Origin: Candidatus Omnitrophota bacterium
GTDB taxonomy: Bacteria > Omnitrophota > Omnitrophia > Omnitrophales > Aquincolibacteriaceae
Length of the DNA stretch: 64,000 nt
Assembly: GCA_030698625.1 (NCBI GenBank)
Contig: JAUYMS010000028.1
Span: 3,854-67,853 of the forward strand
Direction of reading: 5' to 3'
This document shows positions 1 to 64,000 of the stretch, in pieces; the stretch's first letter is position 1, and every line of letters starts with the position of its first letter. Under the pieces are notes generated by a model. The model did no database searches, had not been told where the DNA came from, and worked only from the letters and a program-made list of their open reading frames with translations. The position numbers were made by a program, and so were the translations under genes.

Positions 1-821
1 AGGAAGCGATTGCCACAGTGATTGATAGCGTCCGGAATGCGCTAAAGGGCACATCCCACACCTATGAGCTCCTTGTTGTGGATGATTGCTCGGACGATAA
101 GACCGTTGAGATCGCCGCGTCGAAGGGCGTGAAGGTCATTCGGCGGCGGATGAGAGGCGGTTCTGGATCCTCCCGCCGAACGGGTATCCGGGAATCGCAA
201 GGAGCGATCATCGTCATGCTTGATGCCGACGGCTCTTACGAAGCAGGAGATATTCCGCGGTTACTCGAATATTTCCCGGAGTACGACCAGGTTAATGGCG
301 CTAGAACAAGCGAGCAGGGTACGTTGAAGCTTCTGCGCACGCCGGCGAAGTGGATCATTCGAAAGCTCGCGTGTTATTTAACAAGCCAGAACATACCGGA
401 TTTGAATACCGGACTCAAGGCGTTCAAAAAAGATATCATGAAAAAGTACCTATGGGTACTCCCTGATGGGTTCTCATGCGTCACGACGATGACTCTGGCG
501 TTTCTAGCTAATGGCTTTGCCGTAAAATATATCCCTACGACGTATCACAAGCGGATAGGCAAATCGAAGTTTCATCCGGTAAAAGACACCGCTTCATACC
601 TCAATACAGTTGTTCGTATGGTGATGTACTTCAAACCCTTACGTGTTTTCATGCCCTTGGCTTTCGGGCTGCTTGCCTTTGGGCTGATTAAATCTGTTTT
701 GAGTCTTGTCTATACCTCGACGATTCAGGAGTCGGATATCATTATCATTATGACTGCTGTACTTCTTGGTGCCGTTGGGCTCCTCGCAGATTTGATTGTC
801 GCCTACCAGAATCGTGACTAG
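1..821 (+). CDS. GT2 glycosyltransferase with C-terminal TM helices, GtrB/CsbB-like; 5' end lies upstream of the window
   Basis: Reading frame is open to nt 1 with no upstream stop. Motifs LLVVDDCSDDKT and MLDADGSY(E) are GT2 DxD-type. The hydrophobic C-terminus (MPLAFGLLAFGLI..LGAVGLLADLIV) is typical of polyprenyl-phosphate hexose synthases. Confidence 0.8.
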   Translation, partial: EAIATVIDSVRNALKGTSHTYELLVVDDCSDDKTVEIAASKGVKVIRRRMRGGSGSSRRTGIRESQGAIIVMLDADGSYEAGDIPRLLEYFPEYDQVNGARTSEQGTLKLLRTPAKWIIRKLACYLTSQNIPDLNTGLKAFKKDIMKKYLWVLPDGFSCVTTMTLAFLANGFAVKYIPTTYHKRIGKSKFHPVKDTASYLNTVVRMVMYFKPLRVFMPLAFGLLAFGLIKSVLSLVYTSTIQESDIIIIMTAVLLGAVGLLADLIVAYQNRD

Positions 822-3141
822 ACGCTTCAAAGACTCCTTCGCCATTACTCTCATCATTGCCGCGATCGCGGTGGTGTTCTATGATCTCTTGACCCTGGAT
901 CAGGCCTTTCTTAGCGGGGATCACCGCGAACAGCAATATCCCTGGGCGTTTATATTTCAGGAGGCTCTGAGGGGCGGGCATCTACCGTGGTGGACACGTG
1001 CCATTCATTGCGGATTTCCAATCCTTGCGGAGGGGCAGATCGGTGCTTTTTACCCGGTCAACATCCTGTTCTACGCGCTCTTGCCCATCAAGTGGGCATA
1101 CAACTACAGCATTCTATTCCATTATGTCGTCGGCGGGCTGCTGTTCTACGCATACCTGCGTCGGTCTGGGCGTTCCACAGAAGCATCCTTTATCGCGGCC
1201 GTTATTTTCCTTTTTGGTTCCAGTCAAGGGGGATACTTTTATTATAATTACATCTCTCAGAAAGTAGTTATTTGGCTCCCGCTGACTCTTCTATTGATAG
1301 ATCGCCTGCGTGAGAGGAAGCAGGCGCTGGATGCGTTTCTGCTGTCGTTAGTATTTGCCTTACAGATATTTGGCGGGTATCTCCAAGTGGCGATTTACTC
1401 TGTTCTTTATTCATCAATCTATTTCCTTTTCTTCTGGTTTCGTGAGCGAAGCACGAAAGTGGTCCTCCTTTTTACGGCATCGGGGTTGCTGGCTATCTTT
1501 TTTTCGCTAGTCCAACTGCTGCCGACGCTTGAGCTTGCACTTCTCTCATCGCGAGCCGAGGCAGTGAAAGGGATAGCGTATCTGGGATCCGCTACACCCA
1601 TGGCCTGGCTAACGCTGTTTTTCCCGTCCTGGGATTCCTTCCTTAGGTCGGAGTTTTACGTGGGCATTTTGGGCCTATTTTTCGCAATCATGAGTTTTTC
1701 GGGAGAGAGGGATACAAAGCGTAATTTTTTTGTTTTCGGAGCAGCCCTTTTCTTTCTGCTGGCGTTGGGGCAGTACAGCCCCCTTTATGTGGGTATCGTG
1801 GAGATGACCGGGTTTAATGGGTTTCGCACTCCCATTAAATTTCTTTTTTTTGTGACTTTTTCAATGGGGGTCTTGGCGGCTTATGGCTGGGATTCATTTT
1901 TCCAGGAAACTCGAAGGGTGGGGGCGCTGAAGTCGTATCGTTTCTTTGTGATTGTGGTGGGCGCCATGGTCCTCGCTCCTCCGGTCATTGAGTTTGTCCT
2001 CACGGCTTTCCGAGAGACCTTTCTCCCGGTACTCAAGGATTATGTAACTGACCATATATTCGGAAGGCCGGGCCATCACCATTCGTTGGAACATTATATG
2101 AGTCAGGCGGTTTCTTTCTATGACAGTACAATTGATATGGTGACGCTTAAGAATAAATACACATTGAGTGCGTGGCTGTCGCTGGTAGTTGGTTTGGTGG
2201 TCGCGCTAGGGATGGGCCGAGCCGGTTTTAAATCGGTCCGCGGGGTACAGCTCCTGTGCACGTTACTTCTCTTTGTGGACCTGTTCTTTTATGGTTTTAA
2301 CAGCATCAAGCCGAACTATATGCCGTTCGATAGTATCGGGGACAAAAGGGGAGAATCCGCGATTGTCGACGAAATAAAGAAGGATCCGGGTCTGTTCAGA
2401 ATAAGCGAGGTCTACGGCGAGTTGTGGCATAACGACGTCTACCCGATGGTGCCTAGCTCTAATATGCTCCACGGGATCGATGATGTCGGGGCATACTCTC
2501 CGCTCGCCATGAAGGATTACGGTGCCTTCTTGAAGGGCTGGGCCTATGTCAATGATTCCCTCTCTGTCAATTTTGTGACGGCCGACGGTGTTCTTGCTAA
2601 TCTCGAGCGGCTGAGTTTGTTGAACGTGAAGTATATTCAGTCGACCGTTCCGTTGGAACATGAGGATCTGACTCTCTTGATGACCGACAAGGATGTCTTG
2701 CTGTATAGGAATGATGCGGTCCGCTCGCGAGCGCTATTCGCCCCGGGGATGAGAGGGCCGTCGAGTTTGGACCAGATCATGAAAGCGCGTCTTATCGATA
2801 TTCCGATCGAAAGTTATGAGAATCAGCGGGTCCGCATACAATTCGAGGCCGTAACCGACGGTCTTTTCTTGCTCTCAGACATGGCCTATCCGAATTGGGG
2901 GGTGCGTGTGAACGGTGCGGATTCAGCTGTTCTGAAATGGGCCGGTCTATTTCGCGCCGTGGAGGTTCGGCGGGGCGTAAACGACATCGTCTTTGAGTAC
3001 ACGCCGAGACTTTACCGATCCGTGGGTTTGGCGGCAGCGATGACGGCTATCTTGCTGAGCCTGTTCTTTTTGTCTCGATCAGTTCCTGCTTATACGCGAA
3101 GGTTGACGGCCGAGGTTAAAGGCCGGGGGGCAATCGGATGA
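796..3141 (+). CDS. YfhO-family GT-C membrane glycosyltransferase, 781 aa
   Basis: Many predicted TM helices. N-terminal YfhO-like block 'W...GFPILAEGQIGAFYPVNILFY' with a large C-terminal periplasmic domain. Overlaps the upstream GT2 by 26 nt. Confidence 0.7.
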   Translation: MSPTRIVTRRFKDSFAITLIIAAIAVVFYDLLTLDQAFLSGDHREQQYPWAFIFQEALRGGHLPWWTRAIHCGFPILAEGQIGAFYPVNILFYALLPIKWAYNYSILFHYVVGGLLFYAYLRRSGRSTEASFIAAVIFLFGSSQGGYFYYNYISQKVVIWLPLTLLLIDRLRERKQALDAFLLSLVFALQIFGGYLQVAIYSVLYSSIYFLFFWFRERSTKVVLLFTASGLLAIFFSLVQLLPTLELALLSSRAEAVKGIAYLGSATPMAWLTLFFPSWDSFLRSEFYVGILGLFFAIMSFSGERDTKRNFFVFGAALFFLLALGQYSPLYVGIVEMTGFNGFRTPIKFLFFVTFSMGVLAAYGWDSFFQETRRVGALKSYRFFVIVVGAMVLAPPVIEFVLTAFRETFLPVLKDYVTDHIFGRPGHHHSLEHYMSQAVSFYDSTIDMVTLKNKYTLSAWLSLVVGLVVALGMGRAGFKSVRGVQLLCTLLLFVDLFFYGFNSIKPNYMPFDSIGDKRGESAIVDEIKKDPGLFRISEVYGELWHNDVYPMVPSSNMLHGIDDVGAYSPLAMKDYGAFLKGWAYVNDSLSVNFVTADGVLANLERLSLLNVKYIQSTVPLEHEDLTLLMTDKDVLLYRNDAVRSRALFAPGMRGPSSLDQIMKARLIDIPIESYENQRVRIQFEAVTDGLFLLSDMAYPNWGVRVNGADSAVLKWAGLFRAVEVRRGVNDIVFEYTPRLYRSVGLAAAMTAILLSLFFLSRSVPAYTRRLTAEVKGRGAIG

Positions 3142-3242
3142 AGAATTGGATAATTGTGATTTGGGCGTTCAGCGTAATCCTGGTGTATTGCTGGAATATG
3201 TGGGTGAATAAGGTTGCGGAATCCGTGGGAGGGTTGCTGTGA
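3138..3242 (+). CDS. Candidate 34-aa hydrophobic micro-protein (MKNWIIVIWAFSVILVYCWNMWVNKVAESVGGLL)
   Basis: Found by manual translation. Its ATG overlaps the YfhO stop (ATGA at 3138-3141) and its TGA overlaps the GTG of the next gene (GTGA at 3239-3242). It is a single TM helix. Below the 60-aa cutoff of the ORF track. Confidence 0.3.
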   Translation: MKNWIIVIWAFSVILVYCWNMWVNKVAESVGGLL

Positions 3243-5092
3243 TTCTGTGGTTTGCAATGCCAGCTGTGACCTTCCTGTGTTTTAGTGCGGGGCGCCTGTG
3301 CATCACGAGATGGCGGATTACAATGGAGAAAGACGAGCAGGTGCTTTTCGGGACAGCGGTCGGCATGGGGATGCTTTCTTACGGCGTGCTTCTCCTCGGC
3401 CTTATGGGGCAACTCCGCCTGGTTTCTCTATGCGGATTGCTGATCGTTTTGTTGATTATGAGCGCGATGAACTGGGGACATTCCTGGGCGGCACTGAAAA
3501 GGGCGGTTGCCTTGTGGGAACCTAAAGCTCATCCGTGGAATACGGCTATTTTTTTAGGCAGCGGCCTATGTCTTGCGACTGCCTTTTTGGGCGTTCTTGC
3601 TCCGGAGACGACTAATGATTCTCTATGTTATCACCTCCATTTACCTAAACTTTTTTTAGTCTCGGGCACCATAGGGCCAATCCCGTACGAAGTGAATTCG
3701 TTGTTCCCGTTTTTTATGGAGATGCTTTATACGGCGGGATTGACTGTGGGAGGAGAGGCCCTTTCTAAGTATTTTCATTTCTTGACCGGAATCTTGGCAG
3801 CCATGGCAGTGCTGGTATACGCCCGTCGATACACTTCACGAGTCTATGCCTGGTGGGCGGCGCTGCTGTTTCTAACTACGCCCGGAATTATTAACCAGTT
3901 GTCTACGACTTACGTCGATGTTGGCCTGACATGCTACGGCGTACTTGCGTTGTACGGATACCTGCGTTGGCGTGAGACTCGTGAAACGAGCTGGGCCGTC
4001 CTCGCGGGGATGTGTGCCGGTTTTATGCTGAGCATCAAGTACCTGGCATTGATTGCGTGTCTCGGGATGGGCTTGTTGCTGATCTATGAATTAATTCGAA
4101 GGCGGCAGCTCCTGCGTGGGCTTATCTCGGTCATTCCGTGGTTCTTGATTCCGATGTGTCTGTGTGCGGGCTATTGGTATGTGCGTGCTTATGTGGAGCT
4201 GGGTAACCCCGTCTACCCGTATTTTTATTCGATCTTTAAAGCCGGGGATCCAACGATCCATTACAACGATATCGGTGTTTCGAAGAATATCCTTTCTTTT
4301 GTAGCGGTGCCGTGGCTAATGACCATGCGCCCGGATATTTTTGAAGGTTTTGGCGTGCAGATCGGACCCGGATATTTAGCGTTTCTGCCTTTGGCGTTCA
4401 TGTCGCGGAGCAAGATTCCAAATGCGGGGAGCTTGGCCTTTTTTAGTCTTTTCTATCTCGTGTGCTGGTTTTTCCTGGGGCAGAGCTTGAGATTTCTCTA
4501 CCCCATCCTGCCGGTCCTGGCAATGCTGATGGCGGGTGGTTTTGCCTACAGCTCTTCATTGGGCAATGTAGGGCGTTGGGTTCCGGCCATGGTGGCAGCT
4601 GTGATATGGATTCATGCGGGAGTTGCTTTCTATCATCATCGAAGCATTTATCAAGTCGCGCTGGGGCTTGAATCAGGCACTGAGTATCTCAGCAAGCGTG
4701 AGCGGAGTTTTGACGTCGCGCAATGGGTAAATAAGAACTTGGATGCAGACAGCAGAATCATGAACGTTGACGAGACTCACATGTACCACTTCGAACGGCC
4801 GATTGTACGCGAGATCGTCTATGCCGGCCGTACCGAATATTATGAGGGGGCCGAGTCGGCCGCGGATGTGGTTCGGCGTCTTCTGGCAGATGGTTTTACA
4901 CATATTCTGGACGTGAGTCGTCCGAGCGATGGGAGTCACTCCGGGCAGTCTCCTTTCCGGCTGCCCCGCCTTCTTCGGGAAGGGCAAAAGGAGCTTGCCC
5001 TTCATTTGGATCTCCTCTACACTCATGCGTTTAGAGAGGACTCTGGCGAGGCGGTGCGATACCGCCTGTATTATCTGAATCCCAGTATCTGA
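3239..5092 (+). CDS. PMT/ArnT-like GT-C membrane glycosyltransferase (GT39/GT83-like), 617 aa
   Basis: Polytopic membrane protein with a PMT_2-like hydrophobic architecture and a soluble C-terminal domain. GTG start. An alternative ATG at 3257 is possible. Confidence 0.6.
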   Translation: MILWFAMPAVTFLCFSAGRLCITRWRITMEKDEQVLFGTAVGMGMLSYGVLLLGLMGQLRLVSLCGLLIVLLIMSAMNWGHSWAALKRAVALWEPKAHPWNTAIFLGSGLCLATAFLGVLAPETTNDSLCYHLHLPKLFLVSGTIGPIPYEVNSLFPFFMEMLYTAGLTVGGEALSKYFHFLTGILAAMAVLVYARRYTSRVYAWWAALLFLTTPGIINQLSTTYVDVGLTCYGVLALYGYLRWRETRETSWAVLAGMCAGFMLSIKYLALIACLGMGLLLIYELIRRRQLLRGLISVIPWFLIPMCLCAGYWYVRAYVELGNPVYPYFYSIFKAGDPTIHYNDIGVSKNILSFVAVPWLMTMRPDIFEGFGVQIGPGYLAFLPLAFMSRSKIPNAGSLAFFSLFYLVCWFFLGQSLRFLYPILPVLAMLMAGGFAYSSSLGNVGRWVPAMVAAVIWIHAGVAFYHHRSIYQVALGLESGTEYLSKRERSFDVAQWVNKNLDADSRIMNVDETHMYHFERPIVREIVYAGRTEYYEGAESAADVVRRLLADGFTHILDVSRPSDGSHSGQSPFRLPRLLREGQKELALHLDLLYTHAFREDSGEAVRYRLYYLNPSI

Positions 5093-5100
5093 AAGGACTT

Positions 5101-6405
5101 ATGAAGGTTGCACTTATTGATCTGAAGGAGAGCCGTAACGGCTGTAATAATAAGGACAAGGCAGGCGGTTTCGGCAACAAGTCACACGGCGAAGATCTGA
5201 TCTCTCGCATTTATGCTTATTTTAAGCATAGTCAAGTCGATGTTCCCGTAATGCACTTTGGCTATATGGCCGCTATCTTTCGCCAGCATGGGCATACAGT
5301 CAAATTCTACGATGCAGAGCCCGAGGACGAGGAACTGGTCATCATGGCTTCCTCGATCGTTGGTTATGACGAAGAACTCTCGTTTGCTCGCCGCATCCAA
5401 AAGCCCGGCAGGAAGATCGGTTTCATCAACGCATTTGCCACTGTGAAGCCGGAGATCTTTCTCAATGCGTCAGACTTTGTGATTAAGGGGGAACCGGAGC
5501 AGGCCACGATTGAAATTGCCAAAGGGAACGTGAAGCCAGAGGGGGTGATTGACAGCGCCTTGATCTTTGACCTCGAGAGTCTTCCGTTTCCGGACTGGGA
5601 TGGTTTTCCTGTTTCCCGGTACGGCTATTACCCGGTCTTGAAGAAGAAACCGCTTATTTCTATCCTCACGAGCCGGGGCTGTTCGTTTGACTGCAGCTAT
5701 TGTCCGTATATGGTCACTCAGACGGAAAGGTGGCGCAGGCGTTCCGCCAAGCATGTCTGCGATGAAATTGAATACCTTCAAAAGAAGTACAAGGTGCGCA
5801 GCCTCGTTTTCCGCGACATCATGTACACCCAAAGCAAACAGCGCGCCATTCAGATTTCTGAGGAGATCATTCGGCGCGGAATTCGCGTCGAGTGGAGTTG
5901 TGAAACTCGAGCCGATTGCTTGGAAGAGGATACACTGAGACTACTCCACCGGTCGGGGCTGCGAGTTATTCACTTAGGGATCGAGTCGCCAGAGGATCAG
6001 ATCGTCAAAGATTCGGGACGCATCCCAATCAAAGAGATGCAACAGGAGAAGATCGTGCGGCTGTGCGAGAAGATCGGAATCGACGTTATCGGATTTTATA
6101 TCCTCGGCTTTGTCGCGGACACTCAGAAATCCATGCGGCGAACGATTGATTACGCCAAACATTTGAATACGCCTCTGGCGCAGTTCGATGTCATGACGCC
6201 GTATCCCGGTACAAAATTCTATGATGAGATGAGGGACCGTATCTTGAGCCACAATTGGAAGGAATACACAACCCATCATCCGGTCGTTCGACTGGATAAT
6301 GTCTCTCACGAAGAAGTGCTCGACTTCAAGAATCGCGCTTACCGGGAGTATTATTTTCGGTCGAGTTGGATGCTCAAGCACGGACTGAAGACCGTCCTCG
6401 GATAA
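5101..6405 (+). CDS. B12-binding domain radical SAM protein
   Basis: CxxxCxxC radical SAM cluster motif 'SRGCSFDCSYCPY'. N-terminal Rossmann-like B12-binding region. The fold is class B radical SAM. Confidence 0.8.
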   Translation: MKVALIDLKESRNGCNNKDKAGGFGNKSHGEDLISRIYAYFKHSQVDVPVMHFGYMAAIFRQHGHTVKFYDAEPEDEELVIMASSIVGYDEELSFARRIQKPGRKIGFINAFATVKPEIFLNASDFVIKGEPEQATIEIAKGNVKPEGVIDSALIFDLESLPFPDWDGFPVSRYGYYPVLKKKPLISILTSRGCSFDCSYCPYMVTQTERWRRRSAKHVCDEIEYLQKKYKVRSLVFRDIMYTQSKQRAIQISEEIIRRGIRVEWSCETRADCLEEDTLRLLHRSGLRVIHLGIESPEDQIVKDSGRIPIKEMQQEKIVRLCEKIGIDVIGFYILGFVADTQKSMRRTIDYAKHLNTPLAQFDVMTPYPGTKFYDEMRDRILSHNWKEYTTHHPVVRLDNVSHEEVLDFKNRAYREYYFRSSWMLKHGLKTVLG

Positions 6406-6419
6406 GCGGAGAGATCACC

Positions 6420-7322
6420 ATGATTGCAATCACCGGAGCCACAGGCTTCATCGGTGTGCATCTTATCAAGGCCCTGCAGGAAAGGGGGGTGGCGTTTCGC
6501 TGCCTCGTCCGCGCTAATTCCACTAGGGTGAGCCAAGTAAAGGCTCTGACCGAGCATGTCGTCCAGGTCGACTACAGTCGACCCGAGACTTTGCGTAAAG
6601 CGTTTACGGGGTGCGATGTCCTTGTACATGCCTTGGGTCTCATTAACGGGAGTGAGGAAGAACTGCGCGAGGCCAATATTGAGTGCCCGCGCAGAGTGTT
6701 TGAGGCCGCAACGAAGGCCTCGGTCGAGCGCGTTGTTTTTATCAGCTCCGTAGCCGCTTTGAGACGGCATGGACCCTATGGCGTGACCAAGTCCGAGGGT
6801 GAGGATGTGCTGAGGAGTTCCGGGATTCCCTACATCATTCTACGTCCGGCATACGTTTATGGGGTGGGTGACGAAAACAATACGGCTCTGATGCTGCGAA
6901 CCTTAAAACGATTCCCGGTGATCCCTGTACTGGGAGGCGGGCAGTTCCGGTTACAGCCCGTGTACGTCGACGACGTCTGCGATCTGATCGTTCAAGCGCT
7001 CAGATGCAAAACCTGGAATCGGGCGTACACGGTTGCAGGACCGGAACAGATTACATTGTGGTCCATGCTGAAGTTGCTTGCCGGAGGTCTCGGGGTGAGT
7101 CGACTTCTTGTACCGATCCCGCTAAAACCGGTTCAGGCGTTGATGCGTTTTTATCTTCGCTTTTTTCCCGAGACCAAGCTCCCGGCCAAGCAGATACTCG
7201 AGTTGGATAAACACGAGGCCTTTGATATCTCAGAGACACAATCGAATTTTAATTTTAAGCCCCGGCCTTTTCGCGAAGGGGTTGAGGGGATGTTTACCGG
7301 CGACCTATGTGCGGCATTGTAG
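6420..7322 (+). CDS. NAD(P)-binding NmrA/NDUFA9-like SDR, sugar epimerase/reductase family
   Basis: Motif 'IAITGATGFIGVHLIKAL' GxxGxxG. Start chosen at ATG 6420 with upstream GGAGAG. Confidence 0.7.
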   Translation: MIAITGATGFIGVHLIKALQERGVAFRCLVRANSTRVSQVKALTEHVVQVDYSRPETLRKAFTGCDVLVHALGLINGSEEELREANIECPRRVFEAATKASVERVVFISSVAALRRHGPYGVTKSEGEDVLRSSGIPYIILRPAYVYGVGDENNTALMLRTLKRFPVIPVLGGGQFRLQPVYVDDVCDLIVQALRCKTWNRAYTVAGPEQITLWSMLKLLAGGLGVSRLLVPIPLKPVQALMRFYLRFFPETKLPAKQILELDKHEAFDISETQSNFNFKPRPFREGVEGMFTGDLCAAL

Positions 7323-9223
7323 GCTATTTTACTCCTGATCCCAAACAGGCCGACGGCTCTTTTTTGGCCGCGATGAATGAAACTCTAGTGCACCGGGGCC
7401 CCGATGCTTCGGGGTTGCTTCGACGACCGCATGCGGGTTTGGCGATGCGGCGTTTGAAGGTCATTGATCTCGAGACCGGAGACCAGCCGATTTCAAGCGA
7501 ATCCGGATCCTGCCATATTGTTTTCAACGGGGAGATATACAATTTCCGGGAGTTGCGGGACCGTCTTGAAAAGAAAGGGCATCATTTCCGAACTCGGTCT
7601 GATACGGAGGTTTTGCTACACGCCTACGTTGAGAAACGCGAAAAGTGTCTCGATGATCTCAATGGCATGTTTGCCTTTGCCGTCTACGATGAGAAAGATA
7701 AGAGCCTATTTGTGGCTCGAGACCGGCTTGGAATTAAGCCGCTCTTTTATGCGGAGACAGACAAAGGACTGGTCTTTGCTTCCGAGCTGAAGGCCTTTCT
7801 GGCTTGCCCGTGGATTTCCTGTGAACTTGATCTGCAAGCGCTTTCCCATTTTCTGAGCTTGAATTATTTGCCCCCTCCGTGGACACCCCTTAAGGGAATA
7901 AGACAATTGCTGCCGGGTCACTGGATGCGTGTTCAGGCCGACAAAGTTGAGGTGAAATCCTACTGGGAGATTCCGCTTGAAGAGAACCGTGACATCTCGG
8001 AGCGGGAGGCCGTCACAGAAATTACACGCCTTTTGCATCGCTCCATCGAAAGGCAGTTGATTGCCGATGTGCCCGTAGGCGCTTTCCTCAGCGGGGGGAT
8101 GGACTCAAGCACTCTGGTTGCTCTCATTAAAGAGCATCGGCACGATAAGATTAAAACCTTTTCGGTGGGCTTTGAAGACCCGGTCTATGACGAGACGCCT
8201 TATGCGAGGGAAGTGGCAAAGTACTTTGGCACCGAGCACTATGAAATGCTCTGTAAACCAGAAGATGTGAGCCGCTCTTTATCCCGCATTGCCTTTCAGG
8301 CGGACAACCTGTTGGCGGACCAGGCAGCCCTGCCTCTGTATCATGTCTCGCAATTGGCTAAACAGCATGTGACGGTCGCCTTGTCGGGTGATGGGGGTGA
8401 CGAATTATTTGTCGGATACCCGACATTTCATGCTGACCATTATCACTCTTTGTATACTCGTTTGCCGCGGTTCTTGCGGAAGAATGTGATCGAGGCCGGA
8501 ATACGGGCCCTGCCGGCCTCGACAGGAAAGCTCAGTTGGGACTATCGCGCCAAGAAATTTATTCAGGCGGGCGACATGTCTCGAGAGAAGGCGCATTACT
8601 GGTGGCGAACTATTTTTACGACCGACGAAAAGGAAAGCATTCTCACCGAGGCAGCGTGGCGTGCCATCCCCGACAAAGATGCCTTCGGGCTTTATGCCGA
8701 ATACTTTAACAGATCGACGGGCTCCAGTTTTGTGAATCGCGCTCTTTATGCGGACCAAAAGGTATGGCTGCCCGGCAATAACCTTTGTAAGGTAGATACC
8801 ATGTCGATGGCCCATGGGTTGGAAGCGCGTGTTCCCTTCCTGGATCACGAGTTGGTCGAAACCGTCGCGCGCCTGCCGGCCGAGATGAAGTTTCGCGGCC
8901 GCATATTGAAGTACCTGCTCAAGAAAGCGATGAAGGGCCGCCTACCCGAATCAATTATCAAGAGACGGAAGGCCGGATGGCATATGCCCATTGCCGGCTG
9001 GTTGCGGGGGCCCATGGCGGGTTATGCTCAGGATTTACTCCTACAGCAGAAGACGCCGGTCCATGGGCTATTTAAACAAGATGCGCTTGCGGCATTGATT
9101 CGAGAACATCGTGTCGGCAGGCATAATCACGCCTTCAAGATATGGGGACTTCTGGTTTTGAATCATTGGTCGGGCCAGTTCTTAAGCAAGCAGCAGGTCG
9201 GGCAGGCGGTGAGTGCGTCATGA
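7307..9223 (+). CDS. asnB: Asparagine synthase (glutamine-hydrolysing)-like amidotransferase
   Basis: N-terminal 'MCGIVGYF' with the class II glutamine amidotransferase Cys2. Central PP-loop 'SGGMDSS'. Length 638 aa. Confidence 0.85.
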   Translation: MCGIVGYFTPDPKQADGSFLAAMNETLVHRGPDASGLLRRPHAGLAMRRLKVIDLETGDQPISSESGSCHIVFNGEIYNFRELRDRLEKKGHHFRTRSDTEVLLHAYVEKREKCLDDLNGMFAFAVYDEKDKSLFVARDRLGIKPLFYAETDKGLVFASELKAFLACPWISCELDLQALSHFLSLNYLPPPWTPLKGIRQLLPGHWMRVQADKVEVKSYWEIPLEENRDISEREAVTEITRLLHRSIERQLIADVPVGAFLSGGMDSSTLVALIKEHRHDKIKTFSVGFEDPVYDETPYAREVAKYFGTEHYEMLCKPEDVSRSLSRIAFQADNLLADQAALPLYHVSQLAKQHVTVALSGDGGDELFVGYPTFHADHYHSLYTRLPRFLRKNVIEAGIRALPASTGKLSWDYRAKKFIQAGDMSREKAHYWWRTIFTTDEKESILTEAAWRAIPDKDAFGLYAEYFNRSTGSSFVNRALYADQKVWLPGNNLCKVDTMSMAHGLEARVPFLDHELVETVARLPAEMKFRGRILKYLLKKAMKGRLPESIIKRRKAGWHMPIAGWLRGPMAGYAQDLLLQQKTPVHGLFKQDALAALIREHRVGRHNHAFKIWGLLVLNHWSGQFLSKQQVGQAVSAS

Positions 9224-10143
9224 GTGAGACTCAGATGCAGACGGGGCGCATGGACTGGGTCCGGGAGTATTTGAAGGAGCTGCCTCATTGCCCGCTGTGC
9301 CATGGCCGTGGCGCAACGCCGTTGCTGGAATTAGGACCCTTGCGAGTTTGGCGCTGCAAAGATTGCAGATTGATGTATTTGAACCCATGTCTTTTTCCCG
9401 ACGAACAGAAAATGATTTTTTCCTCACCCGATTTCCTAACCCGTGTCAGCGAGTTCTTCGCGGATTATTATCAAGGCGAAACTTGGAACACTCCGCGGAC
9501 CCTAGCGGTTTATAACGGCGTGATGCGGGAGTTGGCCTCTTTGTTTCCGGCGAAAGGGAAAATTGTCGACATCGGGTGCGGCCGCGGCGCTTTTTTGAAG
9601 GCGGCGAAGGCCGGCGGGTGGACCGCTAGCGGAGTCGAACCCAACTTTGATGATGCTGAACACTTGCGGCGTGATCATGATATTGAAGTATTCCAAGGCG
9701 ACTTTTTTGAAGCCGCGCTTCCTGAGTCAGGATTCGATGTGGTTTCCATGTGGGATCTCATAGAGCATGTCCCCGAGCCGGGTGATTGGGTAAGGCGCTG
9801 TGCCAAACTACTCAGGCCGGGCGGCGCTCTCTTGCTGGCTACTCCGAATCATTTTAGCTTCTTAGATTTTCTGGCGTTCACGTCGTATCGTCTTAGCTTC
9901 GGAAATTTTTCTTACGCTTTGGAGAAGCTTTATACCGTCGATCATACCCTTTACCTGACACAGCATACCTTAAGGGACCTCTTTGAGCGCTCGGGGTTTA
10001 CCGTAGTTAAGACAATTAAGGTCAATACGGATCTGAGCCGCTATGCGATGGGCCCTTTGTTTCGCGGTATTGCGGAGGGATTGCTGGCGGTTGGCGGCCT
10101 GATGCAGCTTCACAATCGCGTGATAATGATTGCTATTAAATGA
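9220..10143 (+). CDS. Zn-ribbon class I SAM methyltransferase (paralog 1 of 3)
   Basis: N-terminal 'CPLCHG...CKDCRLMYLNP' four-Cys ribbon. SAM motif I 'VDIGCGRGAF'. Start at ATG 9220 (ATGA overlap with asnB). Confidence 0.8.
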   Translation: MSETQMQTGRMDWVREYLKELPHCPLCHGRGATPLLELGPLRVWRCKDCRLMYLNPCLFPDEQKMIFSSPDFLTRVSEFFADYYQGETWNTPRTLAVYNGVMRELASLFPAKGKIVDIGCGRGAFLKAAKAGGWTASGVEPNFDDAEHLRRDHDIEVFQGDFFEAALPESGFDVVSMWDLIEHVPEPGDWVRRCAKLLRPGGALLLATPNHFSFLDFLAFTSYRLSFGNFSYALEKLYTVDHTLYLTQHTLRDLFERSGFTVVKTIKVNTDLSRYAMGPLFRGIAEGLLAVGGLMQLHNRVIMIAIK

Positions 10144-10164
10144 TCAGTTTTCGGTCGGGTGAGG

Positions 10165-10193
10165 TTGACTTTTTTTCAGCCCGCTGTTAGAGT
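10165..10193 (+). promoter_or_regulatory. Sigma70-like promoter TTGACT-N17-TAGAGT
   Basis: Read in the 59-bp gap 10144..10202 upstream of the epimerase gene. Confidence 0.4.
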
Positions 10194-10202
10194 GTTGCCC
10201 TT

Positions 10203-11231
10203 ATGCCCCAACAATCACAAGCCAATCAGCAGACTTTAACCCCCGAACAGACCTACTTCACAGGCAAGCAGATCCTTGTAACCGGAGGCGCTGGGTTCCT
10301 GGGTAGTTTTCTATCTGAGGATCTTGTTGCCTGCGGTGCCAAAGTCACGATTTTTGACCGCTTCACTCACGGGCGAAGCCGTGTGCGGGGTCTCGAGAGC
10401 CATGAGTCGGTGGAGGTCATTCAGGGCAATGTGCAAAATTACAAAGAGCTTGTGCGTGCCGTTCGGGGTAAGGACTTAATCTGGCATTTGGCGGGTAACA
10501 CGGATATTCCTGCGGGACTTCGCGACACGAGTCTTGATCTGAAGGACGGCATCATTGCGACGCAAAATGTGCTGGAGGCCATGCGTGAGGCCGGTGTGAT
10601 GAAACTAGCTTTTCCTTCCTCGGGTGCCATCTACGGAGAACAGACATCCGGATTGCGCCGTGAAGATAAGGGCCCGACCCTCCCGATATCCCTTTACGGT
10701 GCGGGCAAGGTTTCCTGCGAAGCGTTTATAAGCGCTTATGCGCACTTATTTGATATTCAAGCATGGATCTTCCGCTTCGGCAATGTTATCAGCGGACGCA
10801 TTACGCACGGCGCTATCCGTGATTTTATCCGTAAGCTGCGTGCGAATCCGAAAGAGCTGGAAGTTCTTGGTGACGGGACTCAGACGAAGAGCTATCTCCT
10901 GGCGGAGGAATGTATCGAGGGTATGCGTTATACCATAGCGCACACAAACATTGAGGACGGCGCGGGCTTCTGCCACCTCTACAATCTCGGTGCTCCCGAC
11001 GAAACGGCTGTGCTCGACATTGCAAAGATCGTTATCGGGGAAATGGGCCTGCCGGGCTGCACGATCAAACTGAAGGGCGGAGAGCGCGGGTGGAGAGGCG
11101 ATCAAGCCAAGATTGCGCTCGACATCTCAAAGCTCCGCGCTTTCGGATGGGAACCCAAACACTCCTCCGATGATGCCGTGCGGATTTCCGTACGCCGGAT
11201 GATTGAGCAGAAGGGGATTGAGGATGAATAA
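10203..11231 (+). CDS. NAD-dependent sugar epimerase/dehydratase (extended SDR)
   Basis: 'ILVTGGAGFLGSFL' motif and YxxxK 'YGAGK'. Confidence 0.8.
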   Translation: MPQQSQANQQTLTPEQTYFTGKQILVTGGAGFLGSFLSEDLVACGAKVTIFDRFTHGRSRVRGLESHESVEVIQGNVQNYKELVRAVRGKDLIWHLAGNTDIPAGLRDTSLDLKDGIIATQNVLEAMREAGVMKLAFPSSGAIYGEQTSGLRREDKGPTLPISLYGAGKVSCEAFISAYAHLFDIQAWIFRFGNVISGRITHGAIRDFIRKLRANPKELEVLGDGTQTKSYLLAEECIEGMRYTIAHTNIEDGAGFCHLYNLGAPDETAVLDIAKIVIGEMGLPGCTIKLKGGERGWRGDQAKIALDISKLRAFGWEPKHSSDDAVRISVRRMIEQKGIEDE

Positions 11232-12543
11232 GGTCTGTGTCGCAGGTCTGTGGCATTTGGGGCTCGTAAGCGCGGCGACGCTCGCGGAGCTGGGTTTTCG
11301 TGTGACAGGCTTCGAGGCCGATACTCCGAAAATTGAGAATTTGCGTCAGGGAAAGCTCCCGCTTTATGAGCCCGGGTTGGAGGAGCTCGTCAGCGCTCAC
11401 CTTAAGAAGTCTTCGCTCCAGTTCGAAGATGACCCTGTCCGGGCCGTGAGCCAGGCGCAGGTCGTACTGATTACCTTTGATACTCCGGTTGATGACGAAG
11501 ACCGCGTGGACCTATCTGAGTTAGACAGCACCATCACACTAATCACGCCGCATCTGGATAAGAATGCGGTTGTGATTATTCATAGTCAGGTTCCCGTCGG
11601 TACGTCCGAGCGATGGCAAGTTGAGATCGACACAAAACGCCCCGGGGCGAGTATTGACGTCGTGTGTAGTCCCGAAAATTTGAGGTTGGGATGCGCCTTG
11701 GAACTTTACAAGAAGCCCGACATGATTGTCGTGGGAAGTGATTCGGAGCGCGCTCGAAAGAAGGCTGCGACATTCTTCGCTTTTTTTGATGCTCAAAAGA
11801 TTTATGTTTCACGGCGTACGGCTGAAATGGCTAAGCATGCCCTGAATGTTTTTTTTGCGACGAGTATCAGTTTTGCCAATCAGCTCGGAAACCTGTGCGA
11901 TCAAGTGGGCGCTGACGGCATGGAGATCGCGAGGATCTTGAAAGCAGACGGCCGTATCGGAAAACGGGCACAGGTAAGGCCGGGGCTGGGATTTGCCGGG
12001 GCTACCCTTGCGCGGGACCTTCGAGCCTTGCAGCGCTTGGGACATGAGGTCGGCGAGCCAACGCCGTTGATTGATGCGGTTCTTGACATTAACCAGCGCC
12101 AGACAGAGCGTGTGGTCCGGCTGATAGCACAGTATTTTGAAGGGGATATGCGGGGGAAGGTGGTCACGGTTCTGGGCTTAACGTACAAGCCGGGGACCAG
12201 TACGTTGAGGCGTTCTGCGGCACTCGAAATTATCCAGAAATTGCAGAACTTGGGAGCCGAAGTGCGGGCTCACGATCCGAAGGCTGACATTGGCGAGTAC
12301 TCGGGTAAGGTCCCTTTTGAATTTATCCGGGATCCCTATGAAGCGGTAGCCGGCGCTCATGCAATCTTGCTCACGACGGAATGGCCGGAGTATCGAGATC
12401 TCGACTTCGCAAAGATTCGCGAACGCATGAGCGGGGCTGTGATTCTTGATGCAAAAAACCATCTGGATGCAAAAAAAATCCGTGAGAAGGGTTTCGTCTA
12501 CCTGGAACTAGGGCGAGGGCAGTTAGCCGGGGAGAAAGTATGA
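11224..12543 (+). CDS. UDP-sugar 6-dehydrogenase, UDP-glucose/GDP-mannose dehydrogenase family
   Basis: N-terminal 'KVCVAGLWHLGLVSAATLAELGF' Rossmann fold. Central and C-terminal dehydrogenase domains. Start at ATG 11224. Confidence 0.8.
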   Translation: MNKVCVAGLWHLGLVSAATLAELGFRVTGFEADTPKIENLRQGKLPLYEPGLEELVSAHLKKSSLQFEDDPVRAVSQAQVVLITFDTPVDDEDRVDLSELDSTITLITPHLDKNAVVIIHSQVPVGTSERWQVEIDTKRPGASIDVVCSPENLRLGCALELYKKPDMIVVGSDSERARKKAATFFAFFDAQKIYVSRRTAEMAKHALNVFFATSISFANQLGNLCDQVGADGMEIARILKADGRIGKRAQVRPGLGFAGATLARDLRALQRLGHEVGEPTPLIDAVLDINQRQTERVVRLIAQYFEGDMRGKVVTVLGLTYKPGTSTLRRSAALEIIQKLQNLGAEVRAHDPKADIGEYSGKVPFEFIRDPYEAVAGAHAILLTTEWPEYRDLDFAKIRERMSGAVILDAKNHLDAKKIREKGFVYLELGRGQLAGEKV

Positions 12544-13559
12544 TGAGGGTCGGAATTGTCGGAGCGGGATTGCAGACCAAACGCCGTGCGCCGGTGTTTT
12601 CTCAGTCGAAAGACGCGGAGCTTGTGGTTATCTCAGCGGAGCATGAAGAGCACGCGAAGGCCATGGCGGAACAATTTAATTGCGAGTTTGCGCGGGGATG
12701 GGATTGGGTGGGCGAACGCGACGATTTGGATGTGATCCTAGTGTGCACGCCTCCCGATTTACATGAGAAAATCTCGATATTGGCGATGCGCACGGGCAAG
12801 CACGTGCTGTGTGAAAAGCCGCTTGCGCGCACGTTGGAAGAATGCCGGAACATGATAGCCGTCTCGAAGGAGACGGGCAAGGTGTTGAAATGTGGTTTTA
12901 ACCACCGCCATCACCCTGCCGTCTTAGAAGCCAAGCGGCAAGTTGATGCGGGCAAGATCGGCAAGCCGCTTTTTGCGCGAAGCCGCTACGGGATTATCGG
13001 TATGCCGGGCCGCGAGAAGGAATGGCGTGCGGATCCGGCGCGTGCCAGCGGCGGCCATCTGATGGAGCAGGGGATTCACGCGGTGGATTTGTCCCGGTGG
13101 TTCCTCGGAGATTTCCAGGAAGTGGCCTGTTTTCGGGAGACTCAGTATTGGTCCTTCGGTGACCTCGAAGACAACGCTTTCATGATGCTGAGAGGAAACG
13201 AGGGGCGCATGGCGTCGATCCATACTTCGCTCCTGCAATGGAAGAATCTGTTTTCCCTCGAGATCTACGGCGAAGAAGGGTATTTTGAGATCGAGGGGCT
13301 TGGGGGCTCTTATGGCACCGAAAAACTGCACTATTGTCCGAAGCACTATGACAGGCCCTTTGAGGTGCAGACGACCGAGTTCCGCGGAGGAGATACGTCG
13401 TGGCAGTTGGAGTGGGACGAATTTGTTGCCGCCATCAACGAAGATCGTGAACCCTTAGGGAGCGCGTTTGACGGGATGGAGGCGATGCGTCTTGTTTTTG
13501 AAGGTTATCGCTTTTCGGATGAACAGTCAGCGCGTCGGTCGGCGAACCCTGTTAGCTAG
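12540..13559 (+). CDS. Gfo/Idh/MocA-family oxidoreductase, WbpB-like candidate UDP-sugar 3-dehydrogenase
   Basis: 'MRVGIVGAGLQ' N-terminal Rossmann fold and conserved 'EKP' motif 'HVLCEKPLA'. Confidence 0.75.
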   Translation: MMRVGIVGAGLQTKRRAPVFSQSKDAELVVISAEHEEHAKAMAEQFNCEFARGWDWVGERDDLDVILVCTPPDLHEKISILAMRTGKHVLCEKPLARTLEECRNMIAVSKETGKVLKCGFNHRHHPAVLEAKRQVDAGKIGKPLFARSRYGIIGMPGREKEWRADPARASGGHLMEQGIHAVDLSRWFLGDFQEVACFRETQYWSFGDLEDNAFMMLRGNEGRMASIHTSLLQWKNLFSLEIYGEEGYFEIEGLGGSYGTEKLHYCPKHYDRPFEVQTTEFRGGDTSWQLEWDEFVAAINEDREPLGSAFDGMEAMRLVFEGYRFSDEQSARRSANPVS

Positions 13560-14168
13560 TCTTCTCTTTTCAATTGCGGCGATCTTCCGAGCCGCCTCCC
13601 AAAGATCCTTCACGATGTAGTCGGGTTTTGCGCCTTTTTTTTCCATGAGCCTCAACCAATCCAACTTAACTTGACCGACTAATAGGGTCGTGCAGCCGGC
13701 TCGCTTTCCTGCCTGGATATCATTGATGCCGTCCCCAACCATATAGGAAGTCCTTAGGTCGATATTAAGATCGCGTGCCGCTTGTTTCAAAAGCCCCGGT
13801 TTAGGTTTGCGGCAGGGGCAATTCCTACGCAGGCGCCCATAACCTTTGGTAGGATGACAGACGCAGTAATAGATTCCGTCGAGGGCGGCCCCCTCTTTCT
13901 TGAGCAGTCGCACCATCTTTCGGGTGATATCGTTCAAGGCTTTTTCGGTGAAATGCCGCATGGCCAATCCGGGTTGGTTTGAGGCGATGACGGCCTTTAG
14001 ACCGATACAGTTTAGTCGCCGTACGGCTTTAGCTGCGTGCGGCAGGAGCCGGAATTGTTTTGCGGTGAAGGGTGTCTCTATGATTCCCATCTCTTCATGG
14101 AAGATAATATCGTTGATGACGCCGTCACGATCGAGAAAAACCGCACTCGACTTCTGGTTAACTGACAT
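13527..14168 (-). CDS. gmhB: D-glycero-D-manno-heptose 1,7-bisphosphate phosphatase (HAD, histidinol-phosphatase-like)
   Basis: 'VFLDRDGVIN' HAD motif I. Zn-binding 'CVCHP..CPCRKPKPG' typical of GmhB. Start chosen at the internal Met (MSVNQKS). Confidence 0.75.
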   Translation of the reverse strand: MSVNQKSSAVFLDRDGVINDIIFHEEMGIIETPFTAKQFRLLPHAAKAVRRLNCIGLKAVIASNQPGLAMRHFTEKALNDITRKMVRLLKKEGAALDGIYYCVCHPTKGYGRLRRNCPCRKPKPGLLKQAARDLNIDLRTSYMVGDGINDIQAGKRAGCTTLLVGQVKLDWLRLMEKKGAKPDYIVKDLWEAARKIAAIEKRRLANRVRRPTR

Positions 14169-14880
14169 GCGTTCTCCTGCTCGTGCGCAGAAGCTTCTCC
14201 CGCACATTGGCAAGTCCGTCGGGTGTGCCGACGTCGAGAGGAGGTTCGGCGATCGGGTAGGCCTGCAGGCCGCCCTCTGCGGCAATTTTCGCGAGTACAT
14301 CGACTTCGAGCGAAAACTTCACGTCGGATTCGAAATAGTCAAACAGGGCCTTCGAGAACAGCTTGATCCCGCTATCGACATAATCCTTGCCGGCCGGGTT
14401 TATATAATCGTAGGCCTCAATGATGCGGCGATCCTCGGACAATTTTACATTGCTGCGAAATAAGGGCGGCGAGTTCCTCCAGCATGCGAGCAAGCCGATA
14501 AAACGAGACGCATCAAACCGGTCATCAAAATCGCGGTAATCAAGTGTGAGATAATTATCACCGCTGACGACAAAGAATCGGTCATGTAAAAGCCCTCGTG
14601 CCTGCTTGATTGCCCCGCCGGTGCCGAGCAGCTCCTTTTCAAAGGAATATTGAATCTTATAGCCCCACGCTGATCCGTCAGCAAAATACTCTTGGATTTT
14701 GTCGGCTCGGTGGCCGACGCATAGCACGAAATTCTTTATGCCGTAACTGCCTAAATGATCAAGCAGCCACTCGAGAAAAGGCTTATCGCCGACGGGCACC
14801 ATAGGTTTCGGCAGGTCCCGGGTAATGTCGCCGAGTCGGGTACCCAATCCGCCGGCTAAGATTAAGGCTTGCTCAGTCAC
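14158..14880 (-). CDS. hddC: D-glycero-alpha-D-manno-heptose 1-phosphate guanylyltransferase-like sugar nucleotidyltransferase
   Basis: 'LILAGGLGTRLGDITRDLPKPMVPV' nucleotidyltransferase signature. Sits in an operon with gmhA, gmhB and hddA. Confidence 0.7.
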   Translation of the reverse strand: MTEQALILAGGLGTRLGDITRDLPKPMVPVGDKPFLEWLLDHLGSYGIKNFVLCVGHRADKIQEYFADGSAWGYKIQYSFEKELLGTGGAIKQARGLLHDRFFVVSGDNYLTLDYRDFDDRFDASRFIGLLACWRNSPPLFRSNVKLSEDRRIIEAYDYINPAGKDYVDSGIKLFSKALFDYFESDVKFSLEVDVLAKIAAEGGLQAYPIAEPPLDVGTPDGLANVREKLLRTSRRTHVS

Positions 14881-14883
14881 GTG

Positions 14884-15534
14884 CTAGGCGAGAGTTTTCG
14901 TTCCCTGCCAAGCGTTGAGAAACTCCTGGATGGTCAACTCTGTTTGGGGGTGATAAGCCAGGGCAGGGAAGAATTTGTAGGGAACTGTGATAATGTCGGC
15001 GCCCGCCAAGGCGGCGTCATTAATCTGGGTGAGCAGGCGGATGCTCCCCACGATAATTTTGGTGGTGAAATTACTTTGTTTGAACAGCTGTGCCGACTGA
15101 CGGATGACATCCAACCCGTCATGGCCCAGATCCGAGATGCGGGAATAGAAGATGCTTGCATAAGTTGCACCCGCACTGGCCGCCAACATCGCCTGATTGA
15201 CTGTCATGATGGCCGTGACATTTGTCTTGATTCCCTTATTCTTGAGAACGCTTGCAGCTTCAAGGCCGGCTGGCGACATCGGCAGCTTGACGACAATGTG
15301 TTTGCTCCACGCCGCAAGCTTCTGGGCTTCGATAATCATTTCGGCGGGGTCATTGGTCGTCACTTCAACGCTCAGAGGTCCGGAGACGATCTCAAGAATC
15401 TCCTCGACACGCGTGCGCAGATCAACACCCTCCTTGGCGAAGATCTTGGGGTTGGTGGTCACGCCGCGTATAACACCCCAGCGTGCGATTTCGCGTATCT
15501 CGTCAATATTGGCCGTATCGATAAAAAGTTCCAT
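14884..15534 (-). CDS. tal: Transaldolase / fructose-6-phosphate aldolase family (short type)
   Basis: 'MELFIDTANIDEIREI..GVTTNP' motif. About 216 aa, matching short transaldolases. Confidence 0.8.
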   Translation of the reverse strand: MELFIDTANIDEIREIARWGVIRGVTTNPKIFAKEGVDLRTRVEEILEIVSGPLSVEVTTNDPAEMIIEAQKLAAWSKHIVVKLPMSPAGLEAASVLKNKGIKTNVTAIMTVNQAMLAASAGATYASIFYSRISDLGHDGLDVIRQSAQLFKQSNFTTKIIVGSIRLLTQINDAALAGADIITVPYKFFPALAYHPQTELTIQEFLNAWQGTKTLA

Positions 15535-15552
15535 GGGTCTCTCCTTTAGGGG

Positions 15553-16194
15553 TTATGCCGAGGCGCAGGTGGTGATTCGCGATTCGGCTCCCTCGGTGGA
15601 TGCGATTTTCTCGATCAGACGGTTACAGACCAAATGACCGAGGGCCAAGTGAAAACTTTCGACATGCTGAGTGTTATGAAAGGGGACGGTAACGCAGATG
15701 TCGCAGATTTCCTTCATGACACCTCCGTCGTAGCCGCTAAAGCCGATGGTTTTCACGCCGTGTTCCTTGGCGATGAGATAAGCTTTCAGAAGATTCTGCG
15801 ACCACATGCCTGCTTTGTCTTTGCCGGAGCCGCCGTGCGCACTGAAGCCGACGAGTGTGTCGCCGGGCTCGATAAAATTGAGCATTTGTTCGGAGTAGAG
15901 ATTGTCGAATCCGTTATCGTTGACGAGCGCCGTCGTTAGAGCCATGTTGTCGGTCAAGCCGATGACCTTGAATCTCTTCTTGCCGGGCAGGGCTGTGCAC
16001 TTGCCGAAATCATTAACGAGATGCGAAGCGGTCGAACCGGAGCCGCCATTTCCCATCAGGTACATGCGTTTACCGTTTGCCCAGGTTCCGTAGACAGCGT
16101 CGATGATCTGATCGATCTTGTCACGGTCGAGGGTGTCGACGATGGATTTCATTTCACTCAAATATTGATCGATGTAATCACGGTTTGTTTTCAC
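15553..16194 (-). CDS. gmhA: SIS-domain sedoheptulose-7-phosphate isomerase (copy 1)
   Basis: 'MYLMGNGGSGSTASH' SIS motif. Length 213 aa. Confidence 0.8.
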   Translation of the reverse strand: MKTNRDYIDQYLSEMKSIVDTLDRDKIDQIIDAVYGTWANGKRMYLMGNGGSGSTASHLVNDFGKCTALPGKKRFKVIGLTDNMALTTALVNDNGFDNLYSEQMLNFIEPGDTLVGFSAHGGSGKDKAGMWSQNLLKAYLIAKEHGVKTIGFSGYDGGVMKEICDICVTVPFHNTQHVESFHLALGHLVCNRLIEKIASTEGAESRITTCASA

Positions 16195-16226
16195 TCGGTT
16201 TCTCCTTTAATTTACGCCTACTGGTT

Positions 16227-17252
16227 CTAGACCAGAGCCGCTTTGGTATGTTTGTTCCGGATTCCGTCATCGACGAGTACCGTCGTGCCGGTAAAATCAA
16301 ATGAGAACTTGAGTTCTTCCAGTTCCTCGGCGGCCATAGCTTCGCGCAATCTCTGCCGGTTGACCGGGTCGGAAGAGTGAAGCATGAGATATCCGCCGCC
16401 GCCGGCGCCTATGATCTTGCCCGCACTCGCACCGTTGTCCAGGGCCGTTTCGTAGAGGCGGTGAATACGTCCGTTTGAAACCATGTCGGAAAGCTTCTGT
16501 TTTGCTTCCCAATGCTCGCGCAGGAAATCGGCATAGCGGTCAATCTCTCCTGTGCGAAGAATCTCCTCGATCTGGATTCCGAGATTCTTAATTCTGTGAA
16601 GATTGTCCAGCGTCCGGGTTTCTTTTTTTACGCCTCGAACCAGTGCCTGCTGAACCTTGAAGGAGTTTCTTTTGATGCCGGTATAGAAGAGAAGGATGTC
16701 ATTTTCGAGGCGATCGATGGATTCGTGCGAAATTTGAACGGGGCTCACAACAACGCCGCCGCCCGGCTCAAAGACCATGCGTGAGATTCCGCCGAAAGCC
16801 GCAATGTACTGATCCTGCTTGCCGCCGGCTTCGGCCAGAATTTCGCGCTCAATGCGACATGCCATGTGTGCAATCTCGTATTGGGTCATGCGCAGACCCT
16901 TGTGGGCCGCCAATGCCGCGATGAGACCGACCGTAAAACTGCTCGAACTGCCAAGTCCCGTGTCCGAGGGGACATCGGCAAAAGAAATAATTTCGATGCC
17001 TGTATCCTTGATGCGGAACAGTTTCATGGCTTCTCGGACTACCGGATGCTGAACTTCATCGGCCGTGTTGACGATTTCGCGCTTGGAGTAACAAATGCGG
17101 ATACTCTTATCAAAACTGCTGTGGATGACAATATAGATATACTGATCTAGTGCCGCGCTTACGACGTAGCCGCCGAACTGCTCGTAATATTCCTTTACGT
17201 CAGTACCGCCGCCGCCGAGACAAATCCGGAGTGGTGTACGAGTGATGATCAT
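16227..17252 (-). CDS. hddA: GHMP kinase, D-glycero-alpha-D-manno-heptose 7-phosphate kinase-like
   Basis: GHMP motif 'PSDTGLGSSSSF'. Start chosen at the internal ATG (MIITRTPLRI). Confidence 0.7.
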   Translation of the reverse strand: MIITRTPLRICLGGGGTDVKEYYEQFGGYVVSAALDQYIYIVIHSSFDKSIRICYSKREIVNTADEVQHPVVREAMKLFRIKDTGIEIISFADVPSDTGLGSSSSFTVGLIAALAAHKGLRMTQYEIAHMACRIEREILAEAGGKQDQYIAAFGGISRMVFEPGGGVVVSPVQISHESIDRLENDILLFYTGIKRNSFKVQQALVRGVKKETRTLDNLHRIKNLGIQIEEILRTGEIDRYADFLREHWEAKQKLSDMVSNGRIHRLYETALDNGASAGKIIGAGGGGYLMLHSSDPVNRQRLREAMAAEELEELKFSFDFTGTTVLVDDGIRNKHTKAALV

Positions 17253-17401
17253 ATGGCTGGGTATTATATCGGCGCGATTCGGAGGTTGTAAAGCGGTTAT
17301 TTTTGTAATCCATGTAGGCACAATATCTTACGATGATGCTGTAAGTTATTTAAAACAATGCGCTTAGCTCGATATAAAGCTGAATGGCCCCTTAATAAGG
17401 G

Positions 17402-17429
17402 TTGATTCTCGCCTAAATTTCTCTAAAAT
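17402..17429 (+). promoter_or_regulatory. Sigma70-like promoter TTGATT-N16-TAAAAT in the divergent intergenic region
   Basis: Lies in the AT-rich 188-bp divergent gap 17253..17440 between hddA (-) and the GT2 gene (+). Confidence 0.4.
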
Positions 17430-17440
17430 GTGAGCAATCT

Positions 17441-18181
17441 ATGAAGCCCTTTGTCATGCTCCCTACGTATAATGAAAGCGAGAATATCGCTCTTTTAATT
17501 GAGCAGATATTACGCGTATGCCCAAGTTGCCAGATCGTCGTCGTCGATGACGATTCCCCGGATGGGACATGGCGGATTGTGGAAGAGATTCGCGAGAGGG
17601 ATTCCAGGGTGCACCTAGTGCACCGCAAGAGCAATCGCGGCCGCGGTATTTCGGGGATTAAGGGGTTTCTTTATGCCCTCGACCACGGTGCGGATGCGGT
17701 TCTGGAAATGGACGCCGATTTTTCGCATGACCCATCTTATTTGCCGCACTTCTTTTCTTCAATTCAAGAATATGATGTGGTCTCCGGTTCAAGGTTCGTG
17801 CAGGGCGGTCGCGATGCCGACCGGGGATGGCTGCGGCAAAGGATTACCTACTTTGCTAATTTATATATACGTATCGTATTGCGCATTCAGCTTACCGACT
17901 GCAGTTCGGGGTTCCGTTGTTATCGCCGTGAAGTCTTGCAGAATTTGAATCTCCCCTCCATGGTCTCGATTGGCCCGTCGATCGTGCAGGAAATGCTCTT
18001 GCGGGCATGTCAATTGGGATACGATGTTTTGGAAATTCCCATTGAGTTCCGTGACCGCCAGAGGGGAAAGACAAAACTGACCTATCGGCATTTGATCAAC
18101 GGATTTCGGATGGTTTTGAAATTGCGTTTTTCAAAACCGCGGAAAAAACTCAAAGAGGGATCCCCTGAGGTTCCGGTATGA
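17441..18181 (+). CDS. GT2 glycosyltransferase, DPM1-like polyprenyl-phosphate hexose synthase (no TM tail)
   Basis: 'VMLPTYNESENI', 'VVVDDDSPDGT' and 'DADFSHDP' motifs. Length 246 aa. Confidence 0.8.
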   Translation: MKPFVMLPTYNESENIALLIEQILRVCPSCQIVVVDDDSPDGTWRIVEEIRERDSRVHLVHRKSNRGRGISGIKGFLYALDHGADAVLEMDADFSHDPSYLPHFFSSIQEYDVVSGSRFVQGGRDADRGWLRQRITYFANLYIRIVLRIQLTDCSSGFRCYRREVLQNLNLPSMVSIGPSIVQEMLLRACQLGYDVLEIPIEFRDRQRGKTKLTYRHLINGFRMVLKLRFSKPRKKLKEGSPEVPV

Positions 18182-19164
18182 AAGAAGTTGATATTCGCCC
18201 GGCTCATCTTGCCGATGAGTGTCAGAAGCTGTTCGAGAAGGAGTCCCGCTCAATGCTTCAAAGCGAAAGAGACTTCGTGGAAGTCTCTTGCCCTGCGTGT
18301 TCATCGGTATCGGGCGCTCTGGACTTCACGAAAGGGGGATATCAATTTAAAAAATGCGCCGAGTGCCGTACGGTTTACGTTAGTCCCCGGCCGACGGCAG
18401 AGATGCTGGGGGAGTATTACCGGAATAATGCGGCGGCCCATTTCTGGCAAACCCATATTTTTCCTCAAACGGAGAAGGCCCGGTTGCAAGGCATTCACAG
18501 GCCGCGCATCGACTTGGTGCTTAATGAAGCCGATAAGAATGGGGCGGGTGGAGAGGTCTTTGTAGAGGTCGGCGCGGGCTCAGGTATTTTTGGCCGCGAG
18601 CTGGCGAAGCGGAACCGCTTCAAAAAAGTAGTTTTGATTGAACCCGGGCCTATGAATCTTGAGAGTTCGGGGGTGATTGAGGTGATTAACTCGTCAATCG
18701 AGGAAGTTAACGTGGATCTGAAGGCGGATATGGCGGTCAACTTCGAGTTGATCGAACACCTGTTTTCGCCCGATGATTTTCTGAGCAACATTAGTCGCTC
18801 ATTGAATCCGGGAGGCCTTTTTTTATTTACGACACCCAATATGGAGGGATTGGAACTGTTGACCCTCTATGAAAAGTCGCCGGGCCTAGTAGCGCCGAAT
18901 CATCTGAATAATTTCAATCGGGACTCGATCCGGACGCTGGTTGAGCGGAACGGATTCGAGGTTGTCAGTGTGAGTACTCCCGGAGAGCTCGACTGCGATA
19001 TAGTCAGAAATAAACACCTTGAGGGCGTCATTGACCTCTCAACCCAGCCTTTCTTAAAGCACGTTCTTATCGATAGGCCCGAAGACTGTTTGGGTGCATT
19101 TCAACAATTTCTGAAAGAATCAGGGTTGTCTTCACATATGATGGTTGTGGTGAGGAAGCCATAA
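18178..19164 (+). CDS. Zn-ribbon class I SAM methyltransferase (paralog 2 of 3)
   Basis: 'CPACSS...CAECRTVYVSPRP' ribbon and 'VEVGAGSGIFG' SAM motif. C-terminal 'GLSSHMMVV' is shared with paralog 3. Confidence 0.8.
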   Translation: MKEVDIRPAHLADECQKLFEKESRSMLQSERDFVEVSCPACSSVSGALDFTKGGYQFKKCAECRTVYVSPRPTAEMLGEYYRNNAAAHFWQTHIFPQTEKARLQGIHRPRIDLVLNEADKNGAGGEVFVEVGAGSGIFGRELAKRNRFKKVVLIEPGPMNLESSGVIEVINSSIEEVNVDLKADMAVNFELIEHLFSPDDFLSNISRSLNPGGLFLFTTPNMEGLELLTLYEKSPGLVAPNHLNNFNRDSIRTLVERNGFEVVSVSTPGELDCDIVRNKHLEGVIDLSTQPFLKHVLIDRPEDCLGAFQQFLKESGLSSHMMVVVRKP

Positions 19165-19251
19165 TGGATGCCGCCCGAAAAGCGGTATTAGATCCGGTCG
19201 TGGAGCGTTAAGCTTCCCTCACAGACCCCCCTAGAATTTCTAGCGACACGT

Positions 19252-20841
19252 ATGTCCATCCCTAAGCTCTCGCGATTTCTTCCCGGTCTGATCATCAGCG
19301 CAAGCGTCGGTATTCGCTTAGCAGGAATAACAAGGCCCCTATTGGGGAATTTTGCGGTCTACGGATCGGCACAAGCGATGATCGCGCGGTTTTTTTTGGA
19401 AGGTCCGTTCTCGAGTCTTCTGTATCCGCGTATTAATGTGCTGGTCAACGGAGAGCCGTCTCTTATTCTGCTCTACTATCCGATTAGTTCACTCATCGCA
19501 GCTGCTATGCATACGCTCTTCGGCGGCTCTCTGGATGTGTGGGGCAGGCTTCAAGCCGTCGTGTTCTTTGGCTTGGCGGCGGCATTCCTTTATCGATTAA
19601 TTAGGAAAGTTGCGGATGAAAAAATGGCGGTCGCAGGTTTGACTGCCTTCTGCCTCTTTCCGCTCACGATTATCTACGGGCAGAGCTTTCAAAATGAGAT
19701 GGCTACCATCTTTTTCAGTGTGGGTTTCTTTTGGTACTGGTTACGTCTCGTCGAAACGGGAAAAAAATACCACATTCTCACTGCGGCGATGATGCTGACC
19801 GGAGTTCTTCTGACGCGTCCGAATAATCTATATCTCCTGCTGCCGGCTCTCTATCTGGCGCTGATAAAGGGAAATAAGATTTCTATGGGGCGATTGCTGT
19901 TCTTTAGACTCGTGCCGTGCTTGCTCTTGAGCGCGGTCATCCCGGCCTTATGGTATTTTCATGTCTGGCGGGTATCGGTCGAAGAAAGTAATATTTACAG
20001 CACGATGTTTGCCCAGTTGATGGTGCGGTCGAGCTTTGTGAATCCAATCATTTTGACGGCCGACTATTACAAGAAGCTGTTCGATATGCTGGTAACTATG
20101 TCGTTTACCCCGATAGGTTTCACTCTCTTTGTGGCCGGATGTTTTCTGGCGATCCCCAGATGGCGCGAGGCCGGCTTTTTTGTGCTCTGGTGTCTGGCGT
20201 TTCTCGGTAGCTCCTTGCTCATTCCGAGGAAACTAATTGACCACGAGTTCTATCTGCTGCATTTTGTAACAGCCGGAGCCCCCCTTGTCGGGTTGGGGTT
20301 TTGTGCGATTGCGAGCATGTTTGGGCGTGAAATGCGCGGGCGAGGGGTGTTGCTTGGCTTTTTTTTGCTGTTGGCACTGGGCATGACAATGCGCTATGCC
20401 GCGCATCCTGCATTTAAGACTCCTGCCAGTGAAAGGCATTTCATCGAATTGGCCCAGAAGGTGAATTCGTTAACGGAGAAAGCGAGAAGTCGAATCGTCT
20501 TTCAGGGGACTCATACGCTTTTGTACTATTCGGATCGCTACGGGTGGGGGTTTCACCTAAACCGGACCGGTGATATCGGGGATTACTATAAGCATATGAA
20601 TTGGCAAAAGCTCTCAGAGGAAGAGAGAGGAGCTCGCAACGAGGCGCGCCGTGAAGCAACCACGGATCTTGAATATCTGAGGGAGCATGAGGGGGCAACT
20701 CATTTTGTGGTAACGGATCTTGGCGAGTTTTACACGGATGCCAAGTTTGCCGACCATATGCACCAAACCTACCAGACCCTCTTTGTCGACAAAGAAGTCG
20801 GCATCATCTTTTCTCTAAGTTCTGAAGCCGTATCGCCTTAG
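19252..20841 (+). CDS. ArnT/PMT-like GT-C membrane glycosyltransferase (GT83-like), 529 aa
   Basis: More than 10 predicted TM helices. N-terminal region resembles 4-amino-4-deoxy-L-arabinose transferase-like proteins. Confidence 0.6.
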   Translation: MSIPKLSRFLPGLIISASVGIRLAGITRPLLGNFAVYGSAQAMIARFFLEGPFSSLLYPRINVLVNGEPSLILLYYPISSLIAAAMHTLFGGSLDVWGRLQAVVFFGLAAAFLYRLIRKVADEKMAVAGLTAFCLFPLTIIYGQSFQNEMATIFFSVGFFWYWLRLVETGKKYHILTAAMMLTGVLLTRPNNLYLLLPALYLALIKGNKISMGRLLFFRLVPCLLLSAVIPALWYFHVWRVSVEESNIYSTMFAQLMVRSSFVNPIILTADYYKKLFDMLVTMSFTPIGFTLFVAGCFLAIPRWREAGFFVLWCLAFLGSSLLIPRKLIDHEFYLLHFVTAGAPLVGLGFCAIASMFGREMRGRGVLLGFFLLLALGMTMRYAAHPAFKTPASERHFIELAQKVNSLTEKARSRIVFQGTHTLLYYSDRYGWGFHLNRTGDIGDYYKHMNWQKLSEEERGARNEARREATTDLEYLREHEGATHFVVTDLGEFYTDAKFADHMHQTYQTLFVDKEVGIIFSLSSEAVSP

Positions 20842-20856
20842 CGGAGAGCCAAGTGC

Positions 20857-20890
20857 CTGTCCTGACACTGTCCTGACATCTTATGACATC
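20857..20890. repeat. Tandem 11-bp direct repeat (ctgtcctgaca x2) giving three TGACA half-sites spaced 11 and 10 bp
   Basis: Read directly from the sequence: TGACA at 20863, 20874 and 20884. Located immediately upstream of the promoter -35. Confidence 0.6.
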
Positions 20891-20902
20891 TAATGAATAG
20901 TG

Positions 20903-20931
20903 TTGACCAGTGCCAATGCAGATGCTATTTT
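20903..20931 (+). promoter_or_regulatory. Sigma70-like promoter TTGACC-N17-TATTTT
   Basis: Lies in the 120-bp gap, the largest one on the + strand, ahead of the HTH gene and pse operon. Confidence 0.45.
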
Positions 20932-20962
20932 ACACGAAACTAACCAGAAGTAGGTCCTAGCG

Positions 20963-21265
20963 ATGGAAATCAAAGAGAACGAAATCTATACCCCGAAGGA
21001 AACCCAGGGGTTGCTTAAAGTCAGCGCGAGCACGATGACGCGCCTGATCAAAAGCGGTCTCATTCGTACGGCGAAGGTCGGAAAGCAATATCGCATCATG
21101 GGAAAAGAAATTTTGCGCATGCTGTCTCCCGAATTAGAGGACACGGTGGGCATGTTGTACAACAAGGGGAGGAATTGGGCTCATGAGAATCCCCGGCCGG
21201 AAAAGGCCCCTGAGTCGACTGCAAAAAAACTAAGCGGAGGAAACAGCAATGAATTGGAAAGATAA
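20963..21265 (+). CDS. Excisionase/MerR-family helix-turn-helix DNA-binding protein, 100 aa
   Basis: 'TPKETQGLLKVSASTMTRLIKSGLIRTAKVGKQYRI' HTH_17-type motif. Overlaps pseB by 17 nt. Confidence 0.65.
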   Translation: MEIKENEIYTPKETQGLLKVSASTMTRLIKSGLIRTAKVGKQYRIMGKEILRMLSPELEDTVGMLYNKGRNWAHENPRPEKAPESTAKKLSGGNSNELER

Positions 21266-22235
21266 AGTAGTTCTTATCACGGGCGGAACGGGGTCGTTCG
21301 GACAGAAGTTCGTGAAGACGATGCTCGAACAGTATCACCCTAAAAAGATCGTTATATTTAGCCGTGACGAACTCAAGCAGTTCGAAATGAGCCAGCGCAT
21401 CAATCACGCAAGCGTGCGTTATTTTATCGGAGACGTCCGCGACGTCGAACGGTTAAGGCGCGCTTTTTTCGGAGTGGATATCGTGGTTCATGCCGCGGCT
21501 CTGAAACAGGTCCCGTCATGTGAATATAACCCGTTCGAAGCGATCAAGACGAATGTCATCGGCGCTGAGAATGTGATTACGGCAGCTATTGACCGGGGCG
21601 TAAAAAAGGTGATCGCCCTGAGCACCGATAAAGCCGCAAACCCGATCAACCTTTACGGAGCGACAAAACTTTGTTCGGATAAACTTTTTATTGCAGGGAA
21701 TGCTTATGCCGGTGATCAGCCTACGCGTTTTAGCGTGGTTCGTTACGGAAATGTTATCGGATCGCGCGGAAGTGTTATCCCCGTGTTTAAGAAGAAGAGA
21801 GCTGAGGGGATGATTCCCATTACGGATGAGAGGATGACACGCTTCTGGATCACGCTGGAAAAGGGTGTCGAATTTGTGATTAAGTGTTTTGACATCATGC
21901 ATGGCGGCGAGCTTTTTATCCCCAAGATTCCCAGTATGCAGATTCTGAGTTTGAAACGGGCCATTGCACCCGAGTGTGCGCATACGGTTACCGGAATTAG
22001 GCCGGGAGAAAAGCTGCACGAGGTCCTACTGCCTACCGAGGAGGCGCATCGCGCGATTGAATTTGATGACATGTATGTTGTTGAGCCCAATTTCGAATGG
22101 TGGAAACCCGGTAATCACAGCGGCGGTAAGAAAATACCGGAAGATTTTGAATACCGCAGCAACACGAATGCCGATTGGTTATCGGAAGACGAACTCAAAC
22201 GCTGGCTAGAGGAATCTGACGCAAGTCATGGCTAA
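21249..22235 (+). CDS. pseB: UDP-N-acetylglucosamine 4,6-dehydratase (inverting), FlaA1/PseB-type
   Basis: Near-collinear similarity to H. pylori FlaA1 as I recall it: 'ITGGTGSFG', 'IFSRDELKQ', 'IGDVRD', 'ALSTDKAANPINLYGATKLCSDKLF', 'VVRYGNV.GSRGSV.P'. Confidence 0.9.
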   Translation: MNWKDKVVLITGGTGSFGQKFVKTMLEQYHPKKIVIFSRDELKQFEMSQRINHASVRYFIGDVRDVERLRRAFFGVDIVVHAAALKQVPSCEYNPFEAIKTNVIGAENVITAAIDRGVKKVIALSTDKAANPINLYGATKLCSDKLFIAGNAYAGDQPTRFSVVRYGNVIGSRGSVIPVFKKKRAEGMIPITDERMTRFWITLEKGVEFVIKCFDIMHGGELFIPKIPSMQILSLKRAIAPECAHTVTGIRPGEKLHEVLLPTEEAHRAIEFDDMYVVEPNFEWWKPGNHSGGKKIPEDFEYRSNTNADWLSEDELKRWLEESDASHG

Positions 22236-23385
22236 AAGCCTACTGCCTTACGGCAAGCAGTGGATTGACAAAGACGACGTTCGGGGCGTGGTGCGCACGC
22301 TGCAATCCGATTTCATCACGCAGGGCCCGCGTATTGAGGAGTTCGAAAGACGGATCGCTGATTTTTGCGGGGCTCGATACGCGGTGGCATATTCGAGCGG
22401 TACTGCCGCGCTTCACGCCGCTTCTTATGCGATTGACCTTGGTCAGGGCGACGAGGCGATCACGTCGCCGATCAGCTTTATTGGGACTGCTAATGCCATC
22501 GTTTTCCAGCGTGCGCGTCCGGTTTTTGCCGATATCGAGCTCGACACGGTCAATCTTGATCCGAGTGAGGTCGAGAAAAGGATCACTTCACGCACGAAGG
22601 CCATTTTTGCCGTTGATTTCGCGGGCCATCCGGCCCCGCTCAGAGAACTCAAGCGTATCGCGAAAGCAAAAGGGCTCTATGTTGTCGAAGACGCGGCGCA
22701 TGCGCTAGGTGCGAAATATCACGGGCGTCGCGTTGGGGCATTGAGTGACATCTCCATTTTTAGCTTTCATCCGGTCAAGCATATCACGACAGGCGAAGGA
22801 GGCATGGCGCTGACAAACAACGCGAAATTGTGCCGCCGCCTGAGGTTGTTCAGAAATCACGGCATGGTTCGAAGCGATGAGCTTTCCGAAAAGCACGGGC
22901 CGTGGTACTACGCCATGGAAGACCTTGGGTACAACTACCGGGTGAGTGACATTCAATGTGCTTTGGGATTATCACAGTTCCGAAAAGTGGAGCGCTTTTT
23001 GAGATTACGCAGAAAATTGGCGGCTTCTTATCTTAAAAAGTTGAAGGGTGTGAGCGGGATCATCTTGCCGAAAGAGAAGATGGGGATTGAATCCTCCTAC
23101 CATCTCTTCGTGATTCAACTGAAGACGGCGCTTAAAGCACAGAGGCGTATTCTGTTTGAGGAGATGCGCCGTCGCGGCATCGGTGTGAACGTCCACTATA
23201 TTCCGATACACCTTCAACCCTATTATATTAAAAACTTTGCTTATAAAGCGGGAGACTATCCGAACGCCGAACTGTATTACTCTCGGGCATTGACATTGCC
23301 TTTGTTCCCCGCCATGCGTGAACGGGACGTAGACCAGGTCGTTCAGGTGCTTGTGAAAAGCCTGGCCGGGCTAAGGAGCGCCTAG
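22228..23385 (+). CDS. pseC: DegT/DnrJ/EryC1 PLP aminotransferase, UDP-4-keto-6-deoxy sugar transaminase
   Basis: DegT-family architecture with a conserved Lys region. Positioned directly after pseB. Confidence 0.8.
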   Translation: MAKSLLPYGKQWIDKDDVRGVVRTLQSDFITQGPRIEEFERRIADFCGARYAVAYSSGTAALHAASYAIDLGQGDEAITSPISFIGTANAIVFQRARPVFADIELDTVNLDPSEVEKRITSRTKAIFAVDFAGHPAPLRELKRIAKAKGLYVVEDAAHALGAKYHGRRVGALSDISIFSFHPVKHITTGEGGMALTNNAKLCRRLRLFRNHGMVRSDELSEKHGPWYYAMEDLGYNYRVSDIQCALGLSQFRKVERFLRLRRKLAASYLKKLKGVSGIILPKEKMGIESSYHLFVIQLKTALKAQRRILFEEMRRRGIGVNVHYIPIHLQPYYIKNFAYKAGDYPNAELYYSRALTLPLFPAMRERDVDQVVQVLVKSLAGLRSA

Positions 23386-24872
23386 TGATGGGCGCAATAC
23401 TTTTACGTGCAGACGGTAACGCTCATATTGGGGTGGGGCACCTTATGCGGTGCCGCGCATTAGCGGAAGCCGCGAGCGTGCAGGGGATTCGCGCCTCGAT
23501 CGCGTCCGCTGACGATAGGACGGATGTTCCTGTTCTTCGTGTGAATGCGGCAAGCGGCACGGACAAGGACGCCAAGGCGACGATCGGTCTCGCGCGGCAG
23601 TGCGAATCATCGTGGATTGTCGTTGACGGTTATCAGTTTGGGGCCGGCTACCAGCGCGCTCTTAAAGATGCGGGGCTTTCGGTTCTCGTAATGGATGACG
23701 GAGGGCATTCGGAACATTATTCCGCGGACGTTATCGTGAATGCGAATGTGCATGCACACGATGACTTTTATCGCAGCCGTGAGCCTTACACGAAATTGTT
23801 GCTTGGCACGCGTTACGTTTTTATGCGGCAGGAGTTTCTAGAGTTCCGGAGGCAACGTAAGGCGCGTGGCAGTGTGAAGCGCGTCCTTGTGACGCTAGGC
23901 GGGGGCGACGCACCCAATGCCACGCTCGCTGTGCTGTTGGCGCTTAGCAAAATCACGAAGATGGACTTCGAAGTTGTTGTCGCGATCGGGCCCGAGAATC
24001 CTCATCGCGAGAGTTTGGAAGCCTTTGCTGCCGAAAGTGCTTTGGACGTGAAGCTTGAATCGGGCTTGAATCAAATGGCGCGTTTAATGGCTGAGTCAGA
24101 CATCGCTATCGCGGGTGCCGGATCAACGAGTTGGGAATTGGCATACATGGGCGTACCGCAATTGGCGGTGGTGATAGCGGAGAATCAACGTCCTGTTGCC
24201 GAGGAGCTGGAACGTCTTGGGGTTGTCATGAGGCTCGGGGATACTAGGGATCTCAAGGGCGAGGCTACCGCAAAAAAAATCGCCGAAGTATTCGGAGACG
24301 ATGGGATCCGGGAGCAGATGCGCCTTCGAGGGACGGCGCTTGTCGACGGATTAGGGGTAAGGCGGGTGCTGGCTGAAATGGGGCTCGGGGAGTTTTCGTT
24401 GAGACGAGCGCGTCCCGATGACTGCGAACATCTCTATGAGTGGAATAATCAGGCGGATGTGCGGGCCGTCTCATTTTCGACGGATCCTATTCCTTACGAG
24501 AGTCACCGGAAATGGTTTGCTGCAAAATTGAGTGATCCGGCATGTCGGATCTATATTGCCTTGGATCGCCAGGGTGCGCGAATGGGCCAGGTTCGTTATG
24601 AAATCAGCGGAAATGAAGCCGAAGTCGCCATCGTGGTGGATTCGCGTTATCGAGGCAAGCAGTACGGGGCTCTCATGATAGAACGTGCCACCCAAATTGT
24701 CAGAGCGGAGGGCGCAATCGAAATCGTTCACGCTTATATAAGGGGTGATAATGAAAAATCGAGCGGTGCTTTCCGTGCCGCCGGGTTCGTCGACGCGGGA
24801 AAGGTGAGTATTAAAGGCTGTGAGGCGGCGCACTATCTATATGAAAAGCAAAATATTACCGCAGGCATCTAA
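23385..24872 (+). CDS. Fusion of PseG-like UDP-sugar hydrolase (N-terminal) and GNAT N-acetyltransferase PseH-like (C-terminal)
   Basis: N-terminal 'ILLRADGNAHIGVGHLMRCRALAEA' is the PseG signature. The C-terminal ~170 aa is a GNAT fold 'EWNNQADVRAVSF...RYRGKQYG'. Confidence 0.7.
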   Translation: MMGAILLRADGNAHIGVGHLMRCRALAEAASVQGIRASIASADDRTDVPVLRVNAASGTDKDAKATIGLARQCESSWIVVDGYQFGAGYQRALKDAGLSVLVMDDGGHSEHYSADVIVNANVHAHDDFYRSREPYTKLLLGTRYVFMRQEFLEFRRQRKARGSVKRVLVTLGGGDAPNATLAVLLALSKITKMDFEVVVAIGPENPHRESLEAFAAESALDVKLESGLNQMARLMAESDIAIAGAGSTSWELAYMGVPQLAVVIAENQRPVAEELERLGVVMRLGDTRDLKGEATAKKIAEVFGDDGIREQMRLRGTALVDGLGVRRVLAEMGLGEFSLRRARPDDCEHLYEWNNQADVRAVSFSTDPIPYESHRKWFAAKLSDPACRIYIALDRQGARMGQVRYEISGNEAEVAIVVDSRYRGKQYGALMIERATQIVRAEGAIEIVHAYIRGDNEKSSGAFRAAGFVDAGKVSIKGCEAAHYLYEKQNITAGI

Positions 24873-25914
24873 GATCCATATAGGCGGACGACGGATAGGT
24901 CCGGGGGAACCCGTCTATATTGTGGCCGAGATGTCTGCGAACCATCATCAAGATTATGAGGAGGCCGTAAACATTCTGCGTGCGGCTAAAGACGCCGGAG
25001 CGGATGCCGTGAAAATCCAGACTTATACGGCTGATACGATTACCCTCCGTTCGGACAAAGATTTTTTTCGCCTTAGCGGCGGGACTCTTTGGGATGGGCG
25101 TCAGCTTCACGACCTTTATCGCGAGGCCTATACTCCGTGGGAGTGGCAGCCCAGACTTAAAGCCATCGCGGAGGAGATCGGCCTGGATCTTTTTTCGGCG
25201 GCATTTGATCCGACCGCTGTCGAATTTTTGGAAAATATGGGCGTGCCTGTACACAAGGTTGCATCCTTTGAAATTGTAGATATCCCGCTCATTCGGTGCA
25301 TGGCTCGAACAGGAAAGCCTCTAATTATTTCAACAGGCATGGCCTCCCGTGAAGAAATTGGGGAGGCCGTGGAGGCTGCCCGCCAAAGCGGTGCTGTGGA
25401 AATCGCCATTTTGAAATGCACCAGCGCTTATCCGGCCCCGCCAGCAGAAATGAATCTTTTGGCCATTCCCGATTTGGCAGCTGCCTTTGAGGTGCCTGTA
25501 GGGCTTTCCGATCACACCCTCGGGATTACCGTCCCGGTGGCAGGCGTAACTTTGGGAGCGTGCATTGTTGAAAAGCATCTGACGATGACACGCTCAAAGC
25601 CGGGGCCGGATTCCGCCTTTTCTCTAGAACCTCATGAATTTAAATACATGGTAGATGCAATTCGGACCGCCGAAAAGTCGCTAGGGCGGGCGGACGCTTT
25701 GCCGAGTGAGCGTGAGCTTCCGATGCGCTCGCTCAGGCGCTCTCTCTTTGTGGTTGCCGATGTAAAGGCCGGAGATTTGATTACCGAAAGGAATGTTCGT
25801 TCCATTCGGCCTGGGTATGGACTTCACACGCGCCACATGGGCGAGGTGATCGGCAGACGAGCCGTGCGCGATCTTGAAAAAGGGACTCCGTTGGCATGGG
25901 AGATGCTGACATGA
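24841..25914 (+). CDS. pseI: Pseudaminic acid synthase, NeuB family with C-terminal SAF domain
   Basis: 'IGGRRIGPGEPVYIVAEMSANHHQD' NeuB N-terminus. Start moved to ATG 24841. Confidence 0.85.
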   Translation: MKSKILPQASKIHIGGRRIGPGEPVYIVAEMSANHHQDYEEAVNILRAAKDAGADAVKIQTYTADTITLRSDKDFFRLSGGTLWDGRQLHDLYREAYTPWEWQPRLKAIAEEIGLDLFSAAFDPTAVEFLENMGVPVHKVASFEIVDIPLIRCMARTGKPLIISTGMASREEIGEAVEAARQSGAVEIAILKCTSAYPAPPAEMNLLAIPDLAAAFEVPVGLSDHTLGITVPVAGVTLGACIVEKHLTMTRSKPGPDSAFSLEPHEFKYMVDAIRTAEKSLGRADALPSERELPMRSLRRSLFVVADVKAGDLITERNVRSIRPGYGLHTRHMGEVIGRRAVRDLEKGTPLAWEMLT

Positions 25915-26477
25915 GCATCCTAAGCGAAACTCAGAATAAATTGCGCGGCAAAAAGTTCAATCTGCGCCCGCTAGTCGTCGCAGACGTTTCGGACGCATAT
26001 ATAGGCTGGCTCAATGACCCGGTTGTGAATCAGTTTCTTGAAGCAAGATTTTCAAAACAGAGCACCGAAACGGCGCGTGCCTATGTTGCGGGTTATTACG
26101 AGGGTGGCGAGAAATATATTTGGGGAATTTATCCTCAAGGATCTAAAGACTTCATCGGAACGGCGACGCTTAGTGAGATTCGACCGGAGCACGGATGGGG
26201 AGAAATCGGACTGCTGATCGGAGATAAGCTTTTTTGGGGCAAAAATGCTTCAACGGAGGCGCTGGATTTAGTCGTCAAGTTCGGTTTTCAGGTCTTGAAG
26301 CTCCGGCGGCTCACCGGGGGCAGTTACGCACCAAATCTTGGTATGAACTTTACTTTTAAGCGTTGCGGTTTCCGCTGCGAGGCGAAATTGGTTCGGGCCT
26401 ATCGGCTAGGCGAGAATCAGTACGTCGACGGTTACCGTTGGGGCTTGTTGGCAGAGGAATGGAGGGAACGCAAGTGA
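25911..26477 (+). CDS. GNAT-family N-acyltransferase (RimL-like)
   Basis: GNAT fold motifs. ATGA overlap with pseI. Confidence 0.7.
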   Translation: MSILSETQNKLRGKKFNLRPLVVADVSDAYIGWLNDPVVNQFLEARFSKQSTETARAYVAGYYEGGEKYIWGIYPQGSKDFIGTATLSEIRPEHGWGEIGLLIGDKLFWGKNASTEALDLVVKFGFQVLKLRRLTGGSYAPNLGMNFTFKRCGFRCEAKLVRAYRLGENQYVDGYRWGLLAEEWRERK

Positions 26478-28270
26478 ACGCCATATTCGATGCCCTCAAG
26501 CCGACGCCTGCGTCCTATCTAAAAGCAGAACGGGAGATTTCGACGGGAAAGGAGGGCTCGCTCAGGCATGTGCGCGTTGCCGTGCTTGGGACTTTCACGA
26601 CAAACTATTTGAAGCCTTATCTTACTGTAGAGGGCGCGCGCCGCGGATTGTCGATTGATGCCTATTTCGGTCCGTTTAACCAAATGGAGCAGGAAACCCT
26701 TGATGAATCGAGTGCGCTCTATCAGTTCGACCCCGACGTTGTGATTGTTGCCTCGCGCCTGGAAGAAATGACGCCCGATCTGGTAAACCGGTTCTTGAAG
26801 TTAAGCGCAGAGGAAATCGATGCTCTCGGTGAGCGTTCTCTGGAGCGCTTACGGGCGCTTCTGCAGGCTGTGCGGCAGAAGACGGCCGCCACAGTTCTTC
26901 TATTTAACTTTGCGCCGCCGTCGCTGCTCAACGCGGGTCTGGCAGATGCGGGAATGGTAGATTCGCAGACCGCTGTGATTTCGCGGCTCAACGGGAGCTT
27001 GGCGCGAGTGGCCGGAAGTCTGAGCGGGGTTTTTGTTTTTGATTTGGCTCGCGTCATTACCGAGGTCGGGATTCGGAGGGCATTTGATGCCAAGCTCTGG
27101 CATATGGCACGACTCCCGTTTAGCGTGGATGCCCAGATTGCGATCGGGGAGCGTTTGGCTCGTACAATTCGTGCTGCGGTTTTGCCGCCGTGTAAATGTC
27201 TCGCCGTCGATCTGGATAATACGCTATGGGGCGGTGTGGTTGGGGAGGACGGCCTCGGAGGGATTGCGCTCGGAGATGAATGCCCGGGCAATGCTTATAA
27301 GGATTTCCAGCGCGAATTGCTTTCTCTGCGCGATCGCGGCGTGTTGTTGGCTATTGCGAGCAAGAATAACGAGGACGACGCGCTGGCCGTATTCGACAAA
27401 CACCCGGACTGTCTTTTAAAGCGAGAGCATTTTGCTGCAACGCAGATTCACTGGGGGGATAAGGCGGAAAGTTTGCTTGCGATTGCTCAGGAACTCAATT
27501 TGGGGCTCGACTCGGTGGCGTTCCTCGATGACAGCCCTGCAGAAAGGGAGTGGGTGCGCATGAAAATGCCGGAAGTCCTGGTCTTGGATTTTCCGGCAGG
27601 ACCGCCGACTTTTCGAACGATCGAGGAGTCGGGTGCCTTTGACCAACTTGTCATATCCGGAGAGGATCGAGAGAGGACGATTTTTTACCAGCGCGAGAGT
27701 GAAAGGTCGAAGCTGCAAACCCAAAGTGTTTCATTAGAAGAATTCCTGGGGGACCTCGATATTACGGTATCCATCGGTCAAGTGGATAACGATACGCTGC
27801 CTCGCGTCGCTCAGCTCGTAGGAAAGACAAATCAATTCAATCTGACCACGCGGCGGCATACCGAAGGGGCCATTTCAGACATGCTTAGCCGGGGTTGCAT
27901 CGCGCTTTGGATGCGCGTTAAGGACCGCTTCGGTGACTACGGACTGGTGGGGGTTGCGTTGGCGATGCCGTTAACAGCAAAGCGTTGGGAAATTGATACG
28001 TTTCTACTCAGCTGCCGCATGATCGGACGCCGCGCCGAAGATGCGCTTCTGGCTGTTCTGATCAGGCAGATTAGCGCCCGGGGAGGGGAAGTGGTTGAGG
28101 GGGTGTATATCCCCACAGCCAAGAATGCGCAGGTTAAAGCCTTTTTCCCCGCACGCGGCTTTCGGGTATGTGGGACGGAAACCGACCGCTGGGAGTGGGA
28201 TCTTTCTCAGGGGAGCTATCTCGCGCCGGATCTTTTGAAAGTGAGATTTGATGATGAGTCCGATGACTGA
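26459..28270 (+). CDS. FkbH-like HAD-superfamily (IIIC) domain protein
   Basis: 'CLAVDLDNTLWGGVVGEDG' HAD motif I typical of FkbH. About 600 aa with a C-terminal GNAT-like domain. Confidence 0.75.
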   Translation: MEGTQVNAIFDALKPTPASYLKAEREISTGKEGSLRHVRVAVLGTFTTNYLKPYLTVEGARRGLSIDAYFGPFNQMEQETLDESSALYQFDPDVVIVASRLEEMTPDLVNRFLKLSAEEIDALGERSLERLRALLQAVRQKTAATVLLFNFAPPSLLNAGLADAGMVDSQTAVISRLNGSLARVAGSLSGVFVFDLARVITEVGIRRAFDAKLWHMARLPFSVDAQIAIGERLARTIRAAVLPPCKCLAVDLDNTLWGGVVGEDGLGGIALGDECPGNAYKDFQRELLSLRDRGVLLAIASKNNEDDALAVFDKHPDCLLKREHFAATQIHWGDKAESLLAIAQELNLGLDSVAFLDDSPAEREWVRMKMPEVLVLDFPAGPPTFRTIEESGAFDQLVISGEDRERTIFYQRESERSKLQTQSVSLEEFLGDLDITVSIGQVDNDTLPRVAQLVGKTNQFNLTTRRHTEGAISDMLSRGCIALWMRVKDRFGDYGLVGVALAMPLTAKRWEIDTFLLSCRMIGRRAEDALLAVLIRQISARGGEVVEGVYIPTAKNAQVKAFFPARGFRVCGTETDRWEWDLSQGSYLAPDLLKVRFDDESDD

Positions 28271-28505
28271 AGACAGGCTTTGCCGGGTCCTTGCCGAAGT
28301 ATTCGGTGTGCCGGCGGAACAGATTAACGAAGACAGCAGCCCGGATACCATCGAGAATTGGGATTCCGCATCGCATATCAATATGATCTTGTCTCTTGAA
28401 TCGGAGTTCGATGTGAAGCTGACCCCCGAGCATGCCATGGAGATGTTGTCGGTAAAGCTCATTCGGATGATTTTGGAAGAGCTCGGGGTTAAAGATTTCA
28501 AATGA
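28248..28505 (+). CDS. Acyl carrier protein
   Basis: 85 aa. 'ENWDSASHINMILSLE' phosphopantetheine-attachment Ser context. Confidence 0.7.
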   Translation: MMMSPMTEDRLCRVLAEVFGVPAEQINEDSSPDTIENWDSASHINMILSLESEFDVKLTPEHAMEMLSVKLIRMILEELGVKDFK

Positions 28506-29683
28506 AGACAGCCGTCCGGTCACAATATGAAGTAGGCCAGGTATTTCGGACCAGCATCGATGTGGACCAGAAACTGGTCGAACGGTTTGCCGATTTTTCC
28601 GGCGACCGTAATCCGCTTCATATGGACGCAGGCGAAGCTCAGTCTTACGGGTATGCGCGCAGGGTTGCGCACGGGGGAATCCTCATCGCCTTTTTATCAA
28701 AACTGATCGGTATGGAAATCCCCGGACCGGGAGCGGTGTGGATGAACCAGCAGGTGGATTGGACAAGTCCGGTGTTTGTCGGAGATGTCGTGGAATTGGC
28801 TGTGACCGTCGAGAAAATATCGACCGGCGCGGGAATGCTTACGCTGGATGTCACGGCGGCAAATCAGAAAGGGAAGACGGTTATGAAAGGGAAAGCGAAT
28901 GTTAAGGTTGCGGAAAAGATCGAGCAGAAAAGTGCTCAAAAAAAAAGCGTGAAGACGGCCCTCGTAACGGGTAGCGGCCGCGGTATCGGCGCAGAGATAG
29001 CTCGCAAACTGGCGGCAAGCGGGGTGAAGGTTATCGTCAATTGTCGCAAGTCGGTTCACGAGGCTGAGGGGGTTCAGCAGGAGATCAGGGCCTTGGGCGG
29101 CACAGCGGAAGTGATGCAGGCAGATCTCTCGGACTATGCGCAGACGGAAGCGATGATCGATAGCATTATTAAGCAATTCGGTAGTTTGGATATTGTGGTG
29201 CATGGCGCGTCGCCTATGGTCACTCCGGCGATGGCCGATCAAGTGACGCAGGAGCGGCTCGATCATTTTTTTAGGGCTTATGTCGGAGGGGCCAGGAGTC
29301 TTGTCGCAAAGGCGGCGCCTGCGATGGCGGAGAGAAAATTTGGGCGCTTCATTTTCTTGGGAACGTCGTTCATGTTTGGAATCCCTCCGGCAGGCATGAG
29401 TGCTTACGTTACCGCAAAGGAAGCCTTGTGGGGATATGTGAAGTGTCTGGCCGCAGATCTCGGGCCGTCGGGCATTACATCCAATATGGTCTCTCCGAGC
29501 ATGACGGTCACTGATTTTACCGCCGATATTCCGGCTCGCATGAAAGAGCTCGAGGCACGGAAGAGTCCGATGCGACGCATGGCTTCCGTGGCAGATACCG
29601 CAGCAGCCGTGGTTTTCTTGGCGGGCGAGGATGCGTCTTATATTAACGGCAGCAATCTGCCGGTCACCGGAGGGCCCATTTGA
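28502..29683 (+). CDS. MaoC-like hot-dog dehydratase fused to FabG-like SDR reductase
   Basis: N-terminal hot-dog region 'GDRNPLHMD...'. C-terminal 'ALVTGSGRGIGAEIARKLAASG' SDR. Confidence 0.75.
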   Translation: MKTAVRSQYEVGQVFRTSIDVDQKLVERFADFSGDRNPLHMDAGEAQSYGYARRVAHGGILIAFLSKLIGMEIPGPGAVWMNQQVDWTSPVFVGDVVELAVTVEKISTGAGMLTLDVTAANQKGKTVMKGKANVKVAEKIEQKSAQKKSVKTALVTGSGRGIGAEIARKLAASGVKVIVNCRKSVHEAEGVQQEIRALGGTAEVMQADLSDYAQTEAMIDSIIKQFGSLDIVVHGASPMVTPAMADQVTQERLDHFFRAYVGGARSLVAKAAPAMAERKFGRFIFLGTSFMFGIPPAGMSAYVTAKEALWGYVKCLAADLGPSGITSNMVSPSMTVTDFTADIPARMKELEARKSPMRRMASVADTAAAVVFLAGEDASYINGSNLPVTGGPI

Positions 29684-30681
29684 GCCAAGCTATCGAGCAA
29701 ACCAGGGTACTGGTAAGCGGTTGCGGATCGATCGGTAAGCGGCATATCGCAAACTTGCAAGCGCTGGGGCTCTCCGCGATTACGGCAGTAGACCCGGATA
29801 AGAGCGCTTGCATGGAGGCCGAGCGAAAACTTGGCGTCCGGATAGCGGTCTCTTTTGAGGAAGCTCTTCGGGAGCGGCCCGACATTGTTGTCGTGGCCAG
29901 CCCCAATCACGTGCACATGGAACAGGCATTGCAAGCGGCGAAGGTTGGCGCGGACCTTTTCATCGAGAAACCTCTATCTCATGAAATGACCGGTGTCAAC
30001 GAGCTCTTGACTTACGTGGAGCAGAACCGGCTTGTGGGTATGGTGGGTTGCAATATGCGTTTTCATCCGGCGATCTCGAAGATAAAAGAGGTCCTGTCCG
30101 AGCAAAAACTAGGCAAGGTCTATTCCGTTCAAGCCGAGTTTGGCTTTTATTTGCCATGGTGGAGGCCGGGCAAGGACTACCGTGAAAATTACGGCGCCAG
30201 AAAAAGGACGGGCGGAGGTGTGATTCTTGATGCCATCCATGAAATCGATGCCTTGTGGTGGTTTTTTGGCCCCGTTCGCCAGGCAATGACGTTGTCGCAG
30301 AAGCAAAGTGATCTCGAAATTGAAACTGAGGACGTGGCGGAAATCTCGCTCAGGTTTGCAAACGGTGTGCTGGGGCATATTCACCTGGACTATCTTAACC
30401 GCCATTATGCACGTAACCTTAAAATTATCGGCAAGCAGGGGACGCTCGAGTGGGACTGGAACCAGGAATTCATACGGATCTTTCGCGAAGGGGACAGCCC
30501 GGCCGAGGAGTATGCGGTGCCCGCTCGTGAGAACCCGAACGAAATGTATCGTGATGAAATGCGCCATTTTCTCAGCTGCGTGGCAGAAAGAAAAACTACG
30601 ATTTGTCCGATTGAGGATGCGGCTGAAGTTCTGAGCGTGGCGATGTCGGCAAAAAGATCTTCAGAGATGGTACCGCAATGA
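29680..30681 (+). CDS. Gfo/Idh/MocA-family oxidoreductase
   Basis: 'VLVSGCGSIGKRHI' Rossmann fold and 'EKPL' motif. Confidence 0.75.
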   Translation: MSQAIEQTRVLVSGCGSIGKRHIANLQALGLSAITAVDPDKSACMEAERKLGVRIAVSFEEALRERPDIVVVASPNHVHMEQALQAAKVGADLFIEKPLSHEMTGVNELLTYVEQNRLVGMVGCNMRFHPAISKIKEVLSEQKLGKVYSVQAEFGFYLPWWRPGKDYRENYGARKRTGGGVILDAIHEIDALWWFFGPVRQAMTLSQKQSDLEIETEDVAEISLRFANGVLGHIHLDYLNRHYARNLKIIGKQGTLEWDWNQEFIRIFREGDSPAEEYAVPARENPNEMYRDEMRHFLSCVAERKTTICPIEDAAEVLSVAMSAKRSSEMVPQ

Positions 30682-31523
30682 AAAAGAGTATTTTTGTCCA
30701 GGCCCGGATGGGATCAAGCCGATTGCCCGGAAAGGTGATGGCGGATCTCTTCGGGCGCCCGCTTCTCGAGCGTCTGGTGGAGCGGCTGCGGCGATCGACG
30801 AGCGCAGATCAAGTGGTGGTGCTTACTAGCAGTGCGGAAGCGGATCAAGCGATTGAGGACTTGGCATATGCAATGGACGTTCCCGTTTTCCGGGGCGACG
30901 AAGATGATGTGTTAGACCGTTATTTTCAAGCGGCAAAGAAGTTTCAGCCGGATGCCATTATCCGCGTCACAGGGGATTGCCCTCTGATTGACCCAAGAGT
31001 CATTGACCAGGTTGCGTCTTTTTTTGAAACGGAAGACCGGGATTATGTGAGCAATATCCTTATCCCGACTTTTCCCGACGGGTTGGATGTGGAGATTTTT
31101 AGGATTGAGGCGCTCGAGAGCTGCTGGCGTAACGCGCGGGAAAAGTACCAGCGCGAGCATGTGACGTCGTACTTCTACGAAAACCCGGACCTCTTTCGTC
31201 TGGCTAATTTCCGGTCCCCTGTCGATCGTTCCGCTATGCGCTGGCTAGTCGACGAGGCTCCGGATCTCGTGTTTGTGCGAAAAGTGTATGAGCGTCTTTA
31301 TCCGGATAACGCAACATTTTTATACGCCGACATTCTTGCCCTTTTGGACCGCGAGCCGGAATTACAGACATTGAATGCGCACCTGCGCAGGAACGAAGGA
31401 TTTTTTAAGAGTAAAGACGGAGCGTCGGCCCATGCGGCGGAAGATGCGCGTTCCGGCTGGGCGCGCTATATCCAAGAAATTATGCAGAAAAAGGGATGTG
31501 AGCTATATGAATCTGTCGGTTGA
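30678..31523 (+). CDS. pseF: CMP-nonulosonic acid cytidylyltransferase (acylneuraminate cytidylyltransferase / SpsF family)
   Basis: 'VQARMGSSRLPGKVMADLFGRPLL' N-terminal signature. Confidence 0.75.
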   Translation: MKKSIFVQARMGSSRLPGKVMADLFGRPLLERLVERLRRSTSADQVVVLTSSAEADQAIEDLAYAMDVPVFRGDEDDVLDRYFQAAKKFQPDAIIRVTGDCPLIDPRVIDQVASFFETEDRDYVSNILIPTFPDGLDVEIFRIEALESCWRNAREKYQREHVTSYFYENPDLFRLANFRSPVDRSAMRWLVDEAPDLVFVRKVYERLYPDNATFLYADILALLDREPELQTLNAHLRRNEGFFKSKDGASAHAAEDARSGWARYIQEIMQKKGCELYESVG

Positions 31524-32799
31524 CGGGTTGAAGGAATCGGTTGCGTTGTGGAAAAAGGCCGCGGACTTGATCCCCGCAGGAACCCAAACGCTCAGTAAGG
31601 CGCCCAATCAATTTGTTGAAGGGGTTTACCCGAAATTCATCGAGCGGGGTAAGGGAAGCCATGTCTGGGATGTTGACGGTAACGAGTATATCGATTACCC
31701 GTTATCACTAGGCGCTGTTTTACTGGGTCACTGCTACCCGGTGGTGGATAAGGCGATTACAGACCAGCTGAAGAAGGGGATCGTTTTTTCGTTGATGCAC
31801 CGGTTGGAAGGTGAAGTCGCCGAGCGGGTTCGCGCGCTGGTTCCTTGTGCCGAGCAGGTGCGGTTTTCAAAGACAGGCTCGGAGGTGACTACGGCGGCCG
31901 TGCGTGTTGCGCGTGCGGCGACGGGCCGTAAGAAGATTGCCTACTGCGGGTATCACGGATGGCATGATTGGTATGCCGTGACCACCACACGTTCCAAGGG
32001 GATTCTTCCCGAACTTTCGGAGTACATGCTCCCTTTTACCTATAACGACATTACGACACTGGAAAGGATTTTTCAGGAGAACCCCGATGAGATTGCGGCG
32101 ATCATCATGGAGCCGGTTGGGCTTGAGGCCCCGAAAGGGGATTTTCTTAACAGTGTCCAGAAATTGACGAAACAACACGGCAGTCTGCTTATCTTTGACG
32201 AAATGATCACGGGTTTCCGCATGGCGAGGGGCGGGGCCCAAGAATATTATGGAATAACCGCGGACCTGGCGACCTTCGGGAAGTCGGTTGCCAACGGAAT
32301 GCCGCTCAGTATCTTGGCGGGTAGGAAGCAATTCATGAAAGAATGCGAAGAGATCTTTTTTTCCACAACATTCGGAGGCGAGGCATTATCTCTGGCGGCT
32401 GCGCGTGCGGTCTTGGATGAGATCGTTGAAAAGCCAGTGGTGGCTCATCTGTGGACTCAGGGGAGGAAATTAAAAGACGGTTTTGCACAACTTGCGGCGG
32501 AAACCGGAGTGCAAGCCGCGTTTTCAGGGTTTCCGGTTCGGCAGTTTCAGGTATTTAGGGATGCTGAGGGCGAAATCTCTACAATTCATAAAGCTCTGTT
32601 CTGGCAGGAAACGATCAAGCGTGGTGTGCTTTTCGGAAACGCTCAAATGATTTCATATTCGCATTCTGACGAAGACATCAAACGCACTCTGGAAGTGTGC
32701 GGAGAAGCCCTGCATGTTGTAGGGTGCGCCGAAAGAGAAGGCCGTTTGGAAACGGCTATGGAAGGAAAACTTCCTACAGAGATATTCAGAAAGCCCTGA
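31507..32799 (+). CDS. Class III PLP aminotransferase (glutamate-1-semialdehyde aminomutase-like)
   Basis: The signature region of glutamate-1-semialdehyde aminomutase-type class III PLP aminotransferases ('YCGYHGWHDWY'). Internal ATG 31507 chosen as start. Confidence 0.7.
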   Translation: MNLSVDGLKESVALWKKAADLIPAGTQTLSKAPNQFVEGVYPKFIERGKGSHVWDVDGNEYIDYPLSLGAVLLGHCYPVVDKAITDQLKKGIVFSLMHRLEGEVAERVRALVPCAEQVRFSKTGSEVTTAAVRVARAATGRKKIAYCGYHGWHDWYAVTTTRSKGILPELSEYMLPFTYNDITTLERIFQENPDEIAAIIMEPVGLEAPKGDFLNSVQKLTKQHGSLLIFDEMITGFRMARGGAQEYYGITADLATFGKSVANGMPLSILAGRKQFMKECEEIFFSTTFGGEALSLAAARAVLDEIVEKPVVAHLWTQGRKLKDGFAQLAAETGVQAAFSGFPVRQFQVFRDAEGEISTIHKALFWQETIKRGVLFGNAQMISYSHSDEDIKRTLEVCGEALHVVGCAEREGRLETAMEGKLPTEIFRKP

Positions 32800-32806
32800 G
32801 GAATTC

Positions 32807-33418
32807 ATGATAGCGATTATTGATTATGAAATGGGAAATTTAAAGTCGGTGGCAAATGCCTTTAAGGCCGTGGGTGTTGAGCCCTGCATTACACGTGATC
32901 CGTCTGAGCTTTCAGCGGCGGATCGGATTGTTTTGCCGGGGGTTGGCGCATTCGGCAACGGAATGGAGCGGCTTCGACGATTGGGTTTTGTCAGGGCCTT
33001 GGAGGAAAACGTCCGAGAGAAAAAGAAACCCTTCTTGGGTATTTGCCTTGGGATGCAGCTTCTGGCAACCAAAGGTTTTGAGTTCGGAGAGCATGCAGGG
33101 CTGGGCTGGATTGAGGGAGAGGTCCGCAGACTCGAATCCCCGGACTTGCCCGTGCCGCATGTCGGATGGAATGACGTGGCTGTCACACAGTCGTCGCCGC
33201 TGCTCGAGGGGATAGGCGATAAAGCCGACTTCTATTTTGTTCACAGTTATCATTTCGAAGCAGCGCAACCCGATAGCGTTACAGCCACTTGTGAGTACGG
33301 TCAACGCTTCGCAGCGAGCGTGAGCCATGGGAATATCTTTGGGGTCCAGTTTCATCCCGAGAAGAGTCAGAAGGCCGGTAAACATTTGCTCGAAAACTTC
33401 CTGAGGATCAGCGCGTGA
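32807..33418 (+). CDS. HisH-like class I glutamine amidotransferase subunit
   Basis: 'MIAIIDYEMGNLKSV' plus the Cys-His-Glu triad context. Sits in a sugar locus, not a his operon. Confidence 0.8.
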   Translation: MIAIIDYEMGNLKSVANAFKAVGVEPCITRDPSELSAADRIVLPGVGAFGNGMERLRRLGFVRALEENVREKKKPFLGICLGMQLLATKGFEFGEHAGLGWIEGEVRRLESPDLPVPHVGWNDVAVTQSSPLLEGIGDKADFYFVHSYHFEAAQPDSVTATCEYGQRFAASVSHGNIFGVQFHPEKSQKAGKHLLENFLRISA

Positions 33419-34236
33419 AGAAAAACCGTTTAATCCCTGTACTCCTTTTGAAGAACGGCTGGCTGGTACAGAGCAAATCATTCCAGCGTTATCAGAATCT
33501 AGGCGACCCGATTACATCTGTTCGGCGCCTGAGTAATTGGGCGTCAGACGAGCTCATCTTTTTGGATATGACGCGAGAGGGAGGCTATGACATGCGTCGG
33601 GATGACAAAGGCCACCCGAATCGGCATGATATCCTGGAGATTATCGAAGACGTTTCTAAGGAATGCCTAATGCCGATTGCAATCGGCGGGCGCATTAGAA
33701 CGCTTACGGATATTATGGTAAGGCTGGCGTCGGGCGCCGACAAGGTTTGCGTTAATACGAAACCGTTGGAGGACCCCGCGTTTATTACCGAAGCCGCGAG
33801 GGAATATGGGTCCCAATGCATTATCATTTCGATCGACGCGAAGGTTTCGGGCGAGGGGCGGTGGGAGGTCTATAAGGACGGCGGCAAGGTCGCGACAGGA
33901 CGGGACCCGGAGTCTTGGGCACGTGAAGTGGAATCGCGCGGTGCCGGCGAAATTCTGATCAATTGTATTGACCGCGACGGTGCGCGTACCGGCTACGATC
34001 TGGATCTCGTAGGCCGCGTCAGTGATGCCGTGAGTATTCCGGTGATTGCCATGGGCGGCGTTGGGGAGTGGGAGCATTTTGCCGAAGCGCTGAGCCGCAC
34101 AAAGGCGGATGCGGTCGCGGCTGCGAACATCTTTCATTACTATGATCAGAGCGTCTATTTGGCAAAGAAGTACCTGCACGACCGGAACTTCAACGTGCGC
34201 GCTCCGGACCTCATACCCGTTGAAGTGACAACGTGA
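33415..34236 (+). CDS. HisF-like cyclase/synthase subunit
   Basis: 'LIPVLLLKNGWLVQSKSF' (beta/alpha)8 HisF-like N-terminus. Confidence 0.8.
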   Translation: MKKNRLIPVLLLKNGWLVQSKSFQRYQNLGDPITSVRRLSNWASDELIFLDMTREGGYDMRRDDKGHPNRHDILEIIEDVSKECLMPIAIGGRIRTLTDIMVRLASGADKVCVNTKPLEDPAFITEAAREYGSQCIIISIDAKVSGEGRWEVYKDGGKVATGRDPESWAREVESRGAGEILINCIDRDGARTGYDLDLVGRVSDAVSIPVIAMGGVGEWEHFAEALSRTKADAVAAANIFHYYDQSVYLAKKYLHDRNFNVRAPDLIPVEVTT

Positions 34237-35273
34237 CTTCGATAACAGATCCCAAGCCTAACGATGCATGCGCCCCGCTCCGGGAGTCCGCTATTCGCGC
34301 TCCGGAACTCAGGCCGGAGGCACTCGAGTGCCAGGAAAGAGACCGTCAGTTCCTGCTTGCACAGCAGCACCGCTTTGCCGAAGTCGCTTGCCCTGCTTGT
34401 GAAAGTGACAAAAAGACGATCAAGTTTATTAAGGCCGATTTTCATTATTGCAGCTGCTCTGACTGTGCGACCGTGTATATCAGCCCGAGGCCGAGCGCTG
34501 AGCTCTTGGAAGAGTTTTATTCAATTTCAGAGAATTACATTTATTGGAATAAATATATTTTTCCCGACTCCGAGAAGGTCAGACGCGAGCAGATCTTCAT
34601 ACCGCGCGTCAATCGGATTCTGGACATTTGCCGTAAATACAGCGTCGGAAGGGAAGCTATTATGGAAGTGGGGGCGGGCTTTGGCATCTTCTGCGAAGAG
34701 ATGATAAAAAAGAGACAGTTTGAGCGGGTCATCGCCGTCGAGCCTACAGCAGATCTTGCGGCGACATGCCGGTCCAGAGGTCTCGATGTGTTGAATCTGC
34801 CGGTCGAGAAGGTTCAACTTCCAGAGCGCTCACTGGACGTCGTGGTGAGCTTCGAAGTGATCGAGCATCTTTTTTCACCGCGCGACTTCGTAAGGGCTGC
34901 GGCCCGGTTTCTGAAGCCGAAGGGTTTGTTTATTCTTACTTGTCCTAATATTATGGGGTTTGAAACACAAGTCGCGGGCCCTGCGACATGCACCTTTCAC
35001 TACGAACATTTGAATTATTTTCATCCCGGCTCAGTTTCCCGGCTTCTGGCGGATGTCGGGTTCAAGATTCACGAGATCCTGACGCCCGGCGAATTGGATG
35101 TGCAGGTCGTGAAACGTGTTTTTGATTCGGGCGATATCACACTCGAGGATAACCGGTTCTTCCGGATGCTCCTCAGCTCAGGCCGGGATGAAACGCTTAA
35201 CGCATTTCAGCGTTTCCTAGCCGAGAACGGTCTTTCGTCTCATATGTGGATAGTGGCTTCGCGTAATAATTAA
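34233..35273 (+). CDS. Zn-ribbon class I SAM methyltransferase (paralog 3 of 3)
   Basis: 'CPACESD...CSDCATVYISPRP' and 'MEVGAGFGIF'. C-terminal 'GLSSHMWIVASR'. Confidence 0.8.
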   Translation: MTSITDPKPNDACAPLRESAIRAPELRPEALECQERDRQFLLAQQHRFAEVACPACESDKKTIKFIKADFHYCSCSDCATVYISPRPSAELLEEFYSISENYIYWNKYIFPDSEKVRREQIFIPRVNRILDICRKYSVGREAIMEVGAGFGIFCEEMIKKRQFERVIAVEPTADLAATCRSRGLDVLNLPVEKVQLPERSLDVVVSFEVIEHLFSPRDFVRAAARFLKPKGLFILTCPNIMGFETQVAGPATCTFHYEHLNYFHPGSVSRLLADVGFKIHEILTPGELDVQVVKRVFDSGDITLEDNRFFRMLLSSGRDETLNAFQRFLAENGLSSHMWIVASRNN

Positions 35274-35282
35274 GGAGATTCC

Positions 35283-36425
35283 ATGCGTTATTGCAAACGT
35301 TGTGTTTACCCGGAAGTGGCTGTTAACCTTTATTTTGACGAGGACGGGATTTGCAGTGCATGCCGGACATTTGAAAAATTCGAGGCCCTGACGGACGATT
35401 TTTGGATTGAGCGCAAGAAAAAGTTCGAAAGGCTTCTAGAAGAGGCTCGCAGGACCAAATCGATCTACGACTGTATTATTCCGGTCAGCGGCGGCAAGGA
35501 CAGCTATTACCAGACCCATAAGATGGTTACTGAATACGGCCTGAAGCCGCTTTTGGTGACTTATCACGGCAATAATTTCCTGACCGAGGGAGATTATAAC
35601 CGCGACCGCATGCGGCAAGTCTTCGACGCCGATCATTTAGTTTTTGGGCCGAGCGTTCACGTGCTGAAGAAGCTCAACCGCCTATGCTTCCGCAAGATGG
35701 GGGATATGAATTGGCATGCTCACTGCGGCATCTTCACGGTGCCGATTCAGATGGCCGTGCGCTTCGGTGTACCCCTCGTGATATGGGGAGAAACGAATTG
35801 GGACATCTCGGGAATGTACGAACCTGAGGATTTCGTTGAGTTCAGCGCTCGCGTTCGCCACGAGCATGATCTTCGCGGATTCGAATGGTATGACATGATG
35901 AATGACTCTTCCGAAAAGCTGACTGAAAAAGACATGCTGTGGGCCCAGTATCCGTCAGACGAGGAAATTCTGAAGGTGGGAGTTCGGGGGCTCTATGTCG
36001 GAAATTTCTTCAAGTGGGACCCAAACTGGCACGCAAAGATGATTCAGGAAAGGTATGGGTGGAAGCCGATCGAGGGGGTCTTCGAGCGCACGTATCGTTC
36101 GTTTTCAAATCTGGACGACCGCTATGAAAACGGCGCGCACGATTTGCTGAAATATATCAAGTTCGGCTATGGACGTGCCTCTGACCATGGGTCAAAGGAT
36201 ATTCGCATGGGTTATATGACGCGCGAGGAGGGGATCGAAAAAATTCGAAAACATGACCACATCATCCCGAGCGACCTTGATTATTGGTTGGAATATGTGG
36301 GTATGAAGAAGGAGTTGTTTTGGGAAATCGCAAACTCATTTCGCGACAGCCGAGTGTGGCGCCAAGAAGACGGCGTGTGGGTAAAAGATAATATTTGGGA
36401 TGAGGTCGCTTCTGCTGCTAAATGA
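35283..36425 (+). CDS. N-acetyl sugar amidotransferase (PP-loop ATPase; WbpG/WbuZ/PseA-like)
   Basis: N-terminal 'CKRCVYPE....CSAC' Zn ribbon and PP-loop 'IPVSGGKDS'. Confidence 0.8.
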   Translation: MRYCKRCVYPEVAVNLYFDEDGICSACRTFEKFEALTDDFWIERKKKFERLLEEARRTKSIYDCIIPVSGGKDSYYQTHKMVTEYGLKPLLVTYHGNNFLTEGDYNRDRMRQVFDADHLVFGPSVHVLKKLNRLCFRKMGDMNWHAHCGIFTVPIQMAVRFGVPLVIWGETNWDISGMYEPEDFVEFSARVRHEHDLRGFEWYDMMNDSSEKLTEKDMLWAQYPSDEEILKVGVRGLYVGNFFKWDPNWHAKMIQERYGWKPIEGVFERTYRSFSNLDDRYENGAHDLLKYIKFGYGRASDHGSKDIRMGYMTREEGIEKIRKHDHIIPSDLDYWLEYVGMKKELFWEIANSFRDSRVWRQEDGVWVKDNIWDEVASAAK

Positions 36426-38347
36426 GTACACCCGTTAAGTATTACTTTCTAGAAACGTGCTCGCCGCGCTTTACGGAACGGGATGCGAAAGTAATCTCGC
36501 TTACGCCGCAGGTGTCCTACGAGCTTGGCCGGCGTGGTATTCCTTACCGGATCCTGGAAGACTTCTATAGTGAGCGGGATCTACGCAGCGGGGAAGACGA
36601 GTATTTTACTGACCAACTTAACTGGTTTAAGCGATTCGATGCTTTTTTGGGAGAGCACATCGCCTGGTCTTCGAGCGACAGATGTGCGCTGGCGCGTACC
36701 CACTACGACCACCTAAAGTATTTCGTCGACACCATCATCATTCAATCCTACATCTTATCGAAAGTGATTGCGTCGATTGCTCCCGAAAATCCCTCGATCG
36801 AATATATCAAGGCATCGTACTTGAGCGAGCGTAAGCAGACCATGGAGCAATTCCGATACGGGGAGCAATCAACTTTGTTCGCTGAGCTCATGCCCTATGT
36901 TTGCAAGAAATTTCCGAATGTGAAGTTTACGGTTACCTGCGAAGAAGTGACTCCTTCGGACAAGGCAAGCACAACCCCCGGGACAGTCCCTGGATGGTTT
37001 GAGGCCGGCATGCAATACGTCAAGGAGCGCGTTCGAGCCGTTTACTATCCGCTGAAATATCGCTCGTCGTCAAGTGGTGGATCGCCTGCGAATAATCTGC
37101 GTTGTCTCTTCATCCATACGGGGAGCAGGCATCTCGACCCGGTGATCCGCCAATTAATCGGAGCTGGTGCTGTAGTCTATGGCCTGAATGGCGATGCGGC
37201 CTATCGCTTGGACTGTATCCGTCCCGGGCCAAACGATAAGATCAACGCAGCGCAACAGGATGAGTTGAGCGGTGATCTGAAGCGGCAATGCGAGGCGGCC
37301 TCTCGGGAATTGTTCGGAGGAGAAGCCGAGATTGTAAGGTGGATAGAAAATCGATGCGGGCTCCAACTGCGAGACTTTTTACGACCTTACCTCACGGCCT
37401 TTGTGAAAGATGCCCTCTCGGAGACCCTGAAGTTGGCGAACGCATTCAAGCATTTCTACGAGGAAAGGAACATCACTCATGTTTTTAGTCACACCGGCTC
37501 GGATAAGCACTCCCGCGCGGGGATTTTAGGTGCGAAAATGGTTGAGGGCACTATGTCGGTGGGGATACAGCACGGTTGTGAAATATTCGAGGACAAGGTC
37601 TGGGATATTAGGGATATTGATACTTTTGATCATTATCTGGCGACAGACGATTATTCGCAGGAAAAATTCAGGAAGTCCCTGGAGTTTGACTATGTGGGTC
37701 ACCACCGCATCGAGCAGTCGTCGCATTATCTTCAGAGTATTAAGGCGCGGCACGCGGCACTTCCGAGGAGACGGGGATCCGCGAGGAAGTGTTTCCTCTA
37801 TCTGCCGTCCAAGCTGTCCGTACACCGGCGCTGTTTTAACAGCATGGTTTATCCGGTTCTGTGGTACTACGAGTTTCAAAAGAATCTCTTAGATTTTATG
37901 GGAAGCCAGGCCGCGGAATACGACTTCATTTACAAACAAGCCCCTGCGAGGAATCCGTATGCCAAGGAATCCGTTATACGCTATTTACACGACCGTCAAT
38001 TTAGTAACATTAGGGTGGAAACGGCACCTCCCGTTGAATTCTTCAACACCGTAGACGGGGTTATCATGGACCGTGCCACGACAGCCTTTTTTGAAGCGGC
38101 TGTTTGCAACGTCCCGACTCTGGTCATCTATCCTTCTTTCATGGGCGAGATCATCAATGAAATGACAAGCGCGGAAAATAGGCGATGCACCGCGTCATTT
38201 TCTTCCTGGGAAGAAGCCTTTCGGAACATCGCGGAGTTCATCAGAGAGCCCTCGCGTAGACATACCCCTAAACTCAGCCTCACGAAGGACAGTGTCGTGG
38301 ATGCCGTAGCGAAGATGTCGGCAAATATCCTGGGATCCTCTGTGTAG
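36422..38347 (+). CDS. Hypothetical 641-aa soluble protein, candidate glycosyltransferase (GT-B-like C-terminal half)
   Basis: No motif I can assign confidently. Sits between pse/acetamidino genes and the flippase. The C-terminal 'VIMDRATTAFFEAAVCNVPTLVIYPSF' resembles GT-B / capsule-synthesis family donor-binding segments. Confidence 0.4.
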   Translation: MSTPVKYYFLETCSPRFTERDAKVISLTPQVSYELGRRGIPYRILEDFYSERDLRSGEDEYFTDQLNWFKRFDAFLGEHIAWSSSDRCALARTHYDHLKYFVDTIIIQSYILSKVIASIAPENPSIEYIKASYLSERKQTMEQFRYGEQSTLFAELMPYVCKKFPNVKFTVTCEEVTPSDKASTTPGTVPGWFEAGMQYVKERVRAVYYPLKYRSSSSGGSPANNLRCLFIHTGSRHLDPVIRQLIGAGAVVYGLNGDAAYRLDCIRPGPNDKINAAQQDELSGDLKRQCEAASRELFGGEAEIVRWIENRCGLQLRDFLRPYLTAFVKDALSETLKLANAFKHFYEERNITHVFSHTGSDKHSRAGILGAKMVEGTMSVGIQHGCEIFEDKVWDIRDIDTFDHYLATDDYSQEKFRKSLEFDYVGHHRIEQSSHYLQSIKARHAALPRRRGSARKCFLYLPSKLSVHRRCFNSMVYPVLWYYEFQKNLLDFMGSQAAEYDFIYKQAPARNPYAKESVIRYLHDRQFSNIRVETAPPVEFFNTVDGVIMDRATTAFFEAAVCNVPTLVIYPSFMGEIINEMTSAENRRCTASFSSWEEAFRNIAEFIREPSRRHTPKLSLTKDSVVDAVAKMSANILGSSV

Positions 38348-38349
38348 TC

Positions 38350-39882
38350 ATGAAGACATCAAGCGGTGGTCGCGCGCGAATCGCCAAGGATGCGGGTTTG
38401 TATCTAGCCGGATCTTATGGCGCTCAGTTCTTTGATATCATTAACGGAATTCTTATCCGGCGATTTCTCGGACCGGAGAATATGGGCATCTGGGCGTTCC
38501 TTCAGGTAATTTTGAATTACGCGAAGCATTCGGCGCTGGGTGTTACGGCGGCAACATCAAGAGATGTGCCGTATTACCGCCGCAAAGGTGAAAATGACAA
38601 GGCCGAACGCGTTAAGAACATGGTGTTTAGTTTCACGGTTGTTACAGCTACGTTAGCCGGGCTGGGGGTTATCGTCTATGCGTTGATGAATCGAGATAAA
38701 TATGATACCCCATTCTTTTTCGGCCTTGTGGTAATAGGAATCCTTATCGTCTTGCAGCGTCTGTTTAATCTCCACATAGTTCTGCTGCGCGCCCTCAAGG
38801 AATTTGCATTCGCCTCTACGGCCAATGTTTGTTCTAGTGTGCTTACGGTCCTGTTCACGGTGAGTTTGGTTTGGCGTTTCGGGCTCTATGGTCTTTTTGC
38901 AGGGCTTATCTTGAACTATATCCTGATGATTGCCGGCATCAGCATTAAATCGGGAATTCGTTTCCGTTTTATTTTCCGATTCGGGGAGTTGTCTCCGATA
39001 TTTAGCCTTGGTTTTGCCATGTTGGTATACGGTGTACTCACAACGATTTTGATGAGTGTGGACCGTATCATGATTACGAAGTATATGGGTTTTGAGGCTC
39101 TCGGGATTTACAGTATCGCGCTGATGGCGGGCAATTATCTTTTTAGTTTGCCGACAATGCTGGCCGTGGCTTTCTCCCCGTATTTACAAGAGGCCTATGC
39201 GGAAAGAGATGTCGCGAAGGATCTGGAGAAATTCCTCGTGGTGCCGACACTGGTGATTGGGTATCTTTTTCCGTGCCTCATCGCTCTTGTGTGGGTGGTG
39301 TCGGACTGGCTCATTCCGTTGCTTTTGCCCGCCTATGTCGCCGGCATTCCTGCCCTTAAGTGTCTTATCCTAAGCAGCTTTTTTCGAGGCCTCTTGCACC
39401 CGTTTCTTTCTTTTTTTGTGACAGTTCGAAAACACTGGCACCTATGCCCTATCCAGGGATTTCTGGCACTCTTATGCTTCGGGCTGACTTGGGCCTTTAT
39501 GAAGAGCGGGATGGGATTGCTGGGGGTGGCTCTCGCAAGCGTGATTACGTACGGATTGGGGTTTGGGCTTATTTCGGCCTATTGCTATCGGCGAATCCAG
39601 TCTTTGAAGAAGGCTCTTGGGATTTACATCAGGATATTCGGTGTGTTTGTTTATTTTTCGGGCGCACTGTACCTCATGGACTCTTATGCACAGACTTTTC
39701 CTCCGACGATACTTCGGTTTTCTTTGCAGTTTGCAGTGTTCATGGTGCTGATGCTGCCGTGGATATTTCTGGCGGAGAGGGAAACGAAAGCCTTAACGAC
39801 GCTAAGGGCGGTTGTGAAGAGTTGGCTCGAGAAGCGTGCTAACCGGGGAAACCCTTCAGTTCCGAACGAAGAAAGTCAATAA
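38350..39882 (+). CDS. Wzx-like oligosaccharide flippase (polysaccharide biosynthesis protein, MOP superfamily)
   Basis: About 14 predicted TM helices. N-terminal 'RIAKDAGLYLAGSYGAQF' is typical of Wzx proteins. Confidence 0.75.
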   Translation: MKTSSGGRARIAKDAGLYLAGSYGAQFFDIINGILIRRFLGPENMGIWAFLQVILNYAKHSALGVTAATSRDVPYYRRKGENDKAERVKNMVFSFTVVTATLAGLGVIVYALMNRDKYDTPFFFGLVVIGILIVLQRLFNLHIVLLRALKEFAFASTANVCSSVLTVLFTVSLVWRFGLYGLFAGLILNYILMIAGISIKSGIRFRFIFRFGELSPIFSLGFAMLVYGVLTTILMSVDRIMITKYMGFEALGIYSIALMAGNYLFSLPTMLAVAFSPYLQEAYAERDVAKDLEKFLVVPTLVIGYLFPCLIALVWVVSDWLIPLLLPAYVAGIPALKCLILSSFFRGLLHPFLSFFVTVRKHWHLCPIQGFLALLCFGLTWAFMKSGMGLLGVALASVITYGLGFGLISAYCYRRIQSLKKALGIYIRIFGVFVYFSGALYLMDSYAQTFPPTILRFSLQFAVFMVLMLPWIFLAERETKALTTLRAVVKSWLEKRANRGNPSVPNEESQ

Positions 39883-40882
39883 TAAGCCGCGTCACTTCCG
39901 CATGGCCGCTGCTATTGAGATGGGTGTCCAGGGGAAAGTAAAGAGTTCCATAATCCTCCCTGGTCCTAAAAACTCTCCAAAGACTTAGTAGCGGGATAGT
40001 CCTGCTCGCGGCGTAGCGCTCCAAATAGGTATGCGTCAGGAATTGTTCGGGTTTGAGTATCTCCTCACGGCGGGGGATGTAGATAATGGCGAATTGAATG
40101 CCTCTGCTATCGGTAAAGCCTTTGATGCGCTCAAGCCACTCTGCTGTAGCGGCAAATTCCGTGTCGGTGATTGTGTACGGGATAACGAAATTGCGCTTGA
40201 AGTTTACGACGAACGCATAGAGGGCGCTTCGGCCATAGAAAAGATGATCAAGCGTTTGGCTGATCCGGCCAAACGCCCGATAGAAAAATGAAAGAAATGG
40301 CGACGGATTATAGTGGTTTGTCTTATCAAGGGCCTTCTGAAAGTTGTCTTGAATGTCATTCTGGAAAAAACAGAGCACTACGGAATCCGGGGAGTACTTG
40401 ATCCCTTCTGACTGCAGAAAACGAAATTCATCGGCAGTTGACGAACCGGGCGCGCCGCCGTTGATAGCTTCGCCGTAGGCCGCGATCTTCTTGTTGACCC
40501 CCGCCACAAAAGTTTGGTGTTCCTCTACGCCCGTTCCGTAGGTGAATGAATCTCCGAGAAACAGGATGCGGTAGCGTGAAGGCGACTTTTCGTAGGGCGT
40601 CTCGGGATTTCGCAACCCTTTGGTGTTAATGCCGACCGTCATTTCGTACTCGCGTCTTTTGACGACTGCCTGGCTGCCCGGGATATTCCATTCTCCGAGA
40701 GTCGGGTGCTTGCCGAAAGTCGGCTGTGACGAGGGATGGCGGATGTTGAATTGATGATTGAGGAATTCGCTGCGCGCCGGCGAAGGGAATATTCGAAAAG
40801 CAATTTCGAGGAAAAGAATGAATATCAGCGTTGAAATTGCGGCTGCGGTGATGTTATTCGCTATTTTCGTTTTTGTGCTCAT
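39839..40882 (-). CDS. Membrane-anchored SGNH/GDSL hydrolase (paralog 1 of 3)
   Basis: N-terminal TM helix. 'ILFLGDSFTYG' block I. C-terminal 'DTHLNSSGH' DxxH block V. Confidence 0.7.
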   Translation of the reverse strand: MSTKTKIANNITAAAISTLIFILFLEIAFRIFPSPARSEFLNHQFNIRHPSSQPTFGKHPTLGEWNIPGSQAVVKRREYEMTVGINTKGLRNPETPYEKSPSRYRILFLGDSFTYGTGVEEHQTFVAGVNKKIAAYGEAINGGAPGSSTADEFRFLQSEGIKYSPDSVVLCFFQNDIQDNFQKALDKTNHYNPSPFLSFFYRAFGRISQTLDHLFYGRSALYAFVVNFKRNFVIPYTITDTEFAATAEWLERIKGFTDSRGIQFAIIYIPRREEILKPEQFLTHTYLERYAASRTIPLLSLWRVFRTREDYGTLYFPLDTHLNSSGHAEVTRLIIDFLRSELKGFPG

Positions 40883-43368
40883 GCCGCTATTTTTTTCCGC
40901 CCCGCTTTTTTCCGCTTCGTAGTTTTTGACGCCCATAGAAAGAGGCATGCGCTGACGACCAGTCCCGCGCCGTACGGCACCCGCGGGAATGGATCGAGAT
41001 AAAAACGGACGACATGATTACCGGGTGGAACACGGACGGCCCTAAAGGCGTGATAGGCAATGTAGAGCGGTGTGTCCCTGCCGTCAAGAGTGCTTTTCCA
41101 GCCCGGATGATAGGTGTCTGTGAGGACAAGGATCCTTTCATCGTCTGTGTGAACTTCAACTTCAACTCGGTGGGGGGTGTACTCGGCGATCGTCACCTTA
41201 TCCTCGGCTGAGAGCGCCTTGGAACTGATTGCGGGGGCGTTTTTACCTTCGAGTATGGCTACTTCTCGCGGATCAGTGCTGCTGTCTTCGAGCCATGCCA
41301 ATGATTGAGCCGCATCTCGCGCGACGGCGGACTCGGCAACCAGAAATGCGCGGTCCAGTGCATTCCGGTTCTGGTAAACGAGAAATTCCGTGTCTTCAAA
41401 AACGGGAGTGCGCCCCGGGAGAATATCGGGCTTTGTTGTTATGACGTATTTCACGTTAAGTAGATCTGCGAGCTGATCATCGTACTGGTAAATGTCATGA
41501 AGGCGGATGGTATCAATCGCCTCATTGTGCGCAAGCAGTTTGAAGACATCGCTGTAGCGCCTTAGCGTCAGCGCTTGATACCCGTGAACGGAAGACAGGC
41601 CATGCACTAACTGCTGATCCGCGGGAAGGAACTGGGTGTGCCCCCAGGGGAAACCGACCTCGTCCCTGGGTTTCAAGGAGAGGAAGCGGAAGTATGACGC
41701 GTCTTGTTTGAGAAAGGCGATCGTTGGGTTGACGGGATACGCAGTGTTACGCGGCACGAGAGTGTTGAACGGGAGGGGGTGGGCCACAAAGCCATCCCAT
41801 ATCACCATTCCAAAGAAAACAATACCAAGTACGAGTCTTGGGGCCTTCCGTTTTTTGAAAGTCACAAACAGAACAGTGCCTGCCCCGTAGAGGATAAGCG
41901 GTACGAATATAGCCGGGGATCGCCAGTTTGCCCATGTCTCGAGCCATAGGAGAAAGTCAGTTATGCGCTCACGGTAAAAACTCTCGGTCTGTTGATAAGC
42001 GCCGCGCGTCATGATGAAGCCGAGCGTCTTTTCATGGAGAGCTTCGAGCGCAAAAGAATTAATAGCCATAACGATAAGATCCTTGATCAGAAAAAACGCG
42101 AGGAGGATCAAGAGAAATCTTGCGAATCGCCTCACCCAAGTTGCGGCCAGGGTATGCGGTGAACTTGTAACCGTGATACTGTTCATAAAGGCGGCCATGC
42201 CGGCGGCCGCAAGAATGGGTATCGTGACGGTCGTGAGCACAGTCATCCGTTGCGTGTTGATGAGCATGTTGACGAGCGGGATATCACGCAAGAGCGGCAA
42301 GATAAATACCTCGCCGCCCAGCACATAAGCGAGTGTGGCAAGAAAGGTAATCCAGTGCGGCAGCAGCCACGCGGTGATCTTGCGGGCAGACCAGGCGCAG
42401 CAAATAAAGAAAGCGGCAAACAGCCCCGGGTACCAGAAGTCGTGCAGACGGATCTTCCGCCCTGACATTGCAACGCCGATCGCTTGCATGAGCCGATCAT
42501 GAATGTGAGGGGATTGGATTGAATGGTGTGTCAGAAAGTCCGGAAATAGTACGGTTAAAAGACTGAAAGGACTGATGAAAAGCGGGGTCGTTTCCGCCAA
42601 CGTCTCGCGCGTCGAGTTTAATCCCACGACGCCGAGAATATAGGTCCGAAACCACACCACGGATAGAAACGTCACTATGTAAGTTAACGCATAGAAGAAT
42701 AGCTGCCGTCTGCCGCCCGCCGACTCATCATTTGATTGCAGAATCCGAATAAAGAAGTAGACGGTAGCGATGGGGATGAGATAAATAGGGTAATTGGCAT
42801 GGGAGCCCAGGAAGAGCAAGGCAGTGCTTGCTGTGGCGAGAAGTAAATAACGCGTCCTTCTGGTTTCGATGAGGCACTCGAAGAAGAGCAGCACCAACGG
42901 GAATAAGAAGAGTTGAATCTGGGGTTCCACGAGACAATCGGTGACCCATTCCGATCGCATGAAAAGAATGGCTCCAAAGAGACTCGCGATGCGGTGCCCT
43001 GTCATTCGCGATAAGTAGGCATACATGCAGAGTCCGGCGAGGAGATACGTCAAAATGAAAATAAGAAACCAAGCGGTTTCCGTCTGAAACAATAGAATGA
43101 GCGGCATAAACAAAAGCCAGGCGGGATTCGATACAGCCGTGTCCGCCATGTTGCCGGCCACCGATCCTGTGACCCACCACACGGGGAAATGGCCGGCCAA
43201 TGCCCAACGCTTGAAATAGGCCATGGCAGGGTAGGACATGAATCGCCCGTCCGTATGTAGCGGCATCGTCCCGGAAACGATCGGCTCCCAGAACACGACA
43301 AGAGAGACAGCCGCTAGCACGACGAGGCTCAGCGCAAGTTCGTAGGATTTTTTGGTGGAATGGCTCAT
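40879..43368 (-). CDS. YfhO-family GT-C membrane glycosyltransferase (second copy), 829 aa
   Basis: Polytopic N-terminal half with a YfhO-like block 'FPVWWVTGSVAGNMADTAVSNPAW'. Large C-terminal periplasmic domain. Paralogous in architecture to 796..3141. Confidence 0.65.
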   Translation of the reverse strand: MSHSTKKSYELALSLVVLAAVSLVVFWEPIVSGTMPLHTDGRFMSYPAMAYFKRWALAGHFPVWWVTGSVAGNMADTAVSNPAWLLFMPLILLFQTETAWFLIFILTYLLAGLCMYAYLSRMTGHRIASLFGAILFMRSEWVTDCLVEPQIQLFLFPLVLLFFECLIETRRTRYLLLATASTALLFLGSHANYPIYLIPIATVYFFIRILQSNDESAGGRRQLFFYALTYIVTFLSVVWFRTYILGVVGLNSTRETLAETTPLFISPFSLLTVLFPDFLTHHSIQSPHIHDRLMQAIGVAMSGRKIRLHDFWYPGLFAAFFICCAWSARKITAWLLPHWITFLATLAYVLGGEVFILPLLRDIPLVNMLINTQRMTVLTTVTIPILAAAGMAAFMNSITVTSSPHTLAATWVRRFARFLLILLAFFLIKDLIVMAINSFALEALHEKTLGFIMTRGAYQQTESFYRERITDFLLWLETWANWRSPAIFVPLILYGAGTVLFVTFKKRKAPRLVLGIVFFGMVIWDGFVAHPLPFNTLVPRNTAYPVNPTIAFLKQDASYFRFLSLKPRDEVGFPWGHTQFLPADQQLVHGLSSVHGYQALTLRRYSDVFKLLAHNEAIDTIRLHDIYQYDDQLADLLNVKYVITTKPDILPGRTPVFEDTEFLVYQNRNALDRAFLVAESAVARDAAQSLAWLEDSSTDPREVAILEGKNAPAISSKALSAEDKVTIAEYTPHRVEVEVHTDDERILVLTDTYHPGWKSTLDGRDTPLYIAYHAFRAVRVPPGNHVVRFYLDPFPRVPYGAGLVVSACLFLWASKTTKRKKAGRKKIAA

Positions 43369-43459
43369 GGTGATAACTGTAACGGCAGATGATACTTGAT
43401 TCGATCGGGAACCTCAAGAACATGTGGTCAAGGTGGGATTTGACTCCTATAATAAAAAG

Positions 43460-44683
43460 ATGAAAAAAGCCGAAAAGAACAGTACCCGGAACTGGATGCT
43501 CCTCGCGGCGGCTGTCGTCGCTCCACTCCTAATTGCTGAAATTGCATTGCACGGGTTTATCCCGGCAGCAGATCGGCCGGAGGCTTTTGCTCATCAGTTA
43601 AGCGAAAACCCCAAACTCTTTTATGATCCTGTGCCGAGAGCGAGTCGGGAAGTCACCTATTTTGAGGGGACCGTGGATGAGACCGCGGTCCGTTATGAGA
43701 TCAATGCGGCCGGTTTCCGGGATCGGGATTATTCGGTCAAGCCGCCTAGCGGCGTGGAGCGAATTGTTTTTCTTGGAGATTCGATTGTTTTTGGTTTTTC
43801 AGTAGACGGGCACGACGCTATGCCTAAACAGCTGGAACAGCGATTTCGGGATCATGATGATGCGACGCAAGTTCTTAATATGGGGGTATCGGGTTATGAC
43901 ACCGAGCAGGAGGTGGAATTTTTTAAGGTCAAAGGCGCCGCGTATGAACCGGATCTGGTTGTTGTGGGGTACGCATTGAATGATGCCCGTTATGCCTCGT
44001 GGGAACTCGATGTCTTACGGAATAATTGGGAGGCATTTGTCCGGCAGCCTGCGACGAACATTCGAACAAAGACCCTAGCATTCCTATTCAAAAACTCCCG
44101 AATCCTCGATCTTCTCAACCGACAATTTCATATTCAGAAGAGGGCATCATTCCTTCAGGCCTATCCGCTACTGTTTGATTTCGTTGAGGAGAAGTACTTG
44201 AGTCAGCGAGATCCGGAAGGGAGCCCGTATCGCCGTTTGGAAGCACTCATACAGCAAGAGGCGACTCGCCTGGGGACACCCGAACCGGCTCTCAACTACA
44301 TGATGCAGGGCATCGGTTTCCGTAATGAGAATCCTGTATTCTCATCGCACTGGCAGTTGAGTGAAGCCGCTTTTCGGGATCTGGCCCAGTTGTCGAAAGA
44401 GCGGGGGTTTGGCGTTGCGGTGGTACTATGGCCGCTCATGAGTTCCATGGCGACGTATCCGCTGGGTCCCTTGCATCAGTTTTTGCGAGTTAAGTTGGAG
44501 GCGATGGGCTTTGAAGTCATTGACCCGAAAGACTATCTGCAAGAACTCTGGATGAGTCATGGCGATAAATTGAGTCTCGACGGTATCCATTTTACACCCT
44601 GGGCGAATGAGAAAATCTCGAACTTCCTTTATCCCCGAATAAGAGACATTCTGAGGGCTCAAGCCTCAGATAATGATGGCTAG
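43460..44683 (+). CDS. Membrane-anchored SGNH/GDSL hydrolase (paralog 2 of 3)
   Basis: 'IVFLGDSIVFG' block I and 'DGIHFT' block V with an N-terminal TM helix. The alternative start 43424 was not preferred. Confidence 0.65.
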   Translation: MKKAEKNSTRNWMLLAAAVVAPLLIAEIALHGFIPAADRPEAFAHQLSENPKLFYDPVPRASREVTYFEGTVDETAVRYEINAAGFRDRDYSVKPPSGVERIVFLGDSIVFGFSVDGHDAMPKQLEQRFRDHDDATQVLNMGVSGYDTEQEVEFFKVKGAAYEPDLVVVGYALNDARYASWELDVLRNNWEAFVRQPATNIRTKTLAFLFKNSRILDLLNRQFHIQKRASFLQAYPLLFDFVEEKYLSQRDPEGSPYRRLEALIQQEATRLGTPEPALNYMMQGIGFRNENPVFSSHWQLSEAAFRDLAQLSKERGFGVAVVLWPLMSSMATYPLGPLHQFLRVKLEAMGFEVIDPKDYLQELWMSHGDKLSLDGIHFTPWANEKISNFLYPRIRDILRAQASDNDG

Positions 44684-44765
44684 GCCAGTTATTAGTCGTA
44701 AGGCTTTATGATTAATAGGCTTATGACGCCGGCATGAAGCGCCTAAATGGTCGAATAAGGGGTCC

Positions 44766-44794
44766 TTTACAGCCCTCAAGATTTCCTGTAAAAT
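44766..44794 (+). promoter_or_regulatory. Sigma70-like promoter TTTACA-N17-TAAAAT
   Basis: Lies in the 212-bp gap before the epimerase gene. Confidence 0.4.
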
Positions 44795-44831
44795 ACGTCG
44801 CTTCAAGCATTTATCGCAGATTTCGCGGGTC

Positions 44832-44845
44832 GGTGAGTGCTCACC
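44832..44845. promoter_or_regulatory. Perfect inverted repeat GGTGAG-TG-CTCACC between promoter and start codon
   Basis: Seen directly in the sequence. No T-run follows, so it looks like an operator or leader hairpin rather than a terminator. Confidence 0.35.
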
Positions 44846-44895
44846 CCGAAGCGTTGTGAATTCCCGCCAAAATACCGTAAGGAGCTCAAAGGATT

Positions 44896-45909
44896 TTGAG
44901 AATGCAGAATTGTCTTGTTACAGGTGGTGCAGGTTTTATTGGAAGTCATTTGGTAGAGCGCTTGTTGCGTGACGGTCACCGAGTGACTGTGCTGGATAAC
45001 CTTAGTACAGGTCGCCTGAGCAATCTGTCGTTTGCGCAAGATAATACCTCTCTGACTTTTCATCAACAGGATGTCGCGGAGGCGTCTGCCATTGAGGGGT
45101 TCTTCAGCGGAGTTGATTGGGTGTTTCACTTGGCGGCGTTAGCAGATATTGTCCCGTCGATAGAGCGGCCGCTTGATTACCATCGCGCGAATGTCGACGG
45201 TACGGTTGCTGTGCTGGAAGCTTCGCGAAAGGCGGGAGTTAAAAGATTCGTCTACACGGCGTCATCTTCCTGTTACGGCATCCCCGATAAATACCCTACT
45301 CCCGAGTCCGCGCCTATTCGTCCCCAATACCCCTATGCCCTAACCAAATACATCGGCGAGACGACAGCGATGCACTGGACGCAGGTATACGGGTTGCCCG
45401 TTGTGTCTCTGCGGCTCTTTAACGTTTATGGACCGCGGTCGCGGACATCAGGAACATATGGCGCCGTATTTGGAGTGTTTTTGGCCCAGAAGCTTGCCGG
45501 TAAGCCATTTACGGTTGTTGGTGACGGAAAACAAACGAGGGACTTCACTTTTGTCTCGGATGTGGTTGATGCCTTCGTCGCAGCGGCGGCTTCAGATAAG
45601 TCCGGTGAGATCTTGAACATTGGTTCGGGCAATACGTACAGCGTTAATCTTCTGGTGAGTCTCCTGGGCGGAGAGGTTGTTTATATTCCCAAGCGCCCAG
45701 GGGAGCCCGACTGCACGTTTGCGGACACGGCAAGGATCCGCGACGTGCTCTCATGGACTCCGCGAGTCAGTTTTGAAGAGGGCGTCCAAGTGATGCTCGA
45801 CAATATCGAATGTTGGCGGGAGGCCCCTGTCTGGAACGAGTCGTCCATCGCTGAAGCGACACGGGGTTGGTTCCAATATCTTAGTCCCGAAGGAGCTTCG
45901 AAGCAATGA
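44896..45909 (+). CDS. NAD-dependent sugar epimerase/dehydratase (UDP-glucuronate decarboxylase / 4-epimerase-like)
   Basis: 'CLVTGGAGFIGSHLVERL' motif and YxxxK 'YALTK'. Confidence 0.8.
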   Translation: MRMQNCLVTGGAGFIGSHLVERLLRDGHRVTVLDNLSTGRLSNLSFAQDNTSLTFHQQDVAEASAIEGFFSGVDWVFHLAALADIVPSIERPLDYHRANVDGTVAVLEASRKAGVKRFVYTASSSCYGIPDKYPTPESAPIRPQYPYALTKYIGETTAMHWTQVYGLPVVSLRLFNVYGPRSRTSGTYGAVFGVFLAQKLAGKPFTVVGDGKQTRDFTFVSDVVDAFVAAAASDKSGEILNIGSGNTYSVNLLVSLLGGEVVYIPKRPGEPDCTFADTARIRDVLSWTPRVSFEEGVQVMLDNIECWREAPVWNESSIAEATRGWFQYLSPEGASKQ

Positions 45910-47447
45910 CCACCAAACTGGAAATTATTAAAGAAAAGATTTTCGAGATCGACCGCATCGATGGCGAACTGGATGCAGCGCGTAGCCAAGGGAAAAAGGT
46001 CGTGCAATGCCACGGGGTTTTTGACCTTCTTCACATCGGTCATATTCGGCACTTAAACAGGGCCAAGAAGATGGGGGATGTGCTCGTTGTTTCGATTACG
46101 CCGGACCGCTTTGTGAACAAGGGCCCCCACCGCCCCGCGTTTCCGGACCAATTGCGCGCGGAGGCTATTGCCGCGCTCGACTGTGTCGACTATGTCGTGA
46201 TCAACAACTGGCCCAAGGCAATTGAAGCAATCAAGCTCATCAAGCCGGATATGTACGTCAAAGGACGTGACTACCGTGATGCGGCCAAGGATCACACCGG
46301 CGGAATTTTGGAAGAAGAGTCGGCCGTGCAATCGATCGGCGGCAAGCTCGTCTTCACCGATGAGATTGAGTTCAGTTCCACAAGCCTGATCAATCAGCAC
46401 CTCGGCGTTTTTCCGAAAGAAGTCACGCAGTATCTGACCGATTTTGCCAAGCGCTATTCCTCAGACGATGTGATCGGATTTATCAAGCAAGAGCAGCCCC
46501 TTAAGGTCCTGGTAATCGGTGAGGCCATTGTCGACGAGTATCAGTATTGTGAAGCCATCGGGAAGTCATCGAAAGAGCCCATGCTTGCGGTTAAGCGTCT
46601 TTCGACGGAAAAATTTGCGGGGGGTATCTTGGCGGTTGCCAATCACGTCGCGAATTTCTGCGATGAAGTCGGCCTTGTCACAATGCTGGGCACGAGGCAT
46701 TCTCAGGAAGAGTTTATCCGAGAGAAGATGAACGAGAAAATCCACAATGTGTTCCTCTATCGAGAGGATTCGCCCACGATTGTGAAGCGCCGCTTTGTGG
46801 AGAGCTACTTCTTTACGAAGATGATGGAACTCTATGAGATTAACGATGGCTTGCTCACAGTTGAAGACAATCGCGCACTTTGCAAAGCCCTTGAGGCCGA
46901 GGTTCCTAGGTATGACGTTGTGATCGTTGTTGATTTCGGGCATGGCCTGATGAGTTCGGACGCGGTTAAAGTTATTTGCGATAAAGCCAAGTTTTTGGCC
47001 GTTAACGCGCAGTCGAATGCCGGCAATATCGGATACCAGACGATTTTAAAATACCCTCGAGCGGATTATATTTGCATGGCCGAGAATGAGATTCGAATGG
47101 AAGCGCGTGACCGGCGAGGTGACCTGAGACAGATGATTATCGACTTAGCGAAGAAAGTTAAATGTGAGCGTATTACGGTGACCCGCGGTAAAAACGGGTG
47201 TTTGTGCTATTGCCGTGAGGAAGGTTTTTCGGAAGTCCCGGCATTTGCCGGCCAAGTACTTGACCGCATGGGTGCGGGCGATTCATTTCTTTCGCTGACC
47301 TCGGGGTTGGTTGCCCGAAAAGTGCCCACCGAAGTTGTGGGCTTTGTTGGGAATGTAACTGGGGCACAAGCGGTGGCTACGGTGGGCCATCGGCGTTCCG
47401 TGGAACGTGCGCCGCTTTTTAAGCACATCGAATCATTGCTGAAGTAA
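45906..47447 (+). CDS. Bifunctional cytidylyltransferase-like nucleotidyltransferase (N-terminal) and PfkB sugar kinase (C-terminal); HldE-like with reversed domain order
   Basis: N-terminal 'CHGVFDLLHIGHIRHL' H/TxGH motif. C-terminal PfkB 'GAGDSF' signature. Confidence 0.7.
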   Translation: MTTKLEIIKEKIFEIDRIDGELDAARSQGKKVVQCHGVFDLLHIGHIRHLNRAKKMGDVLVVSITPDRFVNKGPHRPAFPDQLRAEAIAALDCVDYVVINNWPKAIEAIKLIKPDMYVKGRDYRDAAKDHTGGILEEESAVQSIGGKLVFTDEIEFSSTSLINQHLGVFPKEVTQYLTDFAKRYSSDDVIGFIKQEQPLKVLVIGEAIVDEYQYCEAIGKSSKEPMLAVKRLSTEKFAGGILAVANHVANFCDEVGLVTMLGTRHSQEEFIREKMNEKIHNVFLYREDSPTIVKRRFVESYFFTKMMELYEINDGLLTVEDNRALCKALEAEVPRYDVVIVVDFGHGLMSSDAVKVICDKAKFLAVNAQSNAGNIGYQTILKYPRADYICMAENEIRMEARDRRGDLRQMIIDLAKKVKCERITVTRGKNGCLCYCREEGFSEVPAFAGQVLDRMGAGDSFLSLTSGLVARKVPTEVVGFVGNVTGAQAVATVGHRRSVERAPLFKHIESLLK

Positions 47448-47459
47448 AGGGAGAACCCA

Positions 47460-48071
47460 ATGGATTTTCAGTATCTGCCGATCACGAATTACCTTCGGCG
47501 TCTTGGGGAAATTGCCTTATGGACGGAGGTGAACGCCGGTGCGGGAGAGAACACGAATGCTATTTCGCTGGATGACGGCTCGAAGCGGGCGGTGCAGATG
47601 ATTCTGGACGCCAAGTTTGGGCAATCGAAGATCATGCTGGTCGGTAACGGTGGAAGTGCCGCGATCGTCAGTCACATGCAAAACGATCTCTGCGATTCCG
47701 TCAAAGCCCGGGCGATGGTCTTTAACGAGCCGCCTTTCTTGACTGCCGTATCGAATGACCACGGATACGCGACGTTTTTTGAAGACGCTGTGAAACTCTG
47801 GGCAGAGCCCGGAGATGTACTGATTGCAATCAGCAGCTCAGGGAAGTCCGAGAATATTCTGCGCGCGGTGCGTGCGGCTCGGGCCAAAGATTCAGAAGTG
47901 ATCACCCTGTCGGGATTCGATGAGAAGAACCCGCTAAGAAGTTTGGGTGACCTCAACTTTTATGTGCCTGCAAATGAATACGGTATTGTCGAAACGGCGC
48001 ACGGAATCCTATGCCACTATATGAGCGACGCTGCTCTGGCAGCTTTAAACGTGCCGAGGCCGGTCGCTTAA
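47460..48071 (+). CDS. gmhA: SIS-domain phosphoheptose isomerase (copy 2)
   Basis: 'IMLVGNGGSAAIVSH' SIS motif. Confidence 0.7.
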   Translation: MDFQYLPITNYLRRLGEIALWTEVNAGAGENTNAISLDDGSKRAVQMILDAKFGQSKIMLVGNGGSAAIVSHMQNDLCDSVKARAMVFNEPPFLTAVSNDHGYATFFEDAVKLWAEPGDVLIAISSSGKSENILRAVRAARAKDSEVITLSGFDEKNPLRSLGDLNFYVPANEYGIVETAHGILCHYMSDAALAALNVPRPVA

Positions 48072-48073
48072 GC

Positions 48074-49102
48074 ATGAGAAAGTTCCAAGAAATACTGGTC
48101 ACGGGTGGGGCTGGATACGTCGGCGCGCGGTTAGTGCCTAAGCTCCTCAAACGCGGCTATAAGGTGCGCGTCCTTGACCTGTATCTTTTTGGCGAAGGAT
48201 TCTGGCCGGAGTGGGATGGATCCGCAAAACTGACCGAAATCAAAGGGGATTTGCGGGATACGGAAACGGTCCGCCGGGCGGTTCAAAGATGTGATGCGGT
48301 CATCCATTTAGCGTGCATTTCAAATGACCCAAGCTTCGAGTTAAACCCGGATCTCGGGCGCTCCATCAATTACGATGCTTTTCGACCGCTCGTGACCATG
48401 AGCCGGGATGCGGGTGTGAAACGGTTTATCTACGCGTCTTCCTCGAGCGTATACGGAATCAGTGACCGCCCAAACGTGACCGAAGATCACCCGCTTAAGC
48501 CGCTCACAGATTACAGCAAGTATAAAGCGCTCTGCGAAGAGATTCTTGCCGAGTACGAGAGCCCCGACTTTACAACGGTGGTTCTGAGGCCGGCGACGGT
48601 TTGCGGGTATTCGCCCAGGCAACGCCTCGACTTAACGGTGAATATTTTGACGAATCACGCTGTGCATAACGGCAAGATTAAAGTTTTTGGCGGAGAGCAG
48701 CTGCGCCCCAATATCCACATTGAGGACCTTACGGACCTGTATGTTCAATTGTTGGAACTACCTGCTGAAAAGGTGGCGGGTAAGACGTACAACGCGGGTT
48801 ACGAAAATCAAAAGGTGAAGGACATTGCGATGGCTGTCAGCAGCGTGGTTCGTGCAATGATACCGGAGCGCTCAGACCTCGCAATAGAGACAACACCGAC
48901 TGACGACAATCGCTCGTATCACATTTCTTCTGCAAAAATAAAGGGCGAGTTGGGATTTGCCCCCAAGAGGACCATCGAAGATGCGGTCAAGGATTTAGTG
49001 GCTGCTTTCCAGGCAGGCAAAATTCCGAATGCGATGACGGACAGCCGCTATTTTAATATCAAGACCATGCAGGAAAGCGTACTGGCGCAGCCGCAGTCAT
49101 GA
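48074..49102 (+). CDS. NAD-dependent sugar epimerase/dehydratase
   Basis: 'ILVTGGAGYVGARLV' motif. Internal ATG start chosen. Confidence 0.75.
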   Translation: MRKFQEILVTGGAGYVGARLVPKLLKRGYKVRVLDLYLFGEGFWPEWDGSAKLTEIKGDLRDTETVRRAVQRCDAVIHLACISNDPSFELNPDLGRSINYDAFRPLVTMSRDAGVKRFIYASSSSVYGISDRPNVTEDHPLKPLTDYSKYKALCEEILAEYESPDFTTVVLRPATVCGYSPRQRLDLTVNILTNHAVHNGKIKVFGGEQLRPNIHIEDLTDLYVQLLELPAEKVAGKTYNAGYENQKVKDIAMAVSSVVRAMIPERSDLAIETTPTDDNRSYHISSAKIKGELGFAPKRTIEDAVKDLVAAFQAGKIPNAMTDSRYFNIKTMQESVLAQPQS

Positions 49103-50067
49103 AAACGCATCCCTCTATCGAATTATATCGCGAAATGTTGCGCATTCGGCGCGTCGAAGAACGTATTGCCGAGCTCTATCCGGAGCAGGAAATCCGCTGC
49201 CCTGTCCATTTGTGTATCGGCCAAGAGGGTGTGGCTGTCGGCGTATCTGCAAACCTGAAGCCCCAAGATTATGTCCTCAGCGGCCATCGTTCGCACGGGC
49301 ATTACTTAGCACGCGGCGGAAACTTGAAGGCCATGATGGCAGAGCTGTGGGGCAAGGTTACGGGTTGCTGTCAGGGTAAGGGCGGCTCGATGCACTTGAT
49401 TGATTTGTCGGTCGGATTTCTGGCATCGACGCCGATTGTGGCCAGTACGATTCCGATCGCCGTCGGCGCCGCCTTGGGTTCGGTGATGAAGAACGAGGAT
49501 CGTGTCACGGTCGTGTACTTTGGCGAAGCCGCGACTGAGGAGGGCACGTTCCACGAAGCGGCTAATTATGCGGTCTTGAAGAAGTTGCCCGTGGTTTTTG
49601 TTTGCGAAAATAACCTTTATTCTGTCTATTCGCCGTTGGAAGTACGCCAACCGCCCGAACGCTCCCTCGTCGAGTTAGCGCGGGGCCACGGAATGGAAAG
49701 TCACTGGGAAGATGGCAACGATGTCCTTGCGGTGAAACGCTTGAGTGAACACGCCATCGATCATGCCCGCGCGGGTAAAGGTCCCAGCCTTCTGGAGTTT
49801 TCGACCTACCGTTGGTATGAGCACTGCGGTCCGAATCTTGATAACCATATCGGTTATCGCACGGAAGAAGAATTCCTCACATGGAAGAAGACTTGCCCCC
49901 TTTTGAAGTTAAGAGAGTCTTTACTTGCTGAAGGGATTTGTGCTGAGCCGGATCTGTCGTTGATCGAAGAAGATTTGAAGGCTGAAATTGATGACGCAGT
50001 TCGGTTTGCAAAAGAAAGCCCGTTTGGTGAAGAAGATTTGGCCTATCAACATATCTATGCAACCTGA
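49099..50067 (+). CDS. Thiamine-diphosphate-dependent dehydrogenase E1 alpha subunit
   Basis: TPP motif region 'GQEGVAVG...YRSHGH...GKGGSMH'. Confidence 0.8.
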   Translation: MKTHPSIELYREMLRIRRVEERIAELYPEQEIRCPVHLCIGQEGVAVGVSANLKPQDYVLSGHRSHGHYLARGGNLKAMMAELWGKVTGCCQGKGGSMHLIDLSVGFLASTPIVASTIPIAVGAALGSVMKNEDRVTVVYFGEAATEEGTFHEAANYAVLKKLPVVFVCENNLYSVYSPLEVRQPPERSLVELARGHGMESHWEDGNDVLAVKRLSEHAIDHARAGKGPSLLEFSTYRWYEHCGPNLDNHIGYRTEEEFLTWKKTCPLLKLRESLLAEGICAEPDLSLIEEDLKAEIDDAVRFAKESPFGEEDLAYQHIYAT

Positions 50068-50075
50068 CGAGCGTC

Positions 50076-51293
50076 ATGCCTGCAGACAAGTTTGATATTG
50101 CGATCATCGGTGGCGGGATCGTCGGGCTGGCGACAGCGCTAAGTCTTGCTAAAAGCCGGCCCGATTTACGGCTGTGCGTGTTTGAGAAGGAAGCATTGAT
50201 CGGGGAGCATCAGACATCGCATAATAGCGGCGTGATTCATTCCGGCATTTATTACGCGCCGGGCTCTTTGAAAGCGAGTCTTTGTGTGAAAGGCGTCGGC
50301 GCGATGATTTCTTTTGCTAAGGAAAACGGCGTGCCCTTTGAGCAGTGCGGGAAAGTTATTGTGGCAACCCGAGAAGAACAGAGACCGAGACTCAGAGCGC
50401 TATTCGAGCGGGGAATAGCAAACGGCGTTCCCGGTCTGCGTATACTTAACCGAACGGAGCTCCTTGAGCTCGAGCCGCATGCTGAAGGACTCGAAGCCAT
50501 TCACTCGCCGACTACCGGCATCATTGATTTTCGAAGGGCGGCCGAAGTCATGGCCGAAAAGTTTAAGGCCGGCGGCGGTAGCGTAGAGACCATGGCGAAA
50601 ATGGTTTCAGCTGAACATACCGGCTCCGAGCTTGTGTTGAAAATAGGCCGGATGGAAATCCGGACAAAGTATTTGATTAATTGCGGCGGTCTTTATTCGG
50701 ACACGATCGCCTTGATGCTCGGGGTTGAGCCGGGCGTGAGGATTATTCCGTTTCGCGGCGAGTACTATCTTATCCGGAATGAAAAGCGGCATTTAGTGAA
50801 GAATCTTATTTACCCGGTTCCAGACCCGGACTTACCTTTTTTGGGTGTTCATCTGACGCGTACAGTGGACGGGAAATTGGAAGCCGGACCGAACGCGATC
50901 CTGGCAACAGCGCGTGAGGGGTATCGGCGATCCGATTGGAAGACCGGAGAGTTTCTTGCAACATTGAGTAGCCCGCATTTTTGGAACATGGCGCGCCGTT
51001 ATTGGAAGACCGGTATTTTGGAGTGTTACCGTGCGGTGAGTAAGCGATCATTTGCGCGAGAGCTGCAAGGTCTGATAAAGGGCATTAGCGAAGATGATCT
51101 GGTGGATGGGCCAAGCGGCGTGCGGGCCCAATGCGTGGCAGAGGATGGCACGCTGGTTCACGATTTCAAGATTGTTGAAGGGCCGCGGTCAATTCACGTT
51201 GTAAACGTACCGTCACCGGCGGCAACGGCATCACTGGCGATCGGGGAGTATATCGCGGGGCTCGGAATTAAATCCTATGACGAGAGAACTTAA
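50076..51293 (+). CDS. FAD-dependent oxidoreductase (L-2-hydroxyglutarate oxidase / DAO family)
   Basis: 'FDIAIIGGGIVGLATA' dinucleotide fold and a 'SGVIHSGIYY' motif typical of this 2-hydroxyacid oxidase (LhgO-type) family. Confidence 0.75.
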   Translation: MPADKFDIAIIGGGIVGLATALSLAKSRPDLRLCVFEKEALIGEHQTSHNSGVIHSGIYYAPGSLKASLCVKGVGAMISFAKENGVPFEQCGKVIVATREEQRPRLRALFERGIANGVPGLRILNRTELLELEPHAEGLEAIHSPTTGIIDFRRAAEVMAEKFKAGGGSVETMAKMVSAEHTGSELVLKIGRMEIRTKYLINCGGLYSDTIALMLGVEPGVRIIPFRGEYYLIRNEKRHLVKNLIYPVPDPDLPFLGVHLTRTVDGKLEAGPNAILATAREGYRRSDWKTGEFLATLSSPHFWNMARRYWKTGILECYRAVSKRSFARELQGLIKGISEDDLVDGPSGVRAQCVAEDGTLVHDFKIVEGPRSIHVVNVPSPAATASLAIGEYIAGLGIKSYDERT

Positions 51294-52338
51294 ATATTTT
51301 CAAGCAATTCGCGAAGCGTTGGACCTGAGTCTGGAGCAGGATCCCTCTGTGTACTTGATGGGGCTGGGTGTGCCGGACCCTAAGGGGATCTTTGGCACGA
51401 CGCTGGGTCTTCAGGAGAAGTATGGCCCGGAGCGCGTGATGGATATGCCGACGGCAGAGAATGGCATGACGGGTGTTGCCCTGGGGTCAGCGATTGCGGG
51501 GATGCGGCCGGTCATGGTTCATCAGCGACTCGACTTCGCACTGCTGGCAGTGGAACAGATCGTGAATCAAGCTGCGAAATGGCATTACATGTTTGCCGGT
51601 AAGAGCTCGGTGCCGATGGTGATTCGATTGGTGATCGGACGAGGTTGGGGCCAAGGGCCGCAACATTCGCAGAGTCTCCAATCGTGGTTTGCTCATGTCC
51701 CGGGTCTCAAGGTTGTTATGCCGGCAACACCTTACGATGCGAAGGGATTAATGCTTTCCAGTATACGGGATGATAACCCGGTCATATTCTTGGAGCATCG
51801 CTGGCTTCACAATATGTTTGGTGCAGTGCCGGAAGGTGATTATGAAGTGCCGATCGGGAGAGCTCATGTTATTCGCGAGGGAAGGGATGTTACGATTGCC
51901 GCAGTGTCGCATATGGTCGTAGAAGCTCTGCAGGCGTCGAAAATGCTGGCAGAAGTAGGTATTGAAGCCGAGGTTGTTGACGTTCGCACCCTGCGTCCCC
52001 TGGATACGGAAACCATCGCAGCCTCGGTGCGTAAGACGCGGCGTATCCTGGTGGCCGATACCGACTGGAAAACAGGCGGCTTCAGCGCTGAAATTGTCTC
52101 ATGGGTGTGTGAAAACCAGTTTGATATCTTGAAGACAGCGCCGAGACGCGTGGCGTTGTCGGATTGCCCCGTGCCGACATCGCAGGTTCTTGCGAATCCT
52201 TGTTACCCACGGCCGGTAGATATTGCGCGCCAGGTATGCGAGATGGTGGGGCAGTCGACAGCGGATATTCAAGTACCCGTTGAATCAAGCGGAATACCGT
52301 TGGACATTCCGGATGCAAGTTTTGCGGGGCCTTTCTAA
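51277..52338 (+). CDS. Thiamine-diphosphate-dependent dehydrogenase E1 beta subunit (transketolase-like Pyr and C-terminal domains)
   Basis: E1-beta-like organisation with no lipoyl or E2 domain nearby. Confidence 0.8.
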   Translation: MTRELKYFQAIREALDLSLEQDPSVYLMGLGVPDPKGIFGTTLGLQEKYGPERVMDMPTAENGMTGVALGSAIAGMRPVMVHQRLDFALLAVEQIVNQAAKWHYMFAGKSSVPMVIRLVIGRGWGQGPQHSQSLQSWFAHVPGLKVVMPATPYDAKGLMLSSIRDDNPVIFLEHRWLHNMFGAVPEGDYEVPIGRAHVIREGRDVTIAAVSHMVVEALQASKMLAEVGIEAEVVDVRTLRPLDTETIAASVRKTRRILVADTDWKTGGFSAEIVSWVCENQFDILKTAPRRVALSDCPVPTSQVLANPCYPRPVDIARQVCEMVGQSTADIQVPVESSGIPLDIPDASFAGPF

Positions 52339-52339
52339 T

Positions 52340-53494
52340 ATGACAACAAGAGCAGCCGATAAAGAGACAGTCTCCGAAACACGACAGGTGCCGTACGTGA
52401 ATATTACGGGACAGCATGCGGGTCTCAAAAAGCAATTGCTCCGGGAATTCGAACGCGTTATCGATAGCGGCCAATTCGTGCTAGGTGAGGATGTGGGGAT
52501 ATTTGAAAAGCGTTTCGCCGAATTGTGCGGTGTTTCGTATGCTGTTGCCGTCAATTCCGGCACAGACGCACTCCTCTTAGCGTTGCGCGTCCTGAAGGTG
52601 GGTGAGGGCGACGAAGTTATTACGGCGCCAAACTCGTTTGTGTCGACGGCGAGTTGCATACGTCTTACCGGTGCGATGCCGGTCTTTGCCGACGTCGGGG
52701 AAGACTACAACATCGATCCCTCCAAGATTGAGGCTGCAATAACTGAGCGCACGAAGGCGATTTTGCCGGTGCATCTTACGGGACGCACTGCCGACATGGA
52801 TGCCATACTCGCGATAGCCAAAAGACATGAGATTCTCGTTGTTGAGGACGCCGCGCAAGCCGTCCTATCGGAATATCGCGGACGTCGCGCGGGTTCCTTC
52901 GGTGTTCTTGGGTGTTTCAGTCTTCATCCGCTAAAAACGCTCAATGCCTGCGGCGACGGCGGAGTTATTACAACAAACGACGAGAGGCTCTACAAACGGC
53001 TTCAGGTTTTACGTAACTTGGGTCTGGAGCATCGCGACGATTGCGTGGTCTGGACGGGGAACTCTCGCTTGGATACGATACAGGCTGCCGCGTTGCTCGT
53101 GAAGATGGACTATCTCGAGGCGTGGACTGCGGGCCGACGGAAGAACGCTGAATTTTATCGGCGTGAACTAGCCGGTGTTGCCGGGGTGCGGTGCCCGGAG
53201 CCGAAGAATCACGAAAGACCGGTGTACCACACGTTCGTGATTCGTGCCGAGCGGCGCGACAACCTCAAAAAGTATTTGGCAGATCAGGGAATCGGCTCGG
53301 CGGTGCATTACCCTGTTCCTATCCATATGCAAACGGTCGCCAAAGATCTTTGTGTGGCTGAGGGCAGTTTGCCTGAGGCCGAGACGCAATCGAAGGAAAT
53401 ATTGAGCCTTCCTGTTTATCCTGAGCTCGGCAAAGAAGACCTCGCCTATGTTGTTTTTTACATAAAAAAATTCTATCGGAGCGAAAATATATGA
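52340..53494 (+). CDS. DegT/DnrJ/EryC1 PLP sugar aminotransferase (tandem copy 1)
   Basis: DegT family. Start at ATG 52340. Confidence 0.8.
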
Positions 53495-54615
53495 GCACAA
53501 AGACAATGCAAGTGAAGTTCTCATATTTGGACCGCCAGTTTGAGAACATCGAGGACTACTTAGACGATATCCGTCAGGTGGTGAAGTCCGGTGATTTTAC
53601 GCTGGGGGTCGCGGTTCGTGAATTCGAGTCACGTTTTGCAAGGCTCTCCGGAGTCGCCCATGCCGTCGGAGTGGGAACGGGAACTGATGCGCTTGCGATG
53701 CCGCTCAAGGTGTTAGGCGTGGGGCCGGGCGACGAGGTGATTACGACGCCGATGACCTTCATCGCGACGGTCGGTGCTATTGCGAAGACGGGCGCCACCC
53801 CGGTTTTTGTTGATAGCGAAGACGGCTTTGTGATTGATCCCGACAAAATTGAGGCTGCTATCACGCCGCGGACAAAGGCGATTCTTCCGGTGCACTATAC
53901 CGGGAATGTGGCTGATATGCCGCGTATTGCGGCAATCGCCCAAAAACACAACCTCCTGATCGTCGAAGATGCCTGCCAATCGATCGCAGGGGCCATCGAC
54001 GGCAAACCGGTGGGCTCCTGGGGAGAGGCCGCAGGATTTAGCCTCCACCCATTGAAGAACTTGAATGTTTGGGGTGACGGGGGAATGATCATTACGCGCT
54101 CCGAAAAGTTGGCCGAACACTTAAGACTTTTTCGTAATCACGGGCTTGTAAATCGTGACGAGGTCTCCCTGTTCGGTTGGAACTGCCGCCTAGACAGTCT
54201 ACAAGCGGCCATCGGCAACCGTCTGATTGACCAGGTCGATTTTATTACCGACGGCCGAATTGCCAATGCCGCTCGTTATGATGACGGGTTGAAGGATTTG
54301 GCTGAATCAATATCCATTCCCGTAAGGCGGCCCGGAGTCAAGCATGTCTACCATCTCTACGTGATACGCGTTACGGAGCGCGATCGGTTGCTTAAGCATC
54401 TAATCGAAAACGGGGTTGAAGCAAAGGTGCACTACCCGATCCCGGTTCATTTGCAGGAGGGGGCCCGATCGCTGGGGTACAAGAAGGGCGACTTCCCTAA
54501 GTGCGAAGAGGATTGTGAGGATATCATTACTTTGCCCGCTCATCAGCATCTGGGCAATGATGAGATTGACTACACGATTGAGCAGGTAAGAAATTTTTAC
54601 AGGGGTAAGTCATGA
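53491..54615 (+). CDS. DegT/DnrJ/EryC1 PLP sugar aminotransferase (tandem copy 2)
   Basis: DegT family and paralogous to copy 1. Confidence 0.8.
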
Positions 54616-55868
54616 CGCTTAGTCTCAGAGAAGCAAGAATACGGAAGAAACAGCCTTATCGGCCGTTACTCGTGAATCTTGCCTTGCTGGTTTTTGTATG
54701 CGTTTTGGCGGTAGGCGCCGCCGAGGGCGTCCTACGCATAACGAAGTCCGTCAATCGCCTTCACAATCGAGCCACGAACATCTTTGATCCGGACATTGGC
54801 TACTACCATGGCCCGAAACAAAGTACGATATTCCGGTTCGAAGGACAGCGAATTCCGTATGGAACCAATAATTTAGGGTTCCGTGATAGGGACAGGGAAG
54901 TCCCCAAACCCGCGGACACTTACCGCGTTTTGTTTCTTGGCGACTCCTTCCTCGAGTCGCCGTGGTTGCCGAGTGAAGCCATTTTCCCGGCGGTTCTTGA
55001 GGAACGCTTCCGGGAGCGTGAGGTCGCTTCGGGCAAAAAGGTTGAATTTCTTAATTTTGGGGTCCTCGGTTATGGAACGGGTGTTCAGTACAATCAGCTT
55101 CTGAAAATAGGCGTTCAAACGGAGCCTGATTTTGTAGCGGTTGCATTCTTCATCAATGACATTTTAGACAACTATACGACTCCTCTTTTGCCGGGCGGCC
55201 GCCCGGATCCCGAATTTCTAGATCCGATCGATTATCACTTGGCTCATTATGCTAAGGATAGTACGGGGGGATGGCGGTTTATTCCGGCAGAGCCGTATCC
55301 GCATCGCGGCGCCGTGCGTACTTTTTTGAATAAGGAATTTCACCTCTATCAGTTTTTGGGAGACAGCTTTCCGGCTCTCAAAAAAGTGCTCCGCCTATTT
55401 GAGCGTAAGGCGCCGGAAGAGCATGTGACCGAAACCTCTGAGCGGAGGCTTGAACCGAACCAAATGTTTAATTTTCTTCAGTCTCCCCCGGTTGAGGTGG
55501 TGATCGGTTGGGAAGCTACCGAGTATATCCTTGGTGAAATGAAATCCTATCTGAGTCTGAAGGGAATCCCGATGATGTTAACCTTCCTGCCACCGGACTA
55601 TCTCCTATCGCGAGAGGCATGGGAAGCGGAAATGAAGGCCAGGGGTCTGAATCCTGACGAAGGGGCTATCGATCTTCCCGAGCAAAAGGTTAAGGCAATT
55701 TGCGAGAAGCTCGACATTGAGTTTGTGAGCCCGACAGCGAAGTTTCGCGCCTCGGGCAAGCAACTTCATTTTAAATCCGACCCTCACTTTAATGCGAGCG
55801 GGCACGCGCTTATGGCAGATGTGATGGAGACTTATTTCCAGAACCGGCTCGCGCCGGGAAGGAAATGA
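54612..55868 (+). CDS. Membrane-anchored SGNH/GDSL hydrolase (paralog 3 of 3)
   Basis: N-terminal TM helix. '[11 protein letters not shown]' block I and 'DPHFNASGH' block V. Confidence 0.7.
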
Positions 55869-56869
55869 ACAACATGGGAAAAGAAACGGTAGCAGTCATA
55901 GGCAGTAATTGTTTCACGGGAAGCCATGTCGTGGATCGTTTGCTGCAAGATAAGGATTTGAGGGGAATCGGTCTGAGCCGGTCGCCCGAAAAAAAGGACT
56001 TCTTCCTGCCATACAAGAGCCGGGCAGAGGCCGACTTCCAGTTCTTCCAAGTGGACTTAAATCGGCAGAGTGAGGAATTGATTCGTATTCTCGATGAGTT
56101 TGAACCGAGCACGGTGATCAATGTAGCGGCTTTAAGTGAAGTGGCACTTAGTAATTTTCAGCCTATGGACTACTTCGATACGAACACGATGGGGGTTGTG
56201 AAGTTGTGCAGCCAACTGCGCGAGCGCTCCTATTTGAAGAGGTATGTCCATATATCGTCTGCGGAAGTCTACGGCAGCTGTCCCGAACCGCTTTTGGAAT
56301 CAGCTCCGTTGAATCCTTCGACGCCGTACGCGGTTTCAAAGGCGGCCGGTGATATGTACCTGCAGACGCTCTACAAGAATTTTGATTTCCCTATGATGCT
56401 AATCCGGTCTACGAATGTCTACGGCCGGCACCAACAGCTTTTCAAGATCATCCCTCGAACGATTATTTATTTGAAGCAGGGGAAGACGCTCGAGCTTCAC
56501 GGCGGCGGAATGGCTGTGAAGACGTGGCTGCATATTCGCGATGTCTCCGAAGGGATTTACCAGGCGATGAAGAAGGGCAAGCCGGGGGAGATCTACCACT
56601 TTGCGGATGCGCACTCTTATACAATTCGGGATCTCGTGGAGCGCATCTGCCGGCTTATGGGCAAGGATTTCTCAGCGTGCACGAAAGACGTGGGCGAGCG
56701 TCTGGGGCAGGATGCGCGCTATGAGCTTGATTACGGAAAGGCGAAGCGGGAACTGGGGTGGCAACCGCGAGTTTCGTTCGAAGAGGGGTTGCGCGAGACC
56801 ATAGAGTGGCTGGAGAATGATCCGAATGAAATCGAAGGAGAGTCCTTGGTGTACGTTCACCAGGCTTAA
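55865..56869 (+). CDS. Extended-SDR sugar nucleotide dehydratase/epimerase with an atypical dinucleotide motif
   Basis: 'VAVIGSNCFTGSHVVDRL' replaces the canonical GGAGFIGS, while YxxxK is still present. Confidence 0.7.
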   Translation: MNNMGKETVAVIGSNCFTGSHVVDRLLQDKDLRGIGLSRSPEKKDFFLPYKSRAEADFQFFQVDLNRQSEELIRILDEFEPSTVINVAALSEVALSNFQPMDYFDTNTMGVVKLCSQLRERSYLKRYVHISSAEVYGSCPEPLLESAPLNPSTPYAVSKAAGDMYLQTLYKNFDFPMMLIRSTNVYGRHQQLFKIIPRTIIYLKQGKTLELHGGGMAVKTWLHIRDVSEGIYQAMKKGKPGEIYHFADAHSYTIRDLVERICRLMGKDFSACTKDVGERLGQDARYELDYGKAKRELGWQPRVSFEEGLRETIEWLENDPNEIEGESLVYVHQA

Positions 56870-56877
56870 GGAGCGTT

Positions 56878-57636
56878 ATGGAACTTGGTCTTGAAGGAAA
56901 AACGGCATTAATAGTGGGCGCAAGCCGCGGCATCGGACGGGCCGCAGCAATAACGCTCGCACAATACGGTGCGCAGATTACTGCGGTTGCCCGCTCGAAA
57001 GACGCACTGACCTCCCTGATCACAGGGCTTGGCGGAGAGGCCAAAGGACATTTGGGTATCGCCAAGGATCTCATGCCGGCAGAGGGTCCCGCAGAGATTC
57101 TCAGACAGTTGCAGGAAATGGGGCGCGACATCGACATTGTCATCCACTGTTTGGGCGGAACGCTCGGAGTCAAAGAACCGTTTTGTGACCCGGAGGCATG
57201 GCGCCGGGTTTTTCGTCTAAACCTTGATATTGCCGTAGAACTTAACCGTTATCTTATTCCGTTGATGCAGAAAAGAAAATGGGGCCGTGCCCTGCACGTC
57301 TCGTCAATCGCGGCAACGCTCACGCGAGGCTCTCTGGCATATTGTGCTGCAAAGGCTGCGTTGAATGCGTATGCGAGAAATCTCGGCTGCACGGTTGCCA
57401 GCGACGGTGTCGTGATTTCTGCTTTAATGCCGGGGGCGGTTCGATTCGACGATAATCCATGGGATAAGCTCTCAAAAGAGAAGCCCGAGCAGGCGGCGGC
57501 GTATCTGGAAGAGCGAATGGCGATCAAACGTTTTGCCAAGCCCGAGGAAATATCGGATTTTATTGCCTTTATGTGTTCCGAAAAGGCGGAGTTTGCGACG
57601 GGTGCCGTCGTGCCGATTGACGGGGGTTCGTGGTGA
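56878..57636 (+). CDS. Classical SDR oxidoreductase
   Basis: 'ALIVGASRGIGRAAA' motif. Confidence 0.75.
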   Translation: MELGLEGKTALIVGASRGIGRAAAITLAQYGAQITAVARSKDALTSLITGLGGEAKGHLGIAKDLMPAEGPAEILRQLQEMGRDIDIVIHCLGGTLGVKEPFCDPEAWRRVFRLNLDIAVELNRYLIPLMQKRKWGRALHVSSIAATLTRGSLAYCAAKAALNAYARNLGCTVASDGVVISALMPGAVRFDDNPWDKLSKEKPEQAAAYLEERMAIKRFAKPEEISDFIAFMCSEKAEFATGAVVPIDGGSW

Positions 57637-57655
57637 AGGTGTCTCTGTGGTGAAA

Positions 57656-58576
57656 ATGAAGACAAAACGGCAGCTGGGTATTTGCGACAGCCGCCTTGCA
57701 AGTTCAATACTTGGCGATTTTCTGATCTTGTTGGAGGAGCTCCAGATTAATTCGGCAATTCGTCAGATAGAGGCGCCGACTGATATTGCCATTCTCGGGG
57801 ATAATCCCGGATCGGATTTTCTCGCGATGGCGAAGGGTTTCAATGGAGTAGGGGAAATCTTTGTGCTTGCGTCCTATCGGGAACTCGAGGCCTTGATGGC
57901 CGAATCGGTCTATGAATACACTCCCTGGCCGGGGCTCGGCCCTGAGGGGGTATCGGGTTATCAATATGGCTATACGCTCTTCATCCAGGATTATTTCGGA
58001 AAGACGGGCGCAATTCCCTCGCTTGCACTCAAACCGGAATATCGCACTTGGGCGTGTGATTGGCTTAGGGAACAGGCCGGTTCCGTGAACACTATTGCCG
58101 TTCACCTGAAGAATAAGATCCGGCCTTCGGGGAAACCCGACTGGTACAACGCCCGGTTGGACGAATGGGAGACATTTTTTAGAACGATTCGCGGCCGTTA
58201 TGATGTGAAGTTCATCCTGGTTGGTAATGAAAGGGTGCCCGATGGGATTCGTAATCTCGAGAATATAATCGTGACGCACGAATGCGGCGGTACGATATTG
58301 AAAGACCTGGCTTTAATTGAGAACACACAGGCCTTTATGGGGGTTGCCAGCGGGCCCTGCCAGATGGCCATGTTTGGCCGACGGCCCTATGTTATTTTCA
58401 AGAACCCCGAACGGCATGTCGACCGGATGTTTGAAGAGCTCGGGAACCGGAATCAGTACGTTTTTGCTGCGCCCACGCAGAGATTTTTGCGGCGCTTCGA
58501 AACGAGTGCGACGTTGCTCGAAGAATTCGAAGCTGTTTATGCCGGCATTGAGACCACCGTTACACAAGGAAATTAA
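57656..58576 (+). CDS. Candidate GT9-like (heptosyltransferase family) glycosyltransferase
   Basis: C-terminal 'FMGVASGPCQMAMFGRRPYVIF' resembles the GT9 'DSGPMHLAAALG.P.VALFG' segment. Start chosen at ATG 57656. Confidence 0.45.
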   Translation: MKTKRQLGICDSRLASSILGDFLILLEELQINSAIRQIEAPTDIAILGDNPGSDFLAMAKGFNGVGEIFVLASYRELEALMAESVYEYTPWPGLGPEGVSGYQYGYTLFIQDYFGKTGAIPSLALKPEYRTWACDWLREQAGSVNTIAVHLKNKIRPSGKPDWYNARLDEWETFFRTIRGRYDVKFILVGNERVPDGIRNLENIIVTHECGGTILKDLALIENTQAFMGVASGPCQMAMFGRRPYVIFKNPERHVDRMFEELGNRNQYVFAAPTQRFLRRFETSATLLEEFEAVYAGIETTVTQGN

Positions 58577-58577
58577 T

Positions 58578-59426
58578 ATGACAAACAGTCAAGAAAAACG
58601 CTTTACCGATAAGGTCGTCGCAGTTACGGGTAGTGCTCGAGGCATCGGTAAGAACATTGCGGCTGCATTTGCCGGAGAAGGCGCCTTTGTTTTTATTTGC
58701 GATATAAACACGGAAATGGGGAAGGCGACCGAAGACGAGTTTCGCAATCGCGGTCTGGCCTGTGAGTACCTGAAAGTGGATTTAGCCAAGAGCGGTGCTG
58801 CGGCAAAAATGGTGCAAGAGATCGTAAAGCGGAAAGGCTGTTTGGATGTGCTCGTCAACAATGCGCGCTCACGGCATCGTGTTTCGATGCTGGAAGAGAC
58901 CGAAGAATCCTGGGAGCAAGGGATGGCCGTTACCCTCAAAGGGGCATTTTTCGCCTCCCAGGAAGCGATCCGGGTCATGTCCGAAAGGTCCGGCGGCAGC
59001 ATTGTCAACATCAGCTCGGTGATGGCGGAAATGACATGCCATGAATCGCCCGTTTATCACATTGCGAAGGCCGGCGTGTCGCATATGACCCGTTACTTTG
59101 CAACTCATGGATCACCGCTGGGCGTGCGCGTCAATGCGGTTGTGCCGGGTTTCATCGTCCAGGACGAAAATCGCGAACGTTACGCCGGAACAGATAACAA
59201 AAGTTACCGGGAGGTCGGCGAATTCACGCATCCGGTGCGCACCGTAGGCAAATCGGATGATGTCGCTTACGCCGTGCTTTTCCTTGCCTCGACCGAGTCG
59301 TGTTTTATCACGGGGCAATGCCTCGTCGTCGACGGCGGCGCGACATTGCAGGAACAAAACAGCTTGATACATCGGTTTTCAAAAACGGGGCATGAGGGAC
59401 TTGAGAAGGCGGGCAAACGCATATGA
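58578..59426 (+). CDS. Classical SDR oxidoreductase (FabG-like)
   Basis: 'VVAVTGSARGIGKNIA' motif and YxxxK. Confidence 0.75.
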   Translation: MTNSQEKRFTDKVVAVTGSARGIGKNIAAAFAGEGAFVFICDINTEMGKATEDEFRNRGLACEYLKVDLAKSGAAAKMVQEIVKRKGCLDVLVNNARSRHRVSMLEETEESWEQGMAVTLKGAFFASQEAIRVMSERSGGSIVNISSVMAEMTCHESPVYHIAKAGVSHMTRYFATHGSPLGVRVNAVVPGFIVQDENRERYAGTDNKSYREVGEFTHPVRTVGKSDDVAYAVLFLASTESCFITGQCLVVDGGATLQEQNSLIHRFSKTGHEGLEKAGKRI

Positions 59427-60106
59427 CGGAAACGGGCAGCAAAATCGGACGTGAAATTAATTTGATGGACCGGTATCCGAGAAGTAAGCGGCCGATCGAC
59501 GAGCGGGCAATGCTAATCACCGAAGAGCATCGAAAGATAGCTCGCCGCTTTGAAAAGGATTTTTTCGACGGCGACCGCCTCTATGGATATGGAGGATATC
59601 GTTACCACCCGCGTTTTTGGAAGGAAACCGTGATGCGCTTCCGCGACTTTTACGGTTTGAAGCCCGATGCGGCGGTACTGGACGTGGGATGCGGTAAAGG
59701 CTTTATGCTCCATGATTTTAAGGAGTTGATGCCCGATATGACGGTTGCGGGAATTGATGTTTCGGAATACGCCATCGAGAATGCGATGGAGACGATGAAG
59801 CCGTATGTGCGTGTGGGGAATGCTAAAGACTTGCCTTACGAAGAAAACTCCTTTGATTTGGTGATTTCGATTAATACGGTGCACAACCTGCCGCCGGAGG
59901 AATGTAAGCGATCGCTCAGGGAGCTCGCGAGAGTATCACGTGCCCATGCATTTATCATTGTCGATGCTTGGAGAAATGACGCCGAGAGAGACAGCATGAT
60001 GAAGTGGAATTTGACGGCACTTACCTACAGCCATGCCGATGACTGGAAGAAACTCTTCCGAGAGGCCGGATACGGCGGCGATTATTATTGGTTTATCGCC
60101 GAATGA
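59423..60106 (+). CDS. Class I SAM-dependent methyltransferase
   Basis: SAM motif I 'VLDVGCGKGFM'. Confidence 0.75.
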   Translation: MTETGSKIGREINLMDRYPRSKRPIDERAMLITEEHRKIARRFEKDFFDGDRLYGYGGYRYHPRFWKETVMRFRDFYGLKPDAAVLDVGCGKGFMLHDFKELMPDMTVAGIDVSEYAIENAMETMKPYVRVGNAKDLPYEENSFDLVISINTVHNLPPEECKRSLRELARVSRAHAFIIVDAWRNDAERDSMMKWNLTALTYSHADDWKKLFREAGYGGDYYWFIAE

Positions 60107-60116
60107 GCCGAGGAAA

Positions 60117-61937
60117 ATGACACAAACTACAGCAAATCCCAATATTTCGCACGAGGCACTCAAGGCTTACGGAGAGTTTATAGCCGGGCTCAAGATCCGC
60201 AGGCCCAAAGAGCTTGTTCTCATCAATCCGCAGCTTGTGCCGGAGGGGGCATTTGATCCGCTTGTGGCCCGTAACCGGGGCTATTATGCGTTCCCGCCGG
60301 TAGGCCTGTTATATATCGCGGCAGTTGCCAAGAAGGTGCACCCAGAACTCAAGGTGCGCATCGTCGATCTTAATCTTGAAGTCTTGCGCCGCGCTCAGCG
60401 GGACGATTTTCGCTATGATGTTTGGAAGGACATCATTGCCGATGTCTTGAATTCCTGTGAGGCCCCTCATGTGGGAGTGACATGCATGTTCGGTGCCACG
60501 AAACCCATATTTCTTGAAGTGACACGCTGGTTACGCGAAGAATTCCCCGACTATCCGATTTTAGCCGGGGGTGTTCAGGCGACCTACGATGCGGTCGAGC
60601 TTTTGGAAAGTAATTGCTGTGATCTTCTGTTTCGGAGAGAGGCCGAAGACCAGTTCTTAAATTATATGCTGAATTTACTCGGTGATGATTCGGTATTTCC
60701 TGTTGGGGCGCTCTTTCGCTTCGACGGAAAGACGTATGAACTCGGCCGTGCCGAGGGGGATCCTCCCGTCGACTGGGATATCAGTGAGTTCTACGAAATG
60801 ATTGATGTGAAGGACTATTACCTGTACGGATCGTTGGCAGCGTTTTCCCGGTATAACGGAGAAGACAAACCGTTCGCTACGGTGCTGACCAATCGGGGAT
60901 GTCGTGCCCGCTGTACTTTTTGCACGGTTCGCGATTTTAACGGGTTTGGTGTCCGCGGACGTCCTATCCAAAGTGTCATCGACGAAATAAAATTTCTTGT
61001 ATCCGAGAAGGGTGTAAAGCAGATTGACTGGTTGGATGATGATTTGCTTTGGGATCCGGCACGGGCCGTTGAACTCTTCAAAGGGTTAGCTGAACAGGTT
61101 CCCGGACTGGAATGGATCTGTAATAACGGGTTGATTTCGGCCGCGGTTACCGACGAGATCATGGAGTGGATGGTCAAATCAGGCCTCAGAGCATTTAAGA
61201 TTGGAATCGAATCGGGTAATGATGAGATGCTGCATAAGATCAAGAAGCCCACGACGAAGGTGAAGCTGCGGCAAGGGCGAGCCTTGTATAGAAAATACCC
61301 TGAGGTATTTGTGAGTGCCAACTTGATCGTGGGATTTCCGAATGAAACATTTTCGCAGATGCTCGACACATTCAATTTTGCCAATGAACTGAAATGGGAT
61401 TGGTCAAGTTTTTACATTTGCCAGCCGCTGAAGGGCACTGAGATGTTTTCCGCATTTCAGGCATTAGGAGATGACCGTACCGAGGTCGAAAGTTATGACA
61501 AGACGCTCAACCCGGGCCGCGCGGCGGCCCGAGGCGAATTCGGATACCGTTTCAAGGAGGGGGGAGAGGTGGTGGCGACCGGACGTGATGTGTTTAAGCT
61601 GCCGCCGGACTTGATCCCGAGCCAAGAGCAAAACAAGGAGATTTGGTTTGCGTTCAACTTGGTTGCCAATTTTTTGGAAAACTTCAATTTCGGGCCGGGG
61701 GGGAATCCAAAAAAAATCGTCAAATGGTTAGAGTCGATTGCTCATGCCTATCCGTACGATGCGTCGATGTGTGCCGGATTGGCGAAGGGTTATAGCCTCC
61801 TGGGCCGCGTGGATCGCGAGCGGTTTTACCGCGAAAAATTTATCGAGATCCTTCGGGAGTCGTCTTATTGGCAGAAGCGGACCAAGGAATTTCCGGAGCT
61901 TCTTGAAATGGCGGATGTGCCCGCGGTGATGTTGTGA
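60117..61937 (+). CDS. B12-binding domain radical SAM protein (second copy)
   Basis: 'NRGCRARCTFCTV' CxxxCxxC and an N-terminal B12-binding-like domain. Start at ATG 60117. Confidence 0.8.
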   Translation: MTQTTANPNISHEALKAYGEFIAGLKIRRPKELVLINPQLVPEGAFDPLVARNRGYYAFPPVGLLYIAAVAKKVHPELKVRIVDLNLEVLRRAQRDDFRYDVWKDIIADVLNSCEAPHVGVTCMFGATKPIFLEVTRWLREEFPDYPILAGGVQATYDAVELLESNCCDLLFRREAEDQFLNYMLNLLGDDSVFPVGALFRFDGKTYELGRAEGDPPVDWDISEFYEMIDVKDYYLYGSLAAFSRYNGEDKPFATVLTNRGCRARCTFCTVRDFNGFGVRGRPIQSVIDEIKFLVSEKGVKQIDWLDDDLLWDPARAVELFKGLAEQVPGLEWICNNGLISAAVTDEIMEWMVKSGLRAFKIGIESGNDEMLHKIKKPTTKVKLRQGRALYRKYPEVFVSANLIVGFPNETFSQMLDTFNFANELKWDWSSFYICQPLKGTEMFSAFQALGDDRTEVESYDKTLNPGRAAARGEFGYRFKEGGEVVATGRDVFKLPPDLIPSQEQNKEIWFAFNLVANFLENFNFGPGGNPKKIVKWLESIAHAYPYDASMCAGLAKGYSLLGRVDRERFYREKFIEILRESSYWQKRTKEFPELLEMADVPAVML

Positions 61938-62830
61938 CGGTAAAACATTTAGGCCGCATCGCGGTCATTGGGGCATCGGGACTGATCGGGAGCGCCGTGA
62001 TGCGGTATTTCGAAGGGCGCCGAGGAGTCGACGCCAGCGGGTACTCATCAACGGATATTGACCTGCGTAAAGCGGAGAGCGTAGAGATCCTCGGGCGACT
62101 TGCGGATGAGGATACGACGCTGCTTATCGTTTCCGGCGTAATTTCAGATAAGAGCGGTGACCATGTCGCCAATTTTGCGGCCAACGTAGAAATGGCCGTC
62201 CATGTGGCGAGTTTTCTGGAGAACCACCGGGTGCGCAAATGCGTTTATTTCGGCGCCTTTTCCGTTTACGGTGATCATCAAACGAACCTGGCGATAGACG
62301 AACAGACGGCGGTGTCTCCTTCGACCTATTATGCCTTGGGCAAATACGCGTCTGAGCGCTTGATTCAGAATGCGGCTCAAAACAGCGGAAGTCCTTTCCT
62401 GGGATTACGGATTTCACGCGTGTACGGCCCCGGAGTTCAATATGCCAGTTACGGACCGGCTGCCTTTATTCGATCGATTCTGGAGTCCGGGAGAGTTCAG
62501 ATATACGGTCAGGGGGAAGAGACGCGGGAGATGGTTTACTTGGACGATCTCTGCAGGGCTGTCGGCGGATTGTTGGAAGCCGATGGCGCTGGGATCTATA
62601 ATCTAACAAGCGGCAAGAGTCCAAACTTTTCACGTGTCCTGGAAATCATAAGAGACATCATTCCTGATCCCTTTGATGTGGAGAGCGTAAACAGGACACG
62701 CCCTCTTGTGGACCAGCGCTGTAGCGGCGAGAAGTTGAATTCTATAATGCCGAATTTCAGGTGGACATCTTTCGAGGATGGTTTGAAGGCGACTTATGAC
62801 TATTATGCGGGGATCCGTCATGTCGCGTGA
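61934..62830 (+). CDS. NAD(P)-dependent sugar epimerase/reductase (SDR)
   Basis: 'IAVIGASGLIGSAV' motif. GTG start overlapping the upstream TGA. Confidence 0.7.
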   Translation: MTVKHLGRIAVIGASGLIGSAVMRYFEGRRGVDASGYSSTDIDLRKAESVEILGRLADEDTTLLIVSGVISDKSGDHVANFAANVEMAVHVASFLENHRVRKCVYFGAFSVYGDHQTNLAIDEQTAVSPSTYYALGKYASERLIQNAAQNSGSPFLGLRISRVYGPGVQYASYGPAAFIRSILESGRVQIYGQGEETREMVYLDDLCRAVGGLLEADGAGIYNLTSGKSPNFSRVLEIIRDIIPDPFDVESVNRTRPLVDQRCSGEKLNSIMPNFRWTSFEDGLKATYDYYAGIRHVA

Positions 62831-63860
62831 AACAAAGGCCGCAGTATTATGTGAACTGGGGAAACCTTTGCAGTTGATGTCGCTTACACTTCCCTCGTTG
62901 AAGCCGGGGCAGGTTCTCGTCGAGATGGCTTACAGCGGCGTATGTCACACACAGCTTCTGGAGGCTCGCGGAAGGCGAGGGCTGGATCCGCATTTGCCGC
63001 ATACTCTGGGACATGAGGGCGCGGGAACGGTGTGTGAAATCGGGCCTGGGGTCGAGAAGGTGAAGCCCGGTGACCGCGTAGTCCTGACTTGGATTAAAGG
63101 GCAAGGACAGGATGTGCCGTCCACCCAGTATAAAAGTGACATGGGACGCGTGAATTCAGGCGCCATCAGTACATTTATGCGCCATACTGTTACGTGCGAA
63201 AATCGGCTGATTCCGATTCCGGAGACAATGCCGCTCAGGGAAGCTGCGCTGCTTGGCTGTGCCGTTCCCACCGGCAGCGGCATTATTCACAATGCGGCGC
63301 AGGTAAACAGTGGCAGCACGATCGCCGTTTTTGGAATCGGCGGTATCGGATTAAGCGTCATTCTGGCGGCAAAGGCAACTGCTCCTAAAATGCTGATTGC
63401 CGTCGATGTAGTCGACGCGAAGCTTCGGCATGCGACACAACTCGGGGCAACGCATGAAATTAATGCCGCCAAGGTTGAGGCGTTGGCGGTCCTGCGGGAA
63501 CTCACCGGAGGGCGGGGCGTCGACTATGCGATCGAAGCGGCCGGCCGGCGCGTGACAATGGAAACAGCCTTCTCTTCGGTAAGGGAGCAGGGCGGTTTAT
63601 GTGTTATTGCCGGAAATCTTCCGCACGGGGAACGGATATCGATTGACCCCTTTGATCTCATTAAGGGCAAGCGGGTGATCGGAACCTGGGGAGGGGAAAC
63701 CTCTCCGGATCGGGACATTCCGAAGTACGTTGAGCGTTATCTGGCGCGGGAATTAGATCTGGAATCACTCATTACCCATGAGTATTCGTTAGATCAAGCC
63801 AATCAGGCCCTAGACGATCTCGAAGAGGGAAAGGTCGGGCGGGGAATAATTAAATTTTAG
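62820..63860 (+). CDS. Zinc-dependent medium-chain alcohol dehydrogenase-family oxidoreductase
   Basis: 'GVCHTQL...GHEGAG' Zn-binding motifs and a 'GIGGIG' Rossmann fold. Confidence 0.8.
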   Translation: MSRETKAAVLCELGKPLQLMSLTLPSLKPGQVLVEMAYSGVCHTQLLEARGRRGLDPHLPHTLGHEGAGTVCEIGPGVEKVKPGDRVVLTWIKGQGQDVPSTQYKSDMGRVNSGAISTFMRHTVTCENRLIPIPETMPLREAALLGCAVPTGSGIIHNAAQVNSGSTIAVFGIGGIGLSVILAAKATAPKMLIAVDVVDAKLRHATQLGATHEINAAKVEALAVLRELTGGRGVDYAIEAAGRRVTMETAFSSVREQGGLCVIAGNLPHGERISIDPFDLIKGKRVIGTWGGETSPDRDIPKYVERYLARELDLESLITHEYSLDQANQALDDLEEGKVGRGIIKF

Positions 63861-63873
63861 GCGGATATTGTTT

Positions 63874-64000
63874 GTGACTTATCAATCGAGTCCAGAAATT
63901 TCTTTTATAGTTCCGTGTTACAACGAAGCGGGTAATATTGCTTCGACGCTGGAAACAATTATGACATTCATGAAAGATCATGATTGTTTGTATGAAATCC
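63874..64000 (+). CDS. GT2 glycosyltransferase, 5' fragment that continues beyond the window end
   Basis: Manual translation gives 'SFIVPCYNEAGNIASTLETI', the classic GT2 N-terminus. GTG start at 63874. Confidence 0.5.
   Translation, partial: MTYQSSPEISFIVPCYNEAGNIASTLETIMTFMKDHDCLYEI

Follow-up and report, generated by a model that had tools for sequence, protein, structure and literature searches.

N-methylated acetimidoyl nonulosonic acids have precedents at the level of the CMP-sugar, namely the products of PtmH and of Legionella ORF 8 (PMC3766260; PMC13317340; PMC6003734). PtmH (Cj1325/6) of Campylobacter and ORF 8 of the Legionella pneumophila LPS locus N-methylate the 5-acetimidoyl group of legionaminic acid (PMC3766260; PMC13317340). 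They are the only amidine N-methyltransferases described. PtmH works on a CMP-nonulosonic acid whose acetamidino group comes from PtmG, a member of the WbuX family (PMC3766260). From their consecutive locus numbers we infer that ptmG (Cj1324) and ptmH (Cj1325) are neighbours. Another SAM methyltransferase, of approximately 204 aa, is found inside pseudaminic acid (Pse) clusters and is described by TIGR03587 as 'pseudaminic acid biosynthesis-associated methylase'. A different group is formed by the C3-methyltransferases TcaB9, KijD1 and MtmC (PDB 3ndi, 5t64, 4rv9). They have approximately 405-416 aa, consist of PF08421, a SAM domain and PF08484, and act on nucleotide-activated sugars. The C-terminal domain of TcaB9 forms much of the dTDP-sugar site.

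We compared these systems with three genes, MT1, MT2 and MT3, which lie in a stretch of 64,000 nucleotides from a Candidatus Omnitrophota bacterium (the window; features are listed in Table 1). Our best reading is that they encode ordinary sugar-decorating enzymes in a large surface-sugar gene island. On balance we favour the explanation that their orthologous groups differ and that each gene most likely serves a sugar pathway of its own in the island. Within the window, what we gain is mainly a clean annotation, with three separate tailoring steps and no single triplicated function.

Table 1. Coordinates of the methyltransferase genes, their motifs and their neighbours in the window.
Feature	Position	Strand	Description and evidence
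AsnB-type glutamine amidotransferase	7307..9223	+	PF00733 349 bits; TIGR01536 515 bits
MT1	9220..10143	+	307 aa; Zn-ribbon class I SAM methyltransferase; ORF, PF13489
MT1 zinc ribbon	9289..9387	+	C24-x2-C27...C46-x2-C49-x3-YLNP; aligns with KijD1 ribbon
SDR epimerase/dehydratase, MT1 partner	10203..11231	+	Pfam and NCBIfam matches
UDP-glucose-dehydrogenase-like enzyme, MT1 partner	11203..12543	+	Pfam and NCBIfam matches
GFO/IDH/MocA oxidoreductase, MT1 partner	12540..13559	+	Pfam and NCBIfam matches
GT2b, Dpm1-like polyprenyl-phosphate-sugar synthase	17441..18181	+	directly upstream of MT2; PF00535 100 bits
MT2	18178..19164	+	328 aa; Zn-ribbon methyltransferase; diverged MT3 paralog; ORF, PF13489
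MT2 zinc ribbon	18289..18387	+	C38-x2-C41...C60-x2-C63-x3-YVSP; cysteines invariant in 83-sequence alignment
MT2 C-terminal GLSSHM motif	19123..19140	+	
PMT2, GT-C (PMT_2) membrane glycosyltransferase	19252..20841	+	downstream of MT2; PF13231
Pseudaminic acid pathway	21249..31523	+	PseB, PseC, PseG-GNAT, PseI, GNAT, FkbH, MaoC-SDR, GFO, cytidylyltransferase; Pfam/NCBIfam
HisH-like glutaminase, acetamidino module	32807..33418	+	PF00117
HisF-like subunit, acetamidino module	33415..34236	+	PF00977
MT3	34233..35273	+	346 aa; GTG start; Zn-ribbon methyltransferase; ORF, PF13489
MT3 zinc ribbon	34389..34487	+	C53-x2-C56...C75-x2-C78-x3-YISP; columns invariant in three family alignments
MT3 C-terminal GLSSHMW family signature	35229..35249	+	
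WbuX-family N-acetyl-sugar amidotransferase	35283..36425	+	directly downstream of MT3; TIGR03573 314 bits (cut-off 203)

Architecture and relatedness of the three proteins

The original prediction placed three genes at these positions, and the ORF calls found them there. Each product is identical to a protein annotated by NCBI as 'class I SAM-dependent methyltransferase' (Candidatus Omnitrophota). All three starts overlap the upstream gene by 4 nt: the ATG of MT1 overlaps the stop codon of the AsnB-like gene (ATGA), the ATG of MT2 that of GT2b (ATGA), and the GTG of MT3 that of HisF (GTGA). Since Met1 of MT1 (position 9220) was invariant across 21 orthologs, we placed the start there and not at the upstream ATG at 9142. 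Promoter and terminator sites predicted around MT2 were no more numerous than those in shuffled sequence.

The ribbon motif C-x2-C...C-x2-C-x3-Y-(L/V/I)-x-P, which had been ascribed to all three proteins, could be read from each of them. Its four cysteines were invariant in an alignment of 83 MT2/MT3-family sequences. In the MT1 family (59 sequences aligned) two of them were invariant and the other two were at least 90% conserved. PF13489 (Methyltransf_23) was the best Pfam match of MT1, MT2 and MT3 (95, 71 and 68 bits, respectively; gathering score 27 bits), in agreement with the class I methyltransferase core that had been predicted. The AF2 models were confident (pLDDT 95.3 for MT3 and 93.9 for MT1).

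Similarity was far above chance for all pairs. MT2 and MT3 shared 37% identity over their full length (E 1e-77), while MT1 shared 25-26% with MT2 (E 1e-13) and with MT3 (E 1e-14). Of the three paralogs that had been proposed, therefore, MT2 and MT3 are true paralogs and MT1 is a distant relative. A recent triplication is ruled out by these identity levels together with the separate orthologous groups. Profile-profile comparison (hhalign) of the MT1 family with the MT2/MT3 family gave a probability of 100% (E 1.7e-50) over 280 columns, which start at the ribbon and reach the last strand. The GLSSHM tail common to MT2 and MT3, also pointed out earlier, proved to be conserved family-wide and not a coincidence (S335 invariant; L334, S336 and H337 at least 90% conserved). 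MT1, MT2 and MT3 belong to one superfamily of small methyltransferases. Its members carry a four-cysteine zinc ribbon at the N-terminus. The class I Rossmann SAM domain comes next, then a hairpin in which (E/D)-His is invariant, and finally a short lid of helices which ends in a beta strand.

This superfamily is remotely homologous to TcaB9, KijD1 and MtmC. These three were the best PDB matches of the MT1 and MT3 models in Foldseek, over approximately 320 columns (TM-scores 0.5-0.62 when normalised to the query and 0.40-0.47 when normalised to the target). The MT1-family profile matched KijD1 (E 2e-22) and TcaB9 (E 9e-22) in alignments that take in the ribbon as well as the catalytic DEH position, and the MT2/MT3 profile matched TcaB9 over the core domain only. 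TcaB9 and KijD1 were reached by family profiles and not by single-sequence PDB searches. From the latter we obtained core matches of the UbiG and 3cc8 types only, and for MT2 no match. The Methyltransf_23/UbiG-like proteins (PDB 3cc8, 4kdr) are the best direct sequence matches to the Rossmann core of the superfamily, but they lack both the ribbon and the LSSHMW lid at the C-terminus, and they occur in unrelated genomic contexts.

In MT1, MT2 and MT3, as in TcaB9, KijD1 and MtmC, a class I SAM domain comes after the ribbon, a His is conserved behind strand 4, and the (E/D)-His hairpin is present. In both family profiles the IEH motif (E211-H212 of MT3, E182-H183 of MT1) aligned with 'MCH' of KijD1, and the (E/D)H motif (E258-H259 of MT3, D241-H242 of MT1) with 'YDEH'. 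H212 and H259 were invariant in the 83 MT2/MT3-family sequences. The catalytic positions of TcaB9, mutated as H181N, E224Q and H225N, appear to be matched in MT1 and MT3, with the equivalence of the TcaB9 numbering taken from PDB entry titles. Nucleotide-activated sugars are the likely substrate class here too. In contrast to these enzymes, the proteins of the window are short (307-346 aa), share 16-20% identity with them and carry the helical lid in place of the large C-terminal domain. MT1, MT2 and MT3 end 60-90 residues past the core and have no counterpart to the approximately 150-residue C-terminal domain of TcaB9. PF08421 had no match in any of the three at E<=0.01, and PF08484 had none in the Pfam search. 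The TcaB9 likeness suggested earlier holds as remote homology and fold, but since both Pfam domains were unmatched and the C-terminal domain has no counterpart, MT1, MT2 and MT3 are not TcaB9-type members.

Gene neighbourhoods

We found approximately 24 orthologs of MT1 at 48-58% identity, below which identity dropped to 32%, and the family is small. The gene order MT1-SDR-DH-GFO was constant in every MT1 locus examined (L008-L012, L095-L098, L099-L102), and those outside the window represent seven distinct contexts. The AsnB-type gene is translationally coupled to MT1. It was present upstream of MT1 in most loci (L008/L009/L100, L012, L099/L102) and missing there in L010/L011/L101 and L095-L097. 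The genomes that carry these loci are all close relatives, whose neighbouring genes share 50-80% identity, and the gene order is therefore weak evidence for functional coupling. Distant relatives of MT1 include fusions of a GT2 with a methyltransferase (P0252, P0264). MT1 lies 12 kb ahead of the Pse cluster.

MT3 sits between HisF and WbuX, in an acetamidino module which is complete (WbuX above its cut-off, HisH and HisF adjoining). The nonulosonic acid genes of the window, which presumably supply the substrate of MT3, are of the pseudaminic acid type, as PseB (521 bits, cut-off 408) and PseI (456 bits, cut-off 340) passed the equivalog tests for this sugar. PseG scored 209 bits (cut-off 154), and the FkbH-type glyceryl-loading enzyme 288 bits with TIGR01686.

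There were more than 1,400 homologs of MT3, and the best 120 were all near 50% identity. The MT2/MT3 family comprised 322 clusters at 50% identity (representatives at E<=1e-30) from at least 244 species, and its members include candidate-phyla-radiation (CPR) bacteria and DPANN archaea. The family is widespread and unstudied; no member of it or of the MT1 family is characterised. We surveyed 80 genomic loci of the MT3 family from approximately 17 phyla, scanned with the closer alignment set and not with the mixed MT2 and MT3 alignment. WbuX was present in 75 of the 80 loci and adjoined the methyltransferase gene (within 300 bp, same strand) in 70. HisH was found in 68 loci, and so was HisF. 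NeuB was present in 56 loci and adjacent in 3, and a cytidylyltransferase was adjacent in 8. FkbH was absent from all 80 loci and also from the MT2-type loci L004-L007. The MT3-WbuX arrangement was repeated in three independently chosen metagenomic contigs.

Usually these loci also carry pseudaminic or legionaminic acid genes. We considered a four-gene module independent of nonulosonic acid genes and dropped this idea, because the loci that lack NeuB keep a cytidylyltransferase or Glyphos_transf-like gene beside the methyltransferase. In 23 of the 80 loci a TIGR03587 gene accompanied the MT3-type gene. A PhyH dioxygenase gene recurred beside the MT3-type gene and was sometimes fused to it, which hints at chemistry beyond simple N-methylation. 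Tandem methyltransferase fusions were also seen within the MT2/MT3 family (P0308, P0413). An E. coli O-antigen carrying the MT3/WbuX module, sought as an anchor to a known structure, gave no match, and literature searches for a link between N-acetyl-sugar amidotransferases and a methyltransferase returned nothing relevant.

MT2 belongs to its own clade of 11 sequences. In the window it lies between GT2b, which has sub-threshold similarity to dolichyl-P-hexose transferases, and PMT2; this triad ends 408 bp upstream of pseB. Orthologs of GT2b (59-64% identity) were found in L010, L095, L099 and L100, and those of PMT2 in L095 and L099. In the relatives L099/L102 and L100 another Zn-ribbon methyltransferase occupies the place between GT2b and GT-C that MT2 has in the window, and in L095/L096 GT2b is followed directly by the GT-C gene, with the methyltransferase absent. 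These differences make the role of MT2 ambiguous. The other MT2-clade members that we examined all sit in NeuB clusters and not between GT2 and GT-C genes. Two of these clusters have a clear WbuX or WbuX-like gene close by, and a third has a 380-aa gene of no assigned family two genes upstream. At one locus (L005/L006) WbuX was not found within 8 kb of the MT2-type gene.

Proposed chemistry and alternative readings

The results above establish the genes, their architecture, how the families are related and which neighbourhoods are conserved; every substrate and methylated atom named in this section is one that we infer. The position of its gene suggests that the target of MT3 is probably the acetamidino group of CMP-pseudaminic acid. 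HisH, HisF and WbuX would turn an N-acetyl group of this sugar into an acetamidino group. MT3 would then move the methyl of SAM to an amidine nitrogen, with a conserved His as the base, and the product would be N-methylacetimidoyl pseudaminic acid. The adjacency of WbuX (70 of 80 loci) is far tighter than that of NeuB or the cytidylyltransferase, as would be expected of an enzyme whose substrate is what WbuX makes. The proposal resembles the PtmH system, in which the methyltransferase gene likewise appears to adjoin that of a WbuX/PtmG-family amidotransferase, within a cluster for nonulosonic acids, and the enzyme acts on the CMP-sugar. It differs in the sugar, which is legionaminic acid for PtmH and ORF 8 and, judging from PseB and PseI, pseudaminic acid in the window. 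It also differs in protein length, on which the comparison was made: PtmH and ORF 8 have 228-239 aa (ORF 8 from a supplementary table), MT2 and MT3 328-346 aa. Since 228-239 aa is too short for the ribbon and the lid, MT3 is probably not their ortholog, and PtmH and ORF 8 probably represent a different class I methyltransferase family. We propose only tentatively, at somewhat less than even chances, that the HisH/HisF/WbuX acetamidino module has a fourth component which has so far gone unrecognised, namely the MT2/MT3 family (approximately 335 aa). This family would make N-methylated acetimidoyl nonulosonic acids via a route non-orthologous to PtmH. In some lineages the PhyH dioxygenase may elaborate the MT3-type product further.

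For the other two enzymes, MT1 would methylate a sugar derived from UDP-glucuronic acid and supplied by its SDR, UDP-glucose-dehydrogenase-like and GFO partners. MT2, as a diverged paralog of MT3, would add a second methyl to the sugar of MT3 or, alternatively, would have been recruited to methylate the polyprenyl-phosphate-linked sugar handled by the flanking GT2 and GT-C genes.

This last role, which concerns MT2 only, has a real if minority chance of being correct. MT2 would act together with GT2b and the GT-C enzyme and methylate the sugar on the cytoplasmic side, ahead of its flipping and transfer, by a logic akin to that of ArnC-ArnD-ArnT. The overlap of the MT2 start with the GT2b stop codon is consistent with it, as are the other ribbon methyltransferase in exactly this slot in L099/L102 and L100 and the GT2 fusions among the distant relatives of MT1. 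On the other hand, the remaining MT2-clade members examined all lie inside nonulosonic acid clusters, L095/L096 pass from GT2b to GT-C without any methyltransferase, and pseB begins merely 408 bp past the triad. For the MT2/MT3 family as a whole, we find it rather unlikely that another position of the nonulosonic acid is methylated (e.g. a hydroxyl at C4 or C8), with WbuX adjacent owing to operon history or a protein complex. The MT2-type gene at L005/L006 without WbuX nearby speaks for such a reading, and O-methyltransferases such as UbiG are among the nearest sequence matches to the core domain. Moreover, the N-methylation could be left to short methylases of the PtmH or TIGR03587 type. The TIGR03587 family could be the amidine methylase instead of MT3. 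It is a separate family without zinc ribbon: neither MT1, MT2 nor MT3 matched the model at E<=1e-3 (cut-off 112 bits), while its members in L003 and L005, used as positive controls, scored 171 and 178 bits. The contrast between WbuX, adjacent in 70 loci, and NeuB, present in 56 and adjacent in 3, or the cytidylyltransferase, adjacent in 8, argues against a position other than the amidine.

We consider it quite unlikely that the proteins are true C-methyltransferases of the TcaB9 kind, which deprotonate the carbon beside a keto group of a nucleotide sugar and give branched C-methyl sugars. This would fit MT1 best, as an SDR and a GFO oxidoreductase, either of which could generate a keto sugar, lie downstream of MT1 in every case. 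The MT1-family profile matches at E of approximately 1e-22 with the ribbon included, and KijD1, MtmC and TcaB9 are the top structural matches with both TcaB9-type histidine positions conserved. However, the flanking Pfam domains are unmatched and the C-terminal domain is missing, the identities and TM-scores are low (16-20%; 0.5-0.62 by query and 0.40-0.47 by target), and UbiG-type O-methyltransferases and PDB 3cc8 match the core domain equally well or better. Unlike for TcaB9, KijD1 and MtmC, nothing in the evidence on MT1, MT2 and MT3 is a sign of C-methylation. More improbable still is the original prediction of a coordinated triplication that places several methyls on one substituent, such as the di-O-methylglyceroyl group on pseudaminic acid of Campylobacter. 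The FkbH-type enzyme in the Pse cluster of the window, the paralogy of MT2 and MT3 and the tandem fusions P0308 and P0413 would suit it. But the MT2/MT3 family tracks WbuX, HisH and HisF and never FkbH, which is missing from the 80 MT3-family loci and from the MT2-type loci examined, and this argues against a di-O-methylglyceroyl role. MT1, for its part, lies 12 kb ahead of the Pse cluster, falls into a separate orthologous group and has a conserved operon of its own, which does not fit multiple methylations of one group.

In summary, we favour separate tailoring steps for the three enzymes, with MT3 probably acting on the acetamidino group. Nonulosonic acids with their N-acyl and amidino decorations set surface charge, antigenicity and recognition by phages and the immune system in bacteria and archaea. 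With a dependable marker in the genome for one more decoration, a methyl group linked to the acetamidino module, the prediction of glycans from genomes would become sharper. The gain would be greatest for uncultured phyla without known glycan chemistry, such as Omnitrophota, CPR bacteria and DPANN archaea. A protein of the MT3 type would also offer enzymologists a compact, well-predicted (pLDDT 95) test enzyme. If the MT2/MT3 family is indeed a fourth component of the module, the N-methylated acetimidoyl modification would be far commoner than the few examples from Campylobacter and Legionella suggest.

Architecture and kinship of MT1, MT2 and MT3

The original prediction described three zinc-ribbon SAM methyltransferase genes (MT1, MT2 and MT3), and we found the three ORFs at exactly the coordinates it gave. 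Their translations are each identical to an NCBI 'class I SAM-dependent methyltransferase' of a Candidatus Omnitrophota MAG. Every start overlaps the preceding gene by 4 nt (ATGA for MT1 and MT2, GTGA for MT3), therefore all three genes lie inside operons. The predicted C-x2-C...C-x2-C-x3-Y-(L/V/I)-x-P ribbon followed by a Rossmann SAM domain was present in all of them, and its four cysteines had no exception among 83 MT2/MT3-family sequences. The 'GLSSHM' tail proved to be real and a family signature, with S335 invariant and L334, S336 and H337 at least 90% conserved. PF13489 was the top Pfam family (95 bits for MT1, 71 for MT2, 68 for MT3), while NCBIfam searches returned UbiG and BioC matches only, all sub-threshold.

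Pairwise alignment of MT2 with MT3 covered the full length (E 1e-77, 37% identity), and judged by sequence they are clear paralogs. MT1 aligned with MT2 and MT3 at E 1e-13 and 1e-14, respectively (25-26% identity). A profile-profile comparison of the MT1 family with the MT2/MT3 family covered 280 columns, beginning at the ribbon and ending with the last strand (E 1.7e-50, probability 100%), and we regard MT1-MT3 as one superfamily with one architecture. Of the predicted triplication, the paralogy of MT2 and MT3 and the kinship of MT1 remain; on these alignments, the triple set is not a recent triplication.

A likeness to TcaB9 had also been suggested. AF2 models were confident (pLDDT 95.3 for MT3 and 93.9 for MT1), and the best PDB matches of both were the nucleotide-sugar C3-methyltransferases KijD1, MtmC and TcaB9 (about 320 columns, query-normalised TM-score 0.5-0.62). 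The MT1-family profile matched KijD1 (E 2e-22) and TcaB9 (E 9e-22) in alignments beginning at the ribbon, and the MT2/MT3 profile reached them over the core domain only (E 3e-11). The invariant IEH and (E/D)H of both family profiles fall on the 'MCH' and 'YDEH' positions of KijD1, whose equivalents were mutated in TcaB9 according to PDB entry titles. Therefore the likeness is real remote homology, and a base-assisted mechanism on a nucleotide sugar is probably common to MT1-MT3 and the TcaB9 type. However, Pfam HMM searches gave no match to PF08421 or PF08484 in MT1, MT2 or MT3, that is, two of the three domains defining the TcaB9 type fail, and nothing in the evidence points to C-methylation. 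What stands is the homology, the ribbon and the histidine motifs.

Gene contexts of MT1 and MT2

Only about 24 MT1 orthologs were found (48-58% identity) before identity fell to 32%. The three genes after MT1 are the same at every recovered locus and encode an SDR, a UDP-glucose-dehydrogenase-like enzyme (TIGR03026, 338 bits) and a GFO oxidoreductase; beyond them lies a divergently transcribed GDP-heptose-type gene set. The upstream gene differs by locus (AsnB, a TPR protein, a giant protein or a CDP-alcohol phosphatidyltransferase). MT1 likely methylates a UDP-glucuronic-acid-derived sugar; since the loci belong to related genomes, the gene order is suggestive and not strong evidence. Two distant MT1 relatives, P0252 (462 aa) and P0264 (465 aa), fuse a Dpm1-like GT2 with a methyltransferase core without the ribbon and so connect this methyltransferase clade with polyprenyl-phosphate-sugar synthases.

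The MT2 clade comprised 11 sequences (47-56% identity) branching from the MT3 family, and its members outside the window sit within NeuB clusters. Among these loci of other genomes, L004 has WbuX, HisH and HisF nearby, L007 has a WbuX-like gene directly upstream, and L005/L006 had no WbuX within 8 kb. A protein of 605-651 aa adjoins the MT2-type gene in three contexts (L005/L006, L007 and the contig encoding P0122). In the window, MT2 is flanked by Dpm1-like GT2 and GT-C genes, with pseB 408 bp downstream of the triad. In the close relatives L095/L096 the GT-C gene directly follows the GT2 gene, without a methyltransferase in the slot, and in L099/L102 and L100 the slot holds another zinc-ribbon methyltransferase (24-25% identity to MT2 and MT1). 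Judged by the context elsewhere and this variable slot, MT2 either is a second enzyme that methylates the Pse derivative or serves as a replacement methylase acting on a lipid-linked sugar.

Coordinates of the methyltransferase genes and associated features
Feature	Sequence	Position	Strand	Remark
MT1	window	9220..10143		ORF confirmed
MT2	window	18178..19164		ORF confirmed
MT3	window	34233..35273		ORF confirmed
Variable slot, Dpm1-like GT2 to GT-C	window	17441..20841		occupied by MT2
Alternative slot methyltransferase	L099	18594..19607
Alternative slot methyltransferase	L100	15332..16300
TIGR03587 methylase	L003	1121..1738	-	distinct family
TIGR03587 methylase	L005	3994..4635		distinct family
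PhyH dioxygenase beside MT3-family gene	L015	10972..11844
PhyH dioxygenase beside MT3-family gene	L003	8891..9718
Fourth SAM methyltransferase	window	59423..60106		227 aa, without zinc ribbon
B12-binding radical SAM enzyme	window	60033..61937		start overlapped by the 227-aa methyltransferase gene
Second B12 radical SAM enzyme	window	5101..6405		HpnJ-like
GDP-D-glycero-D-manno-heptose-type set	window	13527..17321	-	HddA-like kinase, GmhA-like isomerase, HddC-like guanylyltransferase, GmhB-like phosphatase
Second heptose-type set	window	45906..48071	+	HldE-like gene, SIS gene
YfhO-family membrane proteins (two)	window	796..3141; 40879..43368 (-)
GDSL-type acylhydrolase/acyltransferase-like genes (three)	window	39839..40948 (-); 43424..44683; 54612..55868

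Other genes of the island

With the fourth methyltransferase and two B12 radical SAM enzymes, the island may hold up to six methyl-transfer enzymes. The radical SAM enzyme beside the fourth methyltransferase gave partial matches to PhpK/Sden_1168 P-methyltransferase models. The YfhO and GDSL-type genes suggest several steps in which glycans are transferred or modified by O-acylation. A transaldolase/FSA gene also belongs to the minus-strand heptose set. The Pse cluster (26363..32799) contains FkbH, a MaoC-SDR fusion, a GFO oxidoreductase and a glutamate-1-semialdehyde-aminomutase-like class III aminotransferase, which suggests an unusual N-acyl group (e.g. glyceroyl or amino-acyl) on pseudaminic acid. 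Within the glycan island, a 2-oxoacid dehydrogenase E1 alpha/beta pair and a DAO-family FAD oxidoreductase were found at 49099..52338; a similar set, E1 alpha (E1_dh) and split transketolase-domain genes, lies beside NeuB in L002.

The 641-aa protein encoded at 36422..38347 had no Pfam match even at E 0.1; we regard it as a candidate for transferring or polymerising pseudaminic acid. The order methyltransferase, 641-aa protein, Wzx is kept in L075 and L088, and L005, L007 and L015 encode at the corresponding place proteins of 577-651 aa with weak Glyphos_transf similarity.

The MT2/MT3 family and the acetamidino module

An indexed search returned more than 1,400 MT3 homologs, the best 120 all at about 50% identity and about 335 aa, and an exhaustive search with a limit of E<=1e-30 gave 322 representatives (50% clusters). 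On three of three arbitrarily picked long contigs the methyltransferase adjoined a WbuX homolog (~375-412 aa, without Pfam match, recognised through tblastn), and each contig also had a NeuB cluster and genes resembling HisH and HisF. When a single genome was scanned for each species, 244 carriers emerged. The best 80 loci of the 244, which cover about 17 phyla and come, among others, from cyanobacteria, Bacteroidota, Myxococcota, Planctomycetota, Leptospira, candidate-phyla-radiation (CPR) bacteria and DPANN archaea, were probed with proteins of the window in tblastn searches. Carriers that can be cultivated include Kolteria novifilia Pan216, Calothrix brevissima NIES-22, Nostoc sp. LEGE 12447 and Leptospira soteropolitanensis. 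WbuX was matched in 75 of the 80 (in 70 at <=300 bp on the same strand), HisH and HisF in 68 each and NeuB in 56. The methyltransferase gene was tied to WbuX much more closely than to the synthase or cytidylyltransferase. FkbH was matched in 0 of the 80, and the di-O-methylglyceroyl role originally proposed was not supported. Gene order is usually HisH-HisF-WbuX-MT, of which the window's HisH-HisF-MT3-WbuX is a variant. WbuX (314 bits), PseB (521 bits) and PseI (456 bits) of the window all exceed curated cut-offs, therefore the sugar is pseudaminic acid with an acetamidino group.

Since the gene tracks the amidotransferase this closely, the simplest reading is that MT3 acts on the product of that enzyme and methylates its amidine. 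N-methylacetimidoyl legionaminic acid is known; it needs PtmH in Campylobacter and is attributed to ORF 8 in Legionella (PMC3766260, PMC13317340, PMC6003734). ORF 8 (lpg0769 of L. pneumophila) has just 228-239 aa, and judged by this length PtmH/ORF 8 probably belong to a family other than that of MT3. TIGR03587, a separate short 'pseudaminic acid biosynthesis-associated methylase', is encoded alongside the MT3-type gene at 23 of the 80 loci and has no member in the window. A PhyH-type Fe/2-oxoglutarate dioxygenase directly follows the MT3-family gene in 9 of 80 loci (L015, L018, L021, L022, L038, L052, L054, L064 and L092) and in L003, and P0276 (638 aa) is a PhyH dioxygenase fused to an MT3-family methyltransferase. 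Because of the size of ORF 8, TIGR03587, PhyH and possible O-methylation of the sugar, we still only infer amidine methylation, and MT3 may instead O-methylate the sugar.

In summary, MT1-MT3 are sugar-tailoring methyltransferases, already generically annotated, and the finding is real and mostly ordinary. The part worth keeping is the result at the level of the MT2/MT3 family, which is a near-constant and seemingly uncharacterised neighbour of the acetamidino module in many phyla.

Follow-up and report, generated by a model that had tools for sequence, protein, structure and literature searches.

A conserved direct-repeat array and a BldC/Xis-like protein gene at the head of a pse operon in Omnitrophota

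A 100-amino-acid (aa) helix-turn-helix (HTH) protein of the BldC/Xis kind, encoded by the first gene of an operon for pseudaminic acid, a sialic-acid-like sugar (the pse operon), in a Candidatus Omnitrophota MAG, is probably the dedicated, autoregulatory regulator of that operon. The reading to which we give a probability of roughly 60% is that this protein binds repeats in its own promoter head to tail and thereby autoregulates the operon. The repeat array, as judged by comparison of loci, is a conserved cis element tied to the HTH gene family. Of the two modes of Pse control that had been proposed in a sequence-only reading of this DNA, autoregulation is the best one because the array is conserved with the gene and because the fold class of the protein binds phased direct repeats, whereas for phase control there is no evidence beyond the evolution of the arrays by duplication of units. 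The kind of protein is known, while its family, its predicted operator, and its target are new, and together they probably constitute a previously undescribed, self-regulating surface-sugar switch.

The pse operon and its first gene

The window, which is the whole stretch of 64 kb that was analyzed, comes from the Omnitrophota MAG mentioned above. The genes at and around the start of the operon are as follows:

19252 to 20841, + strand: gene for a membrane glycosyltransferase-like protein of 529 aa (Pfam PMT_2, E value of 5e-9)
20963 to 21265, + strand: gene for the 100-aa HTH_17 winged-helix protein (Pfam HTH_17)
21249 to 22235, + strand: pseB (NCBIfam TIGR03589 PseB, 521 bits against a cut-off of 408)
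22228 to 23385, + strand: pseC (NCBIfam PseC, 467 against a cut-off of 424)
23385 to 24872, + strand: pseG-GNAT fusion (NCBIfam PseG, 209 against 154; GNAT by Pfam)
24820 to 25914, + strand: pseI (NCBIfam PseI, 456 against a cut-off of 340)
25896 to 34236, + strand: continuation of the operon, with GNAT, FkbH-like, ACP-like ORF, MaoC-SDR, and GFO oxidoreductase genes and, further, a cytidylyltransferase, an aminotransferase, and a HisH/WbuZ amidotransfer pair

The pse genes were called by the equivalog cut-offs of NCBIfam, and PseB, PseC, PseG, and PseI are encoded together with an N-acetyltransferase in a contiguous and co-directional arrangement, as befits a pse operon. The cytidylyltransferase at 30678 to 31523 scores below the level of the PseF model of NCBIfam. 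What appeared to be a second intergenic gap, at 28271 to 28501, is occupied by the ACP-like ORF of 85 aa. That the 100-aa HTH_17 gene is the first cistron and overlaps pseB, as the sequence-only reading had stated, is confirmed by Pfam, by the NCBIfam equivalogs, and by the overlap itself, which measures 17 nt and suggests translational coupling between the two genes. The PMT_2-like gene upstream is co-directional with the HTH gene and ends 16 nt before the repeat array; PMT_2 and PMT proteins are also the commonest upstream neighbors in related loci (18 and 9 of 73, respectively).

The HTH protein is composed of a conserved core of 75 aa and a variable tail. HTH_17 (PF12728) matches residues 9 to 54 with an E value of 1.2e-9 and a score of 38.8 bits, above the cut-off of 27, and Pfam finds no domain besides this one in the 100-aa protein, which is a stand-alone, small MerR-like winged helix without coiled coil or effector domain. 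There are 785 close homologues, which are 70 to 85% identical over 75 aa, and 32 residues are invariant across 35 aligned family sequences. The best-scoring NCBIfam model is MamR (NF040990; E value of 5.5e-10, residues 2 to 54), which shares HTH_17; identity with MamR was rejected, given a score of 39.4 bits against a family cut-off of 100 and no magnetosome genes nearby.

A search of PDB sequences with the family profile gave no meaningful matches and did not retrieve BldC, so that a comparison of folds was needed. The AF2 model, with a pLDDT of 71 to 81 for residues 1 to 55, has the topology beta-H-H-beta-beta-H. Its top fold match in the PDB by Foldseek is Pukovnik Xis (4j2n; target TM of 0.80 and rmsd of 1.5 Å), and BldC (6ama and 6amk) is matched with a target TM of 0.6 to 0.69 and a probability of 0.93 to 0.99; the Foldseek E values are weak (0.01 to 0.1), as expected of a 50-residue domain. 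The similarity to BldC by hhalign is marginal and confined to the HTH (probability of 44%, E value of 2e-4, 31 columns), and the alignment pairs R30, T27, T29, and K33 of BldC with R27 (invariant), T24 (invariant), T26, and K30. Arg30 of BldC contacts the guanine at a YpG step (PMC5859096), and the invariant TG present in every repeat unit is such a step. Residues 55 to 75 (SPxxEDxxGxxYNxxRxWxH) form an extra conserved segment that is absent in BldC.

The fold comparison also bears on the possibility that the protein is a true excisionase, that is, a recombination directionality factor (RDF), with the repeats serving as its arm-type sites where a mobile glycan island ends. Phage Xis is its best structural match, the TIGR01764 model reaches 27.8 bits, just under the cut-off of 28.8, PHROG excisionase families match with E values of 4.5e-5 and weaker, and glycan loci are often exchanged horizontally. 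Such a role is nevertheless very improbable, given that a search of 2.9 million viral contigs returned no relative and that no integrase is among the top 25 Pfam neighbor families on either side in 72 to 73 loci. The gene, moreover, is apparently coupled in translation to biosynthetic genes within co-directional glycan clusters, and the protein is 70 to 85% conserved phylum-wide while the cargo varies. The label "excisionase-type" that had been given to the protein holds at the domain level only, with TIGR01764 below its cut-off and no integrase or phage context.

The repeat array and predicted promoter in the window

The intergenic region between the PMT_2-like gene and the HTH gene contains the following elements:

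20857 to 20878, + strand: perfect tandem duplication of CTGTCCTGACA, two copies, 100% identical
20862 to 20892, + strand: three strong direct-repeat units, CTGACACTGT, CTGACATCTT, and ATGACATCTA (PWM scores of 2.1, 9.2, and 13.2 bits)
20893 to 20902, + strand: degenerate fourth unit, ATGAATAGTG, in phase (PWM score of 2.1 bits)
20903 to 20912, + strand: fifth unit, TTGACCAGTG, whose bases 1 to 6 form the -35 hexamer TTGACC (PWM score of 7.7 bits)
20923 to 20931, + strand: extended -10, TG-c-TATTTT, 17 nt past the -35
20938 to 20962, + strand: predicted 5' leader of approximately 25 nt, with a start point deduced from the position of the -10

The array presents five direct-repeat units at 20862 to 20912, one helical turn apart, with registers at 20862, 20873, 20883, 20893 (degenerate, TGAAT), and 20903 (the -35 hexamer). 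A tandem 11-bp repeat and three TGACA motifs spaced by 11 and 10 bp had been noticed before and are indeed present, with TGACA starting at 20863, 20874, and 20884, but the array extends to five units. The repeat TGACATCTwA is found in 2.3 copies at 20874 to 20896. Units 1 and 2, and with them the single 11-bp spacing, were created by the duplication of CTGTCCTGACA; this unit duplication is lacking in L173, a relative with 88% identity, and on that comparison is recent and window-specific. The earlier description of TGACA as a half-site did not hold, since the units are direct repeats and the TGTC..GACA symmetry stems from the same 11-bp duplication, being likewise absent in L173. A palindromic operator for a dimer was also rejected: TGTCCTGACA, allowing at most one mismatch, occurs four times in the window against 2.0 expected, and the symmetry is limited to the duplication. 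Slippage of units is exemplified by the 11-bp repeat in the window and by the ten perfect copies present in L065.

When the window was scanned with a PWM derived from related loci only, the three best phased three-unit scores in the 64 kb all fell at the array (24.5, 24.5, and 23.0 bits). The next-best score in the window was 14.5 bits, and in 20 shuffles the maximum averaged 13.1 bits and never exceeded 20.8 bits. Relative to the predicted transcription start, the three strong units are centered at approximately -75, -64, and -54. In L174 and L175, the predicted start coincides with the ATG or lies 1 to 3 nt from it, so that transcripts there would be leaderless. The TGAATA of the fourth unit is kept in the orthologous loci L173 and L175, and the fifth unit is unchanged in L173. 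The order in which strong units are followed by a single weak unit and, at a distance of 20 bp, by the -35 is found in L049, L050, L066, L077, and L080 as well.

The predicted promoter consists of TTGACC at 20903 to 20908, a spacer of 17 nt, and TATTTT at 20926 to 20931, with a TG at 20923 to 20924. The match by scan alone is unremarkable, with 3 sites in 4 kb against 3.5 expected, and the promoter call leans on conservation, since the scan counts are uninformative. Both hexamers and the 17-nt spacing are kept in L173 while the spacer sequence shifts, and TGCTATTTT is the same there despite changes at 6 of the 17 spacer bases. The TTGACC-N17-TATTTT promoter of the sequence-only reading is therefore present and conserved in this relative, although not unusual as a scan match. 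No Rfam family matched in 20600 to 21400, where nothing rose above noise, which gives no indication of a riboswitch or leader RNA.

Conservation of the array and its position at predicted promoters

In 43 of 81 loci, the 200 nt preceding the homologue hold a coding-strand chain of at least three TGA[CT] units with 10- or 11-bp spacing, compared with five such chains elsewhere in 570 kb on 2 strands, all of them farther upstream and on the same strand. This corresponds to an enrichment of approximately 600-fold upstream of the HTH gene. A leave-one-out PWM reaches at least 18 bits within 250 nt upstream in 55 of 80 to 81 loci and elsewhere in 4 loci, and approximately one-third of the loci have no clear array within 250 nt upstream by PWM. 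Of 123 spacings from unit to unit, 121 measure exactly 10 bp, the unit consensus of the family is ATGACAACTA (TGACWWCTAW), and the number of units per array varies from 3 to 10. A footprint over four orthologous loci shows no change in the TGA cores, in TTGAC, or in the -10, in contrast to the variable bases between them. Both the recognition helix and the TGAC core vary too little for a comparison of covariation between protein and DNA; the sole hint is an altered wing that accompanies TGAT-rich units in three loci (L063, L065, and L067).

The genetic context is conserved as well. In 71 of 80 loci, nonulosonic acid genes follow the HTH gene immediately and in the same orientation. The next ORF starts approximately -53 to +50 nt from the stop codon of the HTH gene in most loci, and the upstream gene is on the same strand in 67 of 72 loci. 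An operon for nonulosonic acid synthesis headed by a regulator gene, which had been regarded as unusual, is thus the rule in Omnitrophota.

These data leave hardly any room for the repeats being nonfunctional slippage products in an intergenic spacer. Such an origin would agree with the perfect and recent 11-bp duplication that forms the first two units and with similar perfect 10-bp arrays in unrelated metagenome contigs, but it is strongly disfavored by the enrichment of approximately 600-fold upstream of the HTH gene and by the TGA cores, which keep a constant 10-bp phase across loci although their flanks are otherwise unalignable. A metagenome scan for TGACWWCTAWTGACWWCTAWTGAC, a strict pattern that mainly picks contigs of unknown and often low-GC origin with perfect tandem repeats of 10 bp, retrieved a homologue 35 to 123 nt downstream in 10 of 72 evaluable matches. 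The repeat pattern is not exclusive to the HTH protein, because the other 62 of the 72 matches are in contigs without a homologue downstream.

The repeats might also be read by another protein, e.g., a response regulator of the OmpR/PhoB type, or serve RNA polymerase as stacked -35- or UP-like elements, with the targets of the HTH protein lying elsewhere. ATGACAG, when read in reverse complement, is the pho-box half-site CTGTCAT, and the unit holds TTGACA-like hexamers. In L045, L071, and L075, which are among the loci with no clear array within 250 nt and where the HTH gene is not first, the array is found farther upstream, before the preceding gene, and tracks the operon start instead of the HTH gene. 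Response regulators are known to bind tandem direct repeats (PMC5859096). Nonetheless, the array adjoins the HTH gene family and occurs essentially nowhere else in the 570 kb of flanks, no response regulator is found among the neighboring gene families, the units are oriented opposite to pho boxes, and the fold class of the HTH protein is one known to read repeats spaced by one turn. We consider another reader improbable on these grounds and retain the HTH protein as the likely ligand of the array.

In 32 of the 40 array-bearing loci, the distance between the last array unit and the predicted -35 TGAC is a whole multiple of 10 bp. The -35 coincides with the last unit in 11 loci; in 14 others, it is the first or an inner unit, and the array there continues across the spacer as far as the -10. 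Seven loci, the window among them, have it 20 bp beyond their last strong unit. Near-consensus promoters are common, e.g., TTGACA-17-TATAAT in L047, L070, and L080. The repeat unit resembles the -35 consensus, and part of the array signal could reflect promoter sequence.

Repression is favored over activation because the array covers near-consensus promoters, and the most probable form of control, we infer, is a negative feedback that acts on a sigma-70-type promoter of high intrinsic strength. The same protein and operator could instead serve activation, with a filament at -54 to -75 that recruits RNA polymerase and a positive cooperative loop that gives an ON/OFF choice of glycan. The strong units of the window, at approximately -54 to -75, occupy what is also a class I activator position, and the window and seven other loci have the -35 20 to 30 bp past the last strong unit with a weak unit between, as in that class. 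Cooperative multimerization with positive feedback is a classic recipe for bistability and would suit such a loop, and both BldC and RdfS are able to activate (PMC11963761). On the other hand, near-consensus promoters should need no activator, the last unit is the -35 itself in 11 loci, and protein bound along the arrays that run through the spacer to the -10 in 14 loci would exclude polymerase. Activation is therefore the less likely sign. A bistable activator loop would be a form of the phase control proposed in the sequence-only reading.

Proposed circuit and comparison with known systems

In the repression circuit that we favor, the HTH protein would be a monomeric MerR-like winged-helix regulator of the BldC/Xis structural type, and the operator would be the row of 10-bp direct repeats (TGACWWCTAW) before its own gene. 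Protomers would bind cooperatively and head to tail, one per helical turn, with nucleation on the three strong units at 20862 to 20892, and with rising protein level the filament would extend over the weak unit at 20893 to the -35 unit at 20903. As the product of a first cistron that is translationally coupled to pseB, the regulator would be present at a level that tracks operon output, so that the circuit would work as an autoregulatory loop. A doubtful extension of this circuit is a bistable or heritable switch for surface sialic-acid-like glycans, where the cooperative filament together with the feedback from the first cistron would divide the population into ON and OFF cells, slippage that adds or removes entire 10-bp units would reset the threshold, and the family-specific C-terminal residues 55 to 75 would sense a pathway product such as CMP-nonulosonate. 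In that case, the protein would be the first effector-responsive member of the BldC/Xis type.

The phylum Omnitrophota is widespread, almost none of it has been cultured, and its members are very small cells whose surface likely matters in attachment to other cells. To our knowledge, very little is known of the control of nonulosonic acid synthesis (pseudaminic, legionaminic, and sialic) beyond a few flagellated pathogens, and nothing for Omnitrophota. The present data provide a concrete pair of protein and predicted operator that is kept in hundreds of species-level genomes, and the 10-bp unit and the 75-aa protein are small enough to be synthesized and studied in vitro without culturing. The array may also be used as a marker for promoters and surface-glycan operons in Omnitrophota MAGs. 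If the proposed circuit is true, the head-to-tail binding of the BldC/Xis type would extend from development and recombination to a dedicated regulator of a metabolic operon, and the unusually sharp motif would make this a good system for how such filaments read DNA.

Several known systems share some of these features. Canonical MerR regulators act on a palindromic operator within a promoter spacer of 19 to 20 bp; this class was rejected here, as the protein has no C-terminal coiled coil or effector domain, the spacer is 17 nt, and the operator is a direct repeat upstream of and at the -35. PhoB/OmpR-type boxes are direct repeats with a periodicity of 10 to 11 bp that overlap or replace the -35, and their proteins combine a receiver domain with a winged helix, whereas the array in the window has an intact strong -35 and the opposite orientation of units. 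UpxY and UpxZ are first-cistron regulators of the capsular polysaccharide loci of Bacteroides, so that in both systems each surface-glycan operon is headed by its own small regulator gene. The proteins are unrelated, and the Upx proteins, which are NusG-like antiterminators, act on elongation, in contrast to the predicted promoter operator described here.

The RDFs are another such group. They bind direct repeats spaced by one helix turn (PMC7498355), and RdfS forms head-to-tail filaments and is negatively autoregulated (PMC11963761). Pukovnik Xis (4J2N), lambda Xis, 186 Apl, and RdfS share one-turn direct repeats and cooperative filaments, 186 Apl (PMC7498355) and RdfS (PMC11963761) also act in the regulation of transcription, and the promoter of RdfS is repressed by RdfS itself. 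Unlike the RDF genes, the gene described here is chromosomal, present phylum-wide, and coupled to sugar biosynthesis, with no integrase, att, phage, or ICE context.

Streptomyces BldC (6AMA and 6AMK; PMC5859096) is likewise a small single-domain winged helix without coiled coil or effector domain, and the guanine-reading Arg and the phosphate-contact residues of its recognition helix are kept in the HTH protein according to the marginal hhalign alignment. The targets of BldC are direct repeats in variable number, spaced by approximately one turn and bound head to tail (PMC5859096), and the arrays upstream of the HTH gene also vary in their number of units. In contrast, BldC is a global developmental regulator that reads repeats of approximately 9 bp, AATTxxxx(C), with loose specificity, whereas the unit described here is a well-defined 10-mer, TGACWWCTAW, and the target is apparently the operon to which the regulator gene itself belongs.

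Array and promoter ahead of the pse operon

The 121 nt between the stop codon of a PMT_2-type gene and the ATG of the HTH gene hold a phased direct-repeat array and a predicted promoter. The features of this region and of the operon that follows are listed below.

19252-20841, PMT_2-type membrane glycosyltransferase-like protein, 5' of the array, stop codon at 20841
20857-20878, two perfect tandem copies of CTGTCCTGACA
20863, 20874 and 20884, starts of TGACA
20874-20896, 2.3 copies of TGACATCTwA, overlapping the CTGTCCTGACA tandem repeat
20893, ATGAATAGTG, continuing the same register
20903, TTGACCAGTG, in the same register, its first six bases forming the -35 hexamer
20923-20924, TG preceding the -10 hexamer
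20926-20931, TATTTT, 17 nt past the -35 hexamer
20963-21265, plus strand, HTH gene (100 aa), Pfam HTH_17 above threshold
26363-29683, span holding the FkbH-like protein, ACP-like ORF and MaoC-SDR fusion
28248-28505, 85-aa ACP-like ORF, occupying an apparent 231-nt gap
32807-34236, span holding the HisH/WbuZ pair

The TGACA repeats described in the sequence-only reading were recovered by repeat tools as the two tandem repeats listed. The candidate promoter placed next to them, with a TTGACC-type -35, also stands, but the repeats continue beyond the three half-sites then counted to five registers (spacings of 11, 10, 10 and 10 bp), the -35 itself being the last unit. A position weight matrix built from units of related loci, leaving the window out, returned 20862-20912 as the unique top match in the 64-kb window with 24.5 bits, the runner-up scoring 14.5 bits and the shuffle maximum being 20.8. 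No Rfam family matched the HTH gene and array region of the window.

The HTH gene is indeed the first cistron and overlaps pseB, as had been proposed, its ORF sharing 17 nt with the next. PseB, PseC, PseG (fused to a GNAT domain) and PseI each exceed their own NCBIfam equivalog cut-off, showing that the genes after the HTH gene are true pse genes. Further genes in the same direction extend the operon and encode a GNAT protein, an FkbH-like protein, the ACP-like ORF, a MaoC-SDR protein, a GFO oxidoreductase, a cytidylyltransferase, an aminotransferase and the HisH/WbuZ pair. The FkbH-like/ACP-like/MaoC-SDR set and the HisH/WbuZ pair suggest further acylation and amidination of pseudaminic acid.

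The array and gene context across related loci

Scanning GTDB with one genome per species yielded 263 encoded relatives, and 80 loci were retrieved; 43 are titled as Omnitrophota, and most others are from unclassified or automatically labelled MAGs. Reading 140 nt upstream of the start codons revealed a similar array in most loci, e.g., ttgactactaatgacatctattgacat. In 43 of 81 loci, the 200 nt upstream of the HTH gene contain, on the coding strand, three or more TGA[CT] cores spaced by 10/11 bp, and only five such chains occur elsewhere in 570 kb of both strands, an enrichment of approximately 600-fold. All five exceptions are farther upstream on the same strand. At three loci (L045, L071, and L075), array and HTH gene are separated by a radical-SAM or methyltransferase gene, so that the array there marks the operon start. 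Arrays contain 3 to 10 units with the consensus ATGACAACTA (TGACWWCTAW); of 123 spacings, 121 are exactly 10 bp. With a leave-one-out matrix, scores of at least 18 bits were obtained upstream in 55 of 81 loci, versus elsewhere in 4 loci, and about a third of the loci have no clear array within 250 nt upstream.

Three orthologous loci were fetched, L173, L174, and L175 (88, 82, and 74% protein identity, respectively), the last sharing the window's order of GT2, methyltransferase, PMT_2, HTH, and pseB-like genes. Aligning the four upstream regions shows no variation in the TGA cores, TTGAC or the -10, while the bases between them vary. L173, the closest relative, lacks the 11-bp duplication from which the window's first unit arose; judged from this alignment, the duplication is recent, and the resulting TGTC..GACA symmetry is incidental. 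At another locus (L065, 3860-4000), ten perfect copies of TAACTAATGA precede the HTH gene, and with the duplication at 20857-20878 they indicate that arrays evidently expand and contract by unit slippage. In L063, L065, and L067 (HTH genes at 233, 4001, and 4001), the wing reads TGRAGKQY instead of AAKVGKQY and TGAT units are abundant in the arrays (TGATAACTAA), which may represent protein-DNA covariation, at three loci only.

Relative to the HTH stop codon, the start of the following ORF mostly falls between about -53 and +50 nt, and overlaps are frequent. Among 73 first downstream proteins are 34 PseB-type Polysacc_synt_2 dehydratases, 10 NeuB proteins, 7 DegT aminotransferases and 3 CMP-sugar cytidylyltransferases. 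A tblastn search with the window's enzymes located a PseB, PseC, NeuB, cytidylyltransferase or PseG homologue within 4 kb downstream on the same strand in 71 of 80 loci, and upstream in only three. A putative regulator heading a nonulosonic-acid operon, which had been called unusual, is therefore the rule among these relatives. Most of the nine loci lacking a match have little downstream sequence, and the exceptions examined still carry glycan genes (flippase, UDP-sugar dehydrogenase, 2-epimerase-like proteins, and DUF2079). The upstream neighbor is on the strand of the HTH gene in 67 of 72 loci, chiefly encoding PMT_2/PMT, B12-radical SAM, GT2, or methyltransferase proteins.

No integrase was found among the top 25 Pfam families of the neighbors on either side and no relatives on viral contigs, and the HTH protein scores just under the cut-off of TIGR01764. 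Of the earlier label "excisionase-family," the HTH_17 DNA-binding domain is retained, whereas an excisionase (recombination directionality factor [RDF]) role for the module is rejected on gene context.

A metagenome pattern scan retrieved similar perfect 10-bp repeats in unrelated contigs without the HTH gene, and the motif by itself is therefore not diagnostic. Perfect TGACAACTAA or TGACTACTAA tandem arrays also occur on low-GC (28 to 35%) contigs, among them L112, L142, L145, and L150, that lack an HTH protein homologue downstream of the array; one such array precedes an 827-aa protein. On the minus strand of contig L115, 14 nt separate a TGACATCTAT-type array (2026-2003) from the downstream gene of a distant 152-aa HTH_17 protein (MVMDELLTLPQVAKLLGLAERTIYVW...), which hints at related repeat/HTH_17 pairs outside the close family.

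Fold and spread of the HTH family

AlphaFold2 models residues 1 to 55 of the HTH protein with moderate confidence (pLDDT 71 to 81), as a strand, two helices, a beta hairpin and a helix; for residues 56 to 73 it predicts a helix at low confidence, and for the tail, disorder. The best Foldseek matches in the PDB are Mycobacteriophage Pukovnik Xis (4j2n; target TM 0.80, rmsd 1.5 Å over 50 residues, probability 1.00) and the Streptomyces BldC-DNA complexes (6ama and 6amk; target TM 0.6 to 0.69, probability 0.93 to 0.99, 23 to 26% identity), followed by GlnR, RacA, and MerR-type wHTH domains. The E values are weak (0.01 to 0.1), as expected for so small a domain. By hhalign, residues 6 to 36 align with BldC 9 to 39 (probability 44%, E value 2e-4), pairing BldC Arg30 with the invariant R27 and Thr27, Thr29, and Lys33 with T24, T26, and K30. 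In BldC, Arg30 makes a specific guanine contact at a 5'-YpG-3' step and the other three contact phosphates (PMC5859096). In every array unit, an A/T-rich stretch follows a TG step that does not vary.

An NCBI entry from a Candidatus Omnitrophota MAG has exactly the same protein sequence. At an E value of ≤1e-3, 785 homologues were retrieved, most 70 to 85% identical over the first 75 residues, with a C-terminal tail variable in length and sequence. Among 35 aligned members, 32 columns are invariant, including S21, S23, T24, and R27 in the recognition helix, G40 to I45 in the wing, and S55, P56, E59, D60, G63, Y66, N67, R70, W72, and H74 in a family-specific segment (55 to 74). When 1.84 billion representatives were searched exhaustively with a profile, 8, 84, and 1657 clusters at 50% identity were retrieved at E values of 1e-30, 1e-10, and 1e-3, respectively, which shows a tight close family within the broad HTH_17 superfamily.

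Three proteins from this search (P0131, 263 aa; P0170, 280 aa; P0179, 479 aa) contain 4 to 6 tandem HTH_17 domains each; they resemble a covalently linked head-to-tail array, and one such chain might by itself recognize direct repeats. Some genomes have two HTH gene copies at separate glycan loci (L072/L079, both on JAHFHG010000011.1; L025/L041; L064/L068), and cross-regulation is possible because their recognition helices are nearly identical. The L079 copy lacks an array, with a B12-radical SAM gene before it and a DUF2079 membrane protein downstream.

Predicted autoregulation and relation to known systems

The HTH protein probably binds the repeats and autoregulates the operon, a reading given a probability of about 0.6. 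Its sign was considered in 40 array-bearing loci with a sigma-70-like hexamer pair; in 32 of these, the distance between the predicted -35 TGAC and the last array unit is a whole multiple of 10 bp. Eleven loci have the -35 as their last unit; in 7 (the window, L049, L050, L066, L077, L080, and, by inspection, L173), it lies 20 bp past the last strong unit, a degenerate unit occupying the interval; and in 14 it is the first or an inner unit, the array extending through the spacer to a TGATA-type -10. Near-consensus promoters are common (TTGACA-17-TATAAT in L047, L070, and L080), and strong promoters do not need activators. The protein would nucleate on strong units and spread onto the -35 as its concentration rises, and the outcome would be negative autoregulation. 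This sign is favored because a contiguous filament would occupy the -35 in all three layouts, extending over the entire core promoter in the third, and because the promoters are strong. Positive autoregulation is possible from positions -54 to -75 in the window's layout; given autoregulation, the odds of repression over activation are roughly three to one. The prediction is open to in vitro testing.

In several relatives, the -10 hexamer ends just 6 to 10 nt before the HTH start codon (L005, L017, L021, L031, L032, and L046, upstream of 4001; L174, 3985-4003; L175, 4008-4024), and their mRNAs are probably leaderless or nearly so; the window's predicted leader is ~25 nt. Directly upstream of the L173 array, a long perfect GC-rich hairpin (195-262; cccccagggacaggttcaa ... 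ttgaacctgtccctggggg) is probably a terminator insulating the operon. The window has no equivalent, making read-through from the PMT_2 gene possible.

Omnitrophota includes magnetotactic members, and the best NCBIfam match is MamR (20963-21124, residues 2 to 54; E value 5.5e-10), with which the protein has the HTH_17 wHTH domain in common. At 39 bits against a cut-off of 100, MamR identity was rejected, and no magnetosome genes lie near the HTH gene in the window. A canonical MerR identity was likewise rejected.

The predicted mode would resemble that of BldC and the Xis/Apl/RdfS group; sequence similarity to BldC itself is marginal. BldC forms head-to-tail cooperative multimers on variable numbers of direct repeats (PMC5859096). 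The filaments of RdfS are likewise head to tail, each protomer taking one DNA turn, and RdfS represses its own promoter and activates some promoters (PMC11963761). Sites bound by RDFs are direct repeats spaced one helix turn (PMC7498355). Full-text literature searches found no paper that linked nonulosonic acids to Omnitrophota or excisionase-type regulators to pseudaminic acid; the class of mechanism is known, whereas the HTH family, its putative operator and its target pathway are undescribed. In contrast to the known examples, this module has a sharply defined 10-bp unit, a protein with a conserved C-terminal extension, and a gene that is the first cistron, coupled to biosynthetic genes, and it is tied to nonulosonic-acid operons throughout a phylum.

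What the first reader, a model, noticed from the sequence alone, without database searches (positions are those of the whole stretch)
26459..30681. FkbH/ACP/dehydratase-reductase/oxidoreductase cassette inserted between pseI and pseF
FkbH-like enzymes load a glyceryl unit from 1,3-bisphosphoglycerate onto a dedicated ACP, as in methoxymalonyl-ACP biosynthesis. Finding FkbH with an ACP, a hot-dog/SDR fusion and a Gfo/Idh/MocA oxidoreductase inside a Pse operon points to a glycerate-derived acyl substituent on the nonulosonic acid. With the methyltransferase paralogs this could be glyceroyl or O-methylglyceroyl, built on an ACP. As far as I know the ACP-based route to such sugar N-acyl groups is not characterised.
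Basis: inference. Interest (0 to 1): 0.8.

Follow-up and report, generated by a model that had tools for sequence, protein, structure and literature searches.

The report
Lactyl/glyceroyl-ACP cassette in pseudaminic acid operon
Inside a pseudaminic-acid sugar operon of an uncultured Omnitrophota bacterium sits a small enzyme set that probably builds a three-carbon acyl group (most likely lactyl) from a glycolysis intermediate on its own carrier protein and attaches it to the sugar. This route is biochemically known in polyketide synthesis, but I found no characterisation of it for sugars.

Summary
They are an FkbH-like protein (TIGR01686 288 bits against a cutoff of 147, with the HAD Asp motifs and the C-terminal Cys intact), an 84-aa ACP, a MaoC-dehydratase/SDR fusion and a Gfo/Idh/MocA oxidoreductase. 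They lie in one tightly packed operon with pseB, pseC, pseG and pseI.

I make three corrections.
1. The GNAT gene just upstream (25896-26477) belongs to the cassette. It is the likely acyl transferase.
2. The Gfo/Idh/MocA gene does not belong to it. It forms a unit with the cytidylyltransferase and a class-III aminotransferase. These are fused pairwise in related loci, and its closest solved relatives are sugar-nucleotide 3-dehydrogenases.
3. MaoC-SDR plus FkbH plus ACP is the domain set of a trans-AT polyketide loading module. Such DH-KR proteins are reported to convert glyceryl-ACP to lactyl-ACP. The predicted substituent is therefore lactyl rather than glyceroyl or O-methylglyceroyl.

The FkbH-ACP pair is very common in glycan loci of bacteria and archaea. 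The MaoC-SDR version is enriched next to NeuB/PseI genes. N-lactyl Pse is known chemically, but I found no biochemical study of its route. I class this as a new variant of a known kind, of moderate interest.

The parts
21249..22235 (+). pseB, UDP-GlcNAc 4,6-dehydratase (inverting)
   Evidence: TIGR03589 521 bits, cutoff 407.75; Polysacc_synt_2 6e-101
22228..23385 (+). pseC, aminotransferase making the UDP-4-amino-4,6-dideoxy sugar
   Evidence: TIGR03588 466.9 bits, cutoff 423.5
23385..24872 (+). pseG (UDP-sugar hydrolase) fused to a C-terminal GNAT domain (first GNAT, PseH-like position)
   Evidence: TIGR03590 PseG 209 bits, cutoff 153.55. The GNAT domain covers residues 339-469 and scores only 21 bits against PseH (cutoff 93.1). 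This GNAT is 40% identical to the N-terminal half of the double-GNAT protein of L081.
24820..25914 (+). pseI, pseudaminic acid synthase (the true start is probably some codons downstream of 24820)
   Evidence: TIGR03586 456 bits, cutoff 340.25; the alignment starts at residue 32
25896..26477 (+). Stand-alone GNAT (Acetyltransf_3). Proposed acyl-ACP-dependent N-acyltransferase of the cassette.
   Evidence: Pfam 2.6e-19. Its stop overlaps the FkbH start. Homologues lie directly upstream of FkbH in L001, L003, L081, L088, L100, L169 and L170 at 39-58% identity.
26474..28270 (+). FkbH-like glyceryl-ACP synthase/phosphatase, with three regions: FkbH_N, HAD-IIIC, and a C-terminal Cys domain
   Evidence: TIGR01686 288 bits (cutoff 146.65). 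The DxD, KN, DD and Cys514 positions are invariant in alignment A1. It is 34% identical over 556 residues to the FkbH domain of a PKS loading module. PDB 3slr matches at 1e-49.
28251..28505 (+). Dedicated acyl carrier protein
   Evidence: PP-binding 26.4 bits with the 'WDS' serine. tblastn finds an ACP next to FkbH in 68 of 80 genome loci, and ORF clustering puts it directly after FkbH in 49.
28502..29683 (+). MaoC hot-dog dehydratase (residues 12-129) fused to a FabG-like SDR ketoreductase (151-391). Proposed glyceryl-ACP to pyruvoyl-ACP to lactyl-ACP converter.
   Evidence: Pfam. It has the hydratase-2 motif SGDRNPLH with D35/H40, plus TGSGRGIG and YVTAK. It aligns collinearly with the MaoC-SDR head of a PKS loading module. 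14 of 16 independently retrieved fusions lie next to FkbH.
29680..30681 (+). Gfo/Idh/MocA oxidoreductase. It belongs with the next two genes, not with the acyl-ACP cassette.
   Evidence: Best PDB relatives are 3q2i and 3q2k at about 1e-19. It is fused to CTP_transf_3 in L169/L170 and is adjacent to the CTP_transf_3-aminotransferase fusion in L081. It was found in only 6 of 80 FkbH loci and never adjacent to FkbH.
30678..31523 (+). CTP_transf_3 cytidylyltransferase. Presumed CMP-Pse synthetase, but not of the canonical PseF family.
   Evidence: Pfam 3.4e-37. PseF TIGR03584 scores only 25 bits (cutoff 205.7). PDB 6oew matches at 2.5e-40.
31507..32799 (+). Class-III (glutamate-1-semialdehyde aminomutase-like) aminotransferase
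   Evidence: Aminotran_3 1e-51. NF004856 scores 398 bits, below its 486 cutoff. ATG at 31507. It is fused to CTP_transf_3 in L081.
32807..36425 (+). Acetamidino module: HisH-like (32807-33418), WbuZ/HisF-like (33415-34236), SAM methyltransferase (34233-35273) and WbuX amidotransferase (35283-36425)
   Evidence: TIGR01855 256 bits, TIGR03572 262 bits, TIGR03573 314 bits (cutoff 203). The module is absent from the otherwise collinear L169/L170.

Best explanation
The functional unit is GNAT + FkbH + ACP + MaoC-SDR (25896-29683). It sits inside a pseudaminic acid operon of a Candidatus Omnitrophota genome.

The proposed steps are all inferred from homology. None has been shown for this protein set.
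1. FkbH takes 1,3-bisphosphoglycerate, removes the 3-phosphate with its HAD domain, carries the glyceryl unit on its conserved Cys, and passes it to the phosphopantetheine arm of the adjacent ACP.
2. The MaoC hot-dog domain eliminates the 3-hydroxyl. This gives enol-pyruvoyl/pyruvoyl-ACP.
3. The fused SDR domain reduces the 2-keto group to give lactyl-ACP (2-hydroxypropanoyl-ACP).
4. The GNAT encoded immediately upstream transfers the acyl group from the ACP to an amino group of the Pse pathway. The acceptor is either the 4-amino group of the UDP-4-amino-4,6-dideoxy sugar, which becomes N7 of Pse, or an amine made later.

The product would be an N-lactyl pseudaminic acid. The HisH/HisF/WbuX module further converts one N-acetyl to acetamidino.

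The Gfo/Idh/MocA enzyme is not part of this route. Together with the cytidylyltransferase and the class-III aminotransferase, it most likely oxidises and transaminates the (CMP-)sugar.
For: FkbH membership and active-site residues.

ACP adjacency: tblastn finds an ACP next to FkbH in 68 of 80 genome loci, and ORF clustering places it directly after FkbH in 49.

Linkage of the fusion to FkbH, in both directions:
- 16 of 85 FkbH-centred loci carry a full-length MaoC-SDR fusion.
- When I searched with the fusion itself, 14 of the 16 metagenome loci whose match spans both domains had FkbH adjacent.

Catalytic residues of both domains are present: D35/H40, the TGxxxGxG motif, and YxxxK.

A Streptomyces trans-AT PKS starts with MaoC(9-99)-SDR(288-472)-FkbH-PP-binding-KS. 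The window fusion aligns collinearly with that head (27-28% identity; E 6e-8 and 1e-10). The window FkbH aligns with that module's FkbH domain (34% identity, E 1e-85).

Literature:
- DH-KR bifunctional proteins convert glyceryl-S-ACP into lactyl-S-ACP in FR901464 and lankacidin biosynthesis (PMC4765723, citing He et al. 2014).
- An FkbH loading module is tabulated as giving D-lactate-ACP (PMC7901079).
- N-lactyl on Pse exists in nature but is rare (PMC9912281, section 4.6).

Link to Pse:
- Overlapping start and stop codons within the pse operon.
- The same gene set in L169, L170, L081, L088 and L001.
- A NeuB/PseI-family synthase lies within 10 kb in 7 of 16 loci with the fusion, against 1 of 69 without it (Fisher p = 1.7e-5).

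The GNAT type is directly upstream of FkbH in seven loci.
Against: - No enzyme of this set has been assayed. All the chemistry is by analogy.
- Identity to the PKS-head DH-KR is low (27-28%), and that particular PKS is itself uncharacterised.
- The window fusion did not retrieve known lankacidin or FR901464 proteins specifically.
- The SDR could work in the oxidative direction.
- In three acidobacterial homologues the SDR catalytic Tyr is Phe, so the reductase step is not universal.
- There are two GNATs, and neither matches PseH models or solved PseH structures. The acceptor amine and the donor specificity of each GNAT are therefore open.
- The window encodes other amino-sugar pathways (DegT genes at 52223-54615) that could in principle receive the acyl group.
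Confidence: 0.5

Rival explanations
1. The ACP-bound unit stays a glyceroyl group, possibly O-methylated by one of the methyltransferases, and ends up as N-glyceroyl or N-(O-methylglyceroyl) Pse. This would match Tannerella forsythia Pse5Am7Gra or Campylobacter jejuni 11168 Pse carrying 2,3-di-O-methylglyceroyl.
For: - FkbH and ACP are confirmed.
- Glyceroyl-type Pse derivatives exist (PMC5378307, PMC3068675).
- The C. jejuni flagellin glycosylation locus contains an FkbH-domain gene, cj1302 (PMC7099621).
- SAM methyltransferases are present in the window.
- The window also has the acetamidino module, as expected for a Pse5Am-type product.
Against: - This reading leaves the tightly linked MaoC-SDR fusion without a role.
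- The fusion is specific to FkbH contexts. It matches the DH-KR head of FkbH loading modules, which are reported to deoxygenate glyceryl-ACP to lactyl-ACP (PMC4765723).
- The nearest methyltransferase lies between HisF and WbuX, inside the amidino module. It is missing from the collinear L169/L170 together with that module.
- No Cj1295-like DUF4910 gene is in the window, although one accompanies FkbH in seven other loci.
Confidence: 0.2
2. The cassette makes the same acyl-ACP, but the acyl group is placed on another amino sugar of the polysaccharide encoded by this 64-kb locus. It would not go on the nonulosonic acid.
For: FkbH-ACP(-MaoC-SDR) modules also occur with DegT aminotransferases and LbH, Antibiotic_NAT or other acyltransferases in loci without any NeuB gene. 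Examples are Prosthecobacter dejongeii L168, L082 and L084. The window has further DegT genes.
Against: - The cassette is embedded between pseI and the cytidylyltransferase, with overlapping stop and start codons.
- That embedding is conserved in L169, L170, L081 and L088.
- The specific GNAT type co-occurs only with the Pse/NeuB gene set.
- NeuB association is significant.
Confidence: 0.15
3. The ACP and the MaoC-SDR protein make a fatty-acid-type acyl group such as 3-hydroxybutyryl. The FkbH-like protein would act only as a HAD phosphatase unrelated to acyl loading.
For: (R)-3-hydroxybutyryl is a common N-acyl group of Pse and Leg (general knowledge). The SDR domain is closest to FabG/acetoacetyl-CoA reductases, and MaoC to (R)-hydratases.
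Against: - There is no ketosynthase, thiolase or acyl-ACP ligase in the operon to put a C4 unit on the ACP.
- The C-terminal Cys domain needed for acyl transfer is invariant.
- FkbH-ACP adjacency is nearly universal.
- Loci that extend the chain carry an extra FabH gene, which this window lacks.
Confidence: 0.05

Closest known systems
Lactyl-ACP starter-unit pathway of trans-AT polyketide synthases (FR901464, lankacidin; bryostatin-type FkbH loading modules)
   Same: The domain set and the predicted order of reactions are the same. FkbH loads a glyceryl unit from 1,3-bisphosphoglycerate onto an ACP, and a hot-dog dehydratase plus an SDR reductase in one polypeptide convert it to lactyl-ACP (PMC4765723, PMC7901079). 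A PKS loading module with MaoC-SDR-FkbH-ACP is homologous to the window proteins.
   Different: Here the proteins are free-standing rather than PKS domains. There is no ketosynthase or assembly line. The acyl-ACP is predicted to be consumed by a GNAT that acylates a sugar amine. Identity to the PKS domains is only 27-34%.
Methoxymalonyl-ACP pathway (FkbG/H/I/J/K) and tetronate glycerate-utilisation operon
   Same: [quoted passage not shown]
   Different: No FkbK-type 3-hydroxyacyl-CoA dehydrogenase, FkbI-type acyl-CoA dehydrogenase, FkbG O-methyltransferase or FabH-like tetronate synthase is in the cassette. A dehydratase-reductase is present instead.
Campylobacter jejuni NCTC 11168 flagellin glycosylation locus (Pse with 5-N-(2,3-di-O-methylglyceroyl); cj1295, FkbH-domain gene cj1302)
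   Same: A Pse pathway accompanied by an FkbH-domain gene, with a glycerate-derived N-acyl group on Pse (PMC3068675, PMC7099621).
   Different: The C. jejuni product keeps both oxygens (methylated) and needs the aminopeptidase-like Cj1295. The window has a MaoC-SDR fusion and no Cj1295 homologue. The C. jejuni FkbH route has also not been characterised biochemically in the papers I could search.
Tannerella forsythia Pse5Am7Gra
   Same: A pseudaminic acid with acetamidino at one nitrogen and a C3 hydroxy-acyl group at the other. The window combines a Pse pathway, an acetamidino module and a C3 acyl-ACP module.
   Different: In T. forsythia the gene for the glyceroyl group 'remains elusive' (PMC6120980). 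No FkbH gene is described in its cluster, and the predicted acyl group here is lactyl.
ACP-fed N-acylation of amino sugars predicted in O-antigen loci (for example Flavobacterium psychrophilum wfpC-G)
   Same: A dedicated ACP, tailoring enzymes and an N-acyltransferase encoded in a glycan locus to build a non-acetyl N-acyl group (PMC6519341).
   Different: That system uses ketosynthases and malonyl extension, in the style of type II FAS. It uses a PglD-type (LbH) transferase and has no FkbH.

Membership tests
FkbH family (TIGR01686 / HAD-IIIC, glyceryl-ACP synthase) | Match to the family profile above its curated cutoff | tested here: met
   TIGR01686 288.3 bits vs 146.65; TIGR01681 73 vs 35.75; Pfam FkbH_N 68 bits vs 27
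FkbH family (TIGR01686 / HAD-IIIC, glyceryl-ACP synthase) | HAD phosphatase motifs (DxD nucleophile motif, conserved Lys, DD motif) | tested here: met
   D246/D248 'DLDNTLWGG', K297 N298 and D352 D353 are invariant in 20 homologues. They are also conserved in the PKS-embedded FkbH domain.
FkbH family (TIGR01686 / HAD-IIIC, glyceryl-ACP synthase) | Conserved cysteine in the C-terminal domain that carries the glyceryl intermediate | tested here: met
   C514 in 'LLSCRMIGR' is invariant in A1 and aligned with 'LLSCRVLGR' of the PKS loading module. That this Cys is the acyl carrier rests on my recollection of the OzmB work, not on a tool result.
FkbH family (TIGR01686 / HAD-IIIC, glyceryl-ACP synthase) | Dedicated ACP partner with a phosphopantetheine serine | tested here: met
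   ACP at 28251-28505 with 'WDS'. tblastn finds an ACP next to FkbH in 68 of 80 loci, directly after it in 49 by ORF clustering.
FkbH family (TIGR01686 / HAD-IIIC, glyceryl-ACP synthase) | Loads a glyceryl unit from 1,3-bisphosphoglycerate | not testable with these tools
   Needs an in vitro assay with holo-ACP and mass spectrometry
DH-KR/FkbH/ACP lactyl-ACP pathway (FR901464/lankacidin type) | Dehydratase and ketoreductase in one polypeptide, genetically coupled to FkbH and ACP | tested here: met
   The MaoC (12-129) + SDR (151-391) fusion lies directly after the ACP. 14 of 16 fusions retrieved independently are next to FkbH.
DH-KR/FkbH/ACP lactyl-ACP pathway (FR901464/lankacidin type) | Homology to the DH-KR head of a PKS FkbH loading module | tested here: met
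   The S. anulatus PKS L167 starts MaoC-SDR-FkbH-ACP-KS. The alignment is collinear: 27% (E 6e-8) and 28% (E 1e-10). That PKS is itself uncharacterised.
DH-KR/FkbH/ACP lactyl-ACP pathway (FR901464/lankacidin type) | Part of a polyketide synthase (ketosynthase downstream) | tested here: not met
   No ketosynthase or PKS gene anywhere in the window. It works like the pathway but is not a PKS loading module.
DH-KR/FkbH/ACP lactyl-ACP pathway (FR901464/lankacidin type) | Product is lactyl-ACP | not testable with these tools
   Needs the enzyme assay described under next steps
Methoxymalonyl-ACP pathway (FkbGHIJK) | FkbK-type 3-hydroxyacyl-CoA dehydrogenase, FkbI-type acyl-CoA dehydrogenase and FkbG O-methyltransferase next to FkbH/ACP | tested here: not met
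   The neighbours are GNAT, MaoC-SDR and Gfo/Idh/MocA. There are no 3HCDH or acyl-CoA dehydrogenase domains.
Pseudaminic acid pathway (PseB, C, H, G, I, F) | PseB, PseC, PseG and PseI equivalog models passed | tested here: met
   521 vs 408, 467 vs 424, 209 vs 154 and 456 vs 340 bits
Pseudaminic acid pathway (PseB, C, H, G, I, F) | Canonical PseH N-acetyltransferase and PseF cytidylyltransferase | tested here: not met
   PseH scores 21 bits (cutoff 93) for the PseG-fused GNAT and has no hit for the stand-alone GNAT. PseF scores 25 bits (cutoff 205.7). Neither GNAT hits a solved PseH by sequence. Non-canonical substitutes are present.
C. jejuni-type glyceroyl-Pse locus | Cj1295-like aminopeptidase-domain protein (DUF4910/DUF2172) accompanying FkbH | tested here: not met
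   No homologue in the window (best tblastn E = 0.006-0.3). One is present next to FkbH in L001, L026, L068, L075 and L082-L084.

The most novel reading that the evidence does not exclude
A widespread, biochemically unstudied module (FkbH + ACP, with or without MaoC-SDR, plus an N-acyltransferase) draws a C3 unit directly from glycolysis. It installs lactyl or glyceroyl groups on nonulosonic acids and other amino sugars across many bacterial and archaeal phyla.

In this operon it may work together with a fused-in-relatives trio: a Gfo/Idh/MocA oxidoreductase, a cytidylyltransferase and a class-III aminotransferase. That trio would oxidise and transaminate CMP-Pse to create a third amino group, for example at C8 or C4. 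The FkbH-linked GNAT would then lactylate that amine, while the PseG-fused GNAT performs the ordinary N7 acetylation. The product would be a tri-amino, N-lactyl, N-acetamidino nonulosonic acid not described so far.
Probability: 0.25. Interest if true: 0.7.

Novelty: new variant of a known kind. Interest (0 to 1): 0.55.

Why it matters
Nonulosonic acids such as pseudaminic acid sit at the outermost tips of bacterial surface glycans and flagellins. Their N-acyl groups determine antigenicity, phage recognition and charge.

The genetic basis of C3 hydroxy-acyl groups on these sugars was described as elusive in the papers I could search (PMC5378307, PMC6120980). This covers glyceroyl in Tannerella, di-O-methylglyceroyl in Campylobacter, and the rare N-lactyl Pse.

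This locus and its many relatives give a concrete, testable enzyme set and a simple predictive rule:
- FkbH + ACP alone predicts a glyceroyl-type group.
- FkbH + ACP + MaoC-SDR predicts lactyl.
- An added FabH predicts longer dihydroxy-acyl groups.

If confirmed, the rule would allow glycan N-acyl groups to be read from genomes. It would also supply enzymes for making modified Pse and Leg donors.

Tried and rejected
- An exact look-up of the MaoC-SDR protein in the assembly index found nothing. The source organism came instead from the FkbH search.
- tblastn of the MaoC-SDR fusion against plasmids gave thousands of generic SDR/MaoC pairs and no specific link to known lankacidin or FR901464 genes. 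The useful PKS example came from the FkbH hit H23.
- Sequence searches of both GNATs against solved structures gave only generic GNATs and no PseH. I could not decide which GNAT is PseH-equivalent.
- A search for a Cj1295-like deacylase in the window was negative.
- The 641-aa protein at 36422-38347 has no Pfam or NCBIfam hit. It is not detectably similar to the same-position, weakly Capsule_synth-like protein of L169.
- The promoter and terminator scan of 20.5-40.2 kb was not above shuffled expectation and was not used.
- I rejected the methoxymalonyl-ACP reading because the oxidising enzymes are absent.
- I rejected a role for the Gfo/Idh/MocA enzyme in oxidising glyceryl-ACP, because of the fusion and co-occurrence evidence.
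- Literature searches for FkbH with pseudaminic, flagellin glycosylation or cj1302 returned a single paper that only mentions the gene. FkbH with 'lactyl' returned none.

Full report
**What is in the sequence**

The window is a 64-kb, almost entirely + strand glycan biosynthesis region. It comes from a Candidatus Omnitrophota metagenome-assembled genome: the FkbH protein is 100% identical to an NCBI record on a 132-kb contig.

From 20963 to 39882 the genes are packed, many with 4-nt stop/start overlaps. In order they are:
- HTH_17
- pseB (21249-22235)
- pseC (22228-23385)
- pseG fused to a GNAT (23385-24872)
- pseI (24820-25914)
- a stand-alone GNAT (25896-26477)
- FkbH-like (26474-28270)
- ACP (28251-28505)
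- MaoC-SDR fusion (28502-29683)
- Gfo/Idh/MocA (29680-30681)
- CTP_transf_3 (30678-31523)
- class-III aminotransferase (31507-32799)
- HisH-like, HisF/WbuZ-like, a SAM methyltransferase and WbuX (32807-36425)
- a 641-aa protein without family hits
- a Wzx-type flippase

PseB, PseC, PseG and PseI each exceed their NCBIfam equivalog cutoffs. This is therefore a genuine pseudaminic acid pathway.

There are two caveats. A GNAT gene lies between pseI and the FkbH gene. The 'pseF' is a CTP_transf_3 protein that fails the PseF model (25 bits against a cutoff of 205.7).

**The FkbH protein and its ACP**

The protein passes TIGR01686 (288 bits, cutoff 147) and TIGR01681. It has the FkbH_N domain, whose only solved relative is the uncharacterised BF1531 (3slr, 1e-49).

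In an alignment of 20 homologues at 46-56% identity, several positions are invariant: the HAD DxD motif (D246, D248), K297/N298, D352/D353 and C514 in 'LSCRxIGR'. The window protein has all of them.

The same motifs align with the FkbH domain embedded in a Streptomyces trans-AT PKS loading module (34% identity over 556 residues, E 1e-85).

The ACP has the 'WDS' serine. Across 80 genome loci fetched with the FkbH profile, from many bacterial phyla and several archaeal lineages, tblastn finds an ACP next to FkbH in 68. ORF clustering places it directly after FkbH in 49.

**What travels with FkbH-ACP**

Clustering of the ORFs in the 85 loci shows several recurrent partners:
- AcpS-type phosphopantetheinyl transferases
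- N-acyltransferases of different folds (GNAT, LbH, Antibiotic_NAT)
- FabH, AMP-binding enzymes, methyltransferases and VOC proteins
- sulfotransferases
- Cj1295-like DUF4910 proteins

The FkbH-ACP pair therefore looks like a general acyl-donor module of glycan loci.

A full-length MaoC-SDR fusion like the window's is present in 16 of the 85 loci. The linkage also holds in reverse. I searched metagenomes with an alignment of the fusion itself. Of the 16 loci whose match spans both domains, 14 have FkbH adjacent. The fusion is thus a specific partner of FkbH.

Its catalytic residues are present: the hydratase-2 motif SGDRNPLH with D35/H40, plus TGSGRGIG and YVTAK.

**What the fusion most likely does**

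A Streptomyces anulatus plasmid carries a trans-AT PKS, with PfaD and FabD encoded upstream. Its first module reads MaoC (9-99), SDR (288-472), FkbH, PP-binding (1137-1202), then ketosynthase. The window's fusion aligns collinearly with that head: 27% (E 6e-8) for the hot-dog part and 28% (E 1e-10) for the SDR part.

[quoted passage not shown] Chem. 2014). A pathway-reconstruction table lists the FkbH loading module as giving D-lactate-ACP from 1,3-bisphosphoglycerate (PMC7901079).

By analogy, the free-standing set here would proceed in three steps:
1. It makes glyceryl-ACP.
2. It dehydrates this to pyruvoyl-ACP.
3. It reduces that to lactyl-ACP.

This is inference. It is the only reading that gives every conserved gene a role without needing a ketosynthase, which the operon lacks. 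A review of glycan NMR notes that amide-linked lactyl groups are rare but have been found on Pse (PMC9912281, section 4.6), so the predicted product has a chemical precedent.

**The transferase and the link to Pse**

The stand-alone GNAT overlaps the FkbH start. Its homologues (39-58% identity) sit directly upstream of FkbH in L001, L003, L081, L088, L100, L169 and L170.

In L081 the two GNATs of the window are fused into one protein. The window's PseG-fused GNAT corresponds to the N-terminal half (40% identity), and the stand-alone GNAT to the C-terminal half (52%).

L169 and L170 are collinear with the window from GT2/PMT_2/HTH_17 through pseB to the aminotransferase. They lack the acetamidino module.

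A NeuB/PseI-family synthase lies within 10 kb in 7 of 16 loci with the fusion, but in only 1 of 69 without it (Fisher p = 1.7e-5). Some contigs are short, so these counts are minima. I therefore think the acyl group is destined for the nonulosonic acid.

Which nitrogen receives it is not determined. Neither GNAT matches PseH models or solved PseH structures. No Cj1295-like protein is present. In C. jejuni that protein is required for the Pse form carrying a 5-N-di-O-methylglyceroyl group, and it has been proposed to remove the N5 acetyl (PMC3068675).

**The Gfo/Idh/MocA gene does not belong to the cassette**

- Homologues were found in only 6 of 80 FkbH loci, at 21-30% identity and never adjacent to FkbH.
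- In L169/L170 the orthologue (49%) is fused to the cytidylyltransferase (54%) in one 602-aa protein.
- In L081 the cytidylyltransferase (47%) is fused to the class-III aminotransferase (53%) in a 690-aa protein, with the Gfo/Idh/MocA gene just upstream.
- Its best solved relatives are 3q2i and 3q2k (about 1e-19). From memory, these are WlbA-type UDP-sugar 3-dehydrogenases that work with an aminotransferase.

The three genes therefore look like one unit that oxidises and transaminates a (CMP-)sugar. The aminotransferase occurs only in loci that also have the FkbH-linked GNAT (WIN, L001, L081, L088, L169, L170). This leaves open that the GNAT acylates an amine made by this unit.

**Methyltransferases**

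The closest one (34233-35273) lies between the HisF-like and WbuX genes. It disappears together with them in L169/L170. A preprint describes the analogous ptmG/ptmH pair as making and then methylating the acetimidoyl group (10.64898/2026.04.20.719630). It is more economical to assign this methyltransferase to that module than to O-methylation of glyceroyl.

**Comparison with what is known, and novelty**

The chemistry (FkbH, ACP, DH-KR) is known from polyketide synthases. ACP-fed N-acylation of amino sugars has been predicted from O-antigen loci (PMC6519341).

On the sugar side:
- C. jejuni 11168 has an FkbH-domain gene in its flagellin glycosylation locus and makes a glycerate-derived Pse (PMC7099621, PMC3068675).
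- For T. forsythia Pse5Am7Gra the responsible gene 'remains elusive' (PMC6120980).

My searches of the open literature found no biochemical or genetic characterisation of an FkbH/ACP route to a sugar N-acyl group. The searches are limited to open-access papers, and all ten were used.

The proteins themselves are routinely annotated ('HAD-IIIC family phosphatase', 'SDR family oxidoreductase') and are very common. I therefore rate this as a new variant of a known kind. It is a free-standing version of the PKS lactyl-ACP starter pathway, recruited to decorate pseudaminic acid. Interest is moderate (0.55). The value lies in a testable genotype-to-structure rule rather than in a new mechanism.

**Confidence by step**

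| Step | Confidence |
|---|---|
| FkbH loads a glycerate-derived unit on the ACP | about 0.8 |
| The fusion converts it to lactyl-ACP | about 0.6 |
| The acyl group ends on the Pse residue | about 0.65 |
| Overall statement (C3 acyl, most likely lactyl, built on ACP and transferred by the GNAT to Pse) | 0.5 |

Noticed in passing
window 29680-32799; L169 11179-14260; L081 3907-6875: The Gfo/Idh/MocA, CTP_transf_3 and class-III (GSA-aminomutase-like) aminotransferase genes form a unit whose members are fused pairwise in relatives: GFO-CTPtr in L169/L170 and CTPtr-aminotransferase in L081. This suggests oxidation and transamination of a CMP-activated nonulosonic acid. The function is unknown.
   Followed up: partly
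window 32807-36425: The acetamidino module (HisH-like, WbuZ/HisF-like, WbuX at 314 bits) has a SAM methyltransferase wedged between HisF and WbuX. The whole block is absent from the otherwise collinear L169/L170, so it looks like an insertion into the operon.
   Followed up: partly
window 49099-54615: Pyruvate-dehydrogenase-type E1 alpha (49099-50067) and a transketolase-like E1 beta (51277-52338) flank a DAO-family FAD oxidoreductase (50076-51293). Two DegT aminotransferases follow. This is possibly thiamine-dependent two-carbon branch chemistry on a sugar.
   Followed up: no
window 5101-6405 and 60033-61937: Two B12-binding radical SAM enzymes lie inside the glycan locus. They are possible C-methyltransferases acting on sugars.
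   Followed up: no
window 796-3141, 3239-5092, 19252-20841, 40879-43368 (-): Four large YfhO- or PMT-like membrane proteins (GT-C-type glycosyltransferase candidates) are in one locus. There are also three GDSL-like proteins at 39839-40948 (-), 43424-44683 and 54612-55868.
   Followed up: no
window 20963-21265: A 100-aa HTH_17 (excisionase/MerR-like) gene lies immediately upstream of pseB. It is conserved in the same position in L169 and L170, which suggests an operon regulator.
   Followed up: no
L013 8631-9839, L037 8570-9823, L050 8551-9822: In these acidobacterial NeuB-linked MaoC-SDR homologues the SDR catalytic tyrosine is replaced by phenylalanine (…SFIAAK / …NFLVAK), while the MaoC Asp/His are kept. 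The reductase half may be inactive there, which would predict a pyruvoyl rather than a lactyl product.
   Followed up: no
L085 (Sinorhizobium meliloti megaplasmid CP090105.1 300041-305926): FkbH and ACP lie next to an MBOAT-family protein and a VOC protein. The arrangement is Dlt-like and suggests O-acylation of an extracytoplasmic polymer with a glycerate-derived group. It is conserved in about 40 S. meliloti replicons.
   Followed up: no
L168 (Prosthecobacter dejongeii JACHIF010000010.1, 4887-11176 of the locus): A cultured verrucomicrobium carries DegT, SDR, FkbH, ACP, an LbH acyltransferase and the MaoC-SDR fusion beside LPS genes (kdsA-like and lptA/B-like). It is a convenient organism for testing the predicted N-lactyl amino sugar.
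   Followed up: no
L001, L026, L068, L075, L082, L083, L084: Cj1295-like DUF4910/DUF2172 aminopeptidase-domain genes lie next to FkbH in seven loci. This links the C. jejuni gene required for di-O-methylglyceroyl-Pse to FkbH modules in other phyla.
   Followed up: partly
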